Assembly: GCA_937868685.1 (NCBI GenBank)
Contig: CALMMZ010000232.1
Coordinates: forward strand, 1 to 54,085
Reading direction: 5' to 3'
Source: an uncultured bacterium
GTDB lineage: Bacteria; Patescibacteriota; Minisyncoccia; Phycocordibacterales; UBA1006
Length of the DNA: 54,085 bases
Positions 1-54,085 of the stretch are shown one piece after another. The position numbers and the translations under genes were made by a program. The number at the start of each line of letters is the position of its first letter. Positions within the stretch are counted from its first letter, which is position 1. The notes below the pieces were generated by a model that was given only the letters and a program-made list of their open reading frames with translations, was not told where the DNA came from and did no database searches.

Positions 1-52
1 GGTGTTATTCACCTAAACCAAACACTAGAAACAATCGAGGGAATAATGCCTG

Positions 53-295
53 ATGCTTATAACAACACTGATTATCACAGCCTGCCTCCAGGACGTTGAA
101 GGTAAGCTTACTAAGGAATGCAAGGATCATCATGTTGACATATTTGATGAAAAAATGACAGTACCAAAGTGCCAATCGGAAGCAATGATTAACTTCCCAA
201 AGTGGACAGAAGAACATCCCGGATGGTGGATTAAATCTTGGAGATGCACACAGACAGAAACAGATAACAGAAACGTACAAGAACAGGATATATAG
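53..295 (+). CDS. hypothetical small protein, possible lipoprotein
   Basis: 80-aa ORF. N-terminus MLITTLIITAC resembles a signal peptide with a lipobox Cys. No convincing SD, so this is a weak call. Confidence 0.3.
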   Translation: MLITTLIITACLQDVEGKLTKECKDHHVDIFDEKMTVPKCQSEAMINFPKWTEEHPGWWIKSWRCTQTETDNRNVQEQDI

Positions 296-297
296 GA

Positions 298-1362
298 ATG
301 GCGACAGTCACAGTTACAGCACACCACAATTCTTCTTGGAAACAAAAGAATGGTAAGTGGGTAAAGACAGCTGAAAGACCTGAATACAAGAAAGACCTGA
401 AGGAATCTAGAAAAATCTCTAGTGATATTGGTAAGGCCTTTCTTAATAAGACAGCAAAGAAAAGTAAAAATTCCCATACAGATGGCAAGTCCCTTTATCT
501 TCATGGTCATGAAATTGCAAAGCATGGTGAAAATGGTGCAGTACATGGAACAATGGCTGGTTTGCCAACAAAGACAACCAAAGATAGATTGAATGCAATT
601 TCTAATGATCGTTTCCACACCAAAAAGGGCAAACACTATTATGGTGATAAGGAAATTGGTGAACGTGATTGGGTTCAGATCAAGGAAGCAATCAGAATCA
701 TGGTTGAAGGTGCTATCAAGGACCTGAAAACAAAAGACGAAGAAGAAAAGAGACTCCTAAAGACTGATAAACCTAAGAAGATTCTTACAGACAAAGAACG
801 TGGTCAGTCTAAAGCATTGCAGAAAAAAGACTTGAAGGAAGGTTTATTCTCTAAAAATAAGTCATTGAAACCAACAAAGACAGGTATCAAAAGAGCTCTA
901 CAGAAAGATGCAGAAGAAAATTCTGGTCCTTCAGGTGATGATTATCAACCCACAAAGAAGGGTATTAAGTTGATCAAAAGATTGACTAATGAAGGTGCAA
1001 TGCTAAGAGCTATAGGAAATAGAGTCAAAGCAAACCTAAGAGCTGATAAAGCACAAGCAAAAGATATGATTTTAAAAGCTGGTCCAAAGATTGGTGCGGC
1101 AGCTGAACGTGGTTTAGTTGGATTAGGTAGAGCTGGTCAAACCGCAATTAAGAAAACAATTTATCCTATAATGAAAAGAAATTTTCAGCGTGTGGATGAA
1201 GATCAAGAAACCGCTTCAAGATATAAAAAGGCCTTGGCAGATTCCAAAGGTTCAATTACACCAGAAGGTGAAAAACTAGTCACCGATAGAATTAAGAAAT
1301 TGGAAAAGAAAACAGTTTCCGAATCTTTTAGTCGCACACTGGACAAGATTACTGGCAGATAA
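298..1362 (+). CDS. hypothetical very basic Lys-rich protein (possible prohead core or internal head protein)
   Basis: 354-aa ORF with AGGAA just upstream of the ATG. Lys-rich with many L/I-x-E motifs. Lies directly upstream of the prohead protease gene. Confidence 0.7.
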   Translation: MATVTVTAHHNSSWKQKNGKWVKTAERPEYKKDLKESRKISSDIGKAFLNKTAKKSKNSHTDGKSLYLHGHEIAKHGENGAVHGTMAGLPTKTTKDRLNAISNDRFHTKKGKHYYGDKEIGERDWVQIKEAIRIMVEGAIKDLKTKDEEEKRLLKTDKPKKILTDKERGQSKALQKKDLKEGLFSKNKSLKPTKTGIKRALQKDAEENSGPSGDDYQPTKKGIKLIKRLTNEGAMLRAIGNRVKANLRADKAQAKDMILKAGPKIGAAAERGLVGLGRAGQTAIKKTIYPIMKRNFQRVDEDQETASRYKKALADSKGSITPEGEKLVTDRIKKLEKKTVSESFSRTLDKITGR

Positions 1363-1467
1363 AAGAATCGTATAGTAAAAAATATCAAGCGTCAAAATTC
1401 AATGGTGTCAACATCATTAAGTAAAGTCGCAACAAACAATAAAAGACTACAACAATTGGGCAAATAA

Positions 1468-2136
1468 ATGACACATATGTTCAAACTAATTAGAGAAGAT
1501 GTAACAGACGTACAGGTACTTGTAGAAGAAGACAAGAGTACCGGAAAGAAAAATTACTTTATTGAAGGCATTTTCATGCAGGCAGAACGTCAGAATAAAA
1601 ATGGACGTGTTTATCCTATGCGTGTGCTTCAAAATGAAGTCAATAGATATAACAACGAATATGTCCTAAAGAACCGTGCATTCGGCGAATTGGGACACCC
1701 AGATACACCTTCCATTAACCTTGATCGTGTATCTCATATGATTACTAGTCTAAGACCTGAAGGAAACAATTTCATTGGTAAGTCTAAGGTTCTAGACACT
1801 CCAATGGGAAATATAGTTAAAGGATTACTCGACGGTGGTGCATGTTTAGGAGTTTCTACTAGAGGCGTAGGGTCTCTGAAGGCTCATAACGGCTACCAAT
1901 TGGTTCAAGATGATTTTAAGTTGGCCACAGCGGCTGACATTGTTGCAGACCCATCAGCACCAGATGCTTTCGTTAATGGCATCATGGAAAACTATGACTG
2001 GTGGTTAGATAGTGCAACAGGTGAATGGCATAAGAGATATATTGAAGAAGCAAAGAAAGAGATTAAAGCAGCTAGTAAATCTGATATTGAACGTGTAGCT
2101 ATTAATCTGTTTGAACGATATGTCTCAAAGTTCTAA
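1468..2136 (+). CDS. gp21: prohead core protease (T4 gp21 family)
   Basis: 222 aa. FGELGHPD (candidate catalytic His) and LGVSTRGVGS (candidate Ser) spaced about 53 aa apart, as in T4 gp21. Position is immediately before the scaffold and major capsid genes. Confidence 0.85.
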   Translation: MTHMFKLIREDVTDVQVLVEEDKSTGKKNYFIEGIFMQAERQNKNGRVYPMRVLQNEVNRYNNEYVLKNRAFGELGHPDTPSINLDRVSHMITSLRPEGNNFIGKSKVLDTPMGNIVKGLLDGGACLGVSTRGVGSLKAHNGYQLVQDDFKLATAADIVADPSAPDAFVNGIMENYDWWLDSATGEWHKRYIEEAKKEIKAASKSDIERVAINLFERYVSKF

Positions 2137-2140
2137 AAAC

Positions 2141-2152
2141 AATAAATAAATA
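2141..2152 (+). promoter_or_regulatory. T4-type late promoter candidate (two overlapping AATAAATA)
   Basis: CAATAAATAAATAA lies about 24-28 nt upstream of the gp22 ATG. It matches the NATAAATA variant of the TATAAATA late promoter. Confidence 0.45.
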
Positions 2153-2175
2153 ATCAATTAAGGAGTAATCTAAAC

Positions 2176-3588
2176 ATGGTCAAGTCATTACACGAAACAG
2201 CGAAGTCAATTTTGCTAAAAGAAGGTGAAGTTCCTTCTGTTAGCTCTTCTGACAATAATCCTGATCGCGATGCCAAGAGCTCAAACCCAAATATGGAGAC
2301 TTTGCATCCAAAGACAAAGTATAGCGAACCAGATCCAAAGCATAATGATGCCGAAGACCTAGGTGGTGCTACTCCAACATCTACCGCTAAGGAAAACCTT
2401 GGTGCAAAAGCAGCAAAAGTAGGAAAAGACAAGAGCAAATCTGGTATTCCTTCAGTTGGACCAGAATCACCAAAGAAGCTTTCTGAAAAAGACGAAAATG
2501 ATGACGATTCTGAAACCCTCGATGAAGAAATGGAAATTTCTGAAGAATTACAGGAATTCATCAATAATCTAGTCGCAGAAGGTTACTCAGACGAACAGAT
2601 CGAGGAAGCAATTGCAGAAAACTTTGAATATATCGAAGAATCTGAAGAAGACCCACTAGATGCAGTCATTGCTGAAATGATTGAAGACGGTCTTTCTGAG
2701 GAAGAAATCGTTAATATTCTAAGTGAAATGTCTAAAGAAGAATCAGACGAAACAATTGCCGAATCAGTAAGAACACCAGCAGCAGAAGTTAGAAGATTTG
2801 TTGTTGAATCAGCAAAAGTCACAAACCTTGATGAAGACCTAAAGGTTATGTTTGAAGGGGAAGAATTCTCTCCTGAATTCTTTGCAAAGGCAAAGACAAT
2901 CTTTGAAGCAGCAGTTAATTCTCGCGTAGAAGAAATCACAGATCGCATTCAAGAAAACTACGAAAATTACCTGAACGAAGAAGTAGCAAAGTTGGAAGAA
3001 GTTTATGCTTCTACACTTGAAGAAAGTGTACAGGAAATTGACGAAAAGGTTAACAACTACATGATCTATGTCACAGAACAGTGGCTAACAGAAAATGAAG
3101 TTGCAATTGAATCTGGTCTAAGAACAGAGCTTACCGAAGAATTCATTTCCGGTCTTCGCAACCTGCTTGCAGAACACTATATCGACATTCCTGAAGAAAA
3201 GGTTTCAGTAGTGGAAGAGCTTGGTAATGAAATTGAAAGCCTCAAGGAAAAGTTAAACGAAGAAATTAGCAAGAATGTTGAATTGTCAAACACACTCAAC
3301 GAAGCAGTTAGAGAAGCAGTTATTTCCGAAGCTGCAGATGGTTTGACAGATACTCAAGCAGCTAAGTTAAAGACTCTTTCTGAAAATGTTGAATTCACTG
3401 ATACTGAATCATTTGCTACAAAGGTTCAGACATTGAAGGAAAGTTATTTCCCTATTAAGACTGACAACAGCAAAGTCATTGACAAAGCAGAATCAGTTTC
3501 AAATGGCAAAGCAGAAGTGCTTACCGAAAACCTAAACGGACCAATGGCGACTTACGTTAAGGCTATTGGCGGAAAACTACCAAGATAA
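2176..3588 (+). CDS. gp22: prohead scaffolding protein (T4 gp22-like)
   Basis: 470 aa, highly acidic with Glu-rich predicted coiled coil. AAGGAG SD. Located between the gp21 and gp23 homologs. Confidence 0.8.
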   Translation: MVKSLHETAKSILLKEGEVPSVSSSDNNPDRDAKSSNPNMETLHPKTKYSEPDPKHNDAEDLGGATPTSTAKENLGAKAAKVGKDKSKSGIPSVGPESPKKLSEKDENDDDSETLDEEMEISEELQEFINNLVAEGYSDEQIEEAIAENFEYIEESEEDPLDAVIAEMIEDGLSEEEIVNILSEMSKEESDETIAESVRTPAAEVRRFVVESAKVTNLDEDLKVMFEGEEFSPEFFAKAKTIFEAAVNSRVEEITDRIQENYENYLNEEVAKLEEVYASTLEESVQEIDEKVNNYMIYVTEQWLTENEVAIESGLRTELTEEFISGLRNLLAEHYIDIPEEKVSVVEELGNEIESLKEKLNEEISKNVELSNTLNEAVREAVISEAADGLTDTQAAKLKTLSENVEFTDTESFATKVQTLKESYFPIKTDNSKVIDKAESVSNGKAEVLTENLNGPMATYVKAIGGKLPR

Positions 3589-3596
3589 CAATAAAT

Positions 3597-3627
3597 GCGG
3601 GTCGCGGTGCTACCAACACCCACCCGC
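3597..3627 (+). other. GC-rich compound hairpin
   Basis: GCGGGT(3597-3602) pairs with ACCCGC(3622-3627), with an inner GGTG/CACC helix. It is a GC island in AT-rich DNA just after the gp22 stop, and no U-tract follows. Confidence 0.5.
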
Positions 3628-3653
3628 TCTAATACCTATTGGGAGGTATCAGC

Positions 3654-4202
3654 ATGGATATATATAGATTTTATGTATATGCATATATTAGAGAAAAAGA
3701 TTTAACGCCATATTATATTGGTAAAGGAACAGGGAATAGAATACACAAAAAACATAGAGGTATATCTATTCCCAAAAATGAAAGTTTAAGAATAATTTTA
3801 GAATCAAATCTTTCAGAAATAGGAGCATTAGCTATTGAAAGAAGATTGATTCGCTGGTACGGTAGAAAGAATATTGATTTAAATGGTATACTTTTAAATC
3901 GTACAGAGGGTGGAGATGGAGTTTCTGGCTATAAACATACCTTAGAGACCAGAAAAAGAATTTCAAAAGTTCTTAAAGGAAGTAAAAAACCAAAAAGAAC
4001 TAAAGAACACTCTAAAAGATTAAGTTATAATGCAAAGTTTTGGAAAATAACATTTCCAAATGGAGAAATAAAAACTGTACTTAGTCTAAGAAAATTTTGT
4101 GCAGAAAACAAATTATGTGACAAAGCAATGAGAAATGTCGCTTATAATGTTCAAAATAGAAAACAACACAAAGGTTATAAGGTTAAACCTATAATCCAAT
4201 AA
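3654..4202 (+). CDS. free-standing GIY-YIG homing endonuclease
   Basis: [23 protein letters not shown] gives the GIY...YIG motif plus a downstream conserved Arg. Lys-rich C-terminal half. Much more AT-rich than its neighbours. The ATG at 3654 follows a GGAGG SD. Confidence 0.85.
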
Positions 4203-4223
4203 AAAGAAAAGGAACTACAACTC

Positions 4224-5564
4224 ATGTATTTAACAGAGGCGCTTGAAGACAAGTGGTCACCAGTCCTTGACCACGAAGGTCTTTCTAAGATTAAAGACCC
4301 ATATCGTCGCGCGGTTACTGCTATCATTCTTGAAAACCAGGAAGTTGCAATGGCAGAAGAACGCAGACAACTAAATGAAAGTGCACCTACAAACTCTGGT
4401 GGTGGTCTTGGTTCTGGAACCAACGTTGGTTCTTACGACCCAATTCTTATCTCTCTAGTTCGCCGTGCTCTTCCAAACCTTATCGCTTATGATGTTTGCG
4501 GTGTTCAGGCTATGACTGGTCCTACCGGTCTAATCTTCGCAATGCGTTCTAAGTACAAGACAATGGGTGGAACAGAAGCTCTATTTAACGAAGCAAATAC
4601 AGCATTTTCATCTACCAACGCTCTTGGTGCTAACGGTAACGTTTCTACCGGTTACGCAAACACAGACCCTGTTTATGACCTTTCAAGCGCAGGTGCTTAC
4701 GGTCTAGGACGTGGTATGACTACAGCTCAGGCTGAAGCTCTTGGTGACGTTTCAACAAACCAGTTTGCTGAAATGGCATTCGCAATTGACAAGGTAACTG
4801 TTACTGCTCGCAGCAAGGCGCTAAAGGCAGAATACACCATGGAACTTGCACAAGACCTTAAGGCAGTTCACGGCTTGGATGCTGAAACAGAATTGGCAAA
4901 CATTCTGTCAACAGAAATCCTTGCAGAAATCAACCGTGAAGTTATCCGTTCTATCTATATCTCTGCTACAGTTGGGGCACAGTATGGTGTAACAACCGCA
5001 GGAACATTCGACCTTGACACAGACTCTAACGGTCGTTGGTCAGTTGAAAAGTTCAAGGGTCTTATCTTCCAAATCGAACGTGAAGCGAATGCTATCGCAA
5101 AGGCAACACGTCGTGGTAAGGGTAACGTTCTGATCGTTTCTTCAGACGTTGCATCAGCTCTTGCTATGGCAAAGGTTCTTGACTACACACCTGCTCTAAG
5201 TGCAGACCTACAGGTTGACGACACCGGCAACACCTTTGCTGGTACAATCCACGGCAAAATCAAAGTTTACATCGATCCTTACTTCGGTGGTTCTGCAAAC
5301 GGTAACGAACTTGTAACAGTTGGTTACAAGGGTTCTTCACCATTCGACGCTGGTCTATTCTATTGCCCATACGTTCCTCTACAGATGGTTCGTGCAATTG
5401 GTCAAGACACATTCCAGCCAAAGATTGGTTTCAAGACCCGTTATGGCATGGTTGCTAACCCATTTGCTACAACCGCTGGTGATGGTTCTGTCGCAAGCAG
5501 AATTACAAATGCTAACAACGCAAATATATATTACCGGATTTTCCGCGTGACCAACTTGAGCTGA
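4224..5564 (+). CDS. gp23: major capsid protein (T4 gp23 family)
   Basis: 446 aa. Long colinear similarity to T4 gp23, e.g. VRRALPNLIAYDVCGVQAMTGPTG, ALKAEYTMELAQDLKAVHGLDAETELANILSTEILAEINREV and FKTRYGMVANPFA. Confidence 0.95.
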   Translation: MYLTEALEDKWSPVLDHEGLSKIKDPYRRAVTAIILENQEVAMAEERRQLNESAPTNSGGGLGSGTNVGSYDPILISLVRRALPNLIAYDVCGVQAMTGPTGLIFAMRSKYKTMGGTEALFNEANTAFSSTNALGANGNVSTGYANTDPVYDLSSAGAYGLGRGMTTAQAEALGDVSTNQFAEMAFAIDKVTVTARSKALKAEYTMELAQDLKAVHGLDAETELANILSTEILAEINREVIRSIYISATVGAQYGVTTAGTFDLDTDSNGRWSVEKFKGLIFQIEREANAIAKATRRGKGNVLIVSSDVASALAMAKVLDYTPALSADLQVDDTGNTFAGTIHGKIKVYIDPYFGGSANGNELVTVGYKGSSPFDAGLFYCPYVPLQMVRAIGQDTFQPKIGFKTRYGMVANPFATTAGDGSVASRITNANNANIYYRIFRVTNLS

Positions 5565-5643
5565 TTTGCGTAATTTCACTAAAAATGTGAAGTATATTAC
5601 GCATAAAATACCATAATAATAATAAACATCACTACCAACTTGG

Positions 5644-5669
5644 GAGGGGGAGAAATCCCCCTCTTTTTT
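5644..5669 (+). terminator. intrinsic terminator after gp23
   Basis: GAGGGGG-agaaat-CCCCCTC stem-loop followed by TTTTTT. Confidence 0.8.
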
Positions 5670-5673
5670 ATTG

Positions 5674-5681
5674 CATAAATA
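5674..5681 (+). promoter_or_regulatory. T4-type late promoter candidate (CATAAATA)
   Basis: CATAAATA lies 27 nt upstream of the ATG at 5709, similar to the spacing of the gp22 candidate (24-28 nt). Confidence 0.45.
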
Positions 5682-5708
5682 TAGGGTATAACACATAGGA
5701 TCAACCCA

Positions 5709-6239
5709 ATGACAGCAAGATCACCATTGACTGAAGTTCCAGTAAATACTAGTTTCCTCCAGTCAACTAAGTTTCAGTTTAGTTTTCCTACTCTGCCATT
5801 CTTGAGATATTTTGTTCAGGGTCTATCTATTCCTGGTGTATCAACTACAGCACCATCTGTTCCTTCTCCATTTGCTACAATGTATCGTCACGGTGATACA
5901 TTGGTATTTGATCCACTGACTGTTACAGTTGTTATCGATGAAGACCTGAGAGTTTGGGAAGAAACATACAAATGGTTAGTTGCATTAACCAAACCACAAA
6001 ATTTCCGTCAGTACATTAGAACAATCAATGGAAATGAAACACCATACCATGATGGTATCCTAACTATGCTGACCAATGCAAACATTCCCAATATTCGATA
6101 CAAGTTTACCTTCTGTCACCCACTTTCTATCAGTGCAATTCAGTTCACTCCTTCCGATTCTGCGGACGTTATACTGACAGCAGATATTGTTTTCAGATAT
6201 GATCAAATGGAAATAGAAAGATTACCAATTACTAGTTGA
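5709..6239 (+). CDS. gp3: tail completion / sheath stabilizer protein (T4 gp3-like)
   Basis: 176 aa, the same length as T4 gp3. Occupies the gp23-gp3-uvsY-uvsW position typical of marine T4-like phages. The call rests mainly on synteny and size. Confidence 0.5.
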   Translation: MTARSPLTEVPVNTSFLQSTKFQFSFPTLPFLRYFVQGLSIPGVSTTAPSVPSPFATMYRHGDTLVFDPLTVTVVIDEDLRVWEETYKWLVALTKPQNFRQYIRTINGNETPYHDGILTMLTNANIPNIRYKFTFCHPLSISAIQFTPSDSADVILTADIVFRYDQMEIERLPITS

Positions 6240-6264
6240 CATACTGTCTGGAATACTGTATAAT
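6236..6264 (+). promoter_or_regulatory. sigma70-type (early) promoter
   Basis: Perfect TTGACA-N17-TATAAT, 27 nt upstream of the uvsY ATG. Confidence 0.7.
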
Positions 6265-6290
6265 TAGACTTTAATGTTGAAAGGTGACAC

Positions 6291-6740
6291 ATGATTCCTC
6301 CAGTTAAGATTGACGATTTGATGGTGATGTGGGAAAAGGATGCAAAGGTGGATCCACTTGATCCTGGAGCATCTATGGCAGACATTCCCAGACTCCATGC
6401 AAAGTATCTCCGAATACTTACCTACCACAATCTCATGGTAAAGAAGTACAACAAAGAATTCAATGAATTGAAAAAGGTAAAATGGGAATACTACAACGGT
6501 GATCTGAATAATCCGGAAGACTTAAAGAAGCATGGCATGGAACCACAACTGAAGAAAATTCTAAGGCAGGATATTCAACTATATATTGATGCAGACAAAG
6601 ACTTGAATACAGCATTGGCAAGAAAAGCAAACAACCAGGAAATTGTGGATGCCTGCACATATATCCTGAAAGAATTACATAGCAGGACATTTCAAATAAA
6701 GTCTATAATCGAATGGACAAAATTTACTGATGGAACATAA
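6291..6740 (+). CDS. uvsY: recombination mediator UvsY
   Basis: 149 aa. The pattern LHAKYL...KWEYYNG...DADKDL...SRTFQIKSIIEWTKF parallels T4 UvsY (LYSKWL...LDYYSG...SADKDV...SRGFAIKHIQDM). Confidence 0.8.
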   Translation: MIPPVKIDDLMVMWEKDAKVDPLDPGASMADIPRLHAKYLRILTYHNLMVKKYNKEFNELKKVKWEYYNGDLNNPEDLKKHGMEPQLKKILRQDIQLYIDADKDLNTALARKANNQEIVDACTYILKELHSRTFQIKSIIEWTKFTDGT

Positions 6741-8213
6741 GTGAAAATAAGAATAGTAAACGTAAACGAATCATACATCAAAGTGAATTGTGAACCAAGC
6801 ATTGCTTATGAAATAAGTGATGCTTTTACCTTTATGGTTCCAGGAGCACATTTTTCACCAAAATATAGATCGAGAATTTGGGATGGTAAAATCCGATTGT
6901 TCTCAGTAGCAACAGGACTTCTATATAGAGGTCTTGTGCAGAAGCTTATCAACTTCTGTGTTGATAGAGATTATGAATACGTTTACGACAATGAGTCTTA
7001 CGATACTGAATTTTCCTTAAAGGAAGCGGAAGAGTATATCAAGAAACTGAATCCGGTACATGATGCAAGAGACTATCAGATTGATGGTTTCATGCACGCA
7101 ATCAGGATGGGTCGTTCTATTATGCTTTCTCCGACTGCATCTGGTAAATCATTTATCATCTACCTGATTGTCAATTACCTACTTGAAAAGCAAGGACACG
7201 AAAGAGGTCTGGTTATTGTTCCCAAAATTTCATTGGTTGAACAGTTATATACAGACTTTGAGGATTATTCAGTAAACAATAAATTCGACACGGAGAAAAT
7301 GTGTCATAAGATATACCAAGGGGCAGACAAAAAGTCTACTAAACCAATAACTATTTCCACTTGGCAATCAATTTACACCCTACCTAAGTCTTACTTCCAC
7401 CAATTTGATTTTGTCATTGGTGATGAAGCACATGAATTCAAAGCAAAGTCTTTGATTCACATTATGACCAATCTCGAAAATGCTTCTTTCAGACTTGGCA
7501 CCACAGGAACACTTGATGGCACCAAAACTCACGAATGGGTTTTGGAAGGTCTGTTTGGTCCCACAAGACGTGTCATTTCCACCAAGGAATTGATGGATCA
7601 AAAGCATGTTGCAGACTTCAATATCAAATGCTTATTGCTGAAGCATCCTGAAGAAGCATGTAAGGCTGCAAAAAAGTTTAGTTATCAGGAGGAAATGGAC
7701 TACATTGTAAGGAATGAAAACAGAAACAATTTCATCAAGAACCTTGCATTGTCCTTGAAAGGTAACACTCTCATACTATATCAATATGTGGAGAAGCACG
7801 GAAACATACTATTCAATCTTATAAATAGTGAAAATAAGGGCAGGAAGGTATACTTTGTTCATGGAGGAACAAAGGTACAGATACGAGAACAAATCAGAGG
7901 GATTGTTGAAAAGGAAAATGATGCCATCATTGTTGCTTCATATGGCACATTCTCAACAGGAATCAATATCAGAAACCTGCACAACGTAATCTTTGCAAGC
8001 TCATATAAATCTAGAATCAAAAACTTACAGTCGATTGGAAGAAGTCTTAGAAAGTCCGATACGAAATCTAAGGCCACTCTATATGATATTGCAGACGATC
8101 TAAAATACAAGAATCGCGAAAATTATACACTGAAGCAATTTTCAATCAGACTCCAATTGTATATGGAGGAACAGTTCGACTTCAAGTTGTATAAAATCTC
8201 TTTAAAAGGATAA
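6741..8213 (+). CDS. uvsW: UvsW RNA-DNA/DNA-DNA helicase (SF2)
   Basis: GTG start. N-terminus is colinear with T4 UvsW (IWDGKIRLF vs NWDGRIRLL). Walker A SPTASGKS, DEAH box GDEAHEF, and VASYGTFSTGINIRNLH vs T4 VASYGVFSTGISVKNLH. Confidence 0.95.
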   Translation: MKIRIVNVNESYIKVNCEPSIAYEISDAFTFMVPGAHFSPKYRSRIWDGKIRLFSVATGLLYRGLVQKLINFCVDRDYEYVYDNESYDTEFSLKEAEEYIKKLNPVHDARDYQIDGFMHAIRMGRSIMLSPTASGKSFIIYLIVNYLLEKQGHERGLVIVPKISLVEQLYTDFEDYSVNNKFDTEKMCHKIYQGADKKSTKPITISTWQSIYTLPKSYFHQFDFVIGDEAHEFKAKSLIHIMTNLENASFRLGTTGTLDGTKTHEWVLEGLFGPTRRVISTKELMDQKHVADFNIKCLLLKHPEEACKAAKKFSYQEEMDYIVRNENRNNFIKNLALSLKGNTLILYQYVEKHGNILFNLINSENKGRKVYFVHGGTKVQIREQIRGIVEKENDAIIVASYGTFSTGINIRNLHNVIFASSYKSRIKNLQSIGRSLRKSDTKSKATLYDIADDLKYKNRENYTLKQFSIRLQLYMEEQFDFKLYKISLKG

Positions 8214-8218
8214 CAATA

Positions 8219-8689
8219 ATGGAGATGCTACCACCAGAGGAATTAAACCAGATCAAATTCATTAGAATGAACAATGGAGAGGATATTATCTCCAAGGTAT
8301 CTAAAATGGTTAAAATTGAGAATGGTAAGACACACTATTACTTAGACAAACCTCTTAAAATCATCTATACTGTTAGACAGAGCTCGCCACAATCAGATGC
8401 TTTGGTAATTACTCTTGTCCAGTGGATTTTTGATTATGTCAGTGAGACTCAAAGTTTCTCAGTCTTGGAAGATAACATTATGACTCTATCCAATCCTTCT
8501 GCGGAAATGCTCAAGTATTATACTGAAGCAATTGAGAAGTACAATAATAGGAAAGATACCAAGAGAAACAAGATGGTTTCCAGTAATGTGGAACCAGATA
8601 ATTCATTTGATAGTTTAACAGATGAAGAATTGGATGCTCTGGAATCTATACTGAATGAAATGCTACCAGATAAATCAAAATTACATTGA
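8219..8689 (+). CDS. hypothetical protein (distant paralog of 43813..44124)
   Basis: 156-aa ORF. N-terminal IKFIRMNNGEDIISKV ... ITLVQW pattern is shared with ORF 43813. Acidic C-terminal tail. Confidence 0.7.
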   Translation: MEMLPPEELNQIKFIRMNNGEDIISKVSKMVKIENGKTHYYLDKPLKIIYTVRQSSPQSDALVITLVQWIFDYVSETQSFSVLEDNIMTLSNPSAEMLKYYTEAIEKYNNRKDTKRNKMVSSNVEPDNSFDSLTDEELDALESILNEMLPDKSKLH

Positions 8690-8696
8690 GGATAAC

Positions 8697-8975
8697 ATGA
8701 CTAAGGAAAACTTTATAGACATAGATGAAGATGATGATGATTTTGGATTCTCATTTGCATCTGAGGATGAAGTCCTATCAACCAATATTACCTACTCTAG
8801 TATGAGTGAGGAAGTGGAAGCCTTAAAGTCTAGATTGAGAACACTAAGGAAAATCTTTATGCCATTACTAGAAAAACTAGTGGATGAACCAGATAAGGTA
8901 TTCATCAAATGGCCTAATAGGAAGGATATAGTGGATAAACAGATCAAGAGATTGAAGGATTTAACTAGCGTCTAA
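8697..8975 (+). CDS. hypothetical acidic protein
   Basis: ATG at 8697 is preceded by GAGGA. 92 aa with a run of Asp/Glu at the N-terminus. The longer track ORF (8655) would overlap the upstream gene. Confidence 0.6.
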   Translation: MTKENFIDIDEDDDDFGFSFASEDEVLSTNITYSSMSEEVEALKSRLRTLRKIFMPLLEKLVDEPDKVFIKWPNRKDIVDKQIKRLKDLTSV

Positions 8976-9054
8976 GCTACCAGCTAAGCCATCATTATTA
9001 ATCGGTACATAGCCAATGTATCAGTTGTCAAGCGAAATGTCAAGGGAAAAATGC

Positions 9055-9612
9055 ATGTCACACGAAAAAAAGAAATCCATACATTATGTTAATAACCAAA
9101 AACTAGCAGAGGAAATCTCTAAGTATAGAGAATCCGTGGAGAAAGCGCAGAAAGAAGGAAAACCTGAACCAAGGATTCCTGATTACATTGGGAAGTGTAT
9201 TTGGGACATTGCAGAGAAGTTGTCCACAAAACCATGCTTCATAAACTATTCCTTCCGTGATGAAATGGTTTCAGATGGGATAGAAAACTGTTTCCTGTAT
9301 TTCAAGGATTATGATCCAAATTTCATCAGTGAGACCTCTGCGGCAAAAGGAACAGGTCCAAATCCATTTGCTTACTTTACTCAGATCATTTACTATGCGT
9401 TTATTAGAAGAATCAACAAGGAAGAAAAGAACAGATATATCCTTTATAAAAACTTCAATGAGACCTTATCCCATGTGGATCCTGCACTATTAGCAGATGG
9501 TGATAATAGGGAAGTTATTCCTACTCAAATGTACGAAAACATTAATACCTTTATGAAGAAGTTTGAGGAAAAGGAAAAGATGAAAAAGTTAAAGAGGAAA
9601 AATCAAAAGTAA
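9055..9612 (+). CDS. gp55: late-transcription sigma factor gp55
   Basis: YVNNQKLAEEI vs T4 YVNNKELLQAI. NPFAYFTQIIYYAFIRRINKEEK vs T4 [23 protein letters not shown]. Start is uncertain: 9016, 9037 or 9055, and 9055 has an AGGGA SD. Confidence 0.85.
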   Translation: MSHEKKKSIHYVNNQKLAEEISKYRESVEKAQKEGKPEPRIPDYIGKCIWDIAEKLSTKPCFINYSFRDEMVSDGIENCFLYFKDYDPNFISETSAAKGTGPNPFAYFTQIIYYAFIRRINKEEKNRYILYKNFNETLSHVDPALLADGDNREVIPTQMYENINTFMKKFEEKEKMKKLKRKNQK

Positions 9613-9622
9613 GAATATTCTA

Positions 9623-9650
9623 TTGACATTTTTTTCTGATATTGTATAAT
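9623..9650 (+). promoter_or_regulatory. sigma70-type (early) promoter
   Basis: TTGACA-N16-TATAAT with TG immediately upstream of the -10. It precedes the ATG at 9675. Confidence 0.65.
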
Positions 9651-9674
9651 GTATCAAGAAACGGAATTAAAACC

Positions 9675-9878
9675 ATGAATAACAAGAGTTCATATGTTCC
9701 ACATCAAGTGGCACAGTTAATTGACAGTATGCTTTCCAAGGATGATAATGTATATCTCCGCGGAAACTATAGAGCTCGTCTGGATATTATCCAAGAGGAA
9801 ATAAACAAGGCGATCCGAAAATATGATTATGAGTTGCAGCTATCGGATGCATCAAAACAAAAAACGAAACGAGCTTAA
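9675..9878 (+). CDS. hypothetical protein
   Basis: 67-aa ORF from the first ATG downstream of the promoter. The track ORF start (TTG at 9642) lies inside the promoter. Confidence 0.55.
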   Translation: MNNKSSYVPHQVAQLIDSMLSKDDNVYLRGNYRARLDIIQEEINKAIRKYDYELQLSDASKQKTKRA

Positions 9879-9880
9879 TT

Positions 9881-10450
9881 ATGAGATATATTATTGCACT
9901 ATTAATTGTTATGATCACTACCAATGCATTTGCTGCCCAGGAAGCAGGATCCATAAATCTTCCAAATTACTGGAAGCTTATAAAGTACAACAAAGATAAT
10001 AGTAGTGAATTTTCACATTGTTCTATAATGAATGAATGGGTTCCATCAACGGAATATAATAAGAAAAGGATGCGAGCATCGGTTCTTCATTTTGCGTTGA
10101 AAGTATATAAAGGAAAGAGTATGGAATTGCTTTTGGGTGGTTCTGGTTGGGAATTAAATCCCGCTACAAAATATACAATCAAAACTATAACATCCGATGG
10201 ACAAAGTTGGGTCTTTGACCGGGTTACAGCAATAGATCAATCAATTCTATCTGCAATATTTACCCCTCAAGATGGTAAATGGTATTCATCCATGATGAGA
10301 TCAGATTCAGTTGAATTTCTCATAAATGGACAATCTATCGGACAATTTACACTTGAAGGATCACGCATTGCATTTTCGGAACTATTGAATTGTTGGTCTT
10401 CTAGTCTAGATACGCAGAAATTTGATCCTTCATTTGGAGGTAATAAGTGA
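9881..10450 (+). CDS. hypothetical secreted protein
   Basis: 189 aa. N-terminal signal peptide MRYIIALLIVMITTNAFAAQE. Confidence 0.65.
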   Translation: MRYIIALLIVMITTNAFAAQEAGSINLPNYWKLIKYNKDNSSEFSHCSIMNEWVPSTEYNKKRMRASVLHFALKVYKGKSMELLLGGSGWELNPATKYTIKTITSDGQSWVFDRVTAIDQSILSAIFTPQDGKWYSSMMRSDSVEFLINGQSIGQFTLEGSRIAFSELLNCWSSSLDTQKFDPSFGGNK

Positions 10451-11526
10451 GCAAGCTTGCAATTATAACTGATACACACCATGGAGTAAGAAACGATAGT
10501 CCAGTTTTCCATGAATACTTCGACAAATCATTTAAGTGGTTTTTTGAGGAAATAGACAAACAAAACATTGAACACATCATCCACGCAGGTGATGTGGTAG
10601 ACAGAAGAAAGTATGTAAACTATGTCACAGCACACAAACTCAGAACTCAGTTTCTGGATCCAATCGATTCAAGACGTATAGAGACACACATTATCTGTGG
10701 TAACCATGACGTAACGTATAAGAATACAAATTACATTAATGCCTTGGATGAATTGATTGGTGATCGCTATCCTTCCATTCATTTGTATATCAACCCAGCA
10801 ATGATCAACATTGACGGTCTTGATATTCAGTTGCTTCCCTGGATCAATCAGGAGAACTGGGCAGATTCACACCACACCATTCAATCAACCACATCTGAAA
10901 TTTTGATTGGGCATCTTGAGTTGCTTGGGTTTGAGTTGTTCCGTGGTGTCACATCCGATCATGGTGAAAGCAAAGAATTGTTTTCAAAGTTTGATATGGT
11001 AATGTCAGGTCACTATCACCACAAATCAACGGTAGACAATATACATTATCTTGGTGCATTTACTGAACATACCTGGAGCGATTATAATGATCCTCGAGGT
11101 TTTCATATCTTTGACACTGATACACGCAAATTGGAATTCCATCAAAATCCATTTGTGATGTTCAAGATGATATCCTATGATGACGTTAAGTATCCAGATA
11201 TAATGGAGAAGATAGCACAGAAGGATTATTTCTCATACAAAGATTCCTACGTTAAAATCGTATGTGTGAACAGAACTAATCCATATGCATTCGATTTGCT
11301 TTTGGATAAGTTGAATAATGTTGGTGTGGTAGATATTTCAATCGTGGAAGACCTGGGTATTAATTCTGACACTGGTGTTGAAGAAGACTTTGATCAAACA
11401 CAGGATACATCCGCAATCCTTTCCAATTACATAAAAGGATTGACATTACCCGTTGATAATAGTATAATGATAAATTACATGAAAGAGATTTACTTGGAAG
11501 CAATTAGTCAGGAACACGTAGAATGA
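10447..11526 (+). CDS. gp47: recombination endonuclease subunit gp47 (Mre11-like)
   Basis: Calcineurin-like phosphoesterase motifs ITDTHHG, HAGDVVD, GNHD and SGHYHH. GTG start overlaps the upstream stop. Adjacent to the Rad50-like gp46. Confidence 0.9.
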   Translation: MSKLAIITDTHHGVRNDSPVFHEYFDKSFKWFFEEIDKQNIEHIIHAGDVVDRRKYVNYVTAHKLRTQFLDPIDSRRIETHIICGNHDVTYKNTNYINALDELIGDRYPSIHLYINPAMINIDGLDIQLLPWINQENWADSHHTIQSTTSEILIGHLELLGFELFRGVTSDHGESKELFSKFDMVMSGHYHHKSTVDNIHYLGAFTEHTWSDYNDPRGFHIFDTDTRKLEFHQNPFVMFKMISYDDVKYPDIMEKIAQKDYFSYKDSYVKIVCVNRTNPYAFDLLLDKLNNVGVVDISIVEDLGINSDTGVEEDFDQTQDTSAILSNYIKGLTLPVDNSIMINYMKEIYLEAISQEHVE

Positions 11527-11966
11527 TACAGCATAAACATTTAATTGTCAGAGCGGAAGTTAATTCCCCACCACTAGCAGATCAAAAGGATCTTGTTGGG
11601 GACAACATTGTTCAATTAATCAGTGATTTAGGTATGAAAATTTTATCTGGTCCTCATGTTGAATATGTTAATGTTCCTGGTAATGCAGGTATGACAGCAG
11701 TTTGTATTATTGAAACTTCGCACATAGCAATGCATGTTTGGGATGAAGTGGAACCAGCACTACTACAATTGGATGTCTATAGTTGTAGTTCATTGGATGA
11801 ACAAATTGTATTTGATTGGTTGAAGTTTTTCGATCCAGTGAGAATTGAATATAAGTATCTTGATAGAGAACACTTTTTACAACTGGTTAAGGATGGAACA
11901 TTAGAAAAGAAGGATGGTTCTTTTGTTGTTTCACCAGGAGTAGAAATGTCCGAGAAAGATGATTAA
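11523..11966 (+). CDS. speD: S-adenosylmethionine decarboxylase proenzyme (pyruvoyl type)
   Basis: 147 aa. HLIVRAE ... CIIETSHIAMHVWDE matches the bacterial SpeD/SpeH E-S self-cleavage site context (ESHxxxHTWPE). ATGA overlap with gp47. Confidence 0.75.
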   Translation: MIQHKHLIVRAEVNSPPLADQKDLVGDNIVQLISDLGMKILSGPHVEYVNVPGNAGMTAVCIIETSHIAMHVWDEVEPALLQLDVYSCSSLDEQIVFDWLKFFDPVRIEYKYLDREHFLQLVKDGTLEKKDGSFVVSPGVEMSEKDD

Positions 11967-11975
11967 GGGAAATGA

Positions 11976-13697
11976 ATGTTAGTATTGCAGACAATAAGAT
12001 GGAAGAATTTTCTAAGCACGGGAAATGCCTTTACTGAAATACCTCTCAATGAAGAATCAACTACACTAATCATCGGTGAAAATGGAAGTGGAAAGTCAAC
12101 GATAATGGATGCGTTGACTTTTGTTTTGTATGGCAAACCTTTTCGCAAGATTAACAAACCAGGTCTTGTAAATAAAATCAACAACAAGAACTGCGTGGTT
12201 GAAATAGAATTTTCTATTCACAACAAAGAATATAAAGTGATCCGAGGTATCAAACCAAACATATTTGAGATTTGGTGTGATGGTGTCTTTATCAATCAAG
12301 ACAGTGCATCTAGGGATTATCAAGACTATCTTGAAAAGTTTATCCTCCGAATGAACTATAAAACGTTCACTCAGGTCGTTATTCTAGGTTCAGCAGCATT
12401 CGTTCCTTTCATGCAGTTGACACCAGCAGATAGAAGACAGGTGATTGAAAACCTACTTGATATCCAGGTCTTCTCCACAATGAATATGATCATCAAACAG
12501 AAGTATCAGGTCAACAGAGAGGAACTTGAAAAAAACAAGATTGAGTCTTTGGGTAAAGTCAACAACAAAGACTACATGGAGAAAAATCTTGAAAGTCTAA
12601 GAAAGAATACAGAATCTCAGATGGAAAAACTTAAAAAGGAAAGTGACGAATACCAAGAGGCAATCAATACTCTTTTGGATGATACAAATCTCTTTGAGCA
12701 CAAACAAGATAGTGTTTTGAAGACTTATAAGGAACTTTTGGATAAAGATTTTGTAAAGACAAAGAATGAGTATGTTAAAGTCCAGGTAAAGATTGAATCA
12801 AACTTGAATAGACTCATTAAAGACATGAATATTTTTCATCAAGACAATTGTCCGACATGCAAACAGTCAATTGCAACCAATCACAAGGAGATTGCACTTG
12901 AGGAAGCAAACCTAAAGAAAATTGAGTATGAATCGGCACTGGAATCTATTGCCAAGAAATTGGAACATTTGGATAATATGATTGCTGAACAAAATGATGT
13001 AAATGCTCGTTTGGTTAAATTTAACAACGTAATATCTTCCAACAAATCGGAAATCAGATCACTGGAAAGAATGGTTGCTGCGATAAAAGATAACTTGCAA
13101 TCGTTCAAGAATTCTGATATACTGATCGAAGACAATGAAAAACAACTGGAAATTATTACAGAGGAAATCTTGTCTCTGGAAAAGAAAAAACAGGAACTAT
13201 TGGATGAAAGACAGTTGATTGATACTGCTACCATGCTACTCAAGGATGGTGGTATCAAAACAAAGATCATCAAACAATATCTTCCTATTATCAACCAGAA
13301 GATCAACAAGTACCTAATGAAAATGGGATTCTTTTGTAGTTTCAATTTGAATGAAAACTTCGAGGAAGTGATTCAATCAAGGTACATGGATGAATTCTCT
13401 TATCACAATTTCAGTGAAGGTGAGAAGGCAAGAATCGACCTTGCAATTCTTTTTGCATGGCGAGAAGTTGCACGAAAGAGAAACAGTGCAAATTGTAATC
13501 TGCTAATTTTCGATGAAATCTTTGATAGTTCCCTTGACGCAAAGGGAACAGATGATTTTATGACTATTATGTTAAGTCTTACCTCTGGTGAGAATGTAAT
13601 TGTTATCAGTCACAAAACAGACCAGATCATTGACAAGTTTAGAAAGACATATAAGGTCACCAAGGTCCAAAATTTCAGTCGTGTTGCAGAGCACTAA
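11976..13697 (+). CDS. gp46: recombination endonuclease subunit gp46 (Rad50/SbcC-like ATPase)
   Basis: Walker A GENGSGKST. Zinc-hook-like CPTC in the central coiled coil. Signature FSEGEKARIDLAILFAW. Walker B LLIFDEIFD. Colinear with T4 gp46. Confidence 0.95.
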   Translation: MLVLQTIRWKNFLSTGNAFTEIPLNEESTTLIIGENGSGKSTIMDALTFVLYGKPFRKINKPGLVNKINNKNCVVEIEFSIHNKEYKVIRGIKPNIFEIWCDGVFINQDSASRDYQDYLEKFILRMNYKTFTQVVILGSAAFVPFMQLTPADRRQVIENLLDIQVFSTMNMIIKQKYQVNREELEKNKIESLGKVNNKDYMEKNLESLRKNTESQMEKLKKESDEYQEAINTLLDDTNLFEHKQDSVLKTYKELLDKDFVKTKNEYVKVQVKIESNLNRLIKDMNIFHQDNCPTCKQSIATNHKEIALEEANLKKIEYESALESIAKKLEHLDNMIAEQNDVNARLVKFNNVISSNKSEIRSLERMVAAIKDNLQSFKNSDILIEDNEKQLEIITEEILSLEKKKQELLDERQLIDTATMLLKDGGIKTKIIKQYLPIINQKINKYLMKMGFFCSFNLNENFEEVIQSRYMDEFSYHNFSEGEKARIDLAILFAWREVARKRNSANCNLLIFDEIFDSSLDAKGTDDFMTIMLSLTSGENVIVISHKTDQIIDKFRKTYKVTKVQNFSRVAEH

Positions 13698-13764
13698 ATA
13701 AATGAATTATTATTTGTGCATTTAGCTAAAAAAGCACTTAAATTTCACGCAGAAAGGACATAAC

Positions 13765-13989
13765 ATGTCTAAGCTACCGTATGATAGTTTTATATCAGCA
13801 TTGAATAACTACCAAACTCTGGATATTCTATCGGAGTCATTGGGAACAAATCAATCAGAAGTTATCAAGTGGGTACTAACTATGCAGCAAGAAGCATATA
13901 GAGAGTTTGCAAAGTTTGCATTCCTATACATTTCATTTCTTGCTTATCCATTTATCTCCAAATGGGCCCCAGCAGCAAAATTGTGCTAA
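13765..13989 (+). CDS. hypothetical protein
   Basis: 74-aa ORF with AAAGGA SD. Confidence 0.5.
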   Translation: MSKLPYDSFISALNNYQTLDILSESLGTNQSEVIKWVLTMQQEAYREFAKFAFLYISFLAYPFISKWAPAAKLC

Positions 13990-14003
13990 AGAAGGATTAG
14001 ATC

Positions 14004-14192
14004 ATGGCAAAACGAAACAAGAAAGCAACTTTCAAAATCAATAAAGGTAGTCCAGATAGAAACATGGCAAAATATCATATTGGGAAACCAGTTTTGCCAT
14101 GGTATCTGCATGTTCAAATGGAAGATTTGAAAGACATGCAAGAGAAGATCAAGGTTGATACAGGTCAAGGTGATACAATTAGAATTGAATAG
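14004..14192 (+). CDS. hypothetical basic protein
   Basis: 62-aa ORF with GAAGGA SD. Confidence 0.5.
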   Translation: MAKRNKKATFKINKGSPDRNMAKYHIGKPVLPWYLHVQMEDLKDMQEKIKVDTGQGDTIRIE

Positions 14193-14199
14193 GTGATGT

Positions 14200-14934
14200 A
14201 TGGCATGGTACGACCATGAGGAACTTAAGAATCCGGAACACAGAAGCACAAGATACAAGTTTACATTTTCAACATATTACTCCACTAAAGAATTACAGGA
14301 TGAATGGGATTCCCTAAACGAAACTCAGAGACATGAATATATTGATGTTACACCACGTTGGTTGTTGGATCAAGTATCCATGCATTCTGGTGGTGCAATA
14401 GGTGCAGATTCATTCTTTGGTGCATGTGCTCGCGCTGTTGGACATAGGGTAATTCATCATTCTTTTGAGGGTCATGCAACGAAAGTTCCAATCAATGAAA
14501 TATATCGGCATTCTCAACATGATCTTGAGGAAGCAACTCTTGCAACTGTTTTAGCAGCACAAGTATTGCAGAGAAACTTAGGTAAGGATCAATATGTAAA
14601 AAAGTTGATTCTTCGCAATTCTCTTATAATCAAACATGCTTCAATAGTTTTTGCCGTTGGATATATTAATAGAGACGGAATTAAAGGTGGAACAGCATGG
14701 GGAGTAGCTATAGCAGCACAAGATAAAATTCCTACATATGTTTATGACATGAATACTAGATGCTGGTACTCATACATTCTGGATGATAATAAACTAAAGA
14801 GTATTCCTGTCACTGGAGATAATTTGCTTATTAGAAATGCTGACTATGCAGGTATAGGTTCCAGAAAACTAACAGAAGATGGTGAGCAAGCAATTAAGAA
14901 TTTGTATGTGAGATATTTGAATGAAAAACACTAA
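14200..14934 (+). CDS. SLOG / DprA-like Rossmann-fold protein (nucleotide- or DNA-binding), function unknown
   Basis: 244 aa. HSGGAIGADSFFGACA followed by LILRNSLIIKHASIVFAVGY...GGTAWGVAIA matches the GGAxGxD ... RN ... GGT pattern of DprA/Smf, YpsA and DUF2493-type SLOG proteins. Confidence 0.5.
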   Translation: MAWYDHEELKNPEHRSTRYKFTFSTYYSTKELQDEWDSLNETQRHEYIDVTPRWLLDQVSMHSGGAIGADSFFGACARAVGHRVIHHSFEGHATKVPINEIYRHSQHDLEEATLATVLAAQVLQRNLGKDQYVKKLILRNSLIIKHASIVFAVGYINRDGIKGGTAWGVAIAAQDKIPTYVYDMNTRCWYSYILDDNKLKSIPVTGDNLLIRNADYAGIGSRKLTEDGEQAIKNLYVRYLNEKH

Positions 14935-16522
14935 ATTGATGGAAAGTCCTGTCAACAAAACCTTTGAGGAGATTTTGGTGATGGATGATGATTCATTTAC
15001 ACAATGGGTAATAGATTTACGTGAAACGGTGGTGGACCTTTGGGACAACGAAGGACTGCCACCCAAAGTTGGTTATAGCAAGGAAGAAATCATCGATAAC
15101 TTCAAAAAGATGATTGCATACCCAGTCAATGAAATTGAGATTGAGAAGGATGTTATTCGTAACACAACCATTCTTGGCAATGCAGTCAATGAGTGGTTTC
15201 CTACTATGATGAAGACCAAGATATCCTATAGCTCAAAGGGTAATGCAAAGTCAATTTATGACTATTTCAAGGAACCAGACCTTCTGGAAACATTCATAAC
15301 ATATGCAAAGAGACATTTTAAGAGAGATAGTTTCTATCACTATTCAAACCCAATTAGTGTTGGTGATGTATTAACATTTGGTCAAAAACCATATGTTGTG
15401 ACAACACCAGAAGAATTCCGTGATTGGTTTGAAAAAAATGGAATGAGAAACAAAAGTGAGTATGACTATTGGTTATGCCCAGTGAAGGAGAAGTCTGCTT
15501 ATTCGGGATACAATACTGATCTAAGCAAAAAGCAAAACTTGTTTGTTGATGGGGATTTTAAGGCACCTCGAAGATGCAAAACAAATGTTGATAAAACCCG
15601 TTCTAATAAATACTCGATTAGATTATATAAGAGGGGCCAGAAATTGTTCCCTATTGGGTTGAAGGCGTTTCGTGTGTCTTTCTGTCAGTATGCAGTTAAT
15701 TTTCCACCTCTAACAGCAAGGTACCTATATGAACGTTTTACTAAACATATACCAAAAAATTCACAGGTTTATATATATGACCCTTCAATGGGCTGGGGCG
15801 GTAGGTTGGTTGGTGCTTTGTCTAGCACCTTGGATCGGAATGTTTGCTATGTGGGGACTGACCCTAACACTGATCACAATATTTCGCACGGTGTCACTAA
15901 GTATCACCAGATTGGTGAATTCTTTAACAAGAATGTACGAATCAGTGGTTCTTTGTTTGGTAGACACCATAAGTTTGATATTTTCCAAGATGGGTCGGAA
16001 GTAATTTCTGAAAACCCAAAGTTTCAGAAATACAAAGGTAAACTGGACTTGGTGTTTACAAGTCCACCATATTTCAATAAGGAAGTTTATTCAGATGACG
16101 AGGAGCAATCCTGTCATAAGTTTGAGAATTATGAAGCGTGGAGAGACGGGTTTTTAAAACCAACTTTGGCCACATGTGTAGAATATCTTAAGCATGATCG
16201 TTATCTGTTATGGAACATTGCAAATATTGTCCTAGCAGGAAACATGCTTCCTCTTGAAGAGGATTCAAAAAAGATATTAGAAGACCTTGGGATGCAATAT
16301 GTCACAACTATCAAGATGACACTTGCTCAGATGCCAGGATCAAATCGATTGGAGGAAACAGGTGAAATTGAGTCTGTACGAATTAATACAGTCTTTGGTG
16401 AGATTACCAAAGAAGTCCCAGTTACAAAGGGACAGATGAAAAACTTTGTAAAGATTAAGGACAAAAAGAATAAAAACATGATGCTCAAATATGAGCCAAT
16501 TTTTTGTTACTACAAACCATAA
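14921..16522 (+). CDS. DNA methyltransferase (N6-adenine or N4-cytosine; motif I before motif IV) with large N-terminal extension
   Basis: 533 aa. SAM motif I-like IYDPSMGWGGRLVG, then catalytic motif IV FTSPPYF about 95 aa downstream. The N-terminal 270 aa or so are unassigned. Confidence 0.7.
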   Translation: MKNTKLMESPVNKTFEEILVMDDDSFTQWVIDLRETVVDLWDNEGLPPKVGYSKEEIIDNFKKMIAYPVNEIEIEKDVIRNTTILGNAVNEWFPTMMKTKISYSSKGNAKSIYDYFKEPDLLETFITYAKRHFKRDSFYHYSNPISVGDVLTFGQKPYVVTTPEEFRDWFEKNGMRNKSEYDYWLCPVKEKSAYSGYNTDLSKKQNLFVDGDFKAPRRCKTNVDKTRSNKYSIRLYKRGQKLFPIGLKAFRVSFCQYAVNFPPLTARYLYERFTKHIPKNSQVYIYDPSMGWGGRLVGALSSTLDRNVCYVGTDPNTDHNISHGVTKYHQIGEFFNKNVRISGSLFGRHHKFDIFQDGSEVISENPKFQKYKGKLDLVFTSPPYFNKEVYSDDEEQSCHKFENYEAWRDGFLKPTLATCVEYLKHDRYLLWNIANIVLAGNMLPLEEDSKKILEDLGMQYVTTIKMTLAQMPGSNRLEETGEIESVRINTVFGEITKEVPVTKGQMKNFVKIKDKKNKNMMLKYEPIFCYYKP

Positions 16523-16550
16523 GCATACTGATTAAATTTCTTTCTCCGGA

Positions 16551-16602
16551 AGAAACTTTGTTTCTTGCCAGTAATCATTCTTGGTGAGAAACTTTGTTTC
16601 TT
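16551..16602 (+). repeat. two copies of a 16-nt dyad-symmetric element AGAAACTTTGTTTCTT
   Basis: Identical 16-mers at 16551-16566 and 16587-16602. Each is a palindrome (AGAAAC ttt GTTTCT). Both lie in a 178-nt non-coding gap. Confidence 0.8.
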
Positions 16603-16653
16603 CTGAATACTATTATATGTGAAAAATGCATAGCAGTCATGCAGGATTGTATG

Positions 16654-16682
16654 TTGCATCTGACGCAATAATCGTTTATTAT
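16654..16682 (+). promoter_or_regulatory. sigma70-type promoter candidate
   Basis: TTGCAT-N17-TATTAT upstream of the ATG at 16701. Confidence 0.4.
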
Positions 16683-16700
16683 AAAGACTGAAATTTTGCA

Positions 16701-19025
16701 ATGGAGAACGTGATGGCAATGCCCGTCGAGAAAATCAACACTACAGATAAATTCCAAATTAAGTCTCAATTGGCACGGTTGCTCGCAATTGAGAACATTT
16801 CTATCCGTCACGAACCTTCTTTGAAGACCGCAGGTTTTGACGTTAAAAATCGTGTCCTCTACATTCCTAACTGGACAGGCATTTCAGAATATCTTTATGA
16901 TATGTTGCTGGTGCATGAAGTCGGTCATGCTCTTAACACTCCCACAGAAGGTTGGGGTGAGGCGATTGATTCGATTGCCGCAAAGAACGGTCAAGACAAA
17001 AATATGCGAGCAAAGGCATCTATCAAGGACTTCCTGAACGTTGTGGAAGATGCTCGAATTGACAAACTGCAAAAGCGTCGTTATCCTGGTTCAAAGTCTG
17101 ACTATATTGTCGGTTACAAAGAACTTTTTGAACGTGACTTTTTCGGCATCAAGGGTAGGAATGTTGATGCATTGTCATTCATTGATCGTGCAAACATTTA
17201 CTTCAAAGCAGGTGCACATATCATCGTAAACTTTTCTAATGAAGAAAAGGTTTTCATCAAGCGTATGGAACGTCTCGAAACATTCGAGGAAGTTATTGCT
17301 CTTACGGCCGAAATTTACGAATTCTCAAAGCAGAATTGCACAACTAATTCCAATCACTACATTGAAGATGAAAACGGTGACGTATTCATGGAAATGGATG
17401 ATGAAACTGAAGGTGAAGACAATTCAGAAGAAGGTGGTGAAGACGAATCAGAAGAAGGTGGTGAAGACGAATCAGAAGAAGGTGGTGAAGACGACGGCGA
17501 GGCCGCTGATGGTGATGATCCAGGCGATTCGGAAGATGGCAAAGATTCTGATTCAGGTGATGCAGAAGACGATGAAGATTCTGAAGAAGATCAAAGTGGT
17601 GAAAAGTCTAAGTCAAACAAAGGTCACGGTGGTGATCTGAAGGACGACGACATTGTTCCCGAAAGTTTGACGGAACAATCCGCACGCAAGTCTGTGGAAT
17701 CGATTGTTGATTCTTCTTCAAATAAAATTTTACATGTTAAACTTCCTACTTTTAATGAAAAGGTAATTCAGGACTATAAGATTGTTCTTCCTCGTATGCG
17801 TAATGCCGCATCTGTATCTAGATCGTACAAGTATAGCTATTCTGATAGCTCCACTTATGGTACTCGTATGAATGAATTGGATGTGGAATTGCAAGAGTGG
17901 AAGATGCGTGAAGGCAAGACAATTTCTTTCATGGTGAAAGAATTTGAAATGCGCAAAGCAGCAGCAACTTATGCGAAAATTGCAACTGCTCGTACTGGTG
18001 TAATCGACACAAATCGTTTGCACTCATACAAGTATAATGATGATATTTTCCGTCGTGCTATGACAATCCCCAAGGGTAAGAACCATGGTTTTGTTATGCT
18101 GATCGACTGGTCAGGTTCGATGCAAGGAAACATCAAATCGACTTTGAAGCAGTTGTATACCCTTGTAATGTTCTGTAAGAAAGTTCAAATTCCTTTTGAA
18201 GTGTATTTCTTTAGATCACGCAATGTTGCATGTCCCGATGATGTGCAATTACCACAATCTTATGGTGCAAATGAATTGGTGTTTTCTGCGTTTGCAGTTT
18301 GCAACATTCTTTCTTCTCGCATGAATGCGAATGAATTGAATGAAGCAATGCGTTTGATGTACTACAACGGCCAATTGCGCATCGGTGTTGACACCTTCAC
18401 TAGCACACCTCTTAATCAGTCTATTTTGGTTCTTGACAAGATCGTCAATGAATTTCAAAAGAGAAACAAGATTCAGATTGTGAGCACTATCATTCTGACT
18501 GACGGTGAGTCTGATGTTGTAGGTTCATGGGGTCAGCAAAATCGCGTATATAACGATCAAACTGGTCGATGTGATTATGCAAACTATATGTTGGAGGATC
18601 CTCAAACTAAGCAAACATACTTTATCGACGCAAGCAAACGAGGATGGGAGCGCCGTGGTGTGACTGAAACGTTCTTGAAAATTCTTAAGTCGAGAACCAA
18701 CAGTCATTTGATTGGTTTCTTCATTGCTTCTCGTCAAGGTGAAGTTGAAGAAGTTATGAGTGGTGATCATATGACACCTGATCAAATCAAGTTCTGGAAA
18801 GATAATCACTATCTGGGTCTGAAGAATGCTGGTTATGATGAATATTTTGTAATTAATGTTTCTGCAATGGACCGTTCAGCAAAGATGGATGAAAACATTC
18901 CTATTAGTTCCAACATGTCCATGAAGCGCGCTGCAAAGGTGTTTCAGAAGTTTACAGAAAACAAAACAGTAAACAGATCGATGCTCACTAACTTTATCAA
19001 GTGGATATCATCTGATATTGTTTAG
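16701..19025 (+). CDS. cobT: 'CobT-like' VWA-domain protein with N-terminal HExxH motif and acidic linker
   Basis: 774 aa. HEVGH at nt 16914-16928. Asp/Glu/Gly-rich repeat linker. VWA MIDAS motif LIDWSGSM, then ILTDGESD. Followed by a MoxR/CobS-type AAA+ gene. Confidence 0.8.
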   Translation: MENVMAMPVEKINTTDKFQIKSQLARLLAIENISIRHEPSLKTAGFDVKNRVLYIPNWTGISEYLYDMLLVHEVGHALNTPTEGWGEAIDSIAAKNGQDKNMRAKASIKDFLNVVEDARIDKLQKRRYPGSKSDYIVGYKELFERDFFGIKGRNVDALSFIDRANIYFKAGAHIIVNFSNEEKVFIKRMERLETFEEVIALTAEIYEFSKQNCTTNSNHYIEDENGDVFMEMDDETEGEDNSEEGGEDESEEGGEDESEEGGEDDGEAADGDDPGDSEDGKDSDSGDAEDDEDSEEDQSGEKSKSNKGHGGDLKDDDIVPESLTEQSARKSVESIVDSSSNKILHVKLPTFNEKVIQDYKIVLPRMRNAASVSRSYKYSYSDSSTYGTRMNELDVELQEWKMREGKTISFMVKEFEMRKAAATYAKIATARTGVIDTNRLHSYKYNDDIFRRAMTIPKGKNHGFVMLIDWSGSMQGNIKSTLKQLYTLVMFCKKVQIPFEVYFFRSRNVACPDDVQLPQSYGANELVFSAFAVCNILSSRMNANELNEAMRLMYYNGQLRIGVDTFTSTPLNQSILVLDKIVNEFQKRNKIQIVSTIILTDGESDVVGSWGQQNRVYNDQTGRCDYANYMLEDPQTKQTYFIDASKRGWERRGVTETFLKILKSRTNSHLIGFFIASRQGEVEEVMSGDHMTPDQIKFWKDNHYLGLKNAGYDEYFVINVSAMDRSAKMDENIPISSNMSMKRAAKVFQKFTENKTVNRSMLTNFIKWISSDIV
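17424..17494 (+). repeat. 24-bp in-frame tandem repeat (about 2.9 copies) encoding SEEGGEDE
   Basis: TCAGAAGAAGGTGGTGAAGACGAA is repeated at 17424, 17448 and, partially, 17472. Confidence 0.9.
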
Positions 19026-19039
19026 AAAAATATTCTACG

Positions 19040-19074
19040 TCCAGGGGGGAAAAAGCAAAAATATTTCCCCTGGA
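19040..19074 (+). other. stem-loop after cobT-like gene
   Basis: TCCAGGGG ... CCCCTGGA 8-bp stem. No U-tract follows, and a promoter-like element comes immediately after. Confidence 0.5.
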
Positions 19075-19078
19075 CCAC

Positions 19079-19107
19079 TTGCAAAACCACTATATCTATG
19101 TTATTAT
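19079..19107 (+). promoter_or_regulatory. sigma70-type promoter candidate
   Basis: TTGCAA-N17-TATTAT, 30 nt upstream of the ATG at 19138. Confidence 0.45.
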
Positions 19108-19137
19108 AAGTCACAATTATGAAAGGAAAAGTGACCT

Positions 19138-20370
19138 ATGGCACGACAAACTCGTGAAGATTTTTTGAATGCGGTGCAAAAGGTTCTTGGCAATGTCGAG
19201 ACTGTATCCCGCGACGATATTGAAAAAGTTTGCAATAAGACTGGATTAGTATCCCCTCAGTGGTTGACATCCGATGCTGAAGCTCGAGTTTCGCGTGGTG
19301 TCTATCGTCTTCCTTCCAAGGAAGCAGTCAAATCAAAGTCTGAAAAGACGACTAAAGTTTCCAAGAAAACTAAACTAGCAAAAATTCAATCGGACGTTCC
19401 GGTTGTTAAGAATGATTCCATTTCTACTGTTGGAATGATTGCTCGCGCTAAACCCGAACTTGAAATTACACATCACGACGGTGTGTCTCTCGTTCCTGAA
19501 AAGACAAAGGGTTATGTTCCCTTCGGTCATTTCAATGACGTTCGCACTATTATCAAGTCGGGCGAATTCTATCCCGTATATGTAACTGGTCTTTCTGGTA
19601 ACGGTAAAACTGTTATGATCGAACAGGTCTGTGCGGCAGAGAAGCGGGAGATGATCCGCGTGAATATCATCGCACAAACTGATGAAGACGATTTGCTTGG
19701 CGGTTTCCGTTTGATGGACGGAAAGACTGTTTGGCAAAATGGTCCTGTAGTTGTTGCAATGGAACGCGGTGCAGTCCTATTGCTCGACGAGGTCGATCTT
19801 GGTACTGAAAAGCTTTTGTGTCTGCAACCCGTTCTTGAAGGTAAGCAAATTTACCTAAAGAAGATCAACAAGATTGTAAAACCCGCACCTGGATTTACGA
19901 TCATTGCAACTGCAAACACCAAGGGTAAGGGTTCTGAAGACGGTCGTTTCATTGGTACAAATGTTTTGAATGAAGCATTCCTGGAACGTTTTACTATCAC
20001 ACTTGAACAGGAATATCCTGCGTCTCGTTACGAAACTAAGATTCTCAACAACGTCCTTGCAGCAAAGGAAATTGAGGATGCTCAGTTTGTAAGTCTGCTT
20101 GTCAATTGGGCAGAAATTACTCGCAAGTCATTTGCTGAAGGTGTTGGTACGGAAATTATTTCTACTCGTCGTCTGGTGCATATTTGTCAGACTTACTCAA
20201 TCTTTAAGGATAAGGAAAAGTCTATTACTGCGTGTTTGAATCGTTTCGATGCTGACACAAAGCAATCGTTCCTATCTCTTTACAAGAAACTTGACGAGAG
20301 TATGAATGCACCACCCAAAAATGAGGAAAATAATGTTCCGAAGACGGATAGCGATCCTTTCCCATTCTAA
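19138..20370 (+). CDS. cobS: 'CobS-like' MoxR-family AAA+ ATPase
   Basis: 410 aa. Walker A GLSGNGKT and Walker B LLLDEVD. The N-terminal 130 aa or so precede the ATPase core. Confidence 0.85.
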   Translation: MARQTREDFLNAVQKVLGNVETVSRDDIEKVCNKTGLVSPQWLTSDAEARVSRGVYRLPSKEAVKSKSEKTTKVSKKTKLAKIQSDVPVVKNDSISTVGMIARAKPELEITHHDGVSLVPEKTKGYVPFGHFNDVRTIIKSGEFYPVYVTGLSGNGKTVMIEQVCAAEKREMIRVNIIAQTDEDDLLGGFRLMDGKTVWQNGPVVVAMERGAVLLLDEVDLGTEKLLCLQPVLEGKQIYLKKINKIVKPAPGFTIIATANTKGKGSEDGRFIGTNVLNEAFLERFTITLEQEYPASRYETKILNNVLAAKEIEDAQFVSLLVNWAEITRKSFAEGVGTEIISTRRLVHICQTYSIFKDKEKSITACLNRFDADTKQSFLSLYKKLDESMNAPPKNEENNVPKTDSDPFPF

Positions 20371-20408
20371 GAATTAGCATCCCAAGCTTTTAACTTGGTA
20401 AATGCTAT

Positions 20409-20455
20409 GTGGTACTGGCGGCTGTTTGGTCACTTGTCGCCGGTACCACTTTTTG
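20409..20455 (+). terminator. intrinsic terminator after cobS-like gene
   Basis: GTGGTACTGGCG ... CGCCGGTACCAC forms a 12-bp stem with one G-U pair, followed by TTTTT. Confidence 0.7.
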
Positions 20456-20488
20456 TATGCGTATAGTGACATTAACAAGGAGAACTAC

Positions 20489-20701
20489 ATGAGTCAATTA
20501 ACTCGAATTGCAAAGCACCTTAGACGCAACACCGACGGTCCAGGTATCACACCAGGAAAGTTGGCGTTTTTGGCGGGAGTGCCCAAGAAGGCAGTATATC
20601 GCAGAGTTTCTGATCTTCGCAACGTTGAAGGCAAGGAAATTTATAGCAATACTCGCGTGGTAAATGGGCGCAAGCGCATGTTTTACCGAATTGCGTCTTA
20701 A
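20489..20701 (+). CDS. small helix-turn-helix / winged-helix DNA-binding protein
   Basis: 70 aa from the ATG behind an AAGGAG SD. ITPGKLAFLAGVPKKAVYRRVSDLR is HTH-like. The upstream part of the track ORF covers the terminator. Confidence 0.6.
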   Translation: MSQLTRIAKHLRRNTDGPGITPGKLAFLAGVPKKAVYRRVSDLRNVEGKEIYSNTRVVNGRKRMFYRIAS

Positions 20702-20717
20702 TTTGGTATGATACCTC

Positions 20718-20746
20718 AAAGGGAGACTTCGGTCTCCCTTTTTTTG
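20718..20746 (+). terminator. intrinsic terminator
   Basis: AAAGGGAGAC-ttcg-GTCTCCCTTT followed by a run of T. Confidence 0.85.
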
Positions 20747-20818
20747 TTTTACGTGTGAATTTTTCGTTATGGAGGAGGACTATATACTAATGGGCATCTG
20801 AAAGACCCATTATAAAGT

Positions 20819-21652
20819 ATGGAGAAGTATAATATGGAAATTTCCATTTTAGCGGAAGACTTGCGAAAGGTTAAACTATTTGTTGCCACCCCAATGTATG
20901 GTGGACAGTGTTTTGGAATGTATACCAAAGCAGCATTAGACCTGCAAATGATCTGCGCTCATAGAGGAATAGAAGTCAAGTTTTCTTTCCTGTTCAATGA
21001 AAGTCTAATTACAAGAGCAAGAAACTATATGGTAGATGAATTCCTACGAAGCGGGTTCACTCATATGCTTTTCATTGACTCGGACATTAATTTCAACCCC
21101 GAAGACATTTTGACATTGATTGCACTTGATAAGGACATTATTGGTGGTCCTTATCCTAAGAAGTCAATCAATTGGGGTGCTATCTGGAAAGGTTGCAAGA
21201 AAGTGTTAGCACAACCCAATTTTGATGAATCCAAATGGAACCCTGGAGAGTTAGAAGGCCTCGCCGGGGATTATGTATTTAATCCTGTTCCTGGAACAAA
21301 AGAATTCAGAGTTACTGAACCTCTTGAAGTAATGGAAATTGGTACAGGTTTTATGATGATCAAGAGGTCAGTCTTCCTCAAATTCAAGGATGAATTCCCA
21401 CATCTATCATATAAACCAGATCACATCGGACAACCAAACTTTGATGGATCAAGATACATCCATGCATTTTTTGACACAGTTATTGATCCCAACACCCACA
21501 GATATTTGTCAGAAGACTACATGTTCTGTCAATACTGGAGGTCTATCGGTGGTAAGATTTGGTTGTGTCCATGGATGAAGACTACTCACATTGGTACATA
21601 TGGGTTCCAAGGTGACATGCCAAAAATTGCTGCAATAACCGGAAGTTTGTAG
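20819..21652 (+). CDS. putative GT-A fold glycosyltransferase
   Basis: 277 aa. FVATPMYGG near the N-terminus. ARNYMVDEF and a DxD-like LFIDSDINF. Confidence 0.5.
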   Translation: MEKYNMEISILAEDLRKVKLFVATPMYGGQCFGMYTKAALDLQMICAHRGIEVKFSFLFNESLITRARNYMVDEFLRSGFTHMLFIDSDINFNPEDILTLIALDKDIIGGPYPKKSINWGAIWKGCKKVLAQPNFDESKWNPGELEGLAGDYVFNPVPGTKEFRVTEPLEVMEIGTGFMMIKRSVFLKFKDEFPHLSYKPDHIGQPNFDGSRYIHAFFDTVIDPNTHRYLSEDYMFCQYWRSIGGKIWLCPWMKTTHIGTYGFQGDMPKIAAITGSL

Positions 21653-21699
21653 CACACTCGTTTTTACTAAACATATAAGAAGATTATAAGGAATACAAA

Positions 21700-22383
21700 A
21701 TGAGAAAAGTGATTGGACTGCTAGGTTTTGCCGGCAGTGGTAAAGGAACTGTAGCTGATATTTTGGTGGATCAATATGGTTATACCAAAATATCAATTGC
21801 TGATTCAGTAAAGGATGTTGCATCTGTTTTATTTGGATGGCCCCGAGACTTACTAGAAGGTGACACAAAAGAAAGTCGTGAGTTTAGAGAAACAAAAGAC
21901 TTATTTTGGACTCGCAAACTGGGTTATGATTTTACACCAAGAATGGCACTCCAGAAGATTGGTACTGAAGCAGGTAGGGAAGTGTTTCATCCCGATCTGT
22001 GGATTTTTACTCTTGAGAAAAAACTGGAATATTCAAACAGAATTGTAATTGCAGACACAAGGTTTCCTAACGAGATTCAATTCCTGAAAAATAAAGGTGC
22101 TCAAATTGTAACTGTTACAAGAGGAAATTATCCAGAATGGTATGCCTGGGCAGTAAAACAAAACAGACGAGAACTTTGTTATGATCATATGCAGCAATAC
22201 TATCCCGACGTTCATATTTCCGAATGGGCACGGTTAGGAACAAAGGAAGACTATATTATTCCAAATGAAGGTGATCTAAAAGATTTGGAAAGAGAGGTAA
22301 AATTGTTCTTGCAATGGAAACCAAAACGTGATATTATGACACTATCTGAAAATAAGGAGAACATTTATAATGAAACTATCTGA
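21700..22383 (+). CDS. deoxynucleoside monophosphate kinase-like P-loop kinase (T4 gp1-like)
   Basis: 227 aa. P-loop GFAGSGKGT at the N-terminus. ADTRFPNE motif. Sits before gp45. Confidence 0.6.
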   Translation: MRKVIGLLGFAGSGKGTVADILVDQYGYTKISIADSVKDVASVLFGWPRDLLEGDTKESREFRETKDLFWTRKLGYDFTPRMALQKIGTEAGREVFHPDLWIFTLEKKLEYSNRIVIADTRFPNEIQFLKNKGAQIVTVTRGNYPEWYAWAVKQNRRELCYDHMQQYYPDVHISEWARLGTKEDYIIPNEGDLKDLEREVKLFLQWKPKRDIMTLSENKENIYNETI

Positions 22384-23038
22384 GCAAACAATTAATGTCC
22401 TGAAGAATTTTGCTAATATCCATTCCCGCATTGTGCTTGAACCAGGAAAGGTTCAGAAGACACTCGCGCCTGGGGATATCATCATGGCATCTGCAAACCT
22501 GGAAGAGATTACAGATCATAAGTTTGGAATTTATGACCTCAATCAGTTTCTGGGAAACATTGTTACACTGAAGGATCCTGAACTTGAATTTGGTGACAAG
22601 TTTGTTACTATTTCATCAGGAAGAATCAAGATGAAGTACCATGCATGTCCAACAGAATTGATTGAGGATTCTGATAATGCATTGATCAATCGTGAAGTAA
22701 AGGTGGACAATCCGGACGTGACGTTTACACTTGCCGGTGATGTATTAAATAACATTCTTCGCCTCGCATCGATGAATGAACTACCTCATTTGTCAATCCT
22801 GAGTGAAAGTGGTGAGTTGAAGTTGAGAGTGCATGACCGAGAAAATGATACGTCAAACTTTGTTGACGTTGATCTTGGAACACATGATGAAGACTTCGTT
22901 GCAACATTCAAGGTAGAAAATATCAAACTTATTGCCGATGATTATGTTGTCGATCTTTTGGTTGGTAAATTCGCAAGATTTACTGGTCAGACAAAAGGTG
23001 TGACATATTTCGTTGGCTTGGAGACAAATGATGAGTAA
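22370..23038 (+). CDS. gp45: sliding clamp gp45
   Basis: MKLSEQTINVLKNFANI vs T4 MKLSKDTTALLKNFATI. FGIYDLNQFLG vs T4 VAIYDLNGFLG. 222 aa vs 228 aa in T4. Confidence 0.9.
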   Translation: MKLSEQTINVLKNFANIHSRIVLEPGKVQKTLAPGDIIMASANLEEITDHKFGIYDLNQFLGNIVTLKDPELEFGDKFVTISSGRIKMKYHACPTELIEDSDNALINREVKVDNPDVTFTLAGDVLNNILRLASMNELPHLSILSESGELKLRVHDRENDTSNFVDVDLGTHDEDFVATFKVENIKLIADDYVVDLLVGKFARFTGQTKGVTYFVGLETNDE

Positions 23039-23429
23039 AGACAAATCAAAAAAGAAACCAAAGGTTGAAAAACCAAAAGGTGGATTGGCATTGTCAGAAG
23101 ACAGATACCTTCTTAGGAAGGAAATGCCTGCTTCTGCATTGAAGGAAGTAGTTGACATTTCAGATATTGACTTGAATATTCCTGTCAATGAAAAAGAAGT
23201 AAAGTTATATGCCAAGCAAGATGATGCAGTCCTTTTTGATGATAGTGACAAACCGGTAGGTGTGTATAGAACATATTGTATTCAGCAATTATTCACATAC
23301 ACTGGAGTGCCCAAAGAGGGAGACATTGTATGTTGGTATAACGACCTTGGTCCATTGTGTGGTTCTGCCGGTTATATGTTGCTTCGCGATGGATACGTGA
23401 GAAGCACATATGCGGTTAGACGAGCATAA
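23028..23429 (+). CDS. hypothetical protein with Lys-rich N-terminus
   Basis: 133-aa ORF. The ATG at 23028 is preceded by GGAGA. It overlaps the gp45 stop by 11 nt. Confidence 0.6.
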   Translation: MMSKDKSKKKPKVEKPKGGLALSEDRYLLRKEMPASALKEVVDISDIDLNIPVNEKEVKLYAKQDDAVLFDDSDKPVGVYRTYCIQQLFTYTGVPKEGDIVCWYNDLGPLCGSAGYMLLRDGYVRSTYAVRRA

Positions 23430-23476
23430 TGTTCTTTTGGTTTTGGTTTTGGTATGGTTTTTTTATGGAGAATGAA

Positions 23477-23764
23477 ATGGGACTAATTGGTCATAATAAG
23501 CAGACTGTAACAGTTAATTCGTTGAGTGTTACAGATAAAGAGAAGTTGAAGAATGCAGTAAGTGAATTAAACGATTCAATGACAAGAGTATCAGCAGAGA
23601 AGGACCTCCAAAAGGAGATTGTTGATGACCTGCATGAAAAACTAGGTCTTGAAAAGAAGTTGATTAGACGCCTTGCAAAGACTTACTTCAAGGCAAACTT
23701 CAATGAAGAAATGGAAGAAACAAAGAATTTCGAGGACTTCTACGCACTTCTTCTAACAAAATAA
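23477..23764 (+). CDS. hypothetical protein, possibly T4 DsbA-like dsDNA-binding protein
   Basis: The C-terminal KLGLEKKLIRRLAKTYFKANFNEEMEETKNFEDFYALL resembles my recollection of the T4 DsbA C-terminus. Start is uncertain: 23429, 23465 or 23477, and 23477 has a GGAGA SD. Confidence 0.45.
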   Translation: MGLIGHNKQTVTVNSLSVTDKEKLKNAVSELNDSMTRVSAEKDLQKEIVDDLHEKLGLEKKLIRRLAKTYFKANFNEEMEETKNFEDFYALLLTK

Positions 23765-23778
23765 TCGAAGGATATATT

Positions 23779-24717
23779 ATGAAAGATTTTCTGTGGACTG
23801 AAATATATCGTCCAAAGACTGTGGCGGAATGCATTCTTCCAGATAGGTTGAAGTCTGTATTCCAATCTTACGTGGATAAAAGAGAGATTCCAAATCTCCT
23901 ATTGACAGGTACAGCAGGTGTCGGTAAGACCACAATTGCAATTGCAATGTGTGAGGAAATCGGCATCAACTACATGTTTATCAAATCGTCCGAAGAAAGT
24001 GGTATTGACACAATCCGAAACAAGATTACCAACTATGCATCCACAGTATCATTGATGGGTGATAGAAAGGTAATCATTTTGGACGAGGCCGATGGTCTTT
24101 CACATGAAGCACAAAAGGCATTGAGAGGTGCAATCGAGGCATTCTCAAAGAATTGTACCTTCATTCTGACTTGCAATTACAAGGCAAAGATTATTGAAGC
24201 AATCCACTCACGTTCTGCGGTAATTGACTTCACACTTAGAAGTGAAGAAAAACCAAAGATGGCATCATTGTTCTATAAGAGACTTTGTGCAATTCTCAAA
24301 GAACAGAATGTGGAATATAAGCAAGATGTTCTTGTGAAAATTGTTGAGAAGTATTTTCCCGACTTCAGACGAATTGTAAATGAGTTGCAAAGGTATTCAT
24401 CGACTGGAAAGATCGATGAAACCACTCTTGCTCAAATCAATGCAATCAAGAATATCTCTGATCTTGTTGCTCTATTGAAAGACAAGAATTGGTCTGGTAT
24501 GCGTAAATGGGTAACACTAAACTCAGATACAGACCAGGCAACAATCAATCGAAAGATTTACAATGGCATGAGTGAATTTCTGAAACCAGAAAGCATCCCC
24601 CAATGCGTTGTGATTATTGGTAGGTATCAGTATCAGGCAGCATTTGTCAGTGATTTAGAAATAAACATGGTTGCAATGTTGACTGAAATCATGGTAGAGT
24701 GTGAATTTTTACCATAA
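23779..24717 (+). CDS. gp44: clamp loader large subunit gp44 (AAA+)
   Basis: YRPKTVAECILP vs T4 YRPSTIDECILP. Walker A GTAGVGKTT. Walker B ILDEADG. PDFRRIVNELQ vs T4 PDFRKTIGELD. Confidence 0.95.
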   Translation: MKDFLWTEIYRPKTVAECILPDRLKSVFQSYVDKREIPNLLLTGTAGVGKTTIAIAMCEEIGINYMFIKSSEESGIDTIRNKITNYASTVSLMGDRKVIILDEADGLSHEAQKALRGAIEAFSKNCTFILTCNYKAKIIEAIHSRSAVIDFTLRSEEKPKMASLFYKRLCAILKEQNVEYKQDVLVKIVEKYFPDFRRIVNELQRYSSTGKIDETTLAQINAIKNISDLVALLKDKNWSGMRKWVTLNSDTDQATINRKIYNGMSEFLKPESIPQCVVIIGRYQYQAAFVSDLEINMVAMLTEIMVECEFLP

Positions 24718-24725
24718 CTAAATAT

Positions 24726-24751
24726 ATTTGTCGCAGTTGTCTGCGACAAAT
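24726..24751 (+). promoter_or_regulatory. perfect 11-bp stem-loop abutting the SD of the HNH gene
   Basis: ATTTGTCGCAG-ttgt-CTGCGACAAAT. The GGAGG SD begins at 24752, and no U-tract follows. Confidence 0.7.
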
Positions 24752-24761
24752 GGAGGTTAGG

Positions 24762-25289
24762 ATGATAACAAACGAAACCAGACGGAAAATGTCTGAATCG
24801 GCAAAGAAAAGAGTTGCTAGGGGCATACTCCCAGATAATACTGGGAAATCACCTTGGAACAAAGGTAAAACTGCAGCTGATGATAAAAGAATTGGAGAAT
24901 ATGCAAATAAACAAAAAGGACAAAAAAGAACAGGTAATTATTTTTCTCCCATACGATGGAAAGGTAAAGATAATCCATGGTATGGAAAACAAAGAAAAGG
25001 ATCAGATAGTCCAAGATGGGTCGAGCATCGTCATTCTAGGGAGTATAAAGATTTTTATAACAGTGTAATTTGGGAAAGTGAAAAGACATACATAAAATAT
25101 AAGAATGAAATAAACCCATATGATCATCCAAGAACACTTTGTGGCGTTCCTGGAGGTTATCAATTAGACCATATAAAGTCAATTGATTTTGGATGGAAAA
25201 ATGGGTTAACAATTGAAGAATTGAGCTGTAAAGAAAATTTACAAATGTTATTATGGGAAGAAAATATAAAGAAATCTAACAAACAATGA
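24762..25289 (+). CDS. HNH homing endonuclease with N-terminal NUMOD3-like repeats
   Basis: PWNKGKT and NPWYGKQ NUMOD3-like motifs. C-terminal YQLDHIKSI...NLQMLLWEENIKKSN is an HNH core. AT-rich and Lys-rich. An alternative ATG at 24750 lies inside the hairpin. Confidence 0.8.
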   Translation: MITNETRRKMSESAKKRVARGILPDNTGKSPWNKGKTAADDKRIGEYANKQKGQKRTGNYFSPIRWKGKDNPWYGKQRKGSDSPRWVEHRHSREYKDFYNSVIWESEKTYIKYKNEINPYDHPRTLCGVPGGYQLDHIKSIDFGWKNGLTIEELSCKENLQMLLWEENIKKSNKQ

Positions 25290-25327
25290 ATTCCTATAAA
25301 TATCCAACAACCCAAAGGGGGAAGGAT

Positions 25328-25672
25328 ATGGCAAGAATTATCGTTAGACCACCAGGTTCAGGCAGACAATTTAGACATGGTGGTTTCCATTCATATCACA
25401 GAGGTAGTCCCATTCCAGGATTTGTGGGTGGAGTGTTTGGTGGTTTGATTGGTTCTGCAATTGCAAATTCAAATCGCGATGACTATGATGAAAGAGACAT
25501 TGAAGAAGAAAATGATGCCCGTGTAAAGAAGTTACTGGACTTCATTAATACAGCACCTCCAGGTGCCACAGTGAAATTAACACCAGATGAATTCAAACTC
25601 CTAAGCATGAAACAAATGGTATATTGGCAAGAAAAGCAACCATTTGTAGCAGGGAGATTGATCGAACAATAA
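25328..25672 (+). CDS. hypothetical glycine-zipper membrane protein
   Basis: The ATG at 25328 follows GGGGGAAGGA. GFVGGVFGGLIGSAIA is a GxxxG-type zipper segment, followed by an acidic soluble tail. Confidence 0.55.
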   Translation: MARIIVRPPGSGRQFRHGGFHSYHRGSPIPGFVGGVFGGLIGSAIANSNRDDYDERDIEEENDARVKKLLDFINTAPPGATVKLTPDEFKLLSMKQMVYWQEKQPFVAGRLIEQ

Positions 25673-25686
25673 CTAAGGATTTTATT

Positions 25687-26844
25687 ATGACAGTTTTTGA
25701 TCTTGACCTTAAGTTGGAAGAAAAAGAAGATAGGTATACTCTGCCACGAGATAGAATCCTACAAAGATTCTACTCTGATGGTGCATATACTACGCGGTAT
25801 GACAATATTACTCGCAATAGGACTATCACAGAAACAGAGAAGGTCTTTTACACAGACCTTCCTGAAAAAGCAGATATGTTCCACATAAACTATCTATCTT
25901 ATCTCAATTCCTCATACGCAATGCATAGAAAAATTGTATTGACACCAGACATTTTTTGGTATACAATTACATGTGAAATTGCGAAGCATGTGAAGAAATT
26001 TCCAGAGGAACACAGAAGTCTATTCACAAGACAACCAGGTAAGGTTAGTATTATTGTTCCTTGTTCCTCAGAGGAAGAACCTCTGAGAATGGATGCAATC
26101 TATGATAAACTGATGGAACTTGTGCCTACAAATACAAAGGCATTCCTTCCAAAGTTTTCTACAACCACTGAGAATTCCAGAATGGCAACACTTGCCGCGT
26201 TCCTGGAAACATGCTCACCTTACTACAATTATATGATGCTTCTGTGTGGTTTCATATCAATTAAGGTAACTGGTACTCTGGATGATTGGGACAAGTTATA
26301 TGAATGCCTGAATGAATTGATTGTAAACTTCAATTCTATTGGTAGCTCACTTGCTCATTTCTTGACTTTTTCAGTTGCACCTATTGTTCTGGGTATTATC
26401 GAGGCTCTGAAGAGGAAGGATTCTGAATTCTTTAAGGATATCTTCTATGATAAGAGGTGTGGTTCTGGGCATGATGCGGTTGATGGATGGTTCACAAAGA
26501 TGTTTATGGAAATTCCTAACCCAGCAAAGGTTGATAATTTTTCATCACACATCACAGTAGTTCCTTATACAACCTTACCATCTGGTAGAAATTGGAATAT
26601 GGTATTTGCTTTGGCACATTCAAACAAAGACAAGGATGGATTCCTTGTTCCTGAGTTTTCTCGTGCTCAAATGCTCAAGTTACCAAACCCAGTTTATACA
26701 ACGATTGAACCACAAGAACCCATTTTACCTAGGTATGAGGTTTATGACGTTAAGGCAAATACCCGCACATTGAAGGCAGAATATACTATAGAACAATCTC
26801 AAGACCTGGAAGCTGTGCATAGTATCGGAGAGGAAGATGAATAA
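25687..26844 (+). CDS. DUF4419-like protein with C-terminal major-capsid-like segment
   Basis: 385 aa. SSYAMHRKIVLTPDIFWYTITCEIAKHV and CGSGHDAVDGWFTKMF fit my recollection of DUF4419. The last 30 aa (TRTLKAEYTIEQSQDLEAVHSI) copy a gp23 segment. Confidence 0.65.
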   Translation: MTVFDLDLKLEEKEDRYTLPRDRILQRFYSDGAYTTRYDNITRNRTITETEKVFYTDLPEKADMFHINYLSYLNSSYAMHRKIVLTPDIFWYTITCEIAKHVKKFPEEHRSLFTRQPGKVSIIVPCSSEEEPLRMDAIYDKLMELVPTNTKAFLPKFSTTTENSRMATLAAFLETCSPYYNYMMLLCGFISIKVTGTLDDWDKLYECLNELIVNFNSIGSSLAHFLTFSVAPIVLGIIEALKRKDSEFFKDIFYDKRCGSGHDAVDGWFTKMFMEIPNPAKVDNFSSHITVVPYTTLPSGRNWNMVFALAHSNKDKDGFLVPEFSRAQMLKLPNPVYTTIEPQEPILPRYEVYDVKANTRTLKAEYTIEQSQDLEAVHSIGEEDE

Positions 26845-26989
26845 TTCAAACACATCAAATACCATAACTGAGGTGGATTTTGACTTTTTCTTAACTTTCC
26901 CTCTAGATATGCCGGATTTAAAAATTGATGAAGGCCCAGCATTTATGAATGTGATTTTCAAATATGAATATTGGGGAGATAAAGACTGA
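26837..26989 (+). CDS. hypothetical 50-aa protein
   Basis: ORF below the track cutoff. Its ATG overlaps the upstream stop (ATGAATAA), and its TGA overlaps the gp62 ATG (TGATG), which suggests translational coupling on both sides. Confidence 0.4.
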   Translation: MNNSNTSNTITEVDFDFFLTFPLDMPDLKIDEGPAFMNVIFKYEYWGDKD

Positions 26990-27420
26990 TGGCGGACCTA
27001 TTTAAGGAAATTATCCCTGCTATACTGCAAACCAAGCAAAATGTCCTGGAAGAGGAAAAAGACTATGTGCCATTCATTGTAAATAGAGCATTATCCTATC
27101 ACTATGATTGTATTATGTTTGCCAATGAAATGAACAGGTTGCCTAATCTGGACCGGAAGCTTCAGTTTGATTTTTATCTAAATACCATTAGGTCATATAA
27201 GAGACCTTTTCAAAAATGGCAAAAGCGCGAAACTGTTGAAGATTTGGAAATTATCAAAGAATATTTTAACTATTCTAACGAAAAGGCCAAGCAAGCTATG
27301 ACAGTCCTGACTTCTGCCCAAATTGATGAAATAAGAACAAAAATATATAAAGGTGGAAGTGAAAATGGTCCAAAACATAGACGAACTATTCAAGGAGCTA
27401 ATAGAGGTAAAGCTTCATAA
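26989..27420 (+). CDS. gp62: clamp loader small subunit gp62
   Basis: KDYVPFIVNRALSYHYDCIMFANEMN vs T4 gp62 [26 protein letters not shown]. Lies immediately upstream of regA, as in T4. Confidence 0.8.
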   Translation: MADLFKEIIPAILQTKQNVLEEEKDYVPFIVNRALSYHYDCIMFANEMNRLPNLDRKLQFDFYLNTIRSYKRPFQKWQKRETVEDLEIIKEYFNYSNEKAKQAMTVLTSAQIDEIRTKIYKGGSENGPKHRRTIQGANRGKAS

Positions 27421-27787
27421 CGAAGATGACTTCCTAAAGGTTAGGGAAACCTTAACACGTATCGGGGTCGCACCAAAAAAGGACAAAATCCTCTATCAAT
27501 CTTGCCATATTCTACACAAACAGGGTAGATATGCAATTGTTCATTTCAAACAAATGTTCCTATTAGATGGTAAGAATTCTGACTTTTCAGAAGACGATAG
27601 AGCTAGGTTAAATACGATTGCAAACCTTCTTGAGGAATGGGGTCTGGTGGAAATAGTTAACCCAGCCAAAACTGTGAGTCCAGTCGCACCTTTGAATCAA
27701 ATAAAAATCATCACTCATAAAGAAAAACCAGAGTGGCAATTAGTGGCAAAATATACATTTGGAAAGAATATACAGCGAAAGGAATAA
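27365..27787 (+). CDS. regA: translational repressor RegA
   Basis: EDDFLKVRETLTRIGVAPKKDKILYQSCHILHKQGRYAIVHFKQMF vs T4 PEDFLKVKETLTRMGIANNKDKVLYQSCHILQKKGLYYIVHFKEML. Confidence 0.95.
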   Translation: MVQNIDELFKELIEVKLHNEDDFLKVRETLTRIGVAPKKDKILYQSCHILHKQGRYAIVHFKQMFLLDGKNSDFSEDDRARLNTIANLLEEWGLVEIVNPAKTVSPVAPLNQIKIITHKEKPEWQLVAKYTFGKNIQRKE

Positions 27788-27790
27788 ATT

Positions 27791-28009
27791 ATGAGTGTGA
27801 AACCGGATTTTGAATCTTATACAGCACATGGGGTTGTCGTGGGACCTAATGAACTAGTAGTTGAACAGTCGGTGAGATTGGAAATGATTAAACTACTACT
27901 ACCACAAAATCCAAATGCACCACTAATATCGGTGTTAAAAATAGCAAATCTTTATACTGACTTTATTTTGAGAGGTGATATACCGAATGACAAAACTAAA
28001 ATTTTATAA
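27791..28009 (+). CDS. hypothetical protein
   Basis: 72-aa ORF tightly packed between regA and dut. Confidence 0.5.
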   Translation: MSVKPDFESYTAHGVVVGPNELVVEQSVRLEMIKLLLPQNPNAPLISVLKIANLYTDFILRGDIPNDKTKIL

Positions 28010-28544
28010 GACACACCCAGACATTGAACTACCAAAGTTTCAGACAGAGCAAAGTGCCTGTTTTGATATTTGCTTTAGACAAGATGGTAAAACTCACTAT
28101 GAGGGATTTAATTCTTTCAATTCACCAATAAAGAGAAATTTCTCCACCGCTTCAATTCATATTGCTTCCGGCGAAAGAGTTATGGTTCCTACCGGTTTGA
28201 TCATGGATATCCCTGAAGGATACTCAGTCAGAGTCCATCCAAGGTCTGGTCTATCATTCAAGAAAGGTATTATTCTTGCGAATTTGGAAGGTATTGTTGA
28301 CTCGGATTATGTTGAGGAACTATTCCTGCTTATCCACAATACCTCATTGCTTGGGATTACTTTCCAGAATGGTGACAGACTTGCTCAGGGGGAATTGATT
28401 AAGTTGGAAACATACACAATGGAAGAAACTACCGAACGTCCTGCTAAGAAGACCAGCAGGGATGGTGGTATGGGTTCCACTGGTGTTTCAAAGGAAAAAA
28501 AGGTCAAGACTGAGAAAAAGCTTGACAAAGAAGAAGCAGTATAG
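27987..28544 (+). CDS. dut: dUTP pyrophosphatase (trimeric dUTPase) with Lys-rich C-terminal tail
   Basis: Motifs SACFDI, HPRSGLSFKKG, GIVDSDY and RDGGMGSTG. The ATG at 27987 is preceded by GAGGTGA. Confidence 0.85.
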   Translation: MTKLKFYKTHPDIELPKFQTEQSACFDICFRQDGKTHYEGFNSFNSPIKRNFSTASIHIASGERVMVPTGLIMDIPEGYSVRVHPRSGLSFKKGIILANLEGIVDSDYVEELFLLIHNTSLLGITFQNGDRLAQGELIKLETYTMEETTERPAKKTSRDGGMGSTGVSKEKKVKTEKKLDKEEAV

Positions 28545-28552
28545 TATAAATA
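28545..28552 (+). promoter_or_regulatory. T4-type late promoter (exact TATAAATA)
   Basis: Exact TATAAATA right after the dut stop, 92 nt upstream of the hsp20 ATG. Confidence 0.5.
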
Positions 28553-28643
28553 CAGAGTTGGGGTGATAGGTGTTGCGTTCCCCAACCACTTGCCTAATGG
28601 GAGTGGAAAACACCAAAACTTGCTTAAAGAGGAGTTTAAAAGC

Positions 28644-29111
28644 ATGACAAACGATCTAGATAAAATTTGGCCTTCCCTAACAAAGGGTGCTATTGGTTTT
28701 GATGACCTTGTGAATAGAATCAAGAAATTCAATGCAGGAACACTTCCAACTGTTCCAACATACCCACCTTACAATATCAAGAAGACCGATGAAAACACCT
28801 ATGTCATTGAAGTGGCATTAGCAGGGTTTTCAAAGAACGATATTACACTTGAATTGAGGGACAGTACCCTGGTAATTTCAGGATCCATCAAGTCGAATGA
28901 ACAGAATGATTATATCTTTAATGGTATCGCAGACAGAGCATTTACACATAGATTTACTCTCGCTGATACAATCGAAGTTAAGAATGCTGATCTGATTAAT
29001 GGTATGCTGAAGATTTGGTTAGAAAAGTTTATTCCAGAATCTTCTAAACCAAAGATCATCGACATTAACGATGGTTCGGAAACAAAGTCAAAGAAAAAAG
29101 ACGTTGCTTAA
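28644..29111 (+). CDS. hsp20: small heat-shock protein (Hsp20/IbpA family)
   Basis: PPYNIKKTDENTYVIEVALAGFSKNDITLELRDSTLVISG vs IbpA [22 protein letters not shown].... The ATG at 28644 follows an AGAGGAG SD. Confidence 0.9.
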   Translation: MTNDLDKIWPSLTKGAIGFDDLVNRIKKFNAGTLPTVPTYPPYNIKKTDENTYVIEVALAGFSKNDITLELRDSTLVISGSIKSNEQNDYIFNGIADRAFTHRFTLADTIEVKNADLINGMLKIWLEKFIPESSKPKIIDINDGSETKSKKKDVA

Positions 29112-29125
29112 TTTGAAGTAATTTG

Positions 29126-29154
29126 AAAGGCGGGCCCGCAAGGCTCGCCTTTTT
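29126..29154 (+). terminator. intrinsic terminator after hsp20
   Basis: GGCGGGCC-cgcaa-GGCTCGCC stem with one G-U pair, flanked by AAA and TTTTT. Confidence 0.8.
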
Positions 29155-29190
29155 GACTAAATACCTCAAACCACTAAAGAGGGACAAATA

Positions 29191-30030
29191 ATGAGCACCA
29201 TTAGCATACCATTACAACTACAAACCTACCTAAAGAAAAACGGATTCTATAAGGGTGCCCTTGATGGGAAACTAGGATCAAGCACATATGATGCTATCGC
29301 ATTAGCAATCCAAGCACAAGGTGTCAACACCAAGGGTTGGAACAAAAAGAGATTATATACAGGTGGCCAGCAAGTTCTATTCAGAGCAAATAAAATCGAA
29401 ACAGGTATTGTTGATGGCAAAGAAGGTCATGTAACAGAATACGCAAGAGAAAAGTTCCTTGCACTGATCACCATAAACTATGTTGATGAAACGGAGAAGT
29501 TGGTAGATGTAGGTGCAATTAAACCTGTTCCCGTGAAAGTTTCCTCTTCTGCAATTTCTTCATCACACTGGCCACTACAAAAGAATTGCACTTCATTTTA
29601 TGGCAAACCAGGATCAAATCAGGTAGATGCGATCATGCCATATCCATTGCGTGTTGCATGGGACTTGAAGTCAACTGTTAAGAAATTCAGTGTTCACAGA
29701 CTAGTGAAGGTGAACATTGAAAGAGTCTTTCAAAGAACCCTTGATTACTATGGTTATGAAAGAATTAAGGAACTGCACCTTGATCTTTGGGGTGGTTGCC
29801 TAAATGTTCGTAAGATGCGTGGAGGAAAGAATTACTCTATGCACTCTTGGGGTATTGCAGTTGACATGGATCCAGATAGAAATGGATTCAAGACTTCATG
29901 GAAGAATGCGGAATTCTCTAAACCTGCTTACAAGCAGTGGGTTCAATTTTGGTATGATGAAGGTGCTATCAATCTTGGTCTAGAGAGAAACTTTGATCCT
30001 ATGCACTTTCAGTTTGCACGTTTGAGATAA
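29191..30030 (+). CDS. endolysin: peptidoglycan-binding domain + M15-type zinc peptidase
   Basis: The N-terminal LQTYLKKNGFYKGALDGKLGSSTYDAI is a PG_binding_1-like motif. The C-terminal HSWGIAVDMDP ... DPMHFQ gives M15-like His/Asp/His zinc ligands. Confidence 0.75.
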   Translation: MSTISIPLQLQTYLKKNGFYKGALDGKLGSSTYDAIALAIQAQGVNTKGWNKKRLYTGGQQVLFRANKIETGIVDGKEGHVTEYAREKFLALITINYVDETEKLVDVGAIKPVPVKVSSSAISSSHWPLQKNCTSFYGKPGSNQVDAIMPYPLRVAWDLKSTVKKFSVHRLVKVNIERVFQRTLDYYGYERIKELHLDLWGGCLNVRKMRGGKNYSMHSWGIAVDMDPDRNGFKTSWKNAEFSKPAYKQWVQFWYDEGAINLGLERNFDPMHFQFARLR

Positions 30031-30045
30031 GAAAGGTTTTATATT

Positions 30046-30483
30046 ATGGAAAATTATGTTTCGGAAAGATCACTTGAATTGCAGGAAATGGCATTGATAC
30101 GAATTAAACAACTGCAATCAGAAGTGGATGCAATGATTACTGAAGCAGGCGGAGCCCCAGGTGGACAAATCAAAGACTTTAAGTTACTGTCTAAGGAAAA
30201 ACTCCTAGAGGCCGCAGCAAAACTACAGGAAGTGGATGATCTTTTCATTAAATTCTGTCCAATACAGAGTATCGTTAAGGAAGTTCAGGAAACTACACAT
30301 TGCATCCAAGATATGGTGGATTTGATTACTGAATCTGATATAGCAGTTCAGGGTGAAATTGAACAACTAAGTGAATTGATCCAGAAGATGAAAGCATCGG
30401 GAAAAACAGATACAGAAATTCTTGATGAACTTGAATCAGTTATGAAACATATCATTGAGTATTGTAAGACTGGGTGGAGATAA
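30046..30483 (+). CDS. hypothetical acidic helical protein
   Basis: 145-aa ORF. Confidence 0.55.
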   Translation: MENYVSERSLELQEMALIRIKQLQSEVDAMITEAGGAPGGQIKDFKLLSKEKLLEAAAKLQEVDDLFIKFCPIQSIVKEVQETTHCIQDMVDLITESDIAVQGEIEQLSELIQKMKASGKTDTEILDELESVMKHIIEYCKTGWR

Positions 30484-30484
30484 T

Positions 30485-31045
30485 ATGAGTAGTTTGAGAA
30501 ATTTTTGTATGATTACAAAAGATGCGTTGGATGTTAGGGTTTGTGATGAATTGATTGAAGTCTTCAAAGCAAACCCCGACTACCATGAAAGATATGATAA
30601 TAATGGTACCCCAAATTTCACGCAACTAAATCTCACAAAACATAAAGAATTGATTCCTGAAATTCAGGCATATCTGTCTTGGCAGGCCTGGGGTTTACTA
30701 CAAACATATAAGGAATCAGTATCAGAAACCAAATACTGGCCTGAACAATATATGTTTGAAGAATTCAGAATCAAACATTACAAGGGGGATGGTCACGATC
30801 AATTTGATATGCATGTGGACGCAATCTCAGCATCCACCGCAAAAAGGTTCTTTGCTTTCTTCTGGTATCTGAATGATGTTGAAGAAGGTGGTGAAACAGT
30901 ATTCCCAACCCTTGATCTGGTTGTTAAGCCAACCAAGTCAACCAGTTTCATGTTTCCACCATTGTGGTTATATCCACACAGAGGAAACCCAGTAACAAAA
31001 GGTGAAAAGTACCTATTGAGTTCATACCTACATTATATGGAGTAA
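30485..31045 (+). CDS. 2OG-Fe(II) oxygenase (prolyl 4-hydroxylase-like)
   Basis: IKHYKGDGHDQFDMHVD contains an HxD. GGETVFP and a distal His in LYPHRGNPV. The ATG at 30485 follows GGAG. Confidence 0.7.
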   Translation: MSSLRNFCMITKDALDVRVCDELIEVFKANPDYHERYDNNGTPNFTQLNLTKHKELIPEIQAYLSWQAWGLLQTYKESVSETKYWPEQYMFEEFRIKHYKGDGHDQFDMHVDAISASTAKRFFAFFWYLNDVEEGGETVFPTLDLVVKPTKSTSFMFPPLWLYPHRGNPVTKGEKYLLSSYLHYME

Positions 31046-31047
31046 TT

Positions 31048-31794
31048 ATGGAAGTTAAAGTATTACCCACGGTGGTGGTGATCACACCCACCATCGGCCA
31101 GGATTCGCTTGAAAAAGCAATTGAATCTGTCAAAAATCAAACATATACAAATATCAGACACCTGATTGTTATTGATGGCCCACACTATTATGGAACAGCT
31201 CTCAATATAATCGATAAGAATATGTCCAGTGAGCATAATGTTATGATTGCAACTCTACCAGAAAATACTGGTGCAAACGGTTTCTATGGTCATAGAGTAT
31301 ATGCAGCATTCCCACATCTAGTCAATGAAGACCTTGTTGCCTTTCTTGACGAGGATAATTGGTGGGATCCAGATCACATTCAAAGTCTAGTCGATACATT
31401 TAAGGAAAATAAGGATTGTGCATGGGTTCACTCATTGCGCAAAGTATATGTTGGTGATGAATTCCTAGCAAATGATTGCTGTGAATCTATTGGTAGATGG
31501 CCTATTGCATGGACAGCAGATAGAAACGATCCTGAATATCTTGTTGACACATCTTCCTATCTTTTTCATCGCGAATTCATAAAACAGACCTGTCATTTGT
31601 GGCATTGGGGTTGGGGTGGTGATAGACGATTCTTTATGTTGGTAAAAGATGCTGCACCCTATGCAACCTCAGGAAAGCATACATTGAATTACAAGTTGCC
31701 AGATATGAACAAGGCATATGGTGGTCAAATGGACATTTTTGAAAAGTACAATGAAGAAACAAAACGAAAATATGGAGGATATCCTTGGAATTAG
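31048..31794 (+). CDS. family 2 glycosyltransferase
   Basis: VVVITPTIGQDSLEKAIESVKNQTY is a typical GT2 N-terminus. DxD-like FLDEDNWW. Confidence 0.8.
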   Translation: MEVKVLPTVVVITPTIGQDSLEKAIESVKNQTYTNIRHLIVIDGPHYYGTALNIIDKNMSSEHNVMIATLPENTGANGFYGHRVYAAFPHLVNEDLVAFLDEDNWWDPDHIQSLVDTFKENKDCAWVHSLRKVYVGDEFLANDCCESIGRWPIAWTADRNDPEYLVDTSSYLFHREFIKQTCHLWHWGWGGDRRFFMLVKDAAPYATSGKHTLNYKLPDMNKAYGGQMDIFEKYNEETKRKYGGYPWN

Positions 31795-32438
31795 TAACTC
31801 TTAAGATAATCGAGGGAAACCTCCAATCACAGTGTCGCCAAGATGAATGGGTTTTGGAAGAAACAAACAAGAAACGAAACGGATATTTTGTAGAATTCGG
31901 TGCAACAGATGGTAAGACGATTAGCAACACCTATGGTCTTGAAAAAGACTATGGGTGGACTGGTATCGTAGCAGAGGCAAATCCAATATACAAGGATGCA
32001 TTGATTGCTAATAGATCATGCGCAATCTATACAGGTGCAGTATATACCCATGATGATGGTGTGAAATTCAATATGACCGTTGCTTCTGATCTATCAACCA
32101 TTAGTGGTTATGGTACAGATGATGAACATGCAATCAATAGACTTTCGGGGAATCTTATCAATGTTGAAACATGCACCTTGAGACAGTTGCTTGAACGTAA
32201 TGACGCACCAACAAATATCGACTATATATCTATAGACACAGAGGGCAGTGAATATGACATCCTTAAGTGTTTCTTTGATGATCCACAGTCAGACAAATAT
32301 AATGTTCAGTTATTTACTGTTGAGCATAATTTTACTCCAGCAAGAGAGAAAATTAAAGGACTGATGGAAGAACAAGGATATGAGAGAGTAAGAACTGACA
32401 TATCCAGATTTGATGATTTTTATAGGAAGAAAATATGA
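31785..32438 (+). CDS. FkbM-family methyltransferase
   Basis: SQCRQDEWVLE ... GYFVEFGATDGKTISNTYGLEKDYGWTGIVAEANP fits the FkbM pattern. Confidence 0.7.
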   Translation: MELVTLKIIEGNLQSQCRQDEWVLEETNKKRNGYFVEFGATDGKTISNTYGLEKDYGWTGIVAEANPIYKDALIANRSCAIYTGAVYTHDDGVKFNMTVASDLSTISGYGTDDEHAINRLSGNLINVETCTLRQLLERNDAPTNIDYISIDTEGSEYDILKCFFDDPQSDKYNVQLFTVEHNFTPAREKIKGLMEEQGYERVRTDISRFDDFYRKKI

Positions 32439-33319
32439 GCAAGACTGCAATAATTGGTGGTGCTTCTGGCTACACCTGGAACGATTTGAAGTATTGGGTG
32501 AATTCTATTAGACAAACTGATTTTGATGGTGATATTGTTATTGTTACTGACAATATGACAGTTGAAACTCAGGACAAGTTACTTGAAAAGAATGTTCTTA
32601 TCCATGCATTTGGAAATAGAAATTCTGAAGGTAATGTAGTAAATCTAGAGAAGAATTTACCTCCCCATGTATCTAGGTTTTTCTACATTTGGGATTTTCT
32701 AAATCGAAATGAATATGATATAGTTACAGTAACAGATACTCGTGACGTTATCTTCCAAAGCAATCCAGATACCTATTTGAGATTCTTTTCACTCGGTAAT
32801 ATTGTTGGATCCAAAGAAGGATTGACTTATGAAAATGAACCTTGGGGTAAATCAAATCTCTTCCAGTCTTTTGGGCCATACTTCTATAATAGGATTAAGG
32901 ATAAGGAAATTTTGAATGTTGGTGTTATTGGTGGTGATGCAGCTTCCATTAAGGACCTAATGCTTTTAATTTTCCAGTTGAGTTTTAATAGACCAATTCC
33001 AATTGTAGACCAGGCAGTCTATAATTTCATTCGATATGAATTTGAAAAATCATTCCACTTTATGGATAACGAGAGTCCATGGGCAATTAATCTTGGTACC
33101 ACTATCGAGGCAGTAAAGGCGGGATATGGTGATCTTGGGCAAGCTTGCCGATATGATCATAAGTTACTTGAAAAGTACGAAAAAGATTACCTACTCATGC
33201 AACCAGTAATTAAAGGTGATACTGTGATGAATTCTGATGGTGGACAATATTATGTGGTGCATCAATACGATAGAGTACCAAAACTAAAAGATATGATCCA
33301 AATTAAGTATGGAGACTGA
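32435..33319 (+). CDS. hypothetical protein, possible nucleotide-diphospho-sugar transferase
   Basis: 294 aa within the glyco-island. VTVTDTRDVIFQSNP is a DxD-like acidic motif. This is a weak assignment. Confidence 0.35.
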   Translation: MSKTAIIGGASGYTWNDLKYWVNSIRQTDFDGDIVIVTDNMTVETQDKLLEKNVLIHAFGNRNSEGNVVNLEKNLPPHVSRFFYIWDFLNRNEYDIVTVTDTRDVIFQSNPDTYLRFFSLGNIVGSKEGLTYENEPWGKSNLFQSFGPYFYNRIKDKEILNVGVIGGDAASIKDLMLLIFQLSFNRPIPIVDQAVYNFIRYEFEKSFHFMDNESPWAINLGTTIEAVKAGYGDLGQACRYDHKLLEKYEKDYLLMQPVIKGDTVMNSDGGQYYVVHQYDRVPKLKDMIQIKYGD

Positions 33320-33320
33320 T

Positions 33321-33884
33321 ATGAATAATGACGTTGGTATGATGCTCAAAGACCCCGAGTTATATACCGTTAAAGAAAAGATGACTGTGCAAATGTGGCC
33401 ACCTTCAATCGATAATGTTGCTGATAGCATGATGCCATATGTCAATAGAATGGCAGCACCCGTCAGAATTCTCATTGTGGGAACATTCAATGGTGAAGCA
33501 GCATATCGTTTCCTAGAATTGGATGAAAAGAAAAAGATAGGTGAAATAGTTTCCTTAAGTATCACAGACGACGAAATCCCATTTAACATAACTGCGGAAA
33601 GAAACCTGCAAGGAAAGGACGTTGTTCTCGGAACAAGTATTCCCGAAACAGAGTTATTTGACCTGGTATTTGTAAATTCGGAAACTAAGATTCCACTTGA
33701 CAGTCTTTATGAAAAATACTATAATAACGTCAAAGTAGGTGGTATCATCTGTGGAAATGATCACCACAAAGAAAAGGTGCGGGAATATTTGGCAGTTTTT
33801 ATGAGGGAAAAGAAATTAGGACTATCCCTGAATATTTCCAATAGAACAGTGTGGTTTTTATATAAGCACGCAAGGAGAGGTTAG
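33321..33884 (+). CDS. class I SAM-dependent methyltransferase-like protein
   Basis: ILIVGTFNGEAAYRFLE is glycine-rich and motif I-like. DLVFVNSE and GGIICGNDH. The ATG at 33321 follows GGAGA. Confidence 0.5.
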   Translation: MNNDVGMMLKDPELYTVKEKMTVQMWPPSIDNVADSMMPYVNRMAAPVRILIVGTFNGEAAYRFLELDEKKKIGEIVSLSITDDEIPFNITAERNLQGKDVVLGTSIPETELFDLVFVNSETKIPLDSLYEKYYNNVKVGGIICGNDHHKEKVREYLAVFMREKKLGLSLNISNRTVWFLYKHARRG

Positions 33885-33885
33885 T

Positions 33886-34236
33886 ATGGAATTACCATTG
33901 ACAACAATCAATACATATCCTGTGGAACTTTTCAAAACAGACAAGATCAAAACATTGGTTGACAATAAAAGGTGTTTTATTATATTGGGAGAGCCCAGCA
34001 GCTCAAATCTTATCGATGTGGATAAGATTGTAGGTGTTGTAAATGAACTGAAAGAAGACAAAGAAGATTTAATCGTTGATTTTAATGTATTGAAAACTCC
34101 AATGGGAACATTGTTCCAAGCTTTGTTTGACAACAATGCAAAAATAGCATTGCGTCCTTGTGGTGTTGGGCAAGTCGATCTTAATAACAACGTAACTGAA
34201 TATACACTCAACTATTTTTGGATTGATGCAGCATGA
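33886..34236 (+). CDS. truncated, catalytically inactive paralog of prohead protease gp21
   Basis: KRCFIILGEPSSSN...VLKTPMGTLFQALFDNNAKIALRPCGVGQ aligns with gp21 NRAFGELGHPDTPS...VLDTPMGNIVKGLLDGGACLGVSTRGVGS. His is replaced by Glu and Ser by Arg. Confidence 0.7.
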   Translation: MELPLTTINTYPVELFKTDKIKTLVDNKRCFIILGEPSSSNLIDVDKIVGVVNELKEDKEDLIVDFNVLKTPMGTLFQALFDNNAKIALRPCGVGQVDLNNNVTEYTLNYFWIDAA

Positions 34237-34268
34237 AAACAGCGTTGGTATTAGGAGCAGGTGGATAA
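34233..34268 (+). pseudogene. orphan 5' stub of an SDR (epimerase) gene: MKTALVLGAGG*
   Basis: The ATG overlaps the stop of the upstream ORF (ATGA). The 11 codons match the N-terminus of the functional gene at 34948 (KTALVCGAGG) and stop exactly within the GxxGxxG motif. Confidence 0.7.
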
Positions 34269-34289
34269 AGGTTTCAATTTTACTAAATA

Positions 34290-34309
34290 CTCCTGTGTAA
34301 CAACAGGAG
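34290..34309 (+). promoter_or_regulatory. hairpin sequestering the SD of the GIY-YIG gene
   Basis: CTCCTGT-gtaaca-ACAGGAG. The 3' arm contains the AGGAG SD, 7 nt before the ATG at 34316. Confidence 0.65.
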
Positions 34310-34315
34310 ATACAA

Positions 34316-34960
34316 ATGGAAAAAACCGGATTTATCTATATTTGGTATGATCGCAAACACAAAAAATACTATATCGGAAGTCATTTAGGGACAGAAGATG
34401 ATGGTTATGTTTGTTCATCTAGGTGGATGCGTCAATCTCACAAGCGCAGACCACAAGACTTTAAGAGAAGGATCCTTCAGAGAAATATCAGTAAAGAAGT
34501 GCTAAAAGAAGAAGAACATAAGTGGTTGAAGTTAATTAAAAATGATGAATTGGGTAAAAAATACTACAACTTAACCATTGCTTTGAACGGCAATGGTTGG
34601 GAAAAAGGAAAAGAACGATCTGAAAAAACAAAGAAGAAAGTTAGTGATGGTGTTAAACGTGCGTGGGAAGACGGTAGACTCAATAAAGAACTTTGTGGTA
34701 AAAAAGGAACTGTTCCCTGGAATAAAGGAAAAACTGGAATTTATTCTGAGGAAACTAAACAAAAACTTCGTGATGCAAGAAAGAAGCAAGTATTTTCTCT
34801 AGAAGCAATTGAAAAAAGAACATCTAAACTTCGGGGTAAGAAGCGAAGAAAAGAAGATATAGACAAGATGGTACAAACAAAAAAGGAACGCAGAGAAGCA
34901 GGACTTTATAAACCTGTGATTCCGTGGAACAAAGGATTGAAATTGAAATGTCAAAATTAA
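34316..34960 (+). CDS. GIY-YIG homing endonuclease with NUMOD3 repeats
   Basis: GFIYIWYDRKHKKYYIGSH gives GIY...YIG. PWNKGKTG and PWNKGLK are NUMOD3-like. Lys-rich. The 3' end overlaps the start of the epimerase gene by 13 nt. Confidence 0.9.
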   Translation: MEKTGFIYIWYDRKHKKYYIGSHLGTEDDGYVCSSRWMRQSHKRRPQDFKRRILQRNISKEVLKEEEHKWLKLIKNDELGKKYYNLTIALNGNGWEKGKERSEKTKKKVSDGVKRAWEDGRLNKELCGKKGTVPWNKGKTGIYSEETKQKLRDARKKQVFSLEAIEKRTSKLRGKKRRKEDIDKMVQTKKERREAGLYKPVIPWNKGLKLKCQN

Positions 34961-35973
34961 AGACCGCCCTGGTTTGTGGTGCTGGAGGATTTATAGGCAA
35001 CCACATGGTGAATAGGTTAGTCAAAGAAGGGTATTGGGTAAGAGCAGTAGACCTGAAGGAACCAGAATACTCAAAGACAAATGCAGATCATTTCATTATC
35101 AGAGATTTGCGTGATGCCAGAGAAGTAAGTGAGTTAATATCATATGCAGGTTGTCTAAGAAATCCTAACCAGTTATTTTCAAGAGAATTTGATAAGGGGT
35201 TTGATGAAATCTATCAATTTGCAGCAGATATGGGTGGTGCTGGATTTGTATTCACAAAAGAGCATGATGCAGAAATCATGCATAACTCTGCCACAATCAA
35301 TCTGAATGTCCTTGATGCATTGAGCAAAAGAAAAGATGGTCATAAGACTAAGATTTTCTATTCATCTTCTGCTTGCATCTATCCAGAATACAATCAATTG
35401 AATCCAGACAATCCAAAATGCGATGAAGCAAGTGCATATCCTGCAATGCCTGATAGTGAATATGGTTGGGAAAAACTCTTTAGTGAAAGACTATATGATG
35501 CATATCGTAGAAATTATCACCTTCAGACATATGTTGCTAGGTTTCATAATATCTATGGACCCTTGGGAACATGGCAAGGTGGTAGAGAAAAATCACCAGC
35601 AGCAATTTGCAGAAAAGTAATCAAGGCAACAGATCAAATTGAAGTATGGGGTGATGGTAAGCAAACTCGATCATTCCTGTATATCGATGATTGCATTGAT
35701 GCAGTTAGATTACTTATTAATTCCAATTTCAGAGGACCAGTAAATATTGGTTCAGAAGAAATGGTAACTATCAATGAATTGGTTAATACTGTCAAGTCCA
35801 TTGCAGGTAAGAATGATCTAAAGGTTGTTCATGTTGAAGGACCTCAGGGTGTCAGAGGAAGAAACTCTGACAACGAATTGATTGAAGCAAAGTTGGATTG
35901 GCATCCAAATGTATGTCTCTATGATGGTTTGAAAAGAACCTATAAGTGGATTGAGGAACAGGTTAATGGATAA
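34948..35973 (+). CDS. GDP-mannose 3,5-epimerase-like SDR
   Basis: GAGGFIGNH. SSSACIYPEYNQL, YGWEKL, RFHNIYGPLGTWQGGREKSPAAICRK, WGDGKQTRSF and GVRGRNSDNELI closely parallel plant and bacterial GME as I recall it. Confidence 0.8.
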   Translation: MSKLKTALVCGAGGFIGNHMVNRLVKEGYWVRAVDLKEPEYSKTNADHFIIRDLRDAREVSELISYAGCLRNPNQLFSREFDKGFDEIYQFAADMGGAGFVFTKEHDAEIMHNSATINLNVLDALSKRKDGHKTKIFYSSSACIYPEYNQLNPDNPKCDEASAYPAMPDSEYGWEKLFSERLYDAYRRNYHLQTYVARFHNIYGPLGTWQGGREKSPAAICRKVIKATDQIEVWGDGKQTRSFLYIDDCIDAVRLLINSNFRGPVNIGSEEMVTINELVNTVKSIAGKNDLKVVHVEGPQGVRGRNSDNELIEAKLDWHPNVCLYDGLKRTYKWIEEQVNG

Positions 35974-36178
35974 ACCAAATTTAGACACAATGTATAGTGC
36001 CTATTTGGATGGCACACTACAGGATTATTGTACCAAACATGATTTAGATTTTGTATTGGTAAATATGGTTATGAAACACTGGCCTACTGCATTGGCCCAT
36101 GGTATTATTCATGGTTGGCCAACAACCGAACAAGTTGAGGAGATTACAAAAAATGCATCCACCAAAAAAGAAGATTAA
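35966..36178 (+). CDS. hypothetical protein
   Basis: 70-aa ORF. The ATG is preceded by GAGGAA and overlaps the epimerase stop. Confidence 0.45.
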   Translation: MDKPNLDTMYSAYLDGTLQDYCTKHDLDFVLVNMVMKHWPTALAHGIIHGWPTTEQVEEITKNASTKKED

Positions 36179-36383
36179 ATGTGTGTTACATAATTGGTCT
36201 CCTTGGAGAAGAATACAGAATGGAGCAGGCACAGAAACTAGAATTTGCGAAGACTGCCACATAACAGAAACCAGACAATCTAAAATAAAGTATGATGCGG
36301 TTTACTTAGCAACCATGGAAGCAAGTAAAGAATTGGAAACATTGAGAGAAACTTTAGAGAAAAAAGATGAAACCATTACTTAA
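36153..36383 (+). CDS. hypothetical Cys/His-containing small protein
   Basis: 76 aa from the ATG behind GAGGAG. CVLHNW...ICEDCH is a possible zinc-ribbon-like pattern. Confidence 0.45.
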   Translation: MHPPKKKIKCVLHNWSPWRRIQNGAGTETRICEDCHITETRQSKIKYDAVYLATMEASKELETLRETLEKKDETIT

Positions 36384-37254
36384 ACTTGGGTTCACAGATA
36401 CATTTGGTGCCATTGAAGAATTCTTTACTGAAACACTTTCTACAGAATTTGAAATTGTAAGAGACGATGAAAATCCAGACTATCTCATTTTTGGAGATAG
36501 GAATTTTGGGGAGAACAATTTAAGGTATGACGAAACTAAGTGTATTAAGATTTTTTACACGGGAGAGAACCAGAGGCCTTACAATTATCGATGCCATTAC
36601 GCTATTAGCTTCGATCACGATGATAATGGCCGTAACTATAGGCTACCCCTTTATGTAATATATGATTGGGACAACAAGCGAAAGAAGGTAAACAATTCCA
36701 AGACCTTTGCTAGAACTTCCTACTCAATGAGCAAACATGAATTCGAGCAAAGAAAGTTTTGCTCATTTGTTGTCAAGAATGGTGGTTGTCAAAAGAGAAA
36801 TGACTTCTTCCATATGTTGAGTGAATATCAACCAGTCGATGCAGCAGGACCACTATTCAACAATGTTGGATACATACTAGAAGGTGGTGAAAGGGCAGTG
36901 CAGACAAAGTTGGAGTTTCTACCAAAATATCGGTTTAATCTCTGCTTTGAGAATTCATCCTATCCAGGTTACGCAACAGAAAAACTTTATGAAGCAATGA
37001 TGGGTAACACAATTCCTATCTATTGGGGAAGTCCAACTATTGAAATGGACTTCAACCCAGATGCATTCCTAAATTGGCATGACTATGGTAATGACGACGA
37101 TTTTATAGAAGCAATTAAAAGAGTAAATGAGGACTACTATCTCTACCAGGATATGTATTGTCAACCACTCTTTGGCAGAAAAAACAAATTTATGGACTTG
37201 AGTAAATTTGTAAGTTGGTTCATGCTAAACGTGTATAAGGGATCGGGATTATGA
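36367..37254 (+). CDS. GT10-family glycosyltransferase (alpha-1,3-fucosyltransferase-like)
   Basis: FCSFVVKNGGCQKRNDFF...PVDAAGPLFNN and RFNLCFENSSYPGYATEKLYEAMMGNTIPIYWG match the hallmark FucT motifs. Confidence 0.8.
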   Translation: MKPLLKLGFTDTFGAIEEFFTETLSTEFEIVRDDENPDYLIFGDRNFGENNLRYDETKCIKIFYTGENQRPYNYRCHYAISFDHDDNGRNYRLPLYVIYDWDNKRKKVNNSKTFARTSYSMSKHEFEQRKFCSFVVKNGGCQKRNDFFHMLSEYQPVDAAGPLFNNVGYILEGGERAVQTKLEFLPKYRFNLCFENSSYPGYATEKLYEAMMGNTIPIYWGSPTIEMDFNPDAFLNWHDYGNDDDFIEAIKRVNEDYYLYQDMYCQPLFGRKNKFMDLSKFVSWFMLNVYKGSGL

Positions 37255-37451
37255 GCACATTTATTTGGGTGCTTGTCACATGGACAGCATTTAGTTTCAT
37301 ATATGCTTTCTTCATAGCAGACAGAATTCCCGACGGTTTATTTTGGTTCATACTTGATTTTATCATTGCTGCACCAGCAATAATAATTATGATAGCATGT
37401 GTCGTATTATACGAAACTATAGATAACTTTTTTAATAGGAGAAAAAAATGA
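37251..37451 (+). CDS. small two-TM membrane protein
   Basis: 66 aa with two hydrophobic helices and a basic C-terminus (NRRKK). ATGA overlaps on both sides. Confidence 0.6.
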   Translation: MSTFIWVLVTWTAFSFIYAFFIADRIPDGLFWFILDFIIAAPAIIIMIACVVLYETIDNFFNRRKK

Positions 37452-37642
37452 AGTATCTAGTTATGGCAATTGCAACATTTGGTTTGGTTGCATGTAAGGA
37501 AGACAGTGGTGTTCACTTGGGAACATTCAAGGCAGACTGTGCAGCAAAACAAGGAACACTTGCTGAAGTTGCCGGTTCGCCAAACGAATATACCTGCACA
37601 CTACCAGACGGTTCAGTATTGAAGACAACTGAAAAGAAGTGA
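37448..37642 (+). CDS. small lipoprotein
   Basis: MKYLVMAIATFGLVAC is a signal peptide with a lipobox. 64 aa. Confidence 0.65.
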   Translation: MKYLVMAIATFGLVACKEDSGVHLGTFKADCAAKQGTLAEVAGSPNEYTCTLPDGSVLKTTEKK

Positions 37643-37643
37643 C

Positions 37644-38375
37644 ATGAATAAAGCATTGATCATTACACCTACTGGGTGTCCTTATTTTCTCGATGAAGAA
37701 TTTGATAAGGATAATCATTGGGTATTCAGAAAACCTGGAAGATCGTTTGAAACTTGTGCTGTGATCTTCAACGATTTTGAACCAGAACCTGGAACATATG
37801 ATATGGTCATTCACCATAAAGGTAGGAAATGGTCAATGCTTCCAGAAATTGCAAACAAAGTGAAATGGGAAAATTATGACTACATTGCTTATTTTGATGA
37901 TGATTATTGTACTGATATTCAGTCAATCGAGACGGCGTTAAGTATTGCAAGAAGACATGATATGGGATACTTTCAACAGAGCTTGACATCCTGGACGGTT
38001 TACCCTATACTAGAGCACAATCCCGATTTTGTATTTACGGAAACTAATTTTACGGAACTTGGAGTACCTTTCTTCCGGAATGATATATTCCGAAAGGTAC
38101 TCCGTTTCTTTACAGATTATAAACCAGGAAATGCGGAATGGGGAATGGATAAGGTGTTATGTTTCTATTTGCAGATGAACGCCCATATTATCCATGCAAG
38201 TAAAATCAAGCATATGAGACGTGAAAGTTCCTATGATAAAACAGAAGGTTTCCGAGAAATGGATTACCTGATGCGGGAATGGTTCCCAAAGTATATGAAA
38301 GACAAATTCAACCTAGATTATCAGTATGATGATCGACAGGTTGAATTTGCAGGTCTAAAGAAGGTTTCATCATGA
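37644..38375 (+). CDS. hypothetical protein, DUF707-like (possible glycosyltransferase)
   Basis: 243 aa. YDYIAYFDDDY acidic motif. The overall pattern recalls DUF707. Weak assignment. Confidence 0.4.
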   Translation: MNKALIITPTGCPYFLDEEFDKDNHWVFRKPGRSFETCAVIFNDFEPEPGTYDMVIHHKGRKWSMLPEIANKVKWENYDYIAYFDDDYCTDIQSIETALSIARRHDMGYFQQSLTSWTVYPILEHNPDFVFTETNFTELGVPFFRNDIFRKVLRFFTDYKPGNAEWGMDKVLCFYLQMNAHIIHASKIKHMRRESSYDKTEGFREMDYLMREWFPKYMKDKFNLDYQYDDRQVEFAGLKKVSS

Positions 38376-38632
38376 AATTAGAAGATATTACAAGAGTTAG
38401 TATTTTGGCACGATTACTAAACGAAGCAAAAATGCAGTTGGATACATTAAAGTCAAAAAAATTCAAAGAGACTATAATTGTAACAATGTATGAAGATGGT
38501 GCTAGAGATTTACCACCAGTCACCTTCAACATTCGTTTTGATGAAGCTTTACATAAATCATTGGTCAGATCAATGGAAGAAAGAATTGAAAGGTTGGAGA
38601 ATGACATAATTGATTGTGGAGTTGAACTATGA
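38372..38632 (+). CDS. hypothetical protein
   Basis: 86-aa ORF with overlapping start and stop codons shared with its neighbours. Confidence 0.5.
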   Translation: MKLEDITRVSILARLLNEAKMQLDTLKSKKFKETIIVTMYEDGARDLPPVTFNIRFDEALHKSLVRSMEERIERLENDIIDCGVEL

Positions 38633-38856
38633 CGCTATATTATCAGTGCAGACTTGAACAAAAGACAGATGAAGGTATCATCCACCAGGTTGCGTGGATT
38701 GAGGAAAAAGGCGCAAAGCACGGACTTAGAGTCCAATTGATTGGTGAGGAAGGTCTTTGGGAAGTGAAAACAGTATCTCAACCGGGTATGAATAAGGTTG
38801 ATATTCACAATCACAAGACAGCAAAGGGTCTTAAGTCAATCCATTTTTCGAGGTAA
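38629..38856 (+). CDS. hypothetical protein
   Basis: 75-aa ORF with an ATGA overlap with the upstream ORF. Confidence 0.5.
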   Translation: MTLYYQCRLEQKTDEGIIHQVAWIEEKGAKHGLRVQLIGEEGLWEVKTVSQPGMNKVDIHNHKTAKGLKSIHFSR

Positions 38857-38859
38857 ATT

Positions 38860-39225
38860 ATGACAGTTGCAGCATTTTTATATGATAACTACTATTGTTG
38901 GAGTCCCAAAAAGTCTTTCGCTGGTGTTTTTGCTGATGTGGACGAAGCAAAAGAATCACTTAGAGGTGGTAGATATGAAAAGCAAAATCTAGAGACTTTA
39001 AATTTGGATACATATGAGTTTTTGAGGTTTGTATGGAATCCTATTTATGAGAGGAAAGAAGAAGACGGAAAAGAATTCTTCAAACTGAGTTACAAAAACG
39101 GCGGTAATGCACCTGAACCAGAATGGATAGAAGCTGAATATTGGCCACCTAGTGCCAAAGATGGAAGATATAGTACAGAAACACAAGCAAAATATGATGC
39201 TGGATTTTGGAGTGGAAATGACTAA
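38860..39225 (+). CDS. hypothetical protein
   Basis: 121-aa ORF. Confidence 0.55.
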   Translation: MTVAAFLYDNYYCWSPKKSFAGVFADVDEAKESLRGGRYEKQNLETLNLDTYEFLRFVWNPIYERKEEDGKEFFKLSYKNGGNAPEPEWIEAEYWPPSAKDGRYSTETQAKYDAGFWSGND

Positions 39226-39432
39226 ACGAGTATTATTGACGGGTGGAGCAGGTGGAAAAATCCAGATTTTAGAAAAAATCAAATCGAAAAGAAAAAGTTA
39301 ATGTGGTCTACAGGAGAATTTATGGGTAATAAAGGAAAATCGTGGTTTACTGACGGAACAAAAAATATAATGTTAGCATCAAATGATGTAATTCCGAAAG
39401 GATTTTATAAAGGGAGAGTATTTCATGGTTAA
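39218..39432 (+). pseudogene. orphan SDR 5' stub (MTKRVLLTGGAGG...) plus decayed homing-endonuclease remnant
   Basis: A 27-codon ORF begins by overlapping the stop of the upstream ORF and copies the dehydratase N-terminus. The following 43-codon ORF ends NKGKSWFTDGTKNIML...IPKGFYKGR, a pattern typical of HEG C-terminal DNA-binding tails, and overlaps the dehydratase ATG. Confidence 0.55.
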
Positions 39433-40465
39433 GCGCTGTCTCCTGACAGGTGGAGCTGGGTTTATAGGCCACCACATTATTGATTTGTTCCTAGAAAAGA
39501 CCGATTGGGAGATTGTATCTCTTGATCGGTTGGACTATTCTGGAAACCTAAACAGGTTACACAGTGTTCTAGAGAAGTATCCTAAAGAAACACAACAAAG
39601 ACTTAAGGTGGTATGGCATGATCTAAAGGCGCCCATATCAGACCTAACCAAGAATTTCATTGGTGATCCAAATATTATCCTGCACCTTGCAGCATCCAGT
39701 CATGTTGATAGGTCTATCACTCACCCAATGGAATTTGTGATGGATAATACTGTGGGAACAGTAAACGTTCTAGATTTTGCAAGAGGTTTAAAGAACCTTG
39801 AACGTATGATCTATTTCAGCACAGATGAAATCTTTGGTATTGCACCTCCTGGTGTATCGTACAAGGAACGTGACAGATATAACTCAACCAACCCCTATTC
39901 TGCTTCCAAAGCAGCAGGTGAGGAATTCTGTGTTGCCTATGAAAATACCTATAAACTTCCAATCTTCATTACTCATTGCATGAATGTCTTTGGTGAACGT
40001 CAACACCCAGAGAAGTTCATTCCATTGTGTATTAGGAAGATTAGAGACTCAGAAAAGATTTTCATCCATAGTGATTCAACACGTACAATCCCTGGGTCAA
40101 GATTCTATATACATGCAAAGGATGTGGCAGATGCAATTCTGTTTATATTAACTCTATCACCTGAAAACTTGAAAACAATTTACACACCAGATTGGGGTGG
40201 TGCAAAATGCCCCAAGTTCAATATTGTTGGTAAGGAAGAAATCAATAACCTTGAATTGGTAAAGATGATCGCAAATGCACAAGGTAGAACACCTATCTGT
40301 GAAATGGTTGACTTCCATTCATCCAGACCTGGTCATGATTTGAGGTATGCACTTGATGGTGGGTATATGAAAAGTCTGGGTTGGGAACCAAGGTTTAGTC
40401 TTCAGGAAAGAATCAGTGAAGTGACTGAATGGTCACTTGCAAACAAAGAATGGATTGAAATATGA
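39425..40465 (+). CDS. rfbB: dTDP-glucose 4,6-dehydratase
   Basis: GGAGFIGHH. YSASKAAGE (YxxxK). HCMNVFGERQHPEKFIP. RPGHDLRYALD is characteristic of RfbB/RmlB. Confidence 0.85.
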   Translation: MVKRCLLTGGAGFIGHHIIDLFLEKTDWEIVSLDRLDYSGNLNRLHSVLEKYPKETQQRLKVVWHDLKAPISDLTKNFIGDPNIILHLAASSHVDRSITHPMEFVMDNTVGTVNVLDFARGLKNLERMIYFSTDEIFGIAPPGVSYKERDRYNSTNPYSASKAAGEEFCVAYENTYKLPIFITHCMNVFGERQHPEKFIPLCIRKIRDSEKIFIHSDSTRTIPGSRFYIHAKDVADAILFILTLSPENLKTIYTPDWGGAKCPKFNIVGKEEINNLELVKMIANAQGRTPICEMVDFHSSRPGHDLRYALDGGYMKSLGWEPRFSLQERISEVTEWSLANKEWIEI

Positions 40466-41199
40466 CCAATGATATGGAAACAATTGAGATAAACAAAAAA
40501 TATGGATCGGGAGCATATCCTTCCGATATTCTCAGACATGAATTTGATAACCTAACAAAAAGTTCTGATAAATGGGAACATTATTTTGGTATATACACTC
40601 ATTTCTACCACCAATTGAAAAGTCACCAAAGATGTGATATAAAGTCAGGGCAAGTTTTGGTTGAGGTAGGTGTTCAACAAGGTGGTTCATTGGAGTTATG
40701 GGGTAATGTTTGGCCTGGTCAAGTAATTGGTATTGACGTTGATCCAGAATGTCTAAAACTCAAGTATGATAATCCAAGTATCAGTGTTGAATTAGGCGAC
40801 CAGGGTTCACCACATTTCTGGGATGACTTCCTATCAAGGCATCCAAGGATTGATTTTTTCATTGACGATGGTGGACATAATATGGACCAACAGATTATCA
40901 CCTTTGAGAAAGTATTCCCAAAACTATCAGTTGGAGGCATATACATTTGTGAAGATTGCCATACTTCCTACATGCAATACAATGGTGGTGGATTGAATGT
41001 AAAGGGATCATTTATTTCCTATGCAAAATCCTACATTGATATTATCCATGCAGGATGGTGGGAAGAAATGAATGCAGACTTGGAACAAAGGAAGAAAATT
41101 GGGAAAGACTTGACTTCTGTCCATTTTTATGATAGTATAGTCGTGTTTGAAAAGTTTGGAAAAGCGGAAATGAAGCGAGTGACACCCAAAGGGAAATAA
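40462..41199 (+). CDS. CmcI-family (cephalosporin hydroxylase-like) methyltransferase
   Basis: VEVGVQQGGSLELWG, FIDDGGHNMDQQ and GGIYICED fit the CmcI / sugar O-methyltransferase family. Confidence 0.65.
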   Translation: MTNDMETIEINKKYGSGAYPSDILRHEFDNLTKSSDKWEHYFGIYTHFYHQLKSHQRCDIKSGQVLVEVGVQQGGSLELWGNVWPGQVIGIDVDPECLKLKYDNPSISVELGDQGSPHFWDDFLSRHPRIDFFIDDGGHNMDQQIITFEKVFPKLSVGGIYICEDCHTSYMQYNGGGLNVKGSFISYAKSYIDIIHAGWWEEMNADLEQRKKIGKDLTSVHFYDSIVVFEKFGKAEMKRVTPKGK

Positions 41200-41463
41200 A
41201 TGGCAAAGACCTGGTATTTTGCAGAATGTAAAAAATGCATGGAAGTTTGCCGAGTAATGGTAAATAATCCAAAATGCACCGCCGCTTATTTGGGAGATTA
41301 TAATAGACAAATAAGCAAGTGGTTGATTAAGCATTATGGTTGCGAACTGACACTAGGATGGCGTGATGACCACCTAGATGCATTGTGGCCACAAGGATAT
41401 GAAGTTAAAGATTTGTGGTTTGAGAAAACTGATGAGCAATTGGAAGATGATGAAGATGTTTGA
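41200..41463 (+). CDS. hypothetical Cys-rich protein with acidic tail
   Basis: 87-aa ORF directly abutting the upstream stop. Confidence 0.5.
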   Translation: MAKTWYFAECKKCMEVCRVMVNNPKCTAAYLGDYNRQISKWLIKHYGCELTLGWRDDHLDALWPQGYEVKDLWFEKTDEQLEDDEDV

Positions 41464-42754
41464 GAATGGACCAGTAGAAGAATTAAAGACGTGTTTGGCA
41501 TGTGGTGGGAATTGTTTGACTCCACTACTAGACCTAGGAAAGCAACCACCAGCAAATTCACTTAAGAAAACTGCAATTCAGGTACAGGAACAATTTCCCC
41601 TTGCAATTAATCGTTGCTTGGATTGTTACCATGTCCAGTTGACGCATATTGTCAATCCTGAAATTCTGTATAAAGATTACCCATATGTAAGTGGTACTTC
41701 AAAGACTATGATGGAATACTTCGAGTGGTTTTCTAAATTTGCTGACGAATATTATAAGTCACTTAATGACAGAACACCAAAGGTAATTGTAGAGATTGGT
41801 TGCAATGATGGTTCACAATTAGACCAATTCAATAAATTAAACGGAAAATTTGTGACAATTGGTGTTGATCCTGCTGAAAATATTATAAAGAGTGCTAGAA
41901 AAAAGTCTGATCAACACATTTTGTATTGTGGATTTTTTGATAATGAATTTGTCGAATGGATGTACGATGACATTGAATTTGGCTATAACAAACCAGATAT
42001 TGTAGTAGCACAAAATGTGTTTGCTCATAATCCAGACCCATTTACATTTTTAAACAATGTAAAAAATATGATGGCAGCTGATGGTTTGTTATTCATCCAA
42101 ACTTCACAGGCAAATATGATTTTGAATGGTGAGTTTGATACAATTTACCATGAGCACATTTCATTCTACAATATTAACTCGATGCAAGAGCTGTGCAAAA
42201 GAGCAGGGATGGAACTGATTGATGTTATCAAAACTCCTTTGCACGGAACTAGTTACATTTTTGTTATTGGTCAAACCCCACCTGTGACCTCAACAAAATA
42301 CAGAATCGAAAATCTGATTGCGATGGAAAAGGCAGTAGGACTCTATAGTCCAAAGACTTACTATGAATACAAAAAGAAGTGTGAAGCATTGCCTCAAAAA
42401 CTGACTGATGAAATTACTCAATATTGGAGAAGTGATGTTGGTAAGATGGTAGTTGGTTATGGTGCCGCAGCAAAGGGCATGACACTAATTAATTACACTG
42501 ATATTGGTAAATACATGAGTTGCATTGTTGATGATAACCCATTGAAGCAAGGTAAGTTTGCTCCTGGTTCAAAGCTTCCGATTATCAATTCTGATTTTCT
42601 AAAGACAACAGAGGACTCAATTGTATTCATTCCTCTTGCTTGGAATTTCTTTGATGAAATCGTATCGAAGATCAAATCTATCAGAGACAATCCAAATGAT
42701 GTTTTTGTCAGATATTTCCCAAAGGTTGAAAGTTTTAGGATAGACAATGATTAA
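41456..42754 (+). CDS. NDP-hexose C-methyltransferase (TylCIII-like)
   Basis: N-terminal zinc-ribbon CLACGG...C..CYH. SAM motif EIGCNDGSQL. C-terminal VGYGAAAKGMTLINY is typical of sugar C-methyltransferases. The ATG at 41456 overlaps the upstream stop. Confidence 0.75.
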   Translation: MFENGPVEELKTCLACGGNCLTPLLDLGKQPPANSLKKTAIQVQEQFPLAINRCLDCYHVQLTHIVNPEILYKDYPYVSGTSKTMMEYFEWFSKFADEYYKSLNDRTPKVIVEIGCNDGSQLDQFNKLNGKFVTIGVDPAENIIKSARKKSDQHILYCGFFDNEFVEWMYDDIEFGYNKPDIVVAQNVFAHNPDPFTFLNNVKNMMAADGLLFIQTSQANMILNGEFDTIYHEHISFYNINSMQELCKRAGMELIDVIKTPLHGTSYIFVIGQTPPVTSTKYRIENLIAMEKAVGLYSPKTYYEYKKKCEALPQKLTDEITQYWRSDVGKMVVGYGAAAKGMTLINYTDIGKYMSCIVDDNPLKQGKFAPGSKLPIINSDFLKTTEDSIVFIPLAWNFFDEIVSKIKSIRDNPNDVFVRYFPKVESFRIDND

Positions 42755-43559
42755 GAAAATCCTATATTACCACATGTACCTGACCGATGAACCAAGTACA
42801 TGGACTAATATATTCCTTGAACAGATGAAGGCAATGGAAGATTCCGGACTCTTGAGTGAGTTGGATATGATTAAGATTGTTGCAATCACTCAGGATGATG
42901 AACGTATCAGAGAATTGGAATCACTGTGTTCCACTGAAATGGCAGCTGACAAGGGTGTTAATTTTGATATTCATTTTGTCAAGAACCCCTGGGCAAATGA
43001 TATTGCGATGATGGAAAACCTTGAGAGTCCACATACAATCACTGAAAACTATACCTTCAGAAGGATATATGAGGACTGTCAAAACGCAGAGGAAGAATTC
43101 TATGTCATGTATATTCATACAAAAGGAATCACCTCTTGCATGAGACTAATGAGCAAGAATTGTATCCTTGCACAATCGTTCAAGAATTACTATTACTGGC
43201 GTCAGTTTTTGAATTGGGGTGTGATCAAAAGATGGAGGTCATGCGTTGATGCATTAGATGATAACGATGTTGCTGGTGTGAATTTCTTTAGTTCACCATC
43301 ACCACATTTTAGTGGAAATTTTTGGTGGGCAAAATCTTCATATATCAAAACACTTCCCAATCCTGCTACCAAAGATTGGTGGTATGCTCTGAAGGAAAAG
43401 ACTTCCAATATTTGGTTGAAAGGTGCATCTGATAGATTTAGGGATGAACAATGGGTATGCAGTAATCCCGACGTAAAGGTCTATAAGGTGATAGATATGG
43501 ATGAAGGAAACAATCCTGCAGGAAAATATCTACCTACAACCATGTACGATCCCGATTGA
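42747..43559 (+). CDS. hypothetical protein (last gene of glyco-island)
   Basis: 270-aa ORF with ATGA-type coupling. Has a YIHTKG motif. No confident family. Confidence 0.55.
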   Translation: MIKKILYYHMYLTDEPSTWTNIFLEQMKAMEDSGLLSELDMIKIVAITQDDERIRELESLCSTEMAADKGVNFDIHFVKNPWANDIAMMENLESPHTITENYTFRRIYEDCQNAEEEFYVMYIHTKGITSCMRLMSKNCILAQSFKNYYYWRQFLNWGVIKRWRSCVDALDDNDVAGVNFFSSPSPHFSGNFWWAKSSYIKTLPNPATKDWWYALKEKTSNIWLKGASDRFRDEQWVCSNPDVKVYKVIDMDEGNNPAGKYLPTTMYDPD

Positions 43560-43584
43560 CATTTGACACAAACTAGTTTATAAT
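43556..43584 (+). promoter_or_regulatory. sigma70-type (early) promoter
   Basis: Perfect TTGACA-N17-TATAAT. The -35 overlaps the upstream stop codon. 29 nt before the ATG at 43613. Confidence 0.7.
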
Positions 43585-43612
43585 ATACTCACAATTACAA
43601 AAGGAATACATC

Positions 43613-43813
43613 ATGCCTATTGACAAGAATTCCATTCTTGAAACACAATTAGTCCAGCGCGAATTCGATGGCTGCTGGGAACGTATCGTCAAGGTGATGG
43701 ATACGGAAAACAGTTACTCTTTCGTTGATGAAAGAGGAATGAATATGACTTTGACTCCAACAAAGTGGGTCACAGTTGCGGTGTACCCATTTATCATGGA
43801 GGAAGTAGCGTAA
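43613..43813 (+). CDS. hypothetical protein
   Basis: 66-aa ORF with AAAGGAA SD. Confidence 0.55.
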   Translation: MPIDKNSILETQLVQREFDGCWERIVKVMDTENSYSFVDERGMNMTLTPTKWVTVAVYPFIMEEVA

Positions 43814-44124
43814 TGGCGAAGAATATCAAAATCTTGAAATTGGCCACAGGTGAAGAAATTATGGGAGAAGTCCTGAATGTTTCTGAGGCAAATGTAACAC
43901 TAAAGAATGTTGTGCGTGTTATGGTTGTGCCAAGTAGGTCAGATCCAAATACACCAACAGTTGCATTTGCTCCCTGGGCAGAATTCAGTGCAACAAAGGA
44001 TATTCTTGTGAGTGGTGCTCATGTTATTTGTGCATATGAACCAGTCAAGGAATTTATTAATCAGTACAATGCAATGTTTGGTGGAATTATTGCTCCCAAG
44101 ACAGACCTTGTAGGATTCGACTAA
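43813..44124 (+). CDS. hypothetical protein (distant paralog of 8219..8689)
   Basis: 103 aa from an ATG overlapping the upstream TAA. Carries the IKILKLATGEEIMGEV ... VAFAPW pattern. Confidence 0.6.
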   Translation: MAKNIKILKLATGEEIMGEVLNVSEANVTLKNVVRVMVVPSRSDPNTPTVAFAPWAEFSATKDILVSGAHVICAYEPVKEFINQYNAMFGGIIAPKTDLVGFD

Positions 44125-44333
44125 TGCAAAATCGATCCAGAGAACAAAAGTTGGTTGACATATTGTTTGAAGTTGCAATGATTACCAAGGAATCAAAATC
44201 TCTACAGGAACTAGATCGAGAAAAGTATGCTGAATGGATAAGACACCAATTAGATTCGTGTGGTTTCAAGAATTTTGGACCAATAGGTGTGTCATGGTGT
44301 AAACTTTTAGAAGAAAAGAGTAACGATGACTAA
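44124..44333 (+). CDS. hypothetical protein
   Basis: 69-aa ORF coupled to both neighbours. Confidence 0.5.
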   Translation: MQNRSREQKLVDILFEVAMITKESKSLQELDREKYAEWIRHQLDSCGFKNFGPIGVSWCKLLEEKSNDD

Positions 44334-46911
44334 TGACTTTTACACAAACGTAAAGGTTATCGGAAATAAAATTGCCTATAGAGGTATTGAAAATGGGAGA
44401 AGGGTACGATCAAAAATCGATTATTACCCTTCTCTTTTCATTCATTCCGACAACCCTACACAATTCACAACCATATCTGGTGAATTCGTTGAAGAAATTA
44501 GACCTGGCACTATGAAAGAGTGTCGGGACTTTTGCAGGCAATATGAGGATATCCAAGACTTCAAAATTTACGGAAACCAGAGATATGAATATGCTTTCAT
44601 TTCCGATAAGTTTGGTCCAAGGGATCCTATCCCATATGATCTTTCATTCATCAAGGTATGTAATATCGACATTGAGGTTGGCTCGGAAAATGGTTTTCCT
44701 GAGCCCGAAACTGCTTATGAACCACTTACTGCAATCACCTATAAGATGGGCAGTAAGTTCATGGTATTTGGTTGTGGTGAATTTAAAAACACCAGAGAAG
44801 ATGTTGAGTATATTAAATGTTCCAATGAAATCGATTTGATCAATATGTTCCTCAATCAATGGGGACTTGATTATCCGGATATTATCACTGGATGGAACGT
44901 AAAGTTTTTCGATATTCCCTATCTTGTGAACAGGATCACAAGAGTAATGGGTGAGGAATTTGCAAAGAGACTTTCACCTTGGAATTCATACTATGAACGT
45001 GAAGTCTATTATCAGAACAGACAGCAGCAGGTATATATCATTGCCGGTATTGCAATACTAGATTATCTGGAACTGTATCGCAGTTTCCATCCAGGTGGTC
45101 AGGCAAAGGAACAGTATTCACTCAACTTCATTTGCAGTGAAGAAATTGGTGAAAAGAAAATCTCATATGAAGAATATGGGAACCTGTTTCGTTTGTATAA
45201 AGATAATTACCAGAAGTTCATTGAGTATAATATCCATGACGTTGAGCTGGTTGAAAGACTGGATGCAAAACTGAAGTTGGTTGAGGTTGCGATCATTATT
45301 GCCTACACTTGTCGTTGTAATTTTGACGATGTGTTTACACAGGTAACAATGTGGGATTCACTATTCTACAATCGATTACGTTCAAAGCAAATTGTGGTTC
45401 CTCCAAATAAAAAGAGTACAAAGAAGCAAGACTATGAAGGTGCATATGTCAAGGAACCAATTCCAGGTTTCTACAAATACATTGCATCATTCGACCTTGA
45501 CTCACTGTATCCACATTTGATCATGCAGCAGAACATTTCACCTGATACTATTATTGAACCAGGAAACTATGTCGAAGGTATGGCATCGTTTCTTGATAGA
45601 GGTATCAGTGTTGAAAAACTACTCAATAGAACAATCAATACCGTACCATTAAAGGCCTGGAATGCTACAGTTACACCAAATGGTCAGTTGTTCAGACTTG
45701 ATCAAAAAGGTTTCCTTGTGGAAATGATGCAGGAGATTTATGATGACCGAAAGGTCTTCAAAAAGAAAGCAATTGAAGCAAAGAAGCAGATTGAGGTAAT
45801 CAAAAAGAGAATAGCAGAAGAAGGTGAAACGGCAGAATTAAAAGAGGAAATGACCAAGTATAAAAATGATGCAGCGCATTATAACAACATGCAGCTGGCT
45901 ATGAAACTCACCTTGAATTCTGCTTATGGTACTTTGGGGTCTGAATACTTCCGTTGGTTCGACGTTAGACAAGCAGAAGCAATCACGACTTCCGGTAAGC
46001 TTGCAATTCAATGGATTGCAATCAAAATCAACAAATATCTAAATAATGTGTTGGGGACAAAGAAGGATTACATAATTGCGTCAGATACGGACTCAATTTA
46101 CCTATCTCTTGATGAATTGGTACAGCAGACGTTTGGAAGTGAGACTACAGATACTAAACGGATCATCGACTTCATGGATAAAGTCTGTGAGATTAAGTTG
46201 CAACCGTTTATCGATAAGTCTTATAATGAGCTTGCTAAATATCTTAATTCCCTAGAGCAGAAGATGCACATGAAGCGAGAAGTTCTTGCAGACAAAGGAT
46301 TTTGGACTGCAAAGAAACGATATGCTTTGAATGTTTGGAACAGTGAAGGTGTTGCATATGATCCACCAGAAGTTAAAATCTCAGGTCTTGAAATGGTTAA
46401 ATCTTCAACACCTGGTGTCTGTAAGGTAAAACTCAAGAAGGCAGTTGAGTTGATCCTCAGAGGAAATAATGACGATGTGATCAAGTTCATTAGTGAGTTC
46501 AAAAAGGAATTCAAAACATTACCAGTGCATGAGATTGCATCACCTCGTGGTGTATCAGGAATAAAATTCTACAAAGAAAATTCACAAAAAGGATATAAGA
46601 AGGGTACCCCGATGCATGTCAGGGGATCAATCGTATATAACAATTTTCTTGAGCAAAATGATCTGACAAAGAAATATCAAACAATCAAGGAGGGAGAGAA
46701 GATCAAGTATATCTATTTGAAGGAACCAAATATGATCGGCGAAAACATTATTGCGTTTCCTCAAGTCTTACCAGCAGAATTCAACATTGAGAAGTTTGTT
46801 GACTATAACACTCAATTTGAAAAGACGTTCCTAAATCCATTAACGATCATCCTTGATTGTATTGGTTGGAAGGCAAGTCGTGGTTCTTCATTAAGTGCGT
46901 TTTTCTCATAA
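44326..46911 (+). CDS. gp43: DNA polymerase gp43 (family B)
   Basis: Colinear with T4 gp43. ExoI CNIDIEV, ExoII YNIHDVELV, motif A SFDLDSLYPH, motif B KLTLNSAYG, motif C ASDTDSIY, and FWTAKKRYALNV. Confidence 0.97.
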   Translation: MTNDFYTNVKVIGNKIAYRGIENGRRVRSKIDYYPSLFIHSDNPTQFTTISGEFVEEIRPGTMKECRDFCRQYEDIQDFKIYGNQRYEYAFISDKFGPRDPIPYDLSFIKVCNIDIEVGSENGFPEPETAYEPLTAITYKMGSKFMVFGCGEFKNTREDVEYIKCSNEIDLINMFLNQWGLDYPDIITGWNVKFFDIPYLVNRITRVMGEEFAKRLSPWNSYYEREVYYQNRQQQVYIIAGIAILDYLELYRSFHPGGQAKEQYSLNFICSEEIGEKKISYEEYGNLFRLYKDNYQKFIEYNIHDVELVERLDAKLKLVEVAIIIAYTCRCNFDDVFTQVTMWDSLFYNRLRSKQIVVPPNKKSTKKQDYEGAYVKEPIPGFYKYIASFDLDSLYPHLIMQQNISPDTIIEPGNYVEGMASFLDRGISVEKLLNRTINTVPLKAWNATVTPNGQLFRLDQKGFLVEMMQEIYDDRKVFKKKAIEAKKQIEVIKKRIAEEGETAELKEEMTKYKNDAAHYNNMQLAMKLTLNSAYGTLGSEYFRWFDVRQAEAITTSGKLAIQWIAIKINKYLNNVLGTKKDYIIASDTDSIYLSLDELVQQTFGSETTDTKRIIDFMDKVCEIKLQPFIDKSYNELAKYLNSLEQKMHMKREVLADKGFWTAKKRYALNVWNSEGVAYDPPEVKISGLEMVKSSTPGVCKVKLKKAVELILRGNNDDVIKFISEFKKEFKTLPVHEIASPRGVSGIKFYKENSQKGYKKGTPMHVRGSIVYNNFLEQNDLTKKYQTIKEGEKIKYIYLKEPNMIGENIIAFPQVLPAEFNIEKFVDYNTQFEKTFLNPLTIILDCIGWKASRGSSLSAFFS

Positions 46912-46918
46912 ATAGCAG

Positions 46919-47770
46919 ATGAATCAGAAATTTCTAGCAGGCATAGTCCTACTCACAGGACTACTATTATCCGGTGTTGCAGCATATTATTCAATCATCG
47001 GACTAACAACAATATTCTCCGGGGCACGAGAAGCAGTAGTTATTATGGGTTGTGCCCTGGAGATATCCAAACTGGTTGTTGTGTCGTGGTTATACAACAA
47101 CTGGCAACACGTATCTTTCTTCATTAAAACCTATATGACCCTTGCAGTGATCATCCTTATGTTGATCACTAGCATGGGTATATTTGGGTTTCTATCAAAG
47201 GCACATATTGATCAACAATTGAAATTGAATATCGGCATTTCAGACGAAATCAAAAATATCAATAATAAGATCACTGATCAAACTGCAATTCTGGAAGACA
47301 TAGACAAACAAATTGGTGTCATTGATAAGTCGGTAGATAAGTTAATATCCACTGGCAAGGCAAAGTCAGGTCTATCAGCATCCAAATCAAACAAGAGTTC
47401 CAGAGAGGAACTTAATACAAAACGGGAAGCAAAGATGCAGGAGATACTTTCCTTGAAGGAACAAAAGGTATCTTTGGAATCAAAATACAAACAAATGGAA
47501 GCAGAAGTGGGCCCAATTAAGTATGTGGCGGAATTAATCTATGGGGAATCGGATGAAAAAATACTTGACAAAGCGGTCAGATTTGTTATAATCATATTGA
47601 TCTTTGTATTCGATCCTTTGGCAATATTTCTCATGCTTGCATTTAACATTACGATCAACAGAATTGGACATTATAACATGGAATTCTTGGCGATTGATAG
47701 TGAAAATGTTATGAAAAAGAAAAGAAAGAAACGAACCCCTCGCGAAGGAATACAAGGGGGAGATTTTTAG
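46919..47770 (+). CDS. hypothetical multi-TM membrane protein with central coiled coil
   Basis: 283 aa with N-terminal TM helices, a coiled-coil middle, a C-terminal TM helix and a basic tail. Confidence 0.6.
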   Translation: MNQKFLAGIVLLTGLLLSGVAAYYSIIGLTTIFSGAREAVVIMGCALEISKLVVVSWLYNNWQHVSFFIKTYMTLAVIILMLITSMGIFGFLSKAHIDQQLKLNIGISDEIKNINNKITDQTAILEDIDKQIGVIDKSVDKLISTGKAKSGLSASKSNKSSREELNTKREAKMQEILSLKEQKVSLESKYKQMEAEVGPIKYVAELIYGESDEKILDKAVRFVIIILIFVFDPLAIFLMLAFNITINRIGHYNMEFLAIDSENVMKKKRKKRTPREGIQGGDF

Positions 47771-47779
47771 GAGTATTGC

Positions 47780-48115
47780 ATGAATGACCCAGAGACGTTT
47801 AAAAGGACAGTTTGGGGATATTGGGAAGTCCTCAATGAAGGTCCAGGATACAAAGTCAAACTATTATCCATAAATCCCAAAGGAAGTATCAGTAAACAAT
47901 ATCACAATTTTCGATCGGAGACGTGGTGTATAGTTAGTGGTAAAGGACAATTATTTTTGGATGATAAAATGTCTGTAGTATTGACAGGAGACGTATTTAC
48001 TATTCCCGTGAGAGCAGTACACAGAGTTTTAAACATTTCAGAAACAGAAAACCTGGTTGCCATTGAAGTGCAATTGGGATCAATAACGGAAGAAACAGAT
48101 ATAGTAAGGATATAA
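47780..48115 (+). CDS. cupin-domain protein (type II mannose-6-phosphate isomerase / ManC C-terminal-like)
   Basis: WGYWEVL..GPGYKVKLLSINPKGSISKQYHNFRSETWCIVSGKG...IPVRAVHRVLN...LVAIEVQLG...EETDIVRI matches the ManC cupin pattern. Confidence 0.75.
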   Translation: MNDPETFKRTVWGYWEVLNEGPGYKVKLLSINPKGSISKQYHNFRSETWCIVSGKGQLFLDDKMSVVLTGDVFTIPVRAVHRVLNISETENLVAIEVQLGSITEETDIVRI

Positions 48116-48116
48116 T

Positions 48117-48521
48117 ATGAATTTGACCATATTTGAAATGATATTGTTAGCAATTAGTATCGCGATTATTGTTATTTTGTTGTTTGGAGAAACACCAGCA
48201 AAAGCACAAGTTTTCCCACCATATGTCGAAGGACCGAACGTTCAAGAGTTTCCAGCAAAAATGCGATGTATGCCACCACAGGACTTTAAGGTATTACTAA
48301 ACACCAAGGGTCTGCATATCATAGCATTGGAAGCACAGCAAGACGAGTCAACAAAAACAATCTTCACAAACGAAATTGGATCTGTCTTGGTTGCTAATTT
48401 GAGCAAGGATGGTCGAGCATGTATTATAGACATTATGAACATGGCAGACTTCTCAAATGAATTCCACTTCTCGGCACCAAAACCTCAACAAGCACCAAAA
48501 GGAAATGAACATGATCAATAA
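48117..48521 (+). CDS. hypothetical N-terminally anchored protein
   Basis: 134 aa. N-terminal TM segment ILLAISIAIIVILLF. Confidence 0.55.
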   Translation: MNLTIFEMILLAISIAIIVILLFGETPAKAQVFPPYVEGPNVQEFPAKMRCMPPQDFKVLLNTKGLHIIALEAQQDESTKTIFTNEIGSVLVANLSKDGRACIIDIMNMADFSNEFHFSAPKPQQAPKGNEHDQ

Positions 48522-49599
48522 GGAACTATTAAGCAGACTCAAGAAGGCCAGTACAATTGATGATACTGACATTCTAACAAATTCTGAAGTGTATAACAAG
48601 AAAGATATGGTTGACACTGGAATTCCTGCTTTAAACATTGCCCTTTCAGGTGAGATTGACGGAGGATTAACACCAGGTTCAACAGTATTGGCAGGACCAT
48701 CAAAGCATTTCAAATCTGCTTTTGCTATGATCATGGCAGGTGCTTATCTGAAGAAATATGAAGACGCAATCGTCATGTTTTATGATTCTGAGTTTGGTAT
48801 CCCCGAAAAATACCTACAGGCATTTGGAATCGATAAGGACAGAGTATTGCATATGCCAATCTCAACAGTTGAAGAATTGAAGAATGATCTTGTTTTCCAG
48901 TTGGAAAAAATCATTAAAAGAGGTGATAAGATTTGCATTGTAGTTGACTCAATTGGTAACCTTGCTTCCAGAAAGGAAGTGGAGGATGCGATCAACCAAA
49001 AGTCAGTTGCAGATATGACAAGAGCAAAGGCAATCAAGTCATTGTTTCGAGCAATTACACCAAAATTGACTCTCAGGGATATTCCTCTCATTGCTATCAA
49101 CCACACATATACTGAAATGGGATTGTATCCAAGAGAGATTGTCTCTGGTGGTAGAGGCATCATGTATTCTGCAAACAATGTTTGGATCATTGGCAGACAG
49201 CAAGAAAAGGACAAGAACAAGAAACTTGCTGGATATAACTTCATTATTCGAGTTGAGAAATCACGATTCCTGAAAGAGAAGTCTGAGATTCCAATTACCG
49301 TTCTATATGATTCAGGTATCAATAAGTGGTCGGGTCTATTCGATCTTGCAATTGCAGGTGGGTATCTGCAAAAGGAAGGTAATGGATATTGTCTGGTTGA
49401 TGTTGAGAGTGGTGAAGTTGTTGGAGAGAAAATGAAAACAGATGAAGTAGTCAATAACGACGAATTCTGGGAATCTGTTTTGGAAAATACAACCTTCAAA
49501 GAATTCATCAAAAACAAGTTCCAAATGAATTCCGGTGGTTCAGTTGATGTTGAGCTCCTTGAGGATGATGTTGAGGACGAAGAGGAGGATGAAGAATGA
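48511..49599 (+). CDS. uvsX: UvsX recombinase (RecA-like)
   Basis: Colinear with T4 UvsX. LSRLKKAST, IPALNIALSGEIDGG, Walker A AGPSKHFKS, FYDSEFGI, DSIGNLASRKE, MTRAKAIKSLFR and INHTY. Acidic C-terminal tail. Confidence 0.95.
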   Translation: MINKELLSRLKKASTIDDTDILTNSEVYNKKDMVDTGIPALNIALSGEIDGGLTPGSTVLAGPSKHFKSAFAMIMAGAYLKKYEDAIVMFYDSEFGIPEKYLQAFGIDKDRVLHMPISTVEELKNDLVFQLEKIIKRGDKICIVVDSIGNLASRKEVEDAINQKSVADMTRAKAIKSLFRAITPKLTLRDIPLIAINHTYTEMGLYPREIVSGGRGIMYSANNVWIIGRQQEKDKNKKLAGYNFIIRVEKSRFLKEKSEIPITVLYDSGINKWSGLFDLAIAGGYLQKEGNGYCLVDVESGEVVGEKMKTDEVVNNDEFWESVLENTTFKEFIKNKFQMNSGGSVDVELLEDDVEDEEEDEE

Positions 49600-49898
49600 T
49601 TCTAGGAGTGGATTATAAAATCCGAGAAGATAAAGTAAAAGGCGAAGATGGAACGATTCCAATTGAGTTGACTTCTGGGCCATATGCTGATATAATCTAT
49701 CGGTACATTACAGTATCAATTGTGGAAAAGGAAGAACAGGCAGTTGTCAAGTTCGATTATGAAATCATCTATTCTGACCTATTCACAGAAGAAGAATTGA
49801 GGAAAGATCAAAAGTTTGTTGCTCATATCGGATTAGTTTTGAACGCATTGATTTTGGATACATTAGATACACAGGAAGCTTTAGACAGTGCAGATTGA
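49596..49898 (+). CDS. hypothetical protein
   Basis: 100-aa ORF with an ATGA overlap with uvsX. Confidence 0.55.
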   Translation: MILGVDYKIREDKVKGEDGTIPIELTSGPYADIIYRYITVSIVEKEEQAVVKFDYEIIYSDLFTEEELRKDQKFVAHIGLVLNALILDTLDTQEALDSAD

Positions 49899-51258
49899 AC
49901 ACATTATCATTAAGTCGTTATTGGGAAATGAAAACTATACAAGAAAGGTCCTGCCATTCCTAAAAGAAGAATACTTCCAAAATGACTCAGATAAGGTTCT
50001 CTTTGATGTTGTCCAGAAATTCATAACAGCATATAATGTTTCACCAAGTGTTGATGAAATCTCAGTCGAATTGGGTAAGAAACCTGGATTGTACCAGGAT
50101 ACCCTAGACAATGCAATCAAGACACTTGAGAACATTAAGGCAAACACTGACAAGAATCATATTGATTGGTTGACCAAATCGACAGAGGAATTCTGTCAAG
50201 AGAAGGCAATCTATAATGCGATTATGAATTCAATCGAAATTCTAAACAACAAAAGTAAGTTGACCAAGGGTGCGATCCCTGGTCTTCTTTCGGATGCATT
50301 GTCAGTCTCATTTGATCCTAATGTTGGACACGATTATCTGGAGCAGTCAGATTCGCGATTTGATTACTACCATAGAGTGGAAGAGAAACTTCCTTTCGAT
50401 CTTGAGTTTCTGAACAATATCACCAAAGGTGGTATTCCAAATAAGACACTCAACATTATCATGGGTGGTGTTCATTCTGGTAAGTCTTTGTTTCTTTGCC
50501 ACTTTGCATCCGCATACCTAAATCAGGGCAAGAATGTCCTGTATATCTCATTGGAAATGTCAGAGGAAGAAATTGCAAAGAGAATCGACGCAAACCTTCT
50601 AAATATCTCATTTGATGACCTTATGGTTTTACCAAAGGCATTGTATGATGACAAGGTATCAAAGTTAAAGCAGAAAACAAACGGCAAGTTGATCATCAAG
50701 GAATATCCTTCAACGTCCGCCTCGGTACTTCATTTCAAGGCATTGTTGAATGAATTGTCATTGAAGAAAGACTTTGTTCCAGATGTTATCCTCATTGACT
50801 ATTTGAACATTTGTGCATCATCCAGAATTAAGGCATCCTCAGCAAATGACACATATACCTATGTCAAGTCTATTGCGGAAGAAGTCAGAGGTCTTGCGCA
50901 GGAGTTTGGAATTCCCATCTGGTCAGCAACACAGTTGACCAGAACAGGTTATTCAAGTTCCGATCCAGATATGACAGACGTTGCTGAATCATTTGGTTTG
51001 CCAGCGACATGTGACTTATTGTTGGTTCTAATTGTCAGTGAACAGATGAAGCAGATGAACCAAATTATGATTAAGCAGTTAAAAAATAGATATGATGATA
51101 TGAACAGAGTTCCCAGAGGTGTTGTCGGTGTTGATAAGACCAAGATGAAACTCTTTGACTTGTTACAAACCGCACAGAAAAATGTGGTTCATTCAGGAGC
51201 TTCCAAATCATCTAGTCAAAGTCCACAGGTGAACAAATTTAAAGCATTGAAGGTGTGA
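49888..51258 (+). CDS. gp41: replicative DNA helicase gp41 (DnaB-like)
   Basis: GTG start. Walker A GGVHSGKSLF, Walker B ILIDYLN, SLEMSEEEIAKR and IWSATQLTR. Confidence 0.9.
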   Translation: MQIEHIIIKSLLGNENYTRKVLPFLKEEYFQNDSDKVLFDVVQKFITAYNVSPSVDEISVELGKKPGLYQDTLDNAIKTLENIKANTDKNHIDWLTKSTEEFCQEKAIYNAIMNSIEILNNKSKLTKGAIPGLLSDALSVSFDPNVGHDYLEQSDSRFDYYHRVEEKLPFDLEFLNNITKGGIPNKTLNIIMGGVHSGKSLFLCHFASAYLNQGKNVLYISLEMSEEEIAKRIDANLLNISFDDLMVLPKALYDDKVSKLKQKTNGKLIIKEYPSTSASVLHFKALLNELSLKKDFVPDVILIDYLNICASSRIKASSANDTYTYVKSIAEEVRGLAQEFGIPIWSATQLTRTGYSSSDPDMTDVAESFGLPATCDLLLVLIVSEQMKQMNQIMIKQLKNRYDDMNRVPRGVVGVDKTKMKLFDLLQTAQKNVVHSGASKSSSQSPQVNKFKALKV

Positions 51259-51259
51259 T

Positions 51260-51784
51260 ATGGAAGATAAATTTGACAAGTATATTCTACAACAGAAATT
51301 AATGGAAGTGATAGAAAATTCGACCTCTGTCCAAGAAATGGCAAACTGGTGTGCAAGGTTCTCGAAGAAGTATAAAGGTGTTATTCAAGAAACACCTCAG
51401 CCACCTAAAGAAGCAAAGGCGTCGCAATGGAAAGACTTACCTATAGGGACTGGTCAAACATATACAAACAGTCAAGATTCATTAATGGGGCAAATAACTA
51501 TTACACCAAATACAATCCCACATTCATATTATTATTATGGTAAGAAAATATATGCATACTTAGATTATTCATCAAGTATGTTGTCAGACGATGTAGCTAG
51601 AGATTATACAATGAACTTTGCCAAAGTTGAATTGTTGGATAAATTCAAAAACGATATGTTATCAAAAGGTGTTTTTAAATTTGATTGTAAATCAGAAAAA
51701 CAATTTGTCACCTTTGACACAAAGCATAGAGTCTTTATGACAATAGAGTTGGATACACTAATTAAAGAGGTTCTCAATGCATAA
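51260..51784 (+). CDS. hypothetical protein
   Basis: 174-aa ORF starting 2 nt after the gp41 stop. Confidence 0.6.
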   Translation: MEDKFDKYILQQKLMEVIENSTSVQEMANWCARFSKKYKGVIQETPQPPKEAKASQWKDLPIGTGQTYTNSQDSLMGQITITPNTIPHSYYYYGKKIYAYLDYSSSMLSDDVARDYTMNFAKVELLDKFKNDMLSKGVFKFDCKSEKQFVTFDTKHRVFMTIELDTLIKEVLNA

Positions 51785-52022
51785 GTACACGGTTCATCCA
51801 ATACAAAATGACAATGACATTTTCTTTTGTGTCTATGAGGAAGCAACAGAACAAGCAATTGACTTCTTTTTCTTCCAGGAAGATGCGGAAGCATGTAAAA
51901 CTTTCCTAGAAAATGGTGGTGCTTTCCACGGGTTTACTCCTAGGTTTATGCTATTGTCAGTAAAGAGACAAATAGAGAAAAAGAGTGTGGATGAAGCATT
52001 CAAAGAGGTATTTTCGGAATAA
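51777..52022 (+). CDS. hypothetical protein
   Basis: 81-aa ORF overlapping the upstream stop. Confidence 0.5.
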   Translation: MHKYTVHPIQNDNDIFFCVYEEATEQAIDFFFFQEDAEACKTFLENGGAFHGFTPRFMLLSVKRQIEKKSVDEAFKEVFSE

Positions 52023-52030
52023 ATTCCTAC

Positions 52031-52058
52031 TTGACTTTCGTTCCAGATGTGATATAAT
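52031..52058 (+). promoter_or_regulatory. sigma70-type (early) promoter with extended -10
   Basis: TTGACT-N16-TATAAT with TGa immediately upstream of the -10. 39 nt before the ATG at 52097. Confidence 0.65.
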
Positions 52059-52096
52059 ACTAAAATTAGGAAATCATACAATAGGAAGACATTATC

Positions 52097-52387
52097 ATGG
52101 CAATGACAGTGGAAGAAATGGTTGAGTGGTATAAAAATAATAGTGATTGGAGCAATAAAGAGAAATATAAATCTAAGATTGCTTCCGATCTTGAACTATT
52201 GACTGCTTTAAATCCTTTCCTTGAAAAAGGTTATAGTCTGATTGCTGCGGCAGAACATGACGTGGTTTATTTTGGTGTTCTACTGGAAGCATTGGCAAAA
52301 GCAGACGATGAACTGATAAAAGACATATTATCGTATTCCGGTGTTTTCATCGAGGAAGGCACTGATAGTTTGGGGATGTTTGTCTAA
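52097..52387 (+). CDS. hypothetical protein
   Basis: 96-aa ORF downstream of the promoter. Confidence 0.55.
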   Translation: MAMTVEEMVEWYKNNSDWSNKEKYKSKIASDLELLTALNPFLEKGYSLIAAAEHDVVYFGVLLEALAKADDELIKDILSYSGVFIEEGTDSLGMFV

Positions 52388-52397
52388 AGGAAATACA

Positions 52398-52856
52398 GTG
52401 AATACTATACCGACGGTGCCGGCACCTCAATATTCCGGAAAAACTATACAGGAAACCTATCTTAATATTCTAGCAGAAATCGCAACAAAGCATCTATCGC
52501 CAACCAGTGGTAAAGCACGGGTTGCAGCATCTATTGTCTATAAGAATAACCTTGTTTCTTGCTGCATGAATGAGAAAAAGACCCATCCATTTCAGGCAAA
52601 GTATAAGAGCAATGACCATTCTATTTGGTTGCACGCTGAAACGAATGCAATCAAGACTGCATTGAAAGTCCTTACTTTGGATGAATTGTCGAAATCAACC
52701 CTATATATTACTAGGATCAAGTATGTTGATGCAAAGAGAACTGGTCTGGAGTTTGGTAACTCAAAACCATGTGAAGGATGCTTTCGTTGCATAAATACGT
52801 TTCAAATTAGGAAAGTAATTTATTCTATCGATAGTAATGATTATGGTGAATTGTAA
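52398..52856 (+). CDS. cd: deoxycytidylate (dCMP) deaminase-like zinc deaminase
   Basis: HAETNAI and PCEGCFRC zinc-binding motifs. The GTG at 52398 follows AAGGAAA. The longer ATG start (52341) would overlap the upstream gene. Confidence 0.75.
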   Translation: MNTIPTVPAPQYSGKTIQETYLNILAEIATKHLSPTSGKARVAASIVYKNNLVSCCMNEKKTHPFQAKYKSNDHSIWLHAETNAIKTALKVLTLDELSKSTLYITRIKYVDAKRTGLEFGNSKPCEGCFRCINTFQIRKVIYSIDSNDYGEL

Positions 52857-52867
52857 AGGAGAACAAA

Positions 52868-53044
52868 ATGTCTGAGCAATGGATAGTAGAAGAAGTTGAC
52901 CACAAGACAGGTAATAAACTATACTCAAGAGAATTCAATTCTCGCGACGAAGCAATGGAAATCTATGAATCTCTCAAGGAAGAGAACCCAAAGAACTTTG
53001 TAAACTGTTTTAAGTCTTCAAAGAAGCTTCTCCTGGAGGGGTAA
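52868..53044 (+). CDS. hypothetical 58-aa protein
   Basis: ORF below the track cutoff. AAGGAGAA SD. Its TAA overlaps the next ATG (TAATG). Confidence 0.5.
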   Translation: MSEQWIVEEVDHKTGNKLYSREFNSRDEAMEIYESLKEENPKNFVNCFKSSKKLLLEG

Positions 53045-53694
53045 TGCGAAATTTCCTAGTATATGTTGTGGCAATTCTGCTTGCGAATCACAGTGCAATT
53101 GCCCTCCAACCGCAAGATACTTGCACAAATGATGCAATGATCGTAATGGATGCATCTGGATCAATGTCTCAATTGTTCAAGGGTGGCAATTCAAAGATCG
53201 AAGCAGCAAGACTAGCAGCACATGAAGTAGTCCCAATTTCTTCACAACACCGAAGATTGGGACTACTTACTTTAGGTCCAGGAAGAAAAGAACAATGTTC
53301 AAATGTTGATATGGTCGTTCCTGTTCAACTAAATGCATCGAAATCTATTCTTTCGGTGATCGATAATATCAAGACTGATGGTGGAACACCACTATCAACT
53401 GCCCTTGAAAAGGCAGCAGAAGCATTAGACTATGAGCATAAGAAAGCAACAATTGTTGTGCTCACTGATGGTGATGATACTTGTGGAAGAGATACATGCA
53501 AGACAGCAAAGGACCTAAAGGCTAAGTCTTCCGATCTGACAATCCACGTTATTGGGTTGGAAGGTGGTTTTGATGAATTGAAAAATGCTTCATGCATTGC
53601 AGACGAAACTGGTGGGGTATTCGTTGACACAACCACATATCAAGGACTCAAGGATGCATTGAATATAATGTTAGTGTGTCCCAGCATTTCATAG
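53044..53694 (+). CDS. secreted von Willebrand factor A domain protein
   Basis: Signal peptide MRNFLVYVVAILLANHSAIA. MIDAS motif VMDASGSMS, then TDGGTPLSTAL and VVLTDGDDTCG. Confidence 0.8.
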   Translation: MRNFLVYVVAILLANHSAIALQPQDTCTNDAMIVMDASGSMSQLFKGGNSKIEAARLAAHEVVPISSQHRRLGLLTLGPGRKEQCSNVDMVVPVQLNASKSILSVIDNIKTDGGTPLSTALEKAAEALDYEHKKATIVVLTDGDDTCGRDTCKTAKDLKAKSSDLTIHVIGLEGGFDELKNASCIADETGGVFVDTTTYQGLKDALNIMLVCPSIS

Positions 53695-53702
53695 GGGAAA
53701 GA

Positions 53703-54085
53703 ATGAGAGCAACTATTTTTGCACTGATATTATCTATCACTACACCAGCATATGGTAATCCATATGACTGGCCAGTCAAAAGAGTAATCGATGGTGACAC
53801 AGTAGAAGTCTTAGTTGACTTTCTACCTCAACCATTGAAACCTGTTCTCAGCGTCAGAATCCTAGGTGTGGATACTCCCGAAAAAGGACCACGAGCAAAA
53901 TGTCATTTGGAAGAAAGTCTCTCATTGAGAGCAAAGTTGTTCACTACACAGGAAATCTCCCATGCAAAGAAGGTCCAAATACTAGTTAAGAGTTGGGACA
54001 AGTACGGTGGTAGAATTCTTGGTGATGTTATTATCGATGGGAAACCACTCAGTAAAGAATTGATCAAGAACGGATATGCAAAACC
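53703..54085 (+). CDS. secreted staphylococcal-nuclease-like thermonuclease (3' partial at window end)
   Basis: Signal peptide MRATIFALILSITTPAYG. VIDGDTVEV, RILGVDTPE and DKYGGRILGDV are SNase motifs. The ORF runs off the window. Confidence 0.75.
   Translation, partial: MRATIFALILSITTPAYGNPYDWPVKRVIDGDTVEVLVDFLPQPLKPVLSVRILGVDTPEKGPRAKCHLEESLSLRAKLFTTQEISHAKKVQILVKSWDKYGGRILGDVIIDGKPLSKELIKNGYAK

Follow-up and report, generated by a model that had tools for sequence, protein, structure and literature searches.

The closest described systems that bring a non-shell protein to a protein shell are the cargo-loading peptides of encapsulins and, in phage T4, the capsid targeting sequence (CTS) carried by the internal proteins IPI-III and Alt. 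The T4 CTS is N-terminal and about 10 residues long; it attaches to the scaffolding core, and the prohead protease cuts it off at L/I-x-E. Capsid proteins can themselves be what is recognised: the T4 Gol peptide maps to the major capsid protein gp23 around residues 93-122, and CapRel, a capsid-sensing bacterial immunity, is reportedly triggered by a phage capsid protein. We know of no description of a phage-encoded capsid fragment that acts as a decoy.

The T4 lattice offers a frame for comparison, since two kinds of contact hold its capsomers together near the quasi-threefold axes: P loops, and a short P-domain helix of negative charge that lies opposite a positively charged strand region of the P domain (Fang et al. 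2022, PMC9546572). In the same work the head-length mutations A268V, A275T, D285V, D287V/N, T457A, R460C and G461S are placed at quasi-threefold contacts. Here we analyse a DUF4419 protein whose last 31 residues resemble a segment of gp23. The gene lies on contig CALMMZ010000232.1, the whole 54,085 nucleotides of which are referred to below as the window; features given below in the form start..end are on the + strand.

Results

The DUF4419 core

The open reading frame at 25687..26844 encodes a protein of 385 aa. Its match to PF14388 in Pfam (aa 75-273, 25909..26505) reaches 120.4 bits against a cut-off of 25, with an E-value of 1.4e-34, which bears out the DUF4419-like label given to it in an earlier note on this DNA. 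The conserved core extends past the Pfam match to about aa 340, and the residues H66, N68, Y69, H80 and C258-G-S-G261 are invariant. The protein is identical on 21 contigs, the longest of 173 kb, and its 90% cluster has 36 members; in a representative library, 5155 DUF4419 relatives were found at E <= 1e-3. A tblastn search of 50,697 phage records gave four matches to the gene, all of them uncultured, and none from a cultured phage.

Foldseek searches with two AF2 models (core pLDDT 70-90 in the first and mostly 80-95 in the second) gave no PDB fold match for the core below E 0.13, and the structure search of BFVD with the core returned only uncharacterised relatives from giant viruses and poxviruses, plus unverified 'apoptosis inhibitor' labels. 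The domain is mentioned in PMC5381508 and is assigned no function there. A PDB sequence search with the family profile gave a single weak match, of IFTQKRCGSGxQ to the CxxCH region that binds haem in cytochrome c555/c552 (E 0.0087), which we treat as chance; family members conserve neither the second Cys nor the His.

The tail and its match to gp23

Behind the core stands a Pro/Glu-rich linker (aa 340-354, TTIEPQEPILPRYEVYD, 26704..26748), followed by the tail, residues 355-385 or VKANTRTLKAEYTIEQSQDLEAVHSIGEEDE, which is in frame with the core and has its codons at 26749-26841 and its stop at 26842-26844. In the AF2 model of this protein the pLDDT is 70-90 in the core but drops to 58 over aa 341-350, and beyond aa 346 it stays under 50 except at aa 355-358. 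Both the length and the sequence of the linker vary among homologues, and the linker is presumably flexible. The tail itself received no confident AF2 structure and no compact P-domain-like fold. The idea that the 106-aa tail of the homologue P0052 forms a compact mini P-domain was likewise unsupported, as AF2 gave it one helix at low confidence.

The gp23 gene of the window (4224..5564; PF07068 at 465.8 bits) encodes a protein with 65% identity to the capsid protein of Pelagibacter phage Mosig. By BLASTP, the tail is identical to residues 193-223 of this gp23 (VTARSKALKAEYTMELAQDLKAVHGLDAETE, 4800..4892) at 17 of 31 positions (E 2e-7); the match had been claimed in the earlier note, and we recover it as 14 identities over a stretch of 24 residues (gp23 195-218, nt 4806-4877). 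The similarity also holds against shuffling, with an ungapped BLOSUM62 score of 86, about 15 SD above the scores of 300 shuffled tails (mean 24.3, sd 4.1, maximum 41). At the profile level, PF07068 matches aa 354-381 at its positions 142-169, a span of just 28 of 376 profile positions, scoring 23.8 bits with the full-length protein, just under the gathering cut-off of 24.4, and 28.2 bits with the tail by itself, and PHROG 138, 'major head protein', matches aa 354-384. An HMM built from 81 gp23 sequences and run against the 532 six-frame ORFs of the window matches the tail at HMM positions 189-221 (E 1.6e-6) and no other ORF of this set. Residues 193-223 are nearly invariant across the 81 gp23 sequences, in agreement with the earlier description of the segment as one of the most conserved stretches of gp23, immediately before the spine helix; the T4 sequence quoted for it, SRQLKAAYSIELAQDLRAVHG, is correct and corresponds to T4 gp23 263-283.

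As a whole the tail corresponds to T4 gp23 259-289 and can be divided into two parts. Part 1 (aa 355-368, VKANTRTLKAEYTI, 26749..26790) is the copy of a gp23 beta-strand with a basic patch (window gp23 193-206, T4 259-272), and part 2 (aa 369-385, EQSQDLEAVHSIGEEDE plus the stop, 26791..26844) is the copy of the region of the short acidic P-domain helix (window gp23 207-223, T4 273-289), with seven acidic residues and no basic one. A complete HK97 fold, with N-arm, E-loop/linkers, P domain with spine helix and A domain, is absent from the protein, which has the equivalent of gp23 193-223 only, the rest being DUF4419; the product is not a capsid protein.

Recurrence of the tail in the DUF4419 family

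C-terminal extensions of at least 15 aa are present in 45 of 189 family members, and 12 of these 45 have their best match at positions 165-240 of the gp23 HMM (i-E < 0.05), where 30 shuffle sets gave a mean of 0.57 and a maximum of 2. Fourteen tails, with that of the window excluded, align by hhalign to gp23 183-214 in the gp23 alignment at E 2.4e-5. When the HMM of these 14 tails was run against the 532 six-frame ORFs of the window, gp23 ranked first (E 6.9e-8) and the window's tail second (E 1.6e-5), and no other ORF carried the module. The portion common to the other tails is part 1, with the consensus xVxAKxRKLKAxWTVE, of which xAKxRKLKAxW is kept in tails whose cores share only about 30% identity; most tails carry a derived W where gp23 has an invariant Y. 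Seven tails (P0002, P0038, P0052, P0100, P0148, P0161 and P0053) have in addition a second gp23-like motif, xAPYIP, which is absent from the window's own tail. This motif aligns to gp23 residues 377-385, GLFYCPYVP (5352..5378; hhalign P 0.0022), in the order that the two segments have in gp23.

Most DUF4419 homologues, of about 340-346 aa, are tail-less, and the nearest syntenic allele, P0002 (61% identity), retains only the first half of the gp23 resemblance. A frameshift linking the window's tail to that of P0002 was ruled out, the helix part being found in no alternative frame of the relative L001. The check proposed in the earlier note, whether homologues keep the tail, thus has a mixed outcome: at least 12 distant members match the same gp23 segment, whereas most are tail-less and P0002 has half of it. 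Since at least 12 distant members carry the module and most homologues do not, it is old and recurrent yet optional. The contigs of the tailed relatives are short, and the gp23 gene is on none of them. We also looked for the same tail on other protein families, once with an alignment of tails and once with that of P0052, and found no match at E <= 10, although queries of this size are too short for a database of 5.8 billion sequences. Being C-terminal, placed behind a variable linker and optional in the family, the tail has a tag-like architecture, and we hold with high confidence that it is a genuine, conserved, gp23-derived module.

Age and selection

At the DNA level, the tail and the gp23 segment of the window are identical at 55 of 93 nt (59%), and long runs of identity are limited to AAGGCAGAATA (26773) and CAAGACCT (26800), much as the earlier note had it in speaking of short identical runs only. 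Against 80 other gp23 genes the tail DNA has an average identity of 62% and a best of 68%, so that no recent donor is seen among them. Codon positions 1, 2 and 3 of the tail and the window's gp23 are identical at 22/31, 23/31 and 10/31. We reject a recent copying of the phage's own gp23, by duplication or by gene conversion, on the strength of the third-position value and of an overall identity that is no better than with other gp23 genes. The earlier view that the similarity is maintained at the protein level agrees with these counts, as positions 1 and 2 are far more identical than position 3. The tail is no closer to its own gp23 than to other gp23 sequences, and so gives no sign of co-variation with it. 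Among 13 variant sequences of the 90% cluster, 0 substitutions fall in aa 355-383, a weak test because only 1.2 changes are expected.

Position of the copied elements in the T4 capsid

The T4 head-length mutations A275T, D285V and D287V/N lie within the equivalent of tail part 2, near the acidic helix that contacts neighbouring capsomers (PMC9546572). The second motif corresponds to T4 gp23 447-455, which includes A455 and directly precedes the P-loop head-length cluster T457/R460/G461. On the T4 capsid the copied elements fall in or next to two of the three clusters of head-length mutations, at the quasi-threefold junctions between capsomers. As mapped onto T4, the elements copied by the tail and the second motif are capsomer-to-capsomer contact elements.

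The tail locus

Compared between genomes, the region 25680-26950 has about 60-65% identity, between flanks at 99-100%; within this cassette divergence is greatest in the tail, at 44-48% identity. Three alleles with different tails are found in related backbones, and relatives differ in whether they have an endonuclease gene, a 114-aa ORF, a 91-aa ORF, a 50-aa ORF or the tail. The tail is also lost in a natural variant from three samples, through an amber codon at position 351 (E351*); there is no suppressor tRNA for it in the window, which is without tRNA genes. Because most family members are without a tail and this amber variant exists, the tail is dispensable at least in some settings. The locus as a whole is a cassette that is swapped and diverges fast. 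The 50-aa ORF (26837..26989), which overlaps the end of the tail and is part of the divergent cassette (65% nt identity to L001, flanks 99-100%), has no family match in Pfam or PHROG; it is deleted in L093/L094 and absent in L096.

On the 5' side, a homing-endonuclease-like gene (24750..25289) with a NUMOD3 motif, its HNH-like assignment made by eye only, lies between the gp44 gene and a T4-type late-promoter core, TATAAATA (25295..25302). It is 100% identical in L001 and absent in L093, L094 and L096; homing-endonuclease genes adjoin both gp23 (3639-4202) and the tail locus (24750-25289). The first gene after the promoter motif, directly 5' of the DUF4419 gene, is the 114-aa ORF (25328..25672), which has a glycine-zipper segment by a weak Pfam match, a Shine-Dalgarno sequence GGGGGAAGGA and an ATG at 25328; L001, L093 and L096 have this ORF, and L094 lacks it.

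The assignment of the promoter, which stands 26 nt upstream of this ATG, is motif evidence. The sequence ATAAATA precedes the scaffold gene (2176), a tail-tube-like ORF (5709) and the ORF at 25328, in each case 30-34 nt before the start, and the spacing from TATAAATA to ATG 25328 is the same as at the scaffold and tail-tube-like genes; the count of TATAAATA within the window equals the chance expectation. The motif GAATTCCTATAAATATCC...GGGGGAAGGATATG is kept whole in L093 and L096, both without the endonuclease gene, and the late-promoter motif is retained in a relative at only 80-90% nt identity. None was found upstream of distant family members, whose genomes differ in composition. We infer that the DUF4419 gene is expressed late, with the head proteins. 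Calling the product non-structural, as had been done before, was a mere assumption, for the gene is among replication genes yet behind a conserved T4-type late-promoter motif.

Discussion

Because the same add-on recurs in distant relatives, the tail is probably a capsid-docking or capsid-mimicking tag of a previously undescribed kind. To the reading that it works by docking on gp23 or on the prohead we give a probability of roughly 0.4. The tail is a scaled-down version of the gp23 elements by which capsomers are joined at quasi-threefold junctions, carried on its presumably flexible Pro/Glu-rich linker behind the DUF4419 core; in the window it comprises the beta-strand with the basic patch (TRTLKAEY) followed by the short acidic P-domain helix (EQSQDLEAVH...EEDE), and several relatives have, besides, a copy of the strand that runs into the P loop (xAPYIP). 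The tailed protein would be co-transcribed with the small glycine-zipper protein from the T4-type late promoter, at the time when gp23 is made. If, as in the T4 lattice, capsomers are joined by the pairing of the acidic helix of one with the basic P-domain strand region of the next, a copy of these elements could occupy unsatisfied capsomer edges, such as those of free hexamers, growing prohead rims or special vertices, and would thereby anchor the DUF4419 protein on gp23 while heads are being assembled. As a result the protein might be packaged or displayed, or shell assembly might be modulated. A free copy need not bind the lattice, since the copied elements are partly intramolecular in gp23, within the P-domain sheet. 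The more general proposal, that a widespread accessory family of large phages uses a self-derived mini copy of the capsomer interface as a homotypic docking tag or a molecular decoy, kept in a swappable cassette, is a tentative one to which we give somewhat less than even odds.

The tail could alternatively mimic a conserved gp23 surface that is recognised by a host factor, for instance a capsid-sensing abortive-infection or immune protein or the chaperonin system, and either soak up this factor or, as bait, bring the DUF4419 core to it. The locus does look like an arms-race cassette, with its divergence between near-identical flanks, its even more divergent tail, its three alleles with different tails and the amber variant without one. 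Being made late, alongside gp23, would fit such a role, capsid proteins are established immune triggers, as in the case of CapRel, and the copied stretches adjoin or include the gp31-bypass sites G292S and A455V of T4 gp23, which affect chaperonin dependence. However, accessory genes commonly diverge fast too, and PADLOC matched neither the protein nor its two small neighbours to a known defence or anti-defence family. No host is known, nor, to our knowledge, is any sensor of the gp23 segment that the tail copies; the best-known T4 capsid trigger, the Gol peptide, comes from a different region of gp23, and a look-alike of a trigger could itself set off the defence system. We consider a decoy or bait unlikely. 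The coincidence of the copied elements with two of the three T4 head-length clusters would also fit a tail that delivers nothing and caps capsomer edges, so as to limit aberrant gp23 polymerisation, tune head size or poison the heads of co-infecting relatives. Structural-protein mimics reported to redirect capsid assembly have precedents in SaPI CpmB (PMC5644958) and Ccm (PMC8569155). Such interference seems rather improbable to us, as no satellite or competitor context was seen, the large conserved DUF4419 core would be left unexplained, and a poison would strike the phage's own heads too, the gp23 segment being nearly invariant across the clade.

It may further be asked if the tail does anything at all. 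Illegitimate or endonuclease-associated recombination at a plastic locus could have captured a functionless fragment of gp23, and the presence or absence of several genes and of the tail among relatives, the homing-endonuclease genes beside both gp23 and the tail locus, the many tail-less homologues and the amber codon that knocks the tail out in some would all be in keeping with this. A neutral relic would be expected to decay, yet the motif persists in tails on cores that share only about 30% identity, codon positions 1 and 2 hold most of the identical nucleotides, and aa 355-383 are free of substitutions in the 13 variants, weak as that last test is. Moreover, the derived W that most tails share in place of the invariant Y of gp23 suggests one old acquisition that was kept, and not repeated recent captures, so that we regard a relic as highly improbable. 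Little probability is likewise left for a tail that works within the DUF4419 protein, for example in oligomerisation or autoinhibition, and whose likeness to gp23 comes only from the use of a similar strand-helix element in both. The lack of a confident AF2 position for the tail leaves room for an intramolecular or homo-oligomeric role, and tail and core vary together in the swapped cassette; convergence, however, would not yield matches to two separate gp23 segments in gp23 order, and the core is stable without a tail in most of the family.

If the tail does dock on gp23, proteins would be targeted to capsids by copying the lattice contacts of the shell itself, in contrast to scaffold-binding or pocket-binding peptides, and the principle could serve to load or decorate T4-type capsids. 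If it is instead a decoy, it would point to a host sensor of a highly conserved capsid segment. Under the docking or the decoy reading, phages would have a new means of sending proteins to their own lattice or of protecting it from host sensors. The tail also gives a handle on DUF4419, a family whose representative sequences number over 5000 and come from phages, giant viruses, poxviruses and cells. Moreover, since the copied stretch overlaps two classic T4 head-length clusters, the natural variants of the tail provide existing probes of those quasi-threefold contacts by which the geometry of the head is set.

Among known systems, the cargo-loading peptides of encapsulins share with the last 31 residues of our protein the layout of a short C-terminal module on a flexible linker behind the cargo, are optional and modular within a protein family, and have a HK97-fold shell as partner, as the tail putatively has. 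They bind the inner face of the shell; their sequence is unrelated, the tail being without a GSL-type motif, and the tail differs further in copying part of the shell protein itself and in that the shell is a virus capsid. Like the CTS of T4, the tail would send a non-shell protein into or onto a T4-type prohead in late assembly, with late gene expression as a second, probable likeness; unlike the CTS, it is C-terminal, about 31 residues long and capsid-protein-like. Its sole I-x-E site, IGE at aa 380-382, is 3 residues before the end, and inspection of the linker sequence found no L/I-x-E site there. CpmB of SaPI1 is likewise reported to use a short C-terminal copy of an interaction element of a structural protein to engage the capsid protein, as the tail may do, with the difference that the copied element is the C-terminal capsid-binding helix of the helper phage's scaffold and not part of the capsid protein (PMC5644958). 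CpmB is also satellite-encoded and reportedly resizes the helper capsid, whereas the tail is phage-encoded and fused to a large unrelated domain. The T4 vertex protein gp24 and Ccm of SaPIbov5 (PMC8569155) are, like the tail, derived from a major capsid protein, and they occupy positions in the capsid lattice or alter it; they are full-length HK97-fold proteins, against the 31 of 446 gp23 residues in the tail. With Lit/Gol and CapRel, finally, the likeness lies in short conserved stretches of the major capsid protein that serve as recognition elements, of which a free copy such as the tail could, as a conjecture, be a decoy.

The DUF4419 protein ends in a gp23-like segment

The last 31 residues of the 385-aa DUF4419 (PF14388) protein (aa 355-385 of ORF 25687..26844, here called the tail) align without gaps to residues 193-223 of the window's own gp23, with 17/31 positions identical and 23/31 similar (BLASTP, E 2e-7). 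The earlier note had proposed this resemblance, and it is borne out by matches of the tail to Pfam Gp23 (PF07068) and to PHROG 138 ("major head protein"), and by an HMM of 81 gp23 sequences, for which the tail was the sole match found among the window's 532 six-frame ORFs. The ungapped score of 86 is significant against 300 shuffles (24.3 ± 4.1, maximum 41). At the DNA level 55/93 nt are identical, with 22/31, 23/31 and 10/31 identities at codon positions 1, 2 and 3, and the phage's own gp23 gene is no nearer to the tail than 80 other gp23 genes. Because of this codon-position bias and the equal distance to other gp23 genes, the similarity is old and has been kept as protein, as the same note had also held.

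The source of the window is an uncultured T4-like myovirus with a G+C content of 37.7%. Its gp23 (4224..5564) scores 466 bits with PF07068 and shares 62-65% identity with capsid proteins from Pelagibacter, Methylophilales and Synechococcus myophages, and no long DNA identity to the window was found among phage records.

The tail recurs across the DUF4419 family

A word-indexed search gave 44 homologues, the majority being 340-346 aa long and terminating just past the conserved core, and an exhaustive profile search gave 5155 relatives at E <= 1e-3. The relatives compared are all metagenomic, and most tailed members lie on short contigs. Extensions of at least 15 aa past the core were present in 45 of the 189 sequences examined, and 12 of these 45 had their best gp23-HMM match within HMM positions 165-240 (i-E < 0.05), against 0.57 on average and at most 2 in 30 shuffled sets. 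The conservation sought among homologues thus holds in part: not for the majority, which stop at the core, but for those tails that match the same gp23 segment, and the tail is a family feature rather than a one-off. Database searches with the tail alone are underpowered; 14 tails, the window's excluded, matched the gp23 alignment at residues 183-214 (hhalign, E 2.4e-5), and their HMM, run against all window ORFs, gave gp23 as its top hit (E 6.9e-8), followed by the window tail (E 1.6e-5).

Many tails share the pattern h-x-I-E-x-x-x-V-x-A-K-x-R-K-L-K-A-x-W-T-V-E-Q-x-Q-D, the gp23 counterpart being F-S-I-E-K-V-T-V-T-A-K-S-R-A-L-K-A-E-Y-T-M-E-L-A-Q-D-L. In seven tails this is followed by a second motif, x-(F/Y)-x-A-P-(Y/F)-(I/V)-P, which aligns to gp23 377-385 (GLFYCPYVP; P 0.0022), so that the motif order is that of gp23. 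The amount of gp23 retained varies: the tails of the window protein and of two relatives (P0124 and P0126) extend to where the short helix ends (...HG(L)), and that of another, P0052, continues as far as the beginning of the spine helix (gp23 HMM 180-233, E 1.2e-5). The window tail is the most gp23-like of all and retains the invariant Y of gp23, which is replaced by W in most tails; this replacement argues for one old, retained acquisition over repeated recent captures.

Elements of gp23 that are copied

The numbering comes from an alignment of the window gp23 with T4 gp23 as given in PDB entries 6uzc and 7vs5, in which the tail corresponds to T4 residues 259-289 and the second motif to 447-455; G292, V306/V307, K420 and A455 fall at their published positions. 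According to Fang et al. 2022 (PMC9546572), T4 capsomers contact each other close to the quasi-threefold axes in two ways: hydrophobically, P loop to P loop, and electrostatically, through a short negatively charged P-domain helix facing a positively charged P-domain beta-strand region. That study places one set of head-length mutations (A268V, A275T, D285V and D287V/N) near this helix, another (T457A, R460C and G461S) at the P loop, and the gp31-bypass mutation A455V in the P-domain sheet. Given this mapping, the tail family therefore copies capsomer-to-capsomer junction elements. In its helix part the window tail carries 7 acidic residues and no basic ones (6 and 1 in the corresponding gp23 stretch), and the basic patch K/R-x-R-K-L-K of the tails would be the positively charged strand region.

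Genetic context and alleles

ORF 25687..26844 is placed inside the replication module. Genes for the gp45 sliding clamp, an ORF without a family match, DsbA and gp44 (clamp-loader large subunit, 23779-24717) are followed by a homing-endonuclease-like gene (24750-25289), a 114-aa ORF (25328-25672), the DUF4419 gene, a 50-aa ORF (26837-26989), gp62 (clamp-loader small subunit, 26989-27420), RegA and dUTPase. The 114-aa product combines an acidic stretch with a membrane-like glycine-zipper segment (GFVGGVFGGLIGSAIA); its ORF is the first after the late-promoter motif and mostly co-occurs with the DUF4419 gene. The 50-aa ORF (MNNSNTSNTITEVDFDFFLTFPLDMPDLKIDEG...), for which no family match was found, overlaps the last codons of the tail by 8 nt.

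The ATG at 25328 is preceded, at a distance of 26 nt, by a perfect TATAAATA. The ATAAATA core is found 30-34 nt ahead of three start codons: that of the ORF beginning at 25328, that of the scaffold gene (gp22, 2176-3588, upstream of gp23) and that of a tail-tube-like ORF downstream of gp23. The motif and ribosome-binding site are kept immediately 3' of gp44 in relatives without the endonuclease gene, one of which has a backbone identity of only 80-90%. From the position and conservation of this motif, late transcription of the DUF4419 locus is likely. The tail-tube-like ORF (5709-6239, immediately 3' of gp23; PHROG 'tail tube', E 1.8e-25) is a clear instance of the spacing: in window 5675-6239 a terminator-like hairpin is followed by CATAAATA, which lies 34 nt ahead of the start codon.

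The endonuclease gene at 24750-25289 (NUMOD3 motif; HNH-like C-terminus by eye only) sits exactly between the gp44 stop codon and the late-promoter motif, with the short repeat GTGAATT...TGAATTCC at its insertion point. It is missing from three related contigs (L093, L094, L096) and 100% identical in a fourth, L001; it and the small ORFs are variably present among relatives. A second such gene (3639-4202; NUMOD3 by Pfam, GIY-YIG-type YIGKG by eye), between the scaffold gene and gp23, parts gp23 from an AATAAAT motif at about 3590.

The DUF4419 locus behaves as a rapidly changing cassette. L001 (JGI 3300009868) matches the window at 97-100% identity on either side of it, and identity falls to about 60-65% over about 25680-26950, exactly from the DUF4419 start codon to the end of the 50-aa ORF, and to 44-48% over the tail. 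In L001 the 50-aa ORF diverges along with the DUF4419 gene; L096 lacks it. A second local break, at 27736-27938 near the end of regA, involves a 72-aa ORF (27791-28009) apparently missing from L001, the rest being 99-100% identical. In the L001 allele (P0002) the tail is about as long and retains ALKANWKIVQA, after which an xAPFIP motif replaces the helix; a third allele (P0003), from a more distant backbone, has a short and different tail. The window allele is common (identical protein on 21 contigs; 36 members in its 90% cluster). In three independent samples (L093, L094, L095) GAG is changed to TAG at codon 351 (window equivalent 26737-26739), just ahead of the tail, and the 35 tail codons that follow are still in frame and nearly unchanged; L093 and L094 also have the 50-aa ORF deleted. 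No tRNA genes were found in the window. The amber codon may be a recent knock-out or a read-through site.

The DUF4419 core

The AF2 model of the window protein has an overall pLDDT of 72.7, with moderate to high confidence in the core and mostly pLDDT < 50 in the linker and tail from residue 347; the P0052 core reaches about 90 (84-sequence alignment). Searches found no structural relative of the core in the PDB and no described function for it in the literature. A BFVD search with the P0052 model gave structural relatives of the core in the giant viruses Pithovirus, Fadolivirus, Tupanvirus and Marseillevirus. Others were from Leptopilina boulardi filamentous virus and from entomopoxviruses, and two entomopoxvirus proteins bear the putative database label 'inhibitor of apoptosis'. 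The top conserved core motif, IFxxKRCGSGxQ (26440-26480, aa 252-265), weakly matches Aquifex cytochrome c555/c552 (E 0.0087) in its haem-binding region, IFQQKGCGSCHQ, probably by chance since the family conserves neither the second Cys nor the His.

Discussion

The tail is a conserved, optional, gp23-derived C-terminal module whose two motifs map to capsomer junction elements. Our preferred but tentative reading (probability about 0.4) is that this module docks the DUF4419 protein on unsatisfied gp23 capsomer edges while heads assemble late, the outcome of which could be packaging or display of the DUF4419 protein, or control of assembly.

Half as credible is a role of the tail as decoy or bait, aimed at a host factor that recognises this surface of gp23. 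The cassette pattern fits allele exchange under diversifying pressure, and it also fits ordinary accessory-gene turnover. Interference with assembly without delivery of the protein is unlikely. Two further explanations are less probable still, and about equally so: a neutral relic and an internal role within the DUF4419 protein.

The closest known systems are capsid-protein paralogues, encapsulin cargo-loading peptides, the T4 capsid targeting sequence and SaPI CpmB, the last three being alike in concept although the tail is a member of none of them. Our literature search found no described modules that copy the lattice contacts of the shell protein itself, and it is this copying that sets the tail apart from those systems.

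Follow-up and report, generated by a model that had tools for sequence, protein, structure and literature searches.

A probable mobile homing-endonuclease cassette carrying a replacement gene head in the 5' coding region of a phage sugar-nucleotide epimerase gene

The locus considered here lies on the forward strand of the window, i.e. the whole 54,085-nt stretch of DNA that was analysed. It opens with an ORF of 116 aa without family match (33886..34236), which is 95% identical in L001, a relative devoid of the homing endonuclease gene (HEG-less). The TGA of this ORF overlaps the ATG (34233) of an orphan stub in an ATGA arrangement, which couples translation of the stub to that of the ORF. This stub (34233..34268) consists of the native first 11 codons of an epimerase gene (MKTALVLGAGG) closed by a TAA (34266..34268) that belongs to an inserted cassette of 724 nt (34266..34989). 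The cassette includes, in this order, the in-frame stop, a CTAAATA box, a hairpin pairing with the ribosome-binding site, a 214-aa endonuclease gene (34316..34960), and a new ribosome-binding site that precedes 14 replacement codons opened by an ATG. The replacement 5' end (MSKLKTALVCGAGG, 34948..34989) overlaps the last 13 nt of the endonuclease gene and opens the functional gene (34948..35973; start MSKLKTALVCGAGGFIGNH). The latter encodes a GDP-mannose-3,5-epimerase-like SDR of 341 aa (Pfam Epimerase, 2e-37), the best solved relative of which is the Arabidopsis GDP-mannose 3',5'-epimerase (PDB 2C59, 1.8e-89; next enzyme class, 7e-25). A preliminary description had pointed out the ATGA overlap, the MKTALVLGAGG peptide with its stop at 34266-34268 and the intact 214-aa ORF overlapping the functional ATG at 34948 by 13 nt, all of which were confirmed on the sequence. 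The endonuclease gene was also referred to there as AT-rich, which is correct in direction but slight in degree (34.9% GC vs 37.7% for the window).

The product of this free-standing gene has a GIY-YIG domain at its N-terminus and DNA-binding repeats of the NUMOD3 type behind it, as judged from PHROG 314, the motif and the predicted fold. It matches PHROG 314 'homing endonuclease' at 9e-14 and displays the motif GFIY..(10)..YIG (G5-F-I-Y8 … Y19-I-G21), the Y8, Y19 and G21 of which do not vary across 30 homologues. R45, R51, E67, E78 and N85 are likewise invariant in this set, some of which may correspond to R27, E75 and N90 of I-TevI, and all residues invariant over the 30 homologues are present in the window protein. 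An AlphaFold model has a pLDDT of 84-94 across residues 1-90, and the three top PDB matches found by Foldseek correspond to the catalytic domain of I-TevI (1LN0/1MK0; probability 0.98-1.0, TM(target) 0.59, E = 0.02-0.06), the match spanning residues ~1-95 with 21-23% identity. Pfam PF01541 is not matched by the window protein at E ≤ 1 and is matched by only 6 of the 30 relatives (best 7.6e-4); a PDB sequence-profile search with the endonuclease found nothing either. The sequence signal is thus too weak for these profiles, and the predicted GIY-YIG membership is drawn from the motif, the modelled fold and PHROG 314 rather than from Pfam. NUMOD3 falls just under its cut-off in the window protein (19.3 vs 20.4 bits) and is matched in 29 of the 30 relatives (best 4e-27). 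The enzyme is therefore probably an I-TevI-like GIY-YIG endonuclease with NUMOD3 motifs, with putative cleavage activity.

The endonuclease gene comes with its own expression signals, namely a Shine-Dalgarno sequence, an ATG, a TAAATA box and a hairpin. The box (34283..34289) resembles a T4-type late promoter (TATAAATA); CTAAATA is also found elsewhere in the window, 32-34 nt upstream of two more ATGs, at 24718 and 29157. From the analogy with T4 and these three occurrences, we infer that it may act as a late promoter. It is directly followed by the hairpin CTCCTGT-GTAACA-ACAGGAG (34290..34309; -11.4 kcal/mol, z = -5.5), the 3' arm of which includes the Shine-Dalgarno GGAG (34306..34309) of the endonuclease. 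Homologous hairpins, with stem sequences that differ but compensate, were found in 9/10 cassettes folded, and TAAATA stands immediately 5' of the hairpin in 9/10 as well, the box being perfect (TATAAATA) in L105 and L123. The same design, a late-promoter box with a hairpin sequestering the ribosome-binding site, is documented for I-TevI, segB and Aeh1 mobE (PMC2988022).

The preliminary description had proposed an alignment with relatives lacking the endonuclease, in which the stub should be contiguous with the epimerase body. This is the case in L001, where ORF116-ATGA, the stub sequence and the epimerase body form one uninterrupted run. After the end of ORF116, the L001-type sequence reads ATGAAAACAGCGTTGGTATTAGGAGCAGGTGGATTCATTGGAAACCACATGGTGAATAGG…, and the naive junction DNA is …GGAGCAGGTGGATTCATTGGAAACCAC…. 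The stub of the window is identical to the true epimerase start of L001 over 33/33 nt, the insert is missing from L001 between flanks that are 98% identical, and the BLAST alignment of both sequences stops at 34266 to pick up again at 34978. The endonuclease gene and the second 5' end have therefore been inserted at the GAGG|FIG codons, exactly 3' of the second Gly codon of the GxxGxxG motif; the junction is ambiguous by 3 nt, GGA being common to both copies. Near-identical genomes thus differ by presence or absence at the very same position, L001 being without and the window and L103 with the insert. At the epimerase site this amounts to one HEG-less/HEG-bearing pair (L001 vs window/L103), in which L001 spans only the first 536 nt of the gene. 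Stub likeness by chance was ruled out by the 33/33 identity to L001 and by recurrence at other loci. An assembly chimera or artefact was ruled out too, as the same arrangement exists in the independent assembly L103 and a diverged form in 12 further loci. The genome of L001 bears an endonuclease paralogue at a site that is empty in the window, and a single phage species displays gains and losses at three endonuclease sites.

On the left flank, the window and L001 differ by one SNP and one 15-nt indel across the last ~400 nt. On the right, a short tract (34990..34998) carries three synonymous differences from the HEG-less allele (TTT ATA GGC vs TTC ATT GGA), followed by one single difference in the next ~80 nt; it may be donor sequence that was co-converted. 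Further on, alignment to L001 reveals a mosaic patch (35082..35196), about 35% diverged and bordered by near-identity on both sides, which might reflect conversion in a discontinuous tract or else unrelated mosaicism, two alleles being compared. As flanking markers, this single allele pair offers three synonymous changes in 9 nt and a 115-nt mosaic patch on the right, and none on the left.

The second 5' end had been described as recoded. This end is physically joined to the endonuclease gene, and its differences from the resident end are those of a diverged homologue: stub and replacement copy are identical at 20/30 nt over their last ten codons in the window, with differences mostly in third codon positions, and at 15-24/30 nt across 12 loci, where the protein motif is conserved. 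Replacement ends follow the endonuclease, as illustrated by L106 and L107, which have similar replacement ends and dissimilar stubs. A donor search among 80 IMG/VR epimerase loci (≤73% aa identity) disclosed no 5' end near the cassette-borne one (best 31/39 nt). Recoding had been presumed to confer resistance to cleavage. As a general rule this was not upheld, since L105 and L117 are barely recoded beside the junction, with 12/12 and 11/12 identical nt before it, respectively, the last base differing in L117. The sole hint of target avoidance, a weak one, would be the third Gly codon, which is GGT in 64/80 naive genes, 7/7 stubs and 3/8 cassette copies (p = 0.012, small non-independent sample). 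It also counts against the homing reading that the replacement copy restores a contiguous target-like sequence, which makes the self-immunity of the cassette hard to account for.

A second, decayed cassette is found at 39218..39460 on the same strand. It starts with the native start (MTKRVLLTGGAG, 39218..39252) of a 4,6-dehydratase-like SDR gene, a stub that is 94% identical to that of L109, coupled translationally to its upstream gene and fused to other sequence. According to the comparison with L109, the next segment (39253..39432) is what remains of a second endonuclease gene, paralogous to the first, namely its 3' ~180 nt; the leader and about 171 codons of this gene were taken by a 566-nt deletion. 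L109 is 99.8% identical to the window from 39253 on and includes the intact 230-aa gene (P0010) with its stop, CTAAATAC and hairpin. The dTDP-glucose-4,6-dehydratase-like gene (39425..40465; NCBIfam TIGR01181, 6e-71, under the curated cut-off) begins with a cassette-borne replacement start (MVKRCLLTGGAG, 39425..39460) that is nearly identical in L109 and L110.

The cassette design was found again in at least 13 further independent loci and in two related enzyme genes. All close homologues of which the context was looked up (12/12, 57-99% identity) overlap an SDR gene at its start, at the same codon in each case. Every locus with readable upstream sequence has its own stub, ending after the same Gly codon (±1 nt) and followed by TAA, TAG or TGA; equivalent stubs ending at this codon occur in L105-L109, L111, L113, L115, L117, L118 and L123. 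The last of these is one extra case from IMG/VR, with an endonuclease that is 44% identical and the stub design at an SDR gene. In an automated stub screen of 69 IMG/VR loci of the wider endonuclease family, this design was detected at that SDR gene only; a match at L167 proved spurious. Ordinary intergenic endonuclease genes without stubs are present in the cultured-phage relatives phiM7 and RHph_I1_18 and in L002. The family has two paralogous targets, the GDP-mannose-3,5-epimerase-like gene and the 4,6-dehydratase-like gene, occupied at the homologous codon. Leader and catalytic domain are ~85% identical in nucleotides between the cassettes of both targets, whereas the C-terminal DNA-binding regions differ. 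Replacement heads count 12-17 codons and, in all members, start at an ATG or GTG of their own behind a ribosome-binding site. Five unrelated genes were found among phages upstream of the class B cassettes (those with the class-B enzyme, P0010 in L109), so that the only common left-hand homology is the 5' end of the SDR gene.

Taken as a whole, the locus very probably harbours a mobile, intron-less homing-endonuclease cassette in the 5' coding region of a phage SDR sugar-nucleotide gene, tolerated inside the gene because it carries a portable replacement gene head. The observation of the preliminary description is thus confirmed, and its interpretation is supported and largely right. The working steps proposed for this cassette are modelled on the Seg/Mob and I-TevI paradigms. 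Early in infection, read-through transcripts would fold the hairpin and leave the endonuclease untranslated, and late transcripts, with a start inside the 5' arm of the hairpin just past the TAAATA box, would leave the ribosome-binding site free. In a mixed infection, alleles devoid of the endonuclease would then be cut by the enzyme at the GG|F codons or close to them. Repair of the break from the cassette-bearing genome, with the stub (plus upstream DNA, where related) as left arm and the epimerase body as right arm, would copy the cassette in, after which the epimerase would be made from the start of the cassette. Later decay of the endonuclease would leave a stub and a replacement head, as at 39218..39460.

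Among the alternatives, the one that survives best, albeit as an improbable one, is a fossil, domesticated insertion that arose once by illegitimate recombination and has been vertically inherited. Homing would no longer take place, the enzyme being inactive or having another role, e.g. competitor exclusion or autoregulation, and presence or absence would reflect loss alone. The left junction is identical in all members, which fits a single origin, and deletion does happen, as in the second cassette compared with L109. Between-phage divergence spans 52-73% (aa) for the endonuclease, 65-74% for the epimerase and 60-69% for FucT; this parallel with neighbouring phage genes is explained by long co-residence at least as well as by frequent transfer between lineages. 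However, the three synonymous differences between L001 and the window beside the junction imply that L001 is no simple revertant by recombination between stub and replacement. Moreover, the endonuclease ORF is intact with all family-invariant residues kept, and gains and losses at three endonuclease sites are seen within one phage species. The distribution is patchy as well: the cassette is carried by 0/80 of the IMG/VR epimerase loci (≤73% aa identity), and a BLAST comparison of these 80 with the other cassette-bearing loci yielded no close HEG-less partner. Without re-invasion, this patchiness would need very many independent precise losses.

Far less credit can be given to the stub as a functional small ORF, i.e. 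a leader peptide or a coupling device regulating the endonuclease or the epimerase rather than a mere remnant. A stub is indeed present in every case; both in this locus and at the second site it is coupled in translation to the gene before it, and in most members it is immediately followed by a stop codon. Its sequence nevertheless equals the resident gene start, as a remnant should, and neither peptide length nor termination is conserved, since three members with an extra T run on out of frame and the stub of the second site is fused to other sequence. The least credible reading is an element acting on RNA or translation (a group I intron, or a gene-60-like bypass from the stub GGA-TAA to the downstream GGA, with the stub as true first exon or take-off site): GIY-YIG genes are frequent in group I introns and the stub ends in GGA and a stop with coding resumed after GGA, like the take-off and landing codons of T4 gene 60, but the region 33000..36500 has no Rfam match even at E ≤ 10 other than noise, the non-ORF part of the insert (47 nt 5' and 29 nt 3') is too short to hold an intron core, 724 nt would have to be bypassed instead of the 50 nt of gene 60, L106, L108, L111 and L117 have unlike codons at the putative take-off and landing sites, the stop is out of frame in L107, L113 and L118, and the replacement head is independently started in every member. 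The lack of a group I match in Rfam, together with the ribosome-binding site and ATG of the replacement end, bears out the intron-less nature put forward in the preliminary description.

Beyond the mobile cassette in this gene, a wider proposal is held with moderate confidence, namely that the family represents an undescribed class of viral homing element, the 'gene-head replacement cassette'. A GIY-YIG endonuclease would here colonise the Rossmann GxxGxxG codons of SDR sugar-nucleotide enzymes, carrying a promoter, a stop for the displaced head and a portable start and N-terminus. The stub would serve as left homology arm for the spread between phages with unrelated upstream genes, and the DNA-binding domain would have diversified for the same codon in two paralogous enzymes. 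The gene-head replacement design appears to be undescribed for viruses. In the usual view, conserved coding DNA is accessible to homing endonucleases only under the shelter of an intron, intein or bypass element, or where a split of the gene is tolerated; the cassette family would add a further route into essential coding sequence in viruses. Overlooked small ORFs upstream of endonuclease genes may accordingly be displaced gene starts. Two groups of enzymes recognising Rossmann-motif DNA are also predicted, the sites of which are conserved in thousands of SDR genes, and these could be of interest for nuclease engineering. Since one phage population holds naive, invaded and decayed states, it would provide a compact natural system for studying the homing cycle, as well as endonuclease-driven mosaicism in the clusters of glycan-modification genes found in aquatic T4-like phages.

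The closest analogues of this cassette are the free-standing Seg/Mob endonucleases of T4 and the 'mORF' elements of fungal mitochondria, which replace the 3' ends of genes. With the Seg (GIY-YIG) and Mob (HNH) enzymes of T4-like phages (SegF, SegG, SegB, MobE), it shares a free-standing gene in a T4-like genome without intron or intein, a predicted I-TevI-like catalytic domain with modular DNA-binding repeats, and a presence/absence polymorphism among close relatives. Seg/Mob genes are intergenic and cut a neighbour gene, whereas the cassette lies within the coding sequence of its target, to which it supplies a new start and N-terminus. As regards insertions in T4-like phages, a review of T4 gives only gene-splitting ones (mobE/nrdA, mobA/gene 60-39, seg43(25)) and does not mention duplication (PMC2988022). 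T4 mobA/gene 60, Aeh1 nrdA-mobE and the 'fractured genes' with split inteins also combine an endonuclease in a critical conserved coding stretch with a device preserving function. This device is bypassing, split polypeptides or trans-splicing in these systems, and duplication and replacement of the head, with a single full-length product, in the cassette. I-TevI, the endonuclease of the td intron, has in common with the window enzyme the GIY..YIG motif, the late-promoter/hairpin control and the best structural match, but it is intron-encoded and bears a zinc finger and a helix-turn-helix, whereas the window endonuclease is not in an intron and has NUMOD3 repeats.

In fungal mitochondria, mORFs with a replacement C-terminus are found in atp6 of Allomyces macrogynus and in atp6, atp9, cox2 and nad3 of Glomus (PMC3630166). 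In these elements, an endonuclease ORF comes together with a duplicate of part of the host gene; the native remnant is nearly identical to the gene of a relative, and the inserted piece is diverged in DNA and conserved in protein (PMC3630166). The cassette likewise pairs an endonuclease with a duplicated gene terminus, an orphaned native end and a diverged inserted end. Its architecture is the mirror image, since the 5' end is replaced instead of the 3' end, so that it must also bring a ribosome-binding site and a start codon. Furthermore, mORFs are organellar and their ORF is often in phase with the host gene, whereas the window element comes from a phage and its endonuclease is a separate ORF overlapping the new start out of frame, preceded by a defined stop, a putative promoter and a hairpin leader.

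The sequence statements of the preliminary description hold on re-reading of the epimerase locus, where all features lie on the forward strand. The upstream ORF of 116 aa (33886..34236) ends with a TGA overlapping the ATG at 34233 (ATGA), which opens the 11-codon stub MKTALVLGAGG closed by a TAA at 34266..34268. It is followed by an endonuclease ORF of 214 aa (34316..34960), the final 13 nt of which overlap the ATG at 34948 of the functional SDR gene, encoding 341 aa and starting with MSKLKTALVCGAGGFIGNH. The SDR protein matches the Pfam Epimerase family (2e-37), its best solved relative being by far the plant GDP-mannose 3',5'-epimerase (1.8e-89 versus 7e-25 for the next class); by sequence, it is epimerase-like.

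With the 116-aa upstream protein as query, one IMG/VR contig lacking the endonuclease gene (L001) was identified, which shares 98% identity with the window over 28085..34266. This relative displays the same ATGA overlap, followed by ATGAAAACAGCGTTGGTATTAGGAGCAGGTGGA running straight into TTCATTGGAAACCACATGGTGAATAGG…, the stub being continuous there with the epimerase body and identical to that of the window at 33/33 nt. As the L001 stub runs directly into the body, the window is seen by alignment to carry a 724-nt insertion (34266..34989). The insertion separates the second Gly codon from the Phe codon (GAGG/FIG), with a junction ambiguous by the GGA common to both copies, and the window's arrangement is reproduced in an independent assembly (L103). 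The preliminary description had proposed an intron-less cassette inserted in the start of an SDR gene, which is borne out by the contiguity in L001, by the recurrence of the architecture in other phages and by the fact that no group I intron is detectable at the locus.

On the left, the last ~400 nt of the flank differ from L001 by one SNP and one 15-nt indel; the window and L103 share the latter, which lies in frame near the end of the 116-aa ORF (34199..34213) and is absent in L001. On the right, three synonymous differences fall within the first 9 nt and one more within the following ~80 nt, before a mosaic patch of ~115 nt after which identity resumes. L001 differs from the window just right of the junction and therefore did not arise from a window-like genome by recombinational reversion. 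Within the epimerase gene, the patch (35082..35196) diverges from L001 by about 35%, amino-acid changes included, with near-identity on both sides; it could stem from the cassette donor, as a discontinuous conversion tract, or be mosaicism of independent origin. Further upstream, about 21 mismatches cluster in one 250-nt bin (32585..32835) of a glycosyltransferase-like ORF (32435..33319), in a flank otherwise 98-99% identical to L001.

The GIY-YIG domain of the 214-aa protein is not recognised by Pfam and a PDB profile search with this protein gave no match. Its assignment as a GIY-YIG endonuclease is supported by sequence and model evidence, namely PHROG 314 'homing endonuclease' (9e-14), the motif GFIY-x10-YIG, the AlphaFold fold and NUMOD3 repeats. 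Residues Y8, Y19, G21, E67, E78, and N85 are invariant across 30 homologues, and residues 1-90 are modelled with a pLDDT of 84-94. The three best PDB matches of the model are all the I-TevI catalytic domain (probability 0.98-1.0, TM 0.59 normalised to target). NUMOD3-type repeats in the C-terminal half stand just under the cut-off in the window protein and are clear in 29 of the 30 relatives.

Genomic context was taken for 12 homologues of 57-99% identity, and in all 12 the endonuclease gene overlaps an SDR gene start. Wherever the upstream sequence is readable, the locus includes its own stub ending after the same Gly codon, as in L105 (MAKQKYALVLGAGG), L106 (MMKLKTALVLGAGG), L108 (MTETKRALVLGAGG), L111 (MKTTLKTALVLGAGG), and L117 (MKTALVLGAGG), each closed by a stop; the stub of L107 is of the same kind with one extra T that puts the stop out of frame. 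Two classes of targets are found. Class A targets are GDP-mannose-3,5-epimerase-like (GME-like) genes, and class B targets are dTDP-glucose-4,6-dehydratase-like SDR genes that belong to the same glycan-modification cluster and lie a few genes further downstream, with stubs including MTKRVLLTGGAG, MRKRMLITGGAG, and MSKRVLITGGAG (L109/110, L113/114, L115/116, L118). Between the classes, the leader and catalytic domain share about 85% nucleotide identity and the C-terminal regions differ. When 69 more distant members of the family in IMG/VR were screened, one class-B case was added (L123, endonuclease only 44% identical) and no stub design appeared at any non-SDR gene. Relatives sharing the catalytic domain in the cultured phages phiM7 and RHph_I1_18 and in the contig L002 are ordinary intergenic genes without stub. 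As the endonucleases are as diverged between phages as their neighbouring genes are, the SDR-endonuclease association appears to be old, with a spread probably occurring mostly within lineages.

The replacement gene starts, or heads, match their stubs at 15-24 of 30 nt, a pattern resembling that of diverged homologues. Heads travel with the endonuclease, those of L106 and L107 being similar although the stubs of these two loci are dissimilar. The replacement head recreates a contiguous target-like site: stub and replacement agree at all of the 12 nt preceding the junction in L105 and at 11/12 in L117, only the last base differing. The sole hint of target avoidance is the third Gly codon, GGT in 64/80 genes without the endonuclease, 7/7 stubs, and 3/8 cassette copies (p = 0.012, from a small and non-independent sample).

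The window is part of an uncultured T4-like myovirus, and its genes include those for a scaffold protein, a major head protein, a UvsW-type helicase, a gp46-like protein, a DNA polymerase, and a gp41-type helicase. The major capsid protein shares 63-65% identity with its counterparts in Pelagibacter phage Mosig, Methylophilales phage Melnitz, and cyanophages. The endonuclease targets reside in a glycan-modification cluster (31785..40465) including a methyltransferase-like ORF, a glycosyltransferase-like ORF, the GME-like epimerase, an alpha-1,3-fucosyltransferase (GT10, 36367..37254), and the 4,6-dehydratase-like SDR, in a gene order common to the other cassette-bearing contigs.

At this second SDR gene, the window harbours a decayed class-B cassette (39218..39460, context 38860..40465) that retains the stub MTKRVLLTGGAG and the replacement start MVKRCLLTGGAG, with the 3' ~180 nt of a paralogous endonuclease gene between them. 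From 39253 onward the window is 99.8% identical to L109, where the 230-aa endonuclease gene is intact; relative to L109, the window has lost 566 nt, corresponding to the leader and about 171 codons. The near-identical class-B cassettes of L109, L110, and the window each follow a different gene, these being a 75-aa ORF, an N6/N4 DNA methyltransferase and, in the window, a 121-aa ORF (38860..39225), and identity starts only ~14 nt before the stub ATG, which places a recombination boundary right at the stub. Conversely, the L001 genome carries a 245-aa paralogue (43% identity) with CTAAATAC and a hairpin, as a 780-nt intergenic insertion with flanks 98-99% identical (2436..3215 of L174, which belongs to the L001 contig). 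The corresponding site, 21643..21667 between ORFs 20819..21652 and 21700..22383, is empty in the window, and the comparison thus reveals a reciprocal presence/absence polymorphism. The putative life cycle of the cassette can be followed in this phage population.

The cassette leader consists of the stop, a short spacer, TAAATA as putative promoter, and a hairpin with the GGAG ribosome-binding site as its 3' arm; a perfect TATAAATA is present in L105 and L123. Hairpin stems differ in sequence with compensating changes in 9/10 cassettes (z = -3 to -7.7). The same arrangement is documented for I-TevI, I-TevII, I-TevIII, segB, and Aeh1 mobE, and in those leaders late transcripts begin inside the hairpin, freeing the ribosome-binding site (PMC2988022). 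CTAAATA also occurs 32-34 nt upstream of the ATGs of two other window genes (24718..24752 and 29157..29193), followed at both sites by a hairpin including or abutting the ribosome-binding site (TTTGTCGCAG…CTGCGACAAA; CCTC…GAGG). Both sites match the endonuclease leader in design and in the distance of the box from the ATG, and box and hairpin are probably a module that belongs to the phage itself and serves as late promoter and translational control. The spacer from stub stop to TAAATA (34269..34282 in the window) measures 12-15 nt and is conserved across diverged cassettes (L105-L118) as A-R-G-T-x-Y-C-A-R…, as in AGGTTTCAATTT and AAGTTTCAGTTT; it might serve either as a promoter-upstream element or as an autorepression operator like that of I-TevI.

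Intronless homing with replacement of the gene head is the best reading. The endonuclease, presumably made late in infection, would cut naive alleles near the GG/F codons, and repair would copy the cassette out of the cassette-bearing genome, with the SDR 5' end (the donor's stub) as left arm and the gene body as right arm. Since the genes that precede cassette-bearing SDRs show either no relationship or no more than 25-50% identity, the stub region is the sole left-hand homology common to the loci, which suggests that the stub belongs functionally to the element. Cleavage and resistance aside, the view of these elements as homing endonuclease cassettes replacing the SDR gene head at the Rossmann-motif codons is supported.

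Such an arrangement is not described in the full-text literature covered on phage endonucleases with epimerases and on N-terminal duplication, a coverage that is limited and leaves novelty unproven. By mechanism, the elements would resemble the free-standing Seg-type GIY-YIG endonucleases of T4, unlike which the present element resides inside the coding sequence of its target. Other T4-like coding-sequence insertions either split the gene (mobE/nrdA, mobA/gene 60-39, seg43(25)) or rely on bypassing as in gene 60, and a review of T4 mobile elements includes no duplication case (PMC2988022). The closest formal analogue comes from mitochondria, where the mORF of Allomyces and Glomus brings along a replacement C-terminus and the native one stays behind as a remnant, identical to the gene of a relative (PMC3630166). 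Compared with mORF, the present elements are its 5' mirror image, viral, and equipped with their own stop, putative promoter, hairpin, and start.

What the first reader, a model, noticed from the sequence alone, without database searches (positions are those of the whole stretch)
33886..34236. Catalytically dead, truncated paralog of the prohead protease gp21 embedded in the glycosylation island
- The 116-aa ORF aligns almost without gaps to residues about 40-150 of the window's own gp21 (1468..2136).
- YP..., KRCFIILGEPSSS aligns with NRAFGELGHPDTP. VLKTPMG aligns with VLDTPMG. FDNNAKIALRPCGVG aligns with LDGGACLGVSTRGVG.
- The positions matching the candidate catalytic His (GHP) and Ser (GVSTRG) of gp21 are Glu36 and Arg90. 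The spacing is preserved (54 vs 53 residues).
- It lacks the N-terminal and C-terminal parts of gp21.
- A pseudo-protease keeping only the substrate- or core-binding body could act as a regulator or decoy of prohead maturation, or as a head-targeting module. I am not aware of such a gp21 pseudoenzyme being described.
Basis: seen in the sequence. Interest (0 to 1): 0.7.

Follow-up and report, generated by a model that had tools for sequence, protein, structure and literature searches.

The report
Dead mini-copy of phage head protease
A marine T4-like phage carries a small extra gene that keeps the folded core of its own head-maturation protease but has lost all its catalytic residues; it belongs to a widespread, unnamed family of such mini-proteins whose job is still unknown.

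Summary
ORF 33886..34236 (116 aa) is homologous to the window's gp21 prohead protease (1468..2136): BLASTP E 7e-11, z = 14.5 against shuffles, profile-profile probability 98.9%. Its AlphaFold model (pLDDT 96.6) matches T4 gp21 (5JBL) best. It has Glu36 and Arg90 where gp21 has the catalytic His and Ser, contains no histidine, and lacks both gp21 termini.

It is not a one-off duplicate. An exhaustive search found about 50 diverged clusters of 110-155-aa proteins of the same kind. The three catalytic-triad columns are almost entirely lost across them. No Pfam, PHROG or NCBIfam model covers them.

The gene is under purifying selection (dN/dS 0.18) but is the fastest-evolving gene of its sugar-modification island. 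It keeps the same slot in four diverged lineages and is absent from nine otherwise equivalent islands, so it is accessory. A consensus sigma-70-type promoter lies 160 nt upstream.

Short prohead-protease paralogs were already reported in phiKZ-like giant phages (Ali et al. 2017), so the kind is not unprecedented.

Function is inferred only. It is most likely a binding-only mimic of the gp21 core. A head-targeting role and a role in sugar chemistry are both disfavoured.

The parts
33886..34236 (+). Gene for the 116-aa mini gp21-like protein: the non-catalytic core of the prohead protease fold. It has no histidine and a pI of 4.5.
   Evidence: ORF. Homology to gp21. AF2 pLDDT 96.6, with the best PDB match 5JBL at probability 1.0 and TM 0.73. 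dN/dS 0.18 against the 75%-identical ortholog in L001. Composition.
33991..33993 (+). Codon for Glu36, at the position of the catalytic His (gp21 H77, T4 H85).
   Evidence: The ortholog P0002 has Gln here. Across the 50 short family members this column holds His in only 2.
34153..34155 (+). Codon for Arg90, at the position of the catalytic Ser (gp21 S130, T4 S140). It is followed by Pro91, which is invariant in the close subfamily.
   Evidence: This column is Arg in 18 and Ser in 7 of the 50 short members.
33697..33725 (+). Perfect sigma-70-type promoter, TTGACA-17 nt-TATAAT, inside the upstream gene and 160 nt before the mini start codon.
   Evidence: The window has 6 perfect and 7 11/12 sites on the + strand, which carries the gene array examined here, and none on the - strand. 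The site is conserved at homologous codons in L001 and L010 (12/12) and L020 (11/12), and is lost in L018. It is present in 1 of 5 islands that have the upstream gene but no mini.
33872..33880 (+). Shine-Dalgarno sequence AAGGAGAGG, 5 nt upstream of the ATG.
   Evidence: Read from the sequence.
1468..2136 (+). The phage's genuine prohead protease gp21 (222 aa), with H77, S130 and D157 intact. The mini resembles the core of this protein.
   Evidence: Pfam PF03420 at 4e-39 and phrog_207 at 1.7e-79. Match to 5JBL at 4e-26. Invariant columns.
33309..33884 (+). Upstream island gene p191, a putative methyltransferase-like protein. Its stop lies 2 nt before the mini start, and it hosts the promoter.
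   Evidence: Weak NCBIfam methyltransferase hit. Synteny.
34948..35973 (+). Downstream island gene, an NAD-dependent sugar epimerase/dehydratase. In relatives it directly abuts the mini.
   Evidence: Pfam PF01370 at 2e-37. Junctions in L001, L010, L018 and L020.

Best explanation
Identity (shown). The gene encodes a free-standing, stably folded copy of the beta-barrel core of the T4-type prohead protease (MEROPS S77, gp21). It has lost the catalytic His, the catalytic Ser, the third invariant Asp and the neighbouring invariant Glu and Arg. It also lacks gp21's N-terminal segment and C-terminal helical region. It belongs to an unannotated family of 110-155-aa 'mini-gp21' proteins of large myoviruses. 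It is a maintained but dispensable accessory gene.

Mechanism (inferred). It cannot cleave peptide bonds, and its old substrate cleft is not conserved. It therefore most likely works by protein-protein binding through the non-catalytic surfaces it shares with gp21. My committed guess is that it acts as a structural mimic of the gp21 subunit. Transcription from a host-type (early) promoter would put it in the cell before gp21 is made. There it would co-assemble or compete with gp21 for a partner: gp21 itself, which is a pentamer in T4, or whatever docks on the gp21 core. This would temper or delay free protease outside the prohead.

I put the identity part at about 0.95 and the specific 'gp21-mimic acting on the phage's own protease pathway' mechanism at about 0.3. 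The confidence value given for this entry (0.3) refers to the mechanism.
For: Homology and fold:
- BLASTP E 7e-11 and z = 14.5 against shuffles.
- An HMM built only from short family members hits the window's gp21 at 1.3e-30 and T4 gp21 at 3e-9.
- hhalign of the short family against true gp21s gives probability 98.9%, E 2.4e-17, over 103 columns.
- The AF2 model has pLDDT 96.6 and pTM 0.88. The Foldseek top PDB hit is T4 gp21 5JBL at probability 1.0 and TM 0.73.
- 36 of 51 aligned sequences (50 short members plus the window's gp21) hit phrog_207, head maturation protease.

Loss of catalysis:
- The mini has E36 and R90 at the His and Ser positions, and no His anywhere in the protein.
- Across 50 short members the gp21 residue is kept as follows: H77 4%, S130 14%, E74 14%, R132 16%, D157 0%.
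- Structural invariants are kept: Y49 92%, T111 80%, G114 80%, G133 90%, G135 98%.

A real, maintained gene:
- dN/dS is 0.18.
- Intact orthologs sit in the same slot in L001, L018 and L020, although identity falls to 27-31%.

Accessory and separately expressed:
- It is absent from nine equivalent islands.
- A conserved consensus sigma-70 promoter lies upstream. A late-promoter-like ATAAATA precedes the scaffold gene but not the mini.

Link to the protease system:
- In every complete genome examined, the mini co-occurs with a full-length gp21-type protease: the window, and Eneladusvirus with two places per genome.
- An analogous pairing exists in phiKZ-like phages.

Precedents in T4:
- gp21 is a pentamer.
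- Gene 21 makes a second, shorter product.
- T4 encodes a protease inhibitor, Inh.
Against: - No interaction was tested, and no expression or proteomic data exist for this protein.
- The gene is not in the head module. It is dispensable among close relatives.
- It evolves faster than every neighbour: 75% identity against 85-91%, and about 30% against 44-72%. That would be odd for a partner of the highly conserved gp21 and is more typical of host-interaction genes.
- I could not establish which gp21 surfaces make the pentamer, because the structure paper is not held. Whether the mini retains an oligomerisation interface is therefore unknown.
- The promoter evidence is a consensus match plus strand asymmetry, not a measurement. 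L018 lacks the promoter.
Confidence: 0.3

Rival explanations
1. Immune decoy or shield. The early-made dead protease look-alike interferes with host defences that detect the prohead protease. It might occupy a sensor that recognises gp21, or keep free gp21 away from protease-sensitive bait loops such as the CBASS CD-NTase activation loop.
For: The gene has the profile of an anti-defence gene:
- accessory and patchy distribution;
- the fastest-evolving gene in its neighbourhood;
- its own early-type promoter;
- family members sit among small accessory genes, next to NADAR, NUDIX, Sir2, PhoH and RNA ligase genes.

A 2026 preprint reports that host CBASS is activated by T4 gp21 proteolytic activity (PMC12991175).
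Against: - CBASS sensing depends on cleavage of a disordered loop, not on recognition of the gp21 fold.
- The mini's former substrate cleft is unconserved, so it is a poor candidate to mask such loops.
- There are no hits in PADLOC.
- The host, and whether it has any defence systems, are unknown.
- There is no experimental link at all.
Confidence: 0.15
2. Exapted small beta-barrel with a function unrelated to head maturation or to gp21. The protease ancestry would be only historical.
For: The catalytic cleft is free to vary. Gene contexts differ widely across the family. The protein is confidently predicted to fold as a compact stand-alone domain.
Against: In every complete genome examined it co-occurs with a full-length gp21-type protease. 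The same short-paralog architecture arose, or persisted, beside the S80 proteases of phiKZ-like phages. That recurrence points to a link with the protease system. No alternative activity is suggested by any library.
Confidence: 0.27
3. Component of the sugar-modification pathway, for example an adaptor or acceptor for the island's glycosyltransferases.
For: It occupies the same slot, between p191 and the epimerase, in four diverged lineages of the island. In L010 its stop overlaps the epimerase start as ATGA.
Against: - Nine IMG/VR loci carry the same island (GT2, p294, epimerase and FucT, with FkbM detected in six) with the epimerase abutting p191 (5 loci) or p294 (4 loci) and no mini.
- Other family members lie in unrelated contexts.
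- The sugar island of cyanophage S-CAM9 has no mini.
- The p191/epimerase junction is an insertion hot spot: a homing endonuclease in the window, and two small ORFs in L020.
Confidence: 0.05
4. Decaying, non-functional remnant of a gp21 duplication.
For: It has lost all catalytic residues and both termini. L010 carries a 15-nt in-frame deletion in the last conserved strand. It is absent from many related islands.
Against: - dN/dS is 0.18 with dS 0.83.
- Reading frames of the same length are intact in lineages only 27-31% identical.
- About 50 diverged clusters share the same boundaries.
- The fold prediction is very confident.
- A strong ribosome-binding site is present.
Confidence: 0.03
5. 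Still an active protease that uses non-canonical residues.
For: Two short family members, P0032 and P0042, keep both His and Ser. Cys92 lies two residues after the former Ser position.
Against: This protein has no histidine at all. The His, Ser and Asp columns are all replaced. No alternative nucleophile or base is conserved in the subfamily. Pro91 follows the former nucleophile position.
Confidence: 0.02

Closest known systems
T4 gp21 prohead (capsid assembly) protease: MEROPS S77, Pfam PF03420, PDB 5JBL
   Same: The mini has the same fold as the gp21 core (Foldseek probability 1.0, TM 0.73). Sequence homology is clear at profile level. Shared structural motifs are Y-P, L-x-T-P-x-G and G-x-G.
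   Different: The catalytic His, Ser and Asp and the invariant Glu and Arg are lost. The N-terminal segment and the whole C-terminal region are missing. It is encoded outside the portal-protease-scaffold-capsid module, behind an early-type promoter. It does not reach any Pfam S77 score.
Short diverged paralogs of the prohead protease in phiKZ-like giant phages: SPN3US gp117, 201phi2-1 gp206 (145 aa), PhiPA3 gp143 (Ali et al. 2017, PMC5694885)
   Same: Like the mini, each is a 125-145-aa protein that resembles the core of the phage's own prohead protease. Each lacks the protease's C-terminal part, is encoded away from the protease gene and coexists with the full-length enzyme. Function is unknown. 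There is a fold-level match to 201phi2-1 B3FJ68 in BFVD (E 1.3e-4, TM 0.66).
   Different: They derive from the S80 (phiKZ gp175-type) branch. hhalign finds no sequence-level relation to this family (probability below 2%). For gp117 the authors aligned a retained Ser and Asp, so it was not described as catalytically dead. The hosts and phage groups differ.
Yersinia phage fHe-Yen9-04 g109 and its Eneladusvirus homologs (annotated as hypothetical protein)
   Same: It belongs to the same sequence family: 38.7% identity to the family consensus over 94% of its length. It is 144 aa and is encoded far from the genuine gp21. In Serratia phage BF, of the same genus, gp21 lies in the portal-gp21-scaffold-capsid module. 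The catalytic His is lost.
   Different: It keeps the Ser motif LSSRGYG and the N-terminal 'NLNGRIY' strand, and has a longer C-terminus. It comes from a jumbo phage of enterobacteria. Its neighbours are PhoH and Sir2 genes, not sugar genes.
T4 short gene-21 product (internal initiation) and T4 Inh (protease inhibitor)
   Same: Both are precedents for modulating gp21 with a second protein, either gp21-derived or gp21-directed. The mini's N-terminus aligns within a few residues of the conserved internal Met (T4 M45, window gp21 M37).
   Different: The T4 short form comes from the same gene and keeps the catalytic residues and the C-terminus. Inh is unrelated in sequence and is a head protein. 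No relation to the mini was tested beyond alignment.
Herpesvirus assemblin (MEROPS S21)
   Same: The fold is distantly related. HCMV, EBV and KSHV proteases appear among the weak Foldseek hits (probability up to 0.6, TM 0.38-0.48).
   Different: The similarity is far weaker than to gp21. These are active His-Ser-His enzymes of about 230 residues. This is not a membership candidate.

Membership tests
Peptidase S77 / T4 gp21 prohead protease (PF03420) | Sequence match to the family model at the curated threshold | tested here: not met
   Pfam reports no family for the mini even at E <= 1. phrog_207 matches only at E 0.004. Homology is clear only at profile level: 98.9% by hhalign and 1.3e-30 for the short-family HMM against gp21.
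Peptidase S77 / T4 gp21 prohead protease (PF03420) | gp21 core fold | tested here: met
   The AF2 model has pLDDT 96.6. The best PDB match is 5JBL chains A, B and C, at probability 1.0, TM 0.73 and E 2e-4.
Peptidase S77 / T4 gp21 prohead protease (PF03420) | Catalytic His (T4 H85) | tested here: not met
   The mini has Glu36 here, and the protein contains no His at all. The ortholog has Gln.
Peptidase S77 / T4 gp21 prohead protease (PF03420) | Catalytic Ser (T4 S140, in the G-V-S-x-R-G motif) | tested here: not met
   The mini has Arg90-Pro91-Cys92 in place of Ser-Thr-Arg.
Peptidase S77 / T4 gp21 prohead protease (PF03420) | Third invariant acidic residue (T4 D168, window gp21 D157) | tested here: not met
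   The aligned column is Ile113 in the mini, and is never Asp and mostly hydrophobic in the 50 short members. Asp114 is one column off and is not conserved. The alignment is ambiguous by one residue in this strand.
Peptidase S77 / T4 gp21 prohead protease (PF03420) | C-terminal region, and a gene position within the portal-protease-scaffold-capsid module | tested here: not met
   The mini ends at about gp21 residue 160. The gene lies 32 kb from the head module, inside a sugar island.
Short prohead-protease paralogs of giant phages (Ali et al. 2017) | A short (about 125-145 aa) protease-core-like protein that coexists with a full-length prohead protease, lacks its C-terminal part and is encoded elsewhere in the genome | tested here: met
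   The mini is 116 aa, and gp21 is present at 1468..2136. The C-terminus is absent.
Short prohead-protease paralogs of giant phages (Ali et al. 2017) | Detectable sequence relationship to SPN3US gp117 / 201phi2-1 gp206 | tested here: not met
   hhalign of gp206 and gp210 against the mini subfamily gives probabilities of 0.5% and 1.9%. Only a fold-level match is seen in BFVD. The queries were single sequences, so sensitivity was limited.
Mini-gp21 family (defined here from the exhaustive search) | 110-155 aa, spanning the gp21 core and ending just after the strand with the D-Y-x-L motif; structural motifs kept (Y, T-P-x-G, G-x-G); catalytic triad columns lost | tested here: met
   The window protein scores 2e-42 against the family HMM, of which it is itself a member.
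Phage tail tube / Hcp fold (reported to be related to the gp21 barrel) | Structural match to tail-tube or Hcp proteins | tested here: not met
   No tail-tube or Hcp entry appears among the 50 best PDB matches. The reported relationship was known to me only from the title of Fokine & Rossmann 2016 as cited. That paper could not be read.

The most novel reading that the evidence does not exclude
Mini-gp21 proteins could be a widespread class of phage counter-defence pseudoenzymes. On this reading they are dead copies of the prohead protease, made early, that blunt host immune systems triggered by prohead-protease activity or presence, such as protease-sensing CBASS CD-NTases. They would do so either by sequestering free gp21 until it is inside the prohead or by occupying the sensor.
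Probability: 0.12. Interest if true: 0.85.

Novelty: new variant of a known kind. Interest (0 to 1): 0.5.

Why it matters
Pseudoenzymes derived from a virus's own maturation protease are almost unstudied. The only report I found is one section of a 2017 paper on phiKZ-like giant phages, and it assigns no function.

This work shows that the T4-type (S77) protease has also spawned a large, diverse and completely unannotated family of catalytically dead mini-copies in uncultured marine T4-like phages and in Eneladusvirus jumbo phages. These genes are kept under purifying selection yet are gained and lost like accessory genes.

The result gives annotators a name for about 50 clusters of hypothetical proteins. 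It also gives experimentalists a small, well-folding 13-kDa protein with which to ask how prohead protease activity is controlled outside the capsid. That question became more pressing with the 2026 preprint reporting that bacterial immunity senses this protease. If the protein only tunes head maturation, the finding is of specialist interest.

Tried and rejected
- **T4 gp68.** I tested whether the family equals the 141-aa T4 prohead core protein gp68, encoded next to gene 21. It does not: BLASTP E 3.2 and hhalign probability 0.3%.
- **Locus searches.** The search for related loci with the family alignments failed because no stretch is conserved enough. Single-protein scans of IMG/VR with P0003, P0007 and P0014, and of JGI metagenomes with the mini, found nothing new. 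Only L010 was recovered.
- **Cultured phages.** tblastn of the mini and of P0060 against 50,697 phage records hit only full-length gp21 genes. The family consensus found second loci only in Eneladusvirus and in one 595-kb uncultured phage. It found none in any cyanophage.
- **Other libraries.** NCBIfam and PADLOC gave no hits for five family members.
- **gp21 model.** An AF2 model of the window's gp21, built from a shallow alignment, was only moderately confident (pLDDT 66.9). I used it only to list the extra secondary-structure elements.
- **Structure paper.** Fokine & Rossmann 2016 on the T4 gp21 structure is not held. I therefore could not map the pentamer interface onto the mini.
- **Literature.** Searches for an inactive or pseudo prohead protease returned nothing beyond Ali et al. 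2017.
- **Sugar-pathway role.** I considered that the mini is an integral part of the sugar pathway and rejected it after finding nine mini-less islands.
- **L/I-x-E motifs.** The protein contains L/I-x-E motifs, for example L55-K-E57. I did not pursue them as pseudo-substrate sites because about one such motif is expected by chance in 116 residues.
Full report
**1. The observation**

ORF 33886..34236 (+, ATG, 116 aa) is present as described. The window's gp21 is 1468..2136 (222 aa). It matches Pfam Peptidase_S77 at 4e-39 and phrog_207 at 1.7e-79.

The two proteins align as follows:
- BLASTP gives 43.5 bits, E 7e-11, 22/73 identities and one gap.
- The Smith-Waterman score is 96. Across 2000 shuffles of the mini the mean was 28.7, sd 4.6 and maximum 55, so z = 14.5. 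The alignment spans mini 11-101 against gp21 49-141.

The window's gp21 H77 and S130 correspond to T4 H85 and S140. The crystallised inactive T4 protease 5JBL carries Ala at exactly those two positions. The mini has Glu36 and Arg90 there, with spacing 54 against 53. The whole protein contains no histidine.

**2. Homology and fold beyond the pairwise match**

- Pfam gives no hit for the mini itself, and PHROGs only a weak one.
- An HMM built only from short family members hits the window's gp21 at 1.3e-30 and T4 gp21 at 3e-9.
- hhalign of a short-only alignment against 16 true gp21s gives probability 98.9%, E 2.4e-17, over 103 columns.
- AlphaFold2 with the family alignment gives pLDDT 96.6 and pTM 0.88. 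The model is a compact strand-and-helix domain.
- Foldseek against the PDB puts T4 gp21 (5JBL, three chains) first at probability 1.0, TM 0.73 and E 2e-4. Everything else is far weaker, with herpesvirus proteases at TM 0.38-0.48.

**3. It is a family, not a lone duplicate**

The word-indexed search found only two close homologs: P0001 at 98% and P0002 at 75% identity. The exhaustive HMMER search of 1.84 billion cluster representatives found 59 proteins at E <= 1e-3. Nearly all are 111-155 aa.

In an alignment of 50 short members plus gp21, the structural invariants of gp21 are retained:

| gp21 residue | Retained in short members |
|---|---|
| Y49 | 92% |
| T111 | 80% |
| G114 | 80% |
| G133 | 90% |
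| G135 | 98% |

The active-site invariants are not retained:

| gp21 residue | Retained in short members | Note |
|---|---|---|
| E74 | 14% | |
| H77 | 4% | 18 different residues plus gaps occupy this column |
| S130 | 14% | Arg in 18 of 50 |
| R132 | 16% | |
| D157 | 0% | mostly hydrophobic, never Asp |

All members stop a few residues after the strand that carries D157 in gp21. They therefore lack the 'PSAPDA' segment and the C-terminal helices.

36 of 51 aligned sequences (50 short members plus the window's gp21) hit phrog_207 and 18 hit PF03420. No Pfam, PHROG or NCBIfam model is dedicated to the family.

Because the former cleft is the most variable part of the protein, a substrate-trap function is unlikely. 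Whatever is selected lies elsewhere on the surface. This is an inference.

**4. Is the gene alive?**

Yes. Against the ortholog in L001 (75% aa identity), dN/dS is 0.18 with dS 0.83. The six neighbouring genes range from 0.05 to 0.16.

Orthologs of the same length occupy the same slot (p~180 aa, mini, epimerase, fucosyltransferase) in L018 (P0014) and L020 (P0020). There the mini is only 31% and 27% identical, while the flanking genes are 44-72% identical. The mini is thus the fastest-evolving gene of the island, but it is constrained.

**5. Is it part of the sugar pathway?**

The neighbours are sugar-modification genes: a 2OG-Fe oxygenase, GT2, an FkbM methyltransferase, two NAD-dependent epimerase/dehydratases and a GT10 fucosyltransferase.

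I searched IMG/VR with the epimerase and scanned the 80 recovered loci with the family HMM and the island proteins. Nine loci (L026-L034) carry the same island without any mini. In five of them the epimerase abuts p191, and in four it abuts p294.

Other family members lie in unrelated settings:
- among NADAR, YqeY and NUDIX genes and small ORFs (L011);
- after an RNA ligase gene (L014);
- among small ORFs (L021, L022);
- directly upstream of a Gp23-family gene (L023);
- between PhoH and hypothetical genes in Yersinia jumbo phage fHe-Yen9-04.

The sugar island of cyanophage S-CAM9 has no mini. The mini is therefore an accessory cassette at an insertion-prone junction, not a pathway component.

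**6. Expression signals**

A perfect TTGACA-17-TATAAT promoter lies at 33697..33725, inside p191 and 160 nt upstream of the start.

The window has 6 perfect and 7 11/12 sites on the + strand, which carries the gene array examined here, and none on the - strand. These are therefore very likely real host-type promoters, which in T4-like phages are the early class.

The site is conserved at homologous codons in L001 and L010 (12/12). In L020 it scores 11/12, although the encoded peptide has diverged. It is lost in L018. Among five islands that have p191 but no mini, only one has it. That association is suggestive, but the numbers are small.

A late-promoter-like ATAAATA precedes the scaffold gene and follows the capsid gene, but does not precede the mini. 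Early expression is thus inferred, not shown.

**7. What is known**

T4 gp21 is a pentameric, starfish-shaped serine protease that cleaves after L/I-x-E. Its N-terminal segment blocks the active site in the pre-active form. Its termini are suspected to target it to the prohead core. Gene 21 also makes a shorter internal-start product.

Ali et al. 2017 (PMC5694885, section 17) reported what they called an unprecedented, diverged, C-terminally truncated paralog of the prohead protease in phiKZ-like giant phages. Examples are SPN3US gp117, 201phi2-1 gp206 (145 aa), PhiPA3 gp143 and several Erwinia phages. Its function is unknown.

My Foldseek search of BFVD recovers 201phi2-1 B3FJ68 (145 aa). It also recovers similar short uncharacterised proteins from Phabio, Psa21, Joad, Miami and fHe-Yen9-04.

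RefSeq now names 201phi2-1 gp206 and gp210 'head maturation protease'. Unlike their neighbours, they carry no note of detection in virions by mass spectrometry.

At sequence level gp206 and gp210 are unrelated to the present family (hhalign probability below 2%). The S77-derived minis described here are therefore a distinct family with the same architecture.

Among 50,697 deposited phage genomes, the family consensus finds a second locus only in Eneladusvirus jumbo phages and one 595-kb uncultured phage. It finds none in the roughly 460 cyanophage records that it matched.

**8. The phage**

The major capsid protein is at most 65% identical to those of Pelagibacter phage Mosig, Methylophilales phage Melnitz and cyanomyoviruses. 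GC content is about 37-38%. This is an uncultured marine T4-like myovirus of unknown host.

**9. Mechanism**

Shown:
- The protein is a folded gp21 core without the catalytic machinery or the termini.
- It is selected, accessory and fast-evolving.
- It coexists with a genuine gp21.

Inferred: it acts by binding, through surfaces other than the old cleft. My committed guess, at about 0.3, is a gp21 mimic that co-assembles or competes with gp21 for a partner and so tempers free protease before it enters the prohead.

Rivals:

| Rival explanation | Probability |
|---|---|
| Unrelated exaptation of the barrel | ~0.27 |
| Decoy against protease-sensing immunity (topical given PMC12991175, but without direct support) | ~0.15 |
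| Sugar-pathway component (largely refuted) | ~0.05 |
| Decaying remnant | ~0.03 |
| Cryptic active protease | ~0.02 |

A head-targeting role is disfavoured by the missing termini, the gene's position, the promoter and the virion data on the giant-phage analogues.

**10. Verdict**

It is too narrow in treating the gene as a lone duplicate rather than a family. It is not fully novel, because there is giant-phage precedent.

I classify it as a new variant of a known kind, with interest 0.5.

Noticed in passing
window 34233..34268, 34316..34960, 34948..35973: A GIY-YIG/NUMOD3-type homing endonuclease ORF (214 aa) has been inserted into the 5' end of the epimerase gene. An 11-codon remnant, 'MKTALVLGAGG*', still overlaps the mini's stop codon (ATGA), as the intact gene does in L010. 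The epimerase restarts at ATG 34948 ('MSKLKTALVCGAGGFIGNH') with synonymously recoded codons. This looks like co-conversion that destroys the endonuclease target.
   Followed up: partly
window 6236, 9623, 11440, 33697, 43556, 47565 (perfect); 9721, 25939, 28522, 33959, 37983, 49668, 52031 (11/12): There are thirteen consensus or near-consensus sigma-70 promoters on the + strand and none on the - strand. Several lie inside coding sequences just upstream of the next gene. The 11/12 site at 33959 lies inside the mini gene and precedes the homing endonuclease.
   Followed up: partly
L010 about 10290..10333 (IMGVR_UViG_3300009868_000339): The 95%-identical copy of the mini carries a 15-nt in-frame deletion. 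It removes five residues of the conserved last strand, changing NVTEYTLNYFWIDAA to NVTDFWIDAA and deleting the nearly invariant Tyr. It may be a degenerating allele.
   Followed up: no
L023 457..846 and 851..1918: A family member (P0082, 129 aa, with neither His nor Ser) sits directly upstream of a 355-aa Gp23-family capsid-like gene. This is the only context seen next to a head gene. The contig is only 2.5 kb.
   Followed up: no
L018 15373..17727: The homolog of the island's sugar C-methyltransferase is interrupted by an intein with a LAGLIDADG endonuclease domain. L018 also has a GIY-YIG gene upstream of GT2. The island appears to be a hot spot for selfish elements.
   Followed up: no
P0006, P0027, P0033, P0043 (868-2140 aa): Large Ser/Thr-rich repeat proteins match only the mini's last 25 residues, in 4-12 tandem repeats. 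The repeat 'VDLGNNVTEYVVISYW' resembles the mini's 'VDLNNNVTEYTLNYFW', and P0006 scores E 3e-8. This is probably a convergent beta-hairpin motif in a eukaryote-like cell-wall protein. The match is unexplained.
   Followed up: no
L024 13214..13651 and 15091..15468 (Pseudomonas phage 201phi2-1 gp206, gp210): Two short proteins (145 and 125 aa) are both named 'head maturation protease' in RefSeq, separately from the real protease gp268. Unlike their neighbours, neither has the 'identified as virion protein by mass spectrometry' note.
   Followed up: partly
P0032, P0042 (142 and 146 aa): Two short family members retain both the GELDHP/EADHP His motif and the LSPRG Ser motif, although they lack the C-terminal region. 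They could be intermediates or minimal active proteases.
   Followed up: no
window 298..1362: A 354-aa, very Lys-rich ORF lies immediately upstream of gp21, at the position where T4 has the small prohead core genes 67 and 68. It may be a core or internal head protein.
   Followed up: no
window 33858..34211 (- strand): A 117-aa TTG-start ORF lies antisense to the mini gene. It is probably a shadow ORF. I did not look for homologs, and the + strand frame is the one with homologs and dN/dS below 1.
   Followed up: no

Follow-up and report, generated by a model that had tools for sequence, protein, structure and literature searches.

Gene content of the locus

The window, that is, the whole 54,085-nt stretch of DNA analyzed here, covers part of the genome of a marine T4-like phage. 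It includes a 13-kb glycan island with at least four glycosyltransferase and at least three methyltransferase genes, among which lie a gene for a predicted GDP-mannose 3,5-epimerase (hereafter GME) and a gene for a GT10-family transferase (Table 1); a 2OG-Fe(II) oxygenase is also encoded within the island. The AF2 model of the GT6-like transferase upstream of GME matches 1g8o (Foldseek E value of 1.9e-10, TM of about 0.5), and its gene is kept in the clade as the upstream partner, being found at 20 related loci. The conserved ORF that separates it from GME had no match in a Pfam search. On the other side, the GT2-like transferase, which follows GT10 in most relatives, matches hyaluronan synthase, ppGalNAcT, and RmlT (Foldseek E values of about 1e-5). 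Further downstream, the RmlB-like dehydratase scores 239 bits against TIGR01181, under the cutoff of 365, and the possible class I methyltransferase reaches 8e-4 and 20.7 bits against Pfam Methyltransf_24, under the 26.3-bit cutoff. A scan for promoters and terminators found no enrichment over shuffles and only two perfect sigma-70 consensus sites.

Table 1. Coordinates of features of the glycan island and its surroundings in the window
Feature	Position	Strand	Basis
GT2 glycosyltransferase	31048..31794	+	Pfam Glycos_transf_2, 3.4e-13
FkbM-family methyltransferase	31785..32438	+	Pfam Methyltransf_21, 7.4e-15
GT-A glycosyltransferase, GT6-like fold (alpha3GalT/ABO transferase-like)	32435..33319	+	AF2 model, pLDDT 89.8
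Conserved island ORF, 191 aa	33309..33884	+	17 related loci, between GT6-like gene and GME
Orphan stub left from the former GME start (MKTALVLGAGG*)	34233..34268	+	Alignment to L015 and L101
GIY-YIG/NUMOD3 homing endonuclease in GME 5' end	34316..34960	+	PHROG 314, 9e-14; NUMOD3
GME (predicted GDP-mannose 3,5-epimerase)	34948..35973	+	PDB 2c59 match, fingerprint residues
Lineage-specific insertion, 389-393 nt	35974..36366	+	Missing in L015-L018, which have a GME-GT10 overlap
GT10-family (alpha1,3/4-fucosyltransferase-like) GT-B transferase, 295 aa	36367..37254	+	Pfam, HpFucT match
GT-A (GT2-like) glycosyltransferase, invariant DDD motif	37644..38375	+	AF2 model, pLDDT 89.5
RmlB-like NDP-hexose 4,6-dehydratase	39425..40465	+	Pfam GDP_Man_Dehyd and Epimerase
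Possible class I methyltransferase	40462..41199	+	Weak Methyltransf_24-like match
NDP-hexose C-methyltransferase-type enzyme	41378..42754	+	Pfam Methyltransf_13, Methyltransf_23, Methyltransf_14
Stand-alone type II phosphomannose isomerase-like cupin, 111 aa	47780..48115	+	Pfam MannoseP_isomer

Insertions at the epimerase gene

An earlier note on this DNA placed the GT10 gene about 400 nt downstream of GME. The distance holds (393 nt), but the gap is a recent insertion and the native arrangement is an overlap: the insertion site is the former overlap of the GME stop with the GT10 start, which the closest relatives retain. Shared only by the window and one relative (L101), the insertion contains two small ORFs, at 35966-36178 (70 aa) and at about 36153-36383 (with a CxxH..CxxC pattern). 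As a test for a repeat or mobile element, paralogues of the 389-nt insert were sought in the window, in the assembly, and at the related loci; apart from L101, none were found. The 5' end of GME is altered as well. The homing endonuclease gene located there is missing from L015 and L101, both of which keep the native GME start, and the stub left upstream in the window matches the first 34 nt of their GME genes. The GME ORF of the window encodes 341 aa from its ATG, with an alternative GTG start at position 34924.

Identity of the epimerase and the transferase

Judged by family and residues, the epimerase ORF is a genuine GME. The GME peptides previously quoted as near-diagnostic are all present in its translation, and the protein matches the Arabidopsis thaliana GME (PDB 2c59) with an E value of 1.8e-89 and a score of 304 bits, whereas the next family reaches 91 bits. 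The triad of the SDR superfamily, S141, Y172, and K176 (motifs SSSAC and YGWEK), is invariant in the alignment and corresponds to S143/Y174/K178 of the plant enzyme; the acid-base pair C143 and K215 (GGREKSPAA) corresponds to C145/K217, and N201 (FHNIYGP), R241 (QTRSF), and R305 (GVRGRNSDN) correspond to N203, R243, and R306. In characterized GM35E enzymes (Arabidopsis numbering), the Ser143/Tyr174/Lys178 triad oxidizes and reduces C4, Cys145 and Lys217 are the acid-base pair, with a His in place of the Lys in GMER/Fcl, Arg306 (Lys in GMER) acidifies the Cys, and Arg243, at the diphosphate, and Asn203 complete the set (PMC8787198). Phylogenetic placement, a check proposed in the earlier note, likewise groups the enzyme with GME rather than with other NDP-sugar SDRs: it shares a clade with the plant GME, a branch with a support of 100 separates Fcl, and the viral GMEs form a clade nested inside the bacterial ones, with the plant enzyme outside. 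Two other identities were considered and rejected. As GalE, the protein scores 64.7 bits against TIGR01179 (cutoff of 262) and possesses the extra Cys/Lys pair; as Fcl/GMER, it scores 99 bits against NF047922 (cutoff of 500) and has Lys and Arg at the positions of Lys217 and Arg306.

The downstream gene was correctly recognized as GT10, and the peptide quoted for it earlier is present in its translation. Both Pfam domains are above their cutoffs (FucT_N, PF18025, 1.2e-19, 70.9 bits; Glyco_transf_10, PF00852, 3.4e-17, 63.1 bits), and the protein, a soluble minimal core, matches Helicobacter pylori FucT (2nzw) with an E value of 1.1e-35. The conserved residues include E67 (YTGEN), R144, and E195-N196-SSYPG-Y202-A-T204-E205-K206, such that the catalytic and donor-binding residues of H. 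pylori FucT, namely, the catalytic base Glu95, the oxocarbenium-stabilizing Glu249, the E-N-x5-Y-x-T-E-K donor motif, and the pyrophosphate-binding Arg (PMC4202792, PMC12717137), are all intact. Both GME (dN/dS of 0.07 versus L015) and GT10 (dN/dS of 0.05) are under strong purifying selection.

Supply of GDP-fucose and mannose

In agreement with the earlier note, no gmd or fcl gene was found above the cutoff in the window, the only signals being cross-matches to GME and to the RmlB-like gene; neither gene was found in the records of four relatives (33 to 79 kb, at most 47% complete). A search of the assembly returned a gmd gene on a 1.5-kb contig and half of an fcl gene on another tiny contig, the flanks of which give no origin for either and are uninformative on phage supply. 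The host may also supply GDP-L-fucose, a point against an L-galactose module. The cupin that had been described as ManC type does contain the isomerase-type domain (PF01050, 8.8e-20, 71.5 bits, cutoff of 23.6) but lacks the guanylyltransferase part; it is a single domain whose alignment to TIGR01479 is confined to positions 363-461, no NTP_transferase was found in the window, and a bifunctional ManC with an N-terminal guanylyltransferase was accordingly rejected. Homologs of the cupin were found in 22 phage records only, most of these phages also have GME, and it is possible that the cupin feeds the mannose pool.

Pairing of GME and GT10 across phages and bacteria

Among the IMG/VR viral contigs seeded with GT10, GME lies directly upstream in 7 of 7 informative cases and Gmd/Fcl in none (0/7). 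GT10 is carried by all 18 members of the GME subclade to which the window belongs (18/18), which do not represent 18 independent events because the whole island is syntenic within this clade. GME also adjoins very divergent GT10-like genes, in differing contexts, in the cyanophages S-SM2, S-T4, and Sf-CH5/8, and the two genes are 2 kb apart in cyanophage S-SSM7. In S-SKS1, S-SRM01, and the uncultured jumbo phage LR756508, the phage GT10 is instead accompanied by Gmd and Fcl. Both types of module thus exist in cultured cyanophages (S-SM2 and S-T4 versus S-SKS1 and S-SRM01), and, given the 7/7 and 18/18 pairings together with the Gmd-Fcl pairings elsewhere, a gene for GDP-L-hexose supply lies near GT10 at each of the informative phage loci.

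The converse does not hold, as GT10 is absent from most cyanophage-type GME loci. At 80 bacterial GME loci, two HMM rounds and inspection of the 25 most common neighbor Pfam families detected no GT10, the neighbors being mainly GT4; GME therefore does not require a GT10 partner, and the pairing is phage biased in that sample. GME genes are widespread in marine phages, and the pair is not rare. The earlier description of a viral L-galactosylation pathway as unusual was overstated: GME is present in at least 600 viral contigs of IMG/VR and is annotated in the "cell wall synthesis and modification" cluster of cyanophage S-SCSM1 (Wang et al. 2022, PMC9602691). Most phage GME homologs are labeled UDP-glucose 4-epimerase in databases, a widespread label that the present assignment corrects.

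A putative L-galactosylation module

Taken together, the sequences tilt toward GME and GT10 forming a two-gene L-galactosylation module within the phage glycan island. GDP-L-galactose is the 6-hydroxy analog of GDP-L-fucose, and GT10 alone among the families of the island has, to our knowledge, characterized members that use GDP-beta-L-sugar donors. The epimerase would interconvert host GDP-D-mannose and GDP-beta-L-galactose, with GDP-L-gulose as a minor product, and the GT10 protein, as an inverting GT-B transferase with GDP-L-galactose as the donor, would put an alpha-L-galactosyl residue on an acceptor that may be built and methylated by the neighboring GT2, GT6-like, and GT2-like transferases and the methyltransferases. 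The irreversible transfer would pull the unfavorable epimerase equilibrium forward; coupled transferases are known to overcome this equilibrium, and in vitro transfer of L-galactose with GDP-L-Gal as the donor is documented for the GT10 enzymes AtFucTA, FucT V, and the Lewis FucTs (PMC8787198). Because the pair is retained in related phages in the absence of fucose-making genes, L-galactose is probably what the transferase attaches; since phage GT10s lie near their own GDP-L-hexose supply, which here is GME, L-galactosyl transfer is the best reading. The functional link proposed in the earlier note is thus backed by conserved adjacency, the stop/start overlap, the complementary distribution of Gmd and Fcl, and in vitro acceptance of GDP-L-galactose, whereas we infer the donor actually used, along with the linkage, the acceptor, and the target (virion protein or host envelope).

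It would be fairly unlikely, though well worth weighing, for GT10 to be an ordinary L-fucosyltransferase supplied with GDP-L-fucose by the host or by phage gmd and fcl genes located elsewhere, with the epimerase serving another island transferase or a host pathway. The characterized GT10 enzymes are all fucosyltransferases, the GT10 of the window retains the full GDP-fucose-binding motif, the bin of this partial phage sequence contains gmd and an fcl fragment, and at least three further transferases of the island could use the GME product. However, phages that need GDP-fucose for GT10 have their own Gmd and Fcl genes adjoining it, the GT10 loci of the clade are always associated with GME and never with Gmd and Fcl, and the other island transferases have the GT-A fold and come from families whose usual donors are UDP- or dTDP-sugars. 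The relevant product might also be GDP-L-gulose (or GDP-D-altrose), such that the module would add L-gulose, as happens with GME homologs in bleomycin biosynthesis. This appears improbable: from C2 to C5, L-galactose should share with L-fucose the stereochemistry recognized by the conserved hydrogen-bond network of GT10, L-gulose would be inverted at C3, and the only documented GT10 transfer of this kind is that of L-galactose.

Processing of GDP-L-galactose before transfer, either by methylation or by the RmlB-like 4,6-dehydratase to a 6-deoxy sugar (a route to L-fucose-type sugars independent of Gmd and Fcl), is quite improbable, even though such a dehydratase is found along with GME in the window, S-SM2, S-SSM7, and one further related locus (L019), other phage GMEs are followed downstream by ORFs for further SDRs in 21 of 104 cases, and the GME-GT10 slot of relatives holds methyltransferase genes. 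The dehydratase adjoins a C-methyltransferase, the classic NDP-4-keto-6-deoxyglucose partner, and this adjacency suggests that it belongs to a separate, second sugar branch of the island; moreover, a separate 4-reductase was not seen in the window, and we know of no such dehydratase activity on GDP-L-galactose. Finally, plants use GME as the committed epimerase in ascorbate synthesis and the island includes a 2OG-Fe(II) oxygenase, so that the epimerase could be a metabolic gene outside glycosylation, for example, in an L-galactose/ascorbate step supporting phage oxygenases of this type. This idea was rejected as very improbable because no further gene of the ascorbate pathway was recognized among the island ORFs; GME is, besides, surrounded by transferases and methyltransferases and, in relatives, is coupled to the gene of a transferase.

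If L-galactosylation is the function of the pair, fucosyltransferase-family enzymes of ocean phages receive L-galactose through a single-enzyme shortcut that starts from GDP-mannose and replaces the two-enzyme fucose route, and a very abundant phage group would make an unrecognized L-galactose-containing glycan when infecting its hosts. These enzymes would then be the first natural GT10 L-galactosyltransferases and possible biocatalysts for rare L-sugar glycosides. A more elaborate proposal is speculative and, on present evidence, unlikely: that in this clade of abundant uncultured marine T4-like phages, a dedicated GT10 L-galactosyltransferase, the first natural GT10 with GDP-L-galactose as its physiological donor, helps build a methylated L-galactose glycan directly on virion proteins in the cytoplasm, through soluble transferases and methyltransferases and with no lipid carrier, as a counterpart of giant-virus capsid glycosylation.

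Comparison with known systems

The GME of the window is about 48% identical to that of A. thaliana (PDB 2C59/2C54/2C5A) over the full catalytic core and is alike both to it and to the GM35E of Methylacidiphilum fumariolicum (EC 5.1.3.18) in the extended SDR fold, the triad, the Cys/Lys pair, and both Arg residues. It differs from the plant and bacterial enzymes in being phage encoded, with a short N terminus and no ascorbate link, and its activity is predicted. Similarly, the phage GT10 matches H. pylori FucT/FutA (PDB 2NZW, 5ZOI) in both domains, Glu95, Arg195, and the E-N-x5-Y-x-T-E-K motif but, at only 295 aa, lacks the heptad repeats and the C-terminal amphipathic tail, and it is partnered with GME, with GDP-L-galactose as the putative donor, rather than with a GDP-fucose pathway.

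Among phages, the marine T4-like S-SCSM1 encodes a GME (ORF123) that is 57.6% identical to that of the window and likewise carries fucosyltransferase-family genes and a small cupin of the mannose-6-phosphate isomerase type. In S-SCSM1, however, Gmd and Fcl lie beside GME and the transferases belong to the GT11, NodZ, and O-FucT types, whereas the clade of the window has GME only, coupled to GT10. S-SKS1, S-SRM01, and LR756508 are alike in having GT10 within a few kilobases of a GDP-L-hexose supply in a glycan island, but their supply is the classical GDP-L-fucose pathway instead of the single-enzyme GME route. The closest functional parallel is with laboratory cascades in which GME makes GDP-L-Gal from GDP-Man and AtFucTA or FucT V transfers the L-galactose (Ohashi et al. 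2017; Stangier et al. 1997; Duffels et al. 2000; reviewed in PMC8787198). The pair in the window would follow the same two-enzyme logic; however, those cascades exploit side activities in vitro, whereas the pairing described here is a natural, selected gene arrangement.

Contig and phage

The window is an entire contig (54 kb) of a mixed 1.55-Mb bin and represents a fragment of a T4-like myovirus, with genes for the gp22 scaffold, gp23 capsid protein, UvsW, gp46/47, clamp loader, gp43 polymerase, UvsX, and gp41; the phage genome is incomplete. The polymerase shares only ~46% identity with its counterparts in cultured cyanophages, which places the phage in an uncultured marine lineage. Other contigs of the same assembly (G000) carry genes of the classical GDP-L-fucose route, namely a complete gmd (C244, 1.5 kb) and an fcl fragment beside a DegT-type aminotransferase (C163, 1.6 kb); these may come from the host, another virus, or the window's phage.

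Identity of the epimerase and the transferase

An earlier note, made from the sequence alone, identified a GDP-mannose 3,5-epimerase (hereafter GME) and, downstream, a GT10-family transferase, and both assignments hold; the peptide blocks that it quoted are all found in the window. The epimerase matches the plant structures at 304 bits, compared to 91 bits for the runner-up family (a UDP-glucose 4-epimerase structure) and ~78 bits for GDP-fucose synthase. In NCBIfam, which contains no GME model, it falls far short of the equivalog thresholds for GalE, Fcl, Gmd, and RmlB. The residues that discriminate GMEs are the triad S143/Y174/K178, the acid-base pair C145/K217 (Lys versus His in Fcl), R306 (Arg instead of Lys), R243, and N203 (PMC8787198); all eight are present and are invariant in an alignment of the phage homologs with the plant enzyme. 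Phylogenetic placement, which the earlier note had asked for, used a tree of 173 GMEs (FastTree, rooted with Fcl). A single clade (support 99) unites the viral GMEs, including that of the window; it arises from within the bacterial GMEs, and the plant enzyme falls outside. The dN/dS ratio relative to L015, a related contig with a 91%-identical GME, is 0.07. Short of an assay, we consider this protein an established member of the GME family.

In the GT10 protein, E67 within YTGEN (the catalytic base, Glu95) and R144 (the pyrophosphate Arg) are intact, the family motif E-N-x5-Y-x-T-E-K is preserved (E195...K206), and dN/dS relative to L015 is 0.05. With its 295 aa, the protein amounts to a minimal soluble core and has neither the heptad repeats nor the membrane tail found in the Helicobacter enzyme. 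The GT10 tree was a quick IQ-TREE search without bootstraps. In the related locus L021/L108, GT10 consists of two overlapping ORFs (5990-6777), which may reflect a frameshift or an assembly error; the copy may be decaying.

Features of the glycan island and the cupin gene, in contig order
Feature	Position	Strand	Description
2OG-Fe(II) oxygenase, then GT2, then FkbM methyltransferase			5' part of the island
GT6-like GT-A protein	32435-33319		294 aa, conserved, no Pfam match; model pLDDT 89.8
Conserved ORF			191 aa; between the GT6-like gene and GME
Orphan stub of GME start	34233-34268		11 codons, upstream of the homing endonuclease
GIY-YIG homing endonuclease	34316-34960		inserted in the GxxGxxG-coding first codons of GME
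GME	34948-35973	+	matches Arabidopsis GDP-mannose 3,5-epimerase crystal structures, E 1.8e-89
Small ORF 1 of insertion	35966-36178		takes over the former GT10 ATG
Small ORF 2 of insertion	~36153-36383		CxxH...CxxC pattern
GT10	36367-37254	+	both Pfam domains of bacterial α1,3-fucosyltransferases; H. pylori FucT E 1.1e-35
GT2-like GT-A protein			243 aa, invariant DDD motif, pLDDT 89.5; after GT10
RmlB-like 4,6-dehydratase, then Methyltransf_24-like ORF (weak, sub-threshold), then sugar C-methyltransferase
Conserved ORF			270 aa; last in the island
Cupin	47780-48115		stand-alone, type-II phosphomannose-isomerase-like

Insertions around GME and GT10

The gap of ~400 nt noted earlier between the two genes exists, as an insertion of 389-393 nt (35974-36366), but this spacing arose secondarily. 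The four metagenomic contigs most closely related to the window (91%-identical GMEs) have a GME stop codon that overlaps the start of GT10, and so does a contig of 132 kb from a 73%-identical relative. The insertion, located exactly at this junction, is common only to the window and L101, a near-identical IMG/VR contig. In other relatives, FkbM-like or class-I methyltransferase genes fill the slot, which makes this site a hot spot of gene acquisition. The homing endonuclease insertion supplied a recoded replacement GME start downstream, and the uninterrupted allele is found in L015 and L101 (99% identical in GME). In phage S-SRM01, a homing endonuclease lies directly upstream of gmd. Two small ORFs follow GT10 (37251-37642): by eye, one (66 aa) resembles a hydrophobic membrane protein, and the other (64 aa) has a putative N-terminal lipoprotein-like signal (MKYLVMAIATFGLVAC). 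Relatives have ORFs of similar size at this position.

Linkage of GME and GT10 across phages

A search of IMG/VR with the window's GT10 yielded eight loci, one of them cut at the contig end. GME lies directly upstream of GT10 in all seven informative loci, and Gmd or Fcl occurs within 10 kb in none; gmd and fcl are also missing from the records of four relatives (33-79 kb, 20-47% complete), in line with the earlier note, which identified neither in the window. Its view that such a phage pathway would be unusual overstates the case, given that a GME-seeded search found relatives in at least 600 viral stretches. Among the best 80 of these, a GT10(-like) gene is near GME in 22 (20/62 when at least 3 kb is available downstream), and on short contigs the lack of GT10 partly reflects truncation, as in L074 and L080, whose GMEs are identical but of which only L080 extends to GT10.

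Within the window's GME subclade (support 100), GT10 is present in 18/18 members; because gene order is conserved over the entire island in this clade, these represent a single retained arrangement, not 18 events. More telling are the cultured cyanophages S-SM2, S-T4, and Sf-CH5/8, in which a highly divergent GT10-like gene (T4-GC 1237/1238; Pfam GT10 matches of 2e-11 to 5e-12) comes immediately after GME in otherwise different neighborhoods. The two genes are 2 kb apart in S-SSM7, S-SSM6a, and Sf-FS3. The remaining phage GT10 genes accompany the classical GDP-fucose pathway instead, in S-SKS1 (Gmd, 562 bits; Fcl, 444 bits), S-SRM01 (whose GT10 is of the S-SM2 type), and the jumbo phage LR756508. 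Thus, every informative phage locus has a GDP-L-hexose supply gene (Gmd plus Fcl, or GME) close to GT10. In two IMG/VR loci (L032 and L033), Gmd directly precedes GME, with a GT10-like gene 2-4 kb downstream and no Fcl within 10 kb, possibly a different 6-deoxy-L-hexose route.

At phage GME loci without GT10, GT11 fucosyltransferase-family genes account for 13/104 downstream ORFs, so the pairing of phage GME with a fucosyltransferase-type enzyme is general. The neighbors at 80 bacterial GME loci are mostly GT4, with GT11 in four and GT10 in none. The GME of L123, a contig labelled as a Bifidobacterium breve MAG, falls inside the viral, cyanophage-type clade; this is probably phage DNA binned into a bacterial MAG.

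Proposed pathway and the surrounding island

GDP-L-galactose is GDP-L-fucose with an additional hydroxyl at C6, and no family in the island other than GT10 has characterized members that use a GDP-β-L-sugar donor. L-galactose transfer from GDP-L-galactose is documented for GT10 family members (Arabidopsis FucTA, human FucT V, and Lewis enzymes); GME yields an equilibrium mixture that is mostly substrate, and an irreversible transferase drives the pathway (PMC8787198). Together, these observations suggest that GME would convert GDP-mannose into GDP-L-galactose, from which GT10 would form an α-L-galactoside as part of a larger, heavily methylated glycan.

The island (~30.4-43.6 kb) holds both genes in an order conserved across the clade. 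The closest structural matches of the 294-aa model are bovine α1,3-galactosyltransferase, human ABO A/B transferases, and Bacteroides BoGT6a; a GT6-like protein and GT10 in one island are reminiscent of blood-group-type glycan chemistry. Two perfect 12/12 sigma-70 consensus promoters (TTGACA-17-TATAAT) lie just upstream of the GME/GT10 block (33697-33725) and at the island end (43556-43584); promoter-like sites overall are not enriched over shuffles.

The contig encodes no nucleotidyltransferase, so the phage depends on host GDP-mannose, and no priming phosphoglycosyl transferase or WecA-type enzyme; its predicted gene content does not point to lipid-carrier assembly. Because lipid-carrier genes are missing and the enzymes are soluble, we lean toward proteins, possibly those of the virion, as targets of glycosylation in the cytoplasm, although this is speculation. 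The cupin, previously called ManC-type, is isomerase-like but lacks an accompanying nucleotidyltransferase. Its homologs occur in only 22 phage records, and most of those phages also have GME, often within 1-4 kb, a co-occurrence that is not independent given that all these phages are related. The S-SCSM1 homolog was published as the "first cyanophage mannose-6-phosphate isomerase" (PMC9602691). There is modest support for the earlier idea that the cupin might feed the mannose pool.

Comparison with known systems

Phage databases contain GME homologs (57-63% identity) in ~27 cultured or single-cell marine phages, nearly all labelled "UDP-glucose 4-epimerase" or "nucleotide-sugar epimerase," which is a systematic mis-annotation. 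Many metagenomic homologs are correctly labelled at JGI, and a phage GME was annotated earlier in S-SCSM1 (PMC9602691). Among the papers searched, we found no description of a GME-GT10 module as a Gmd/Fcl-free replacement or of an L-galactose-containing viral glycan, and a review of giant-virus glycans does not mention L-galactose. The GME-GT10 pair is a solid, fairly common, and testable version of sugar islands already known from phages, not a system of a new kind.
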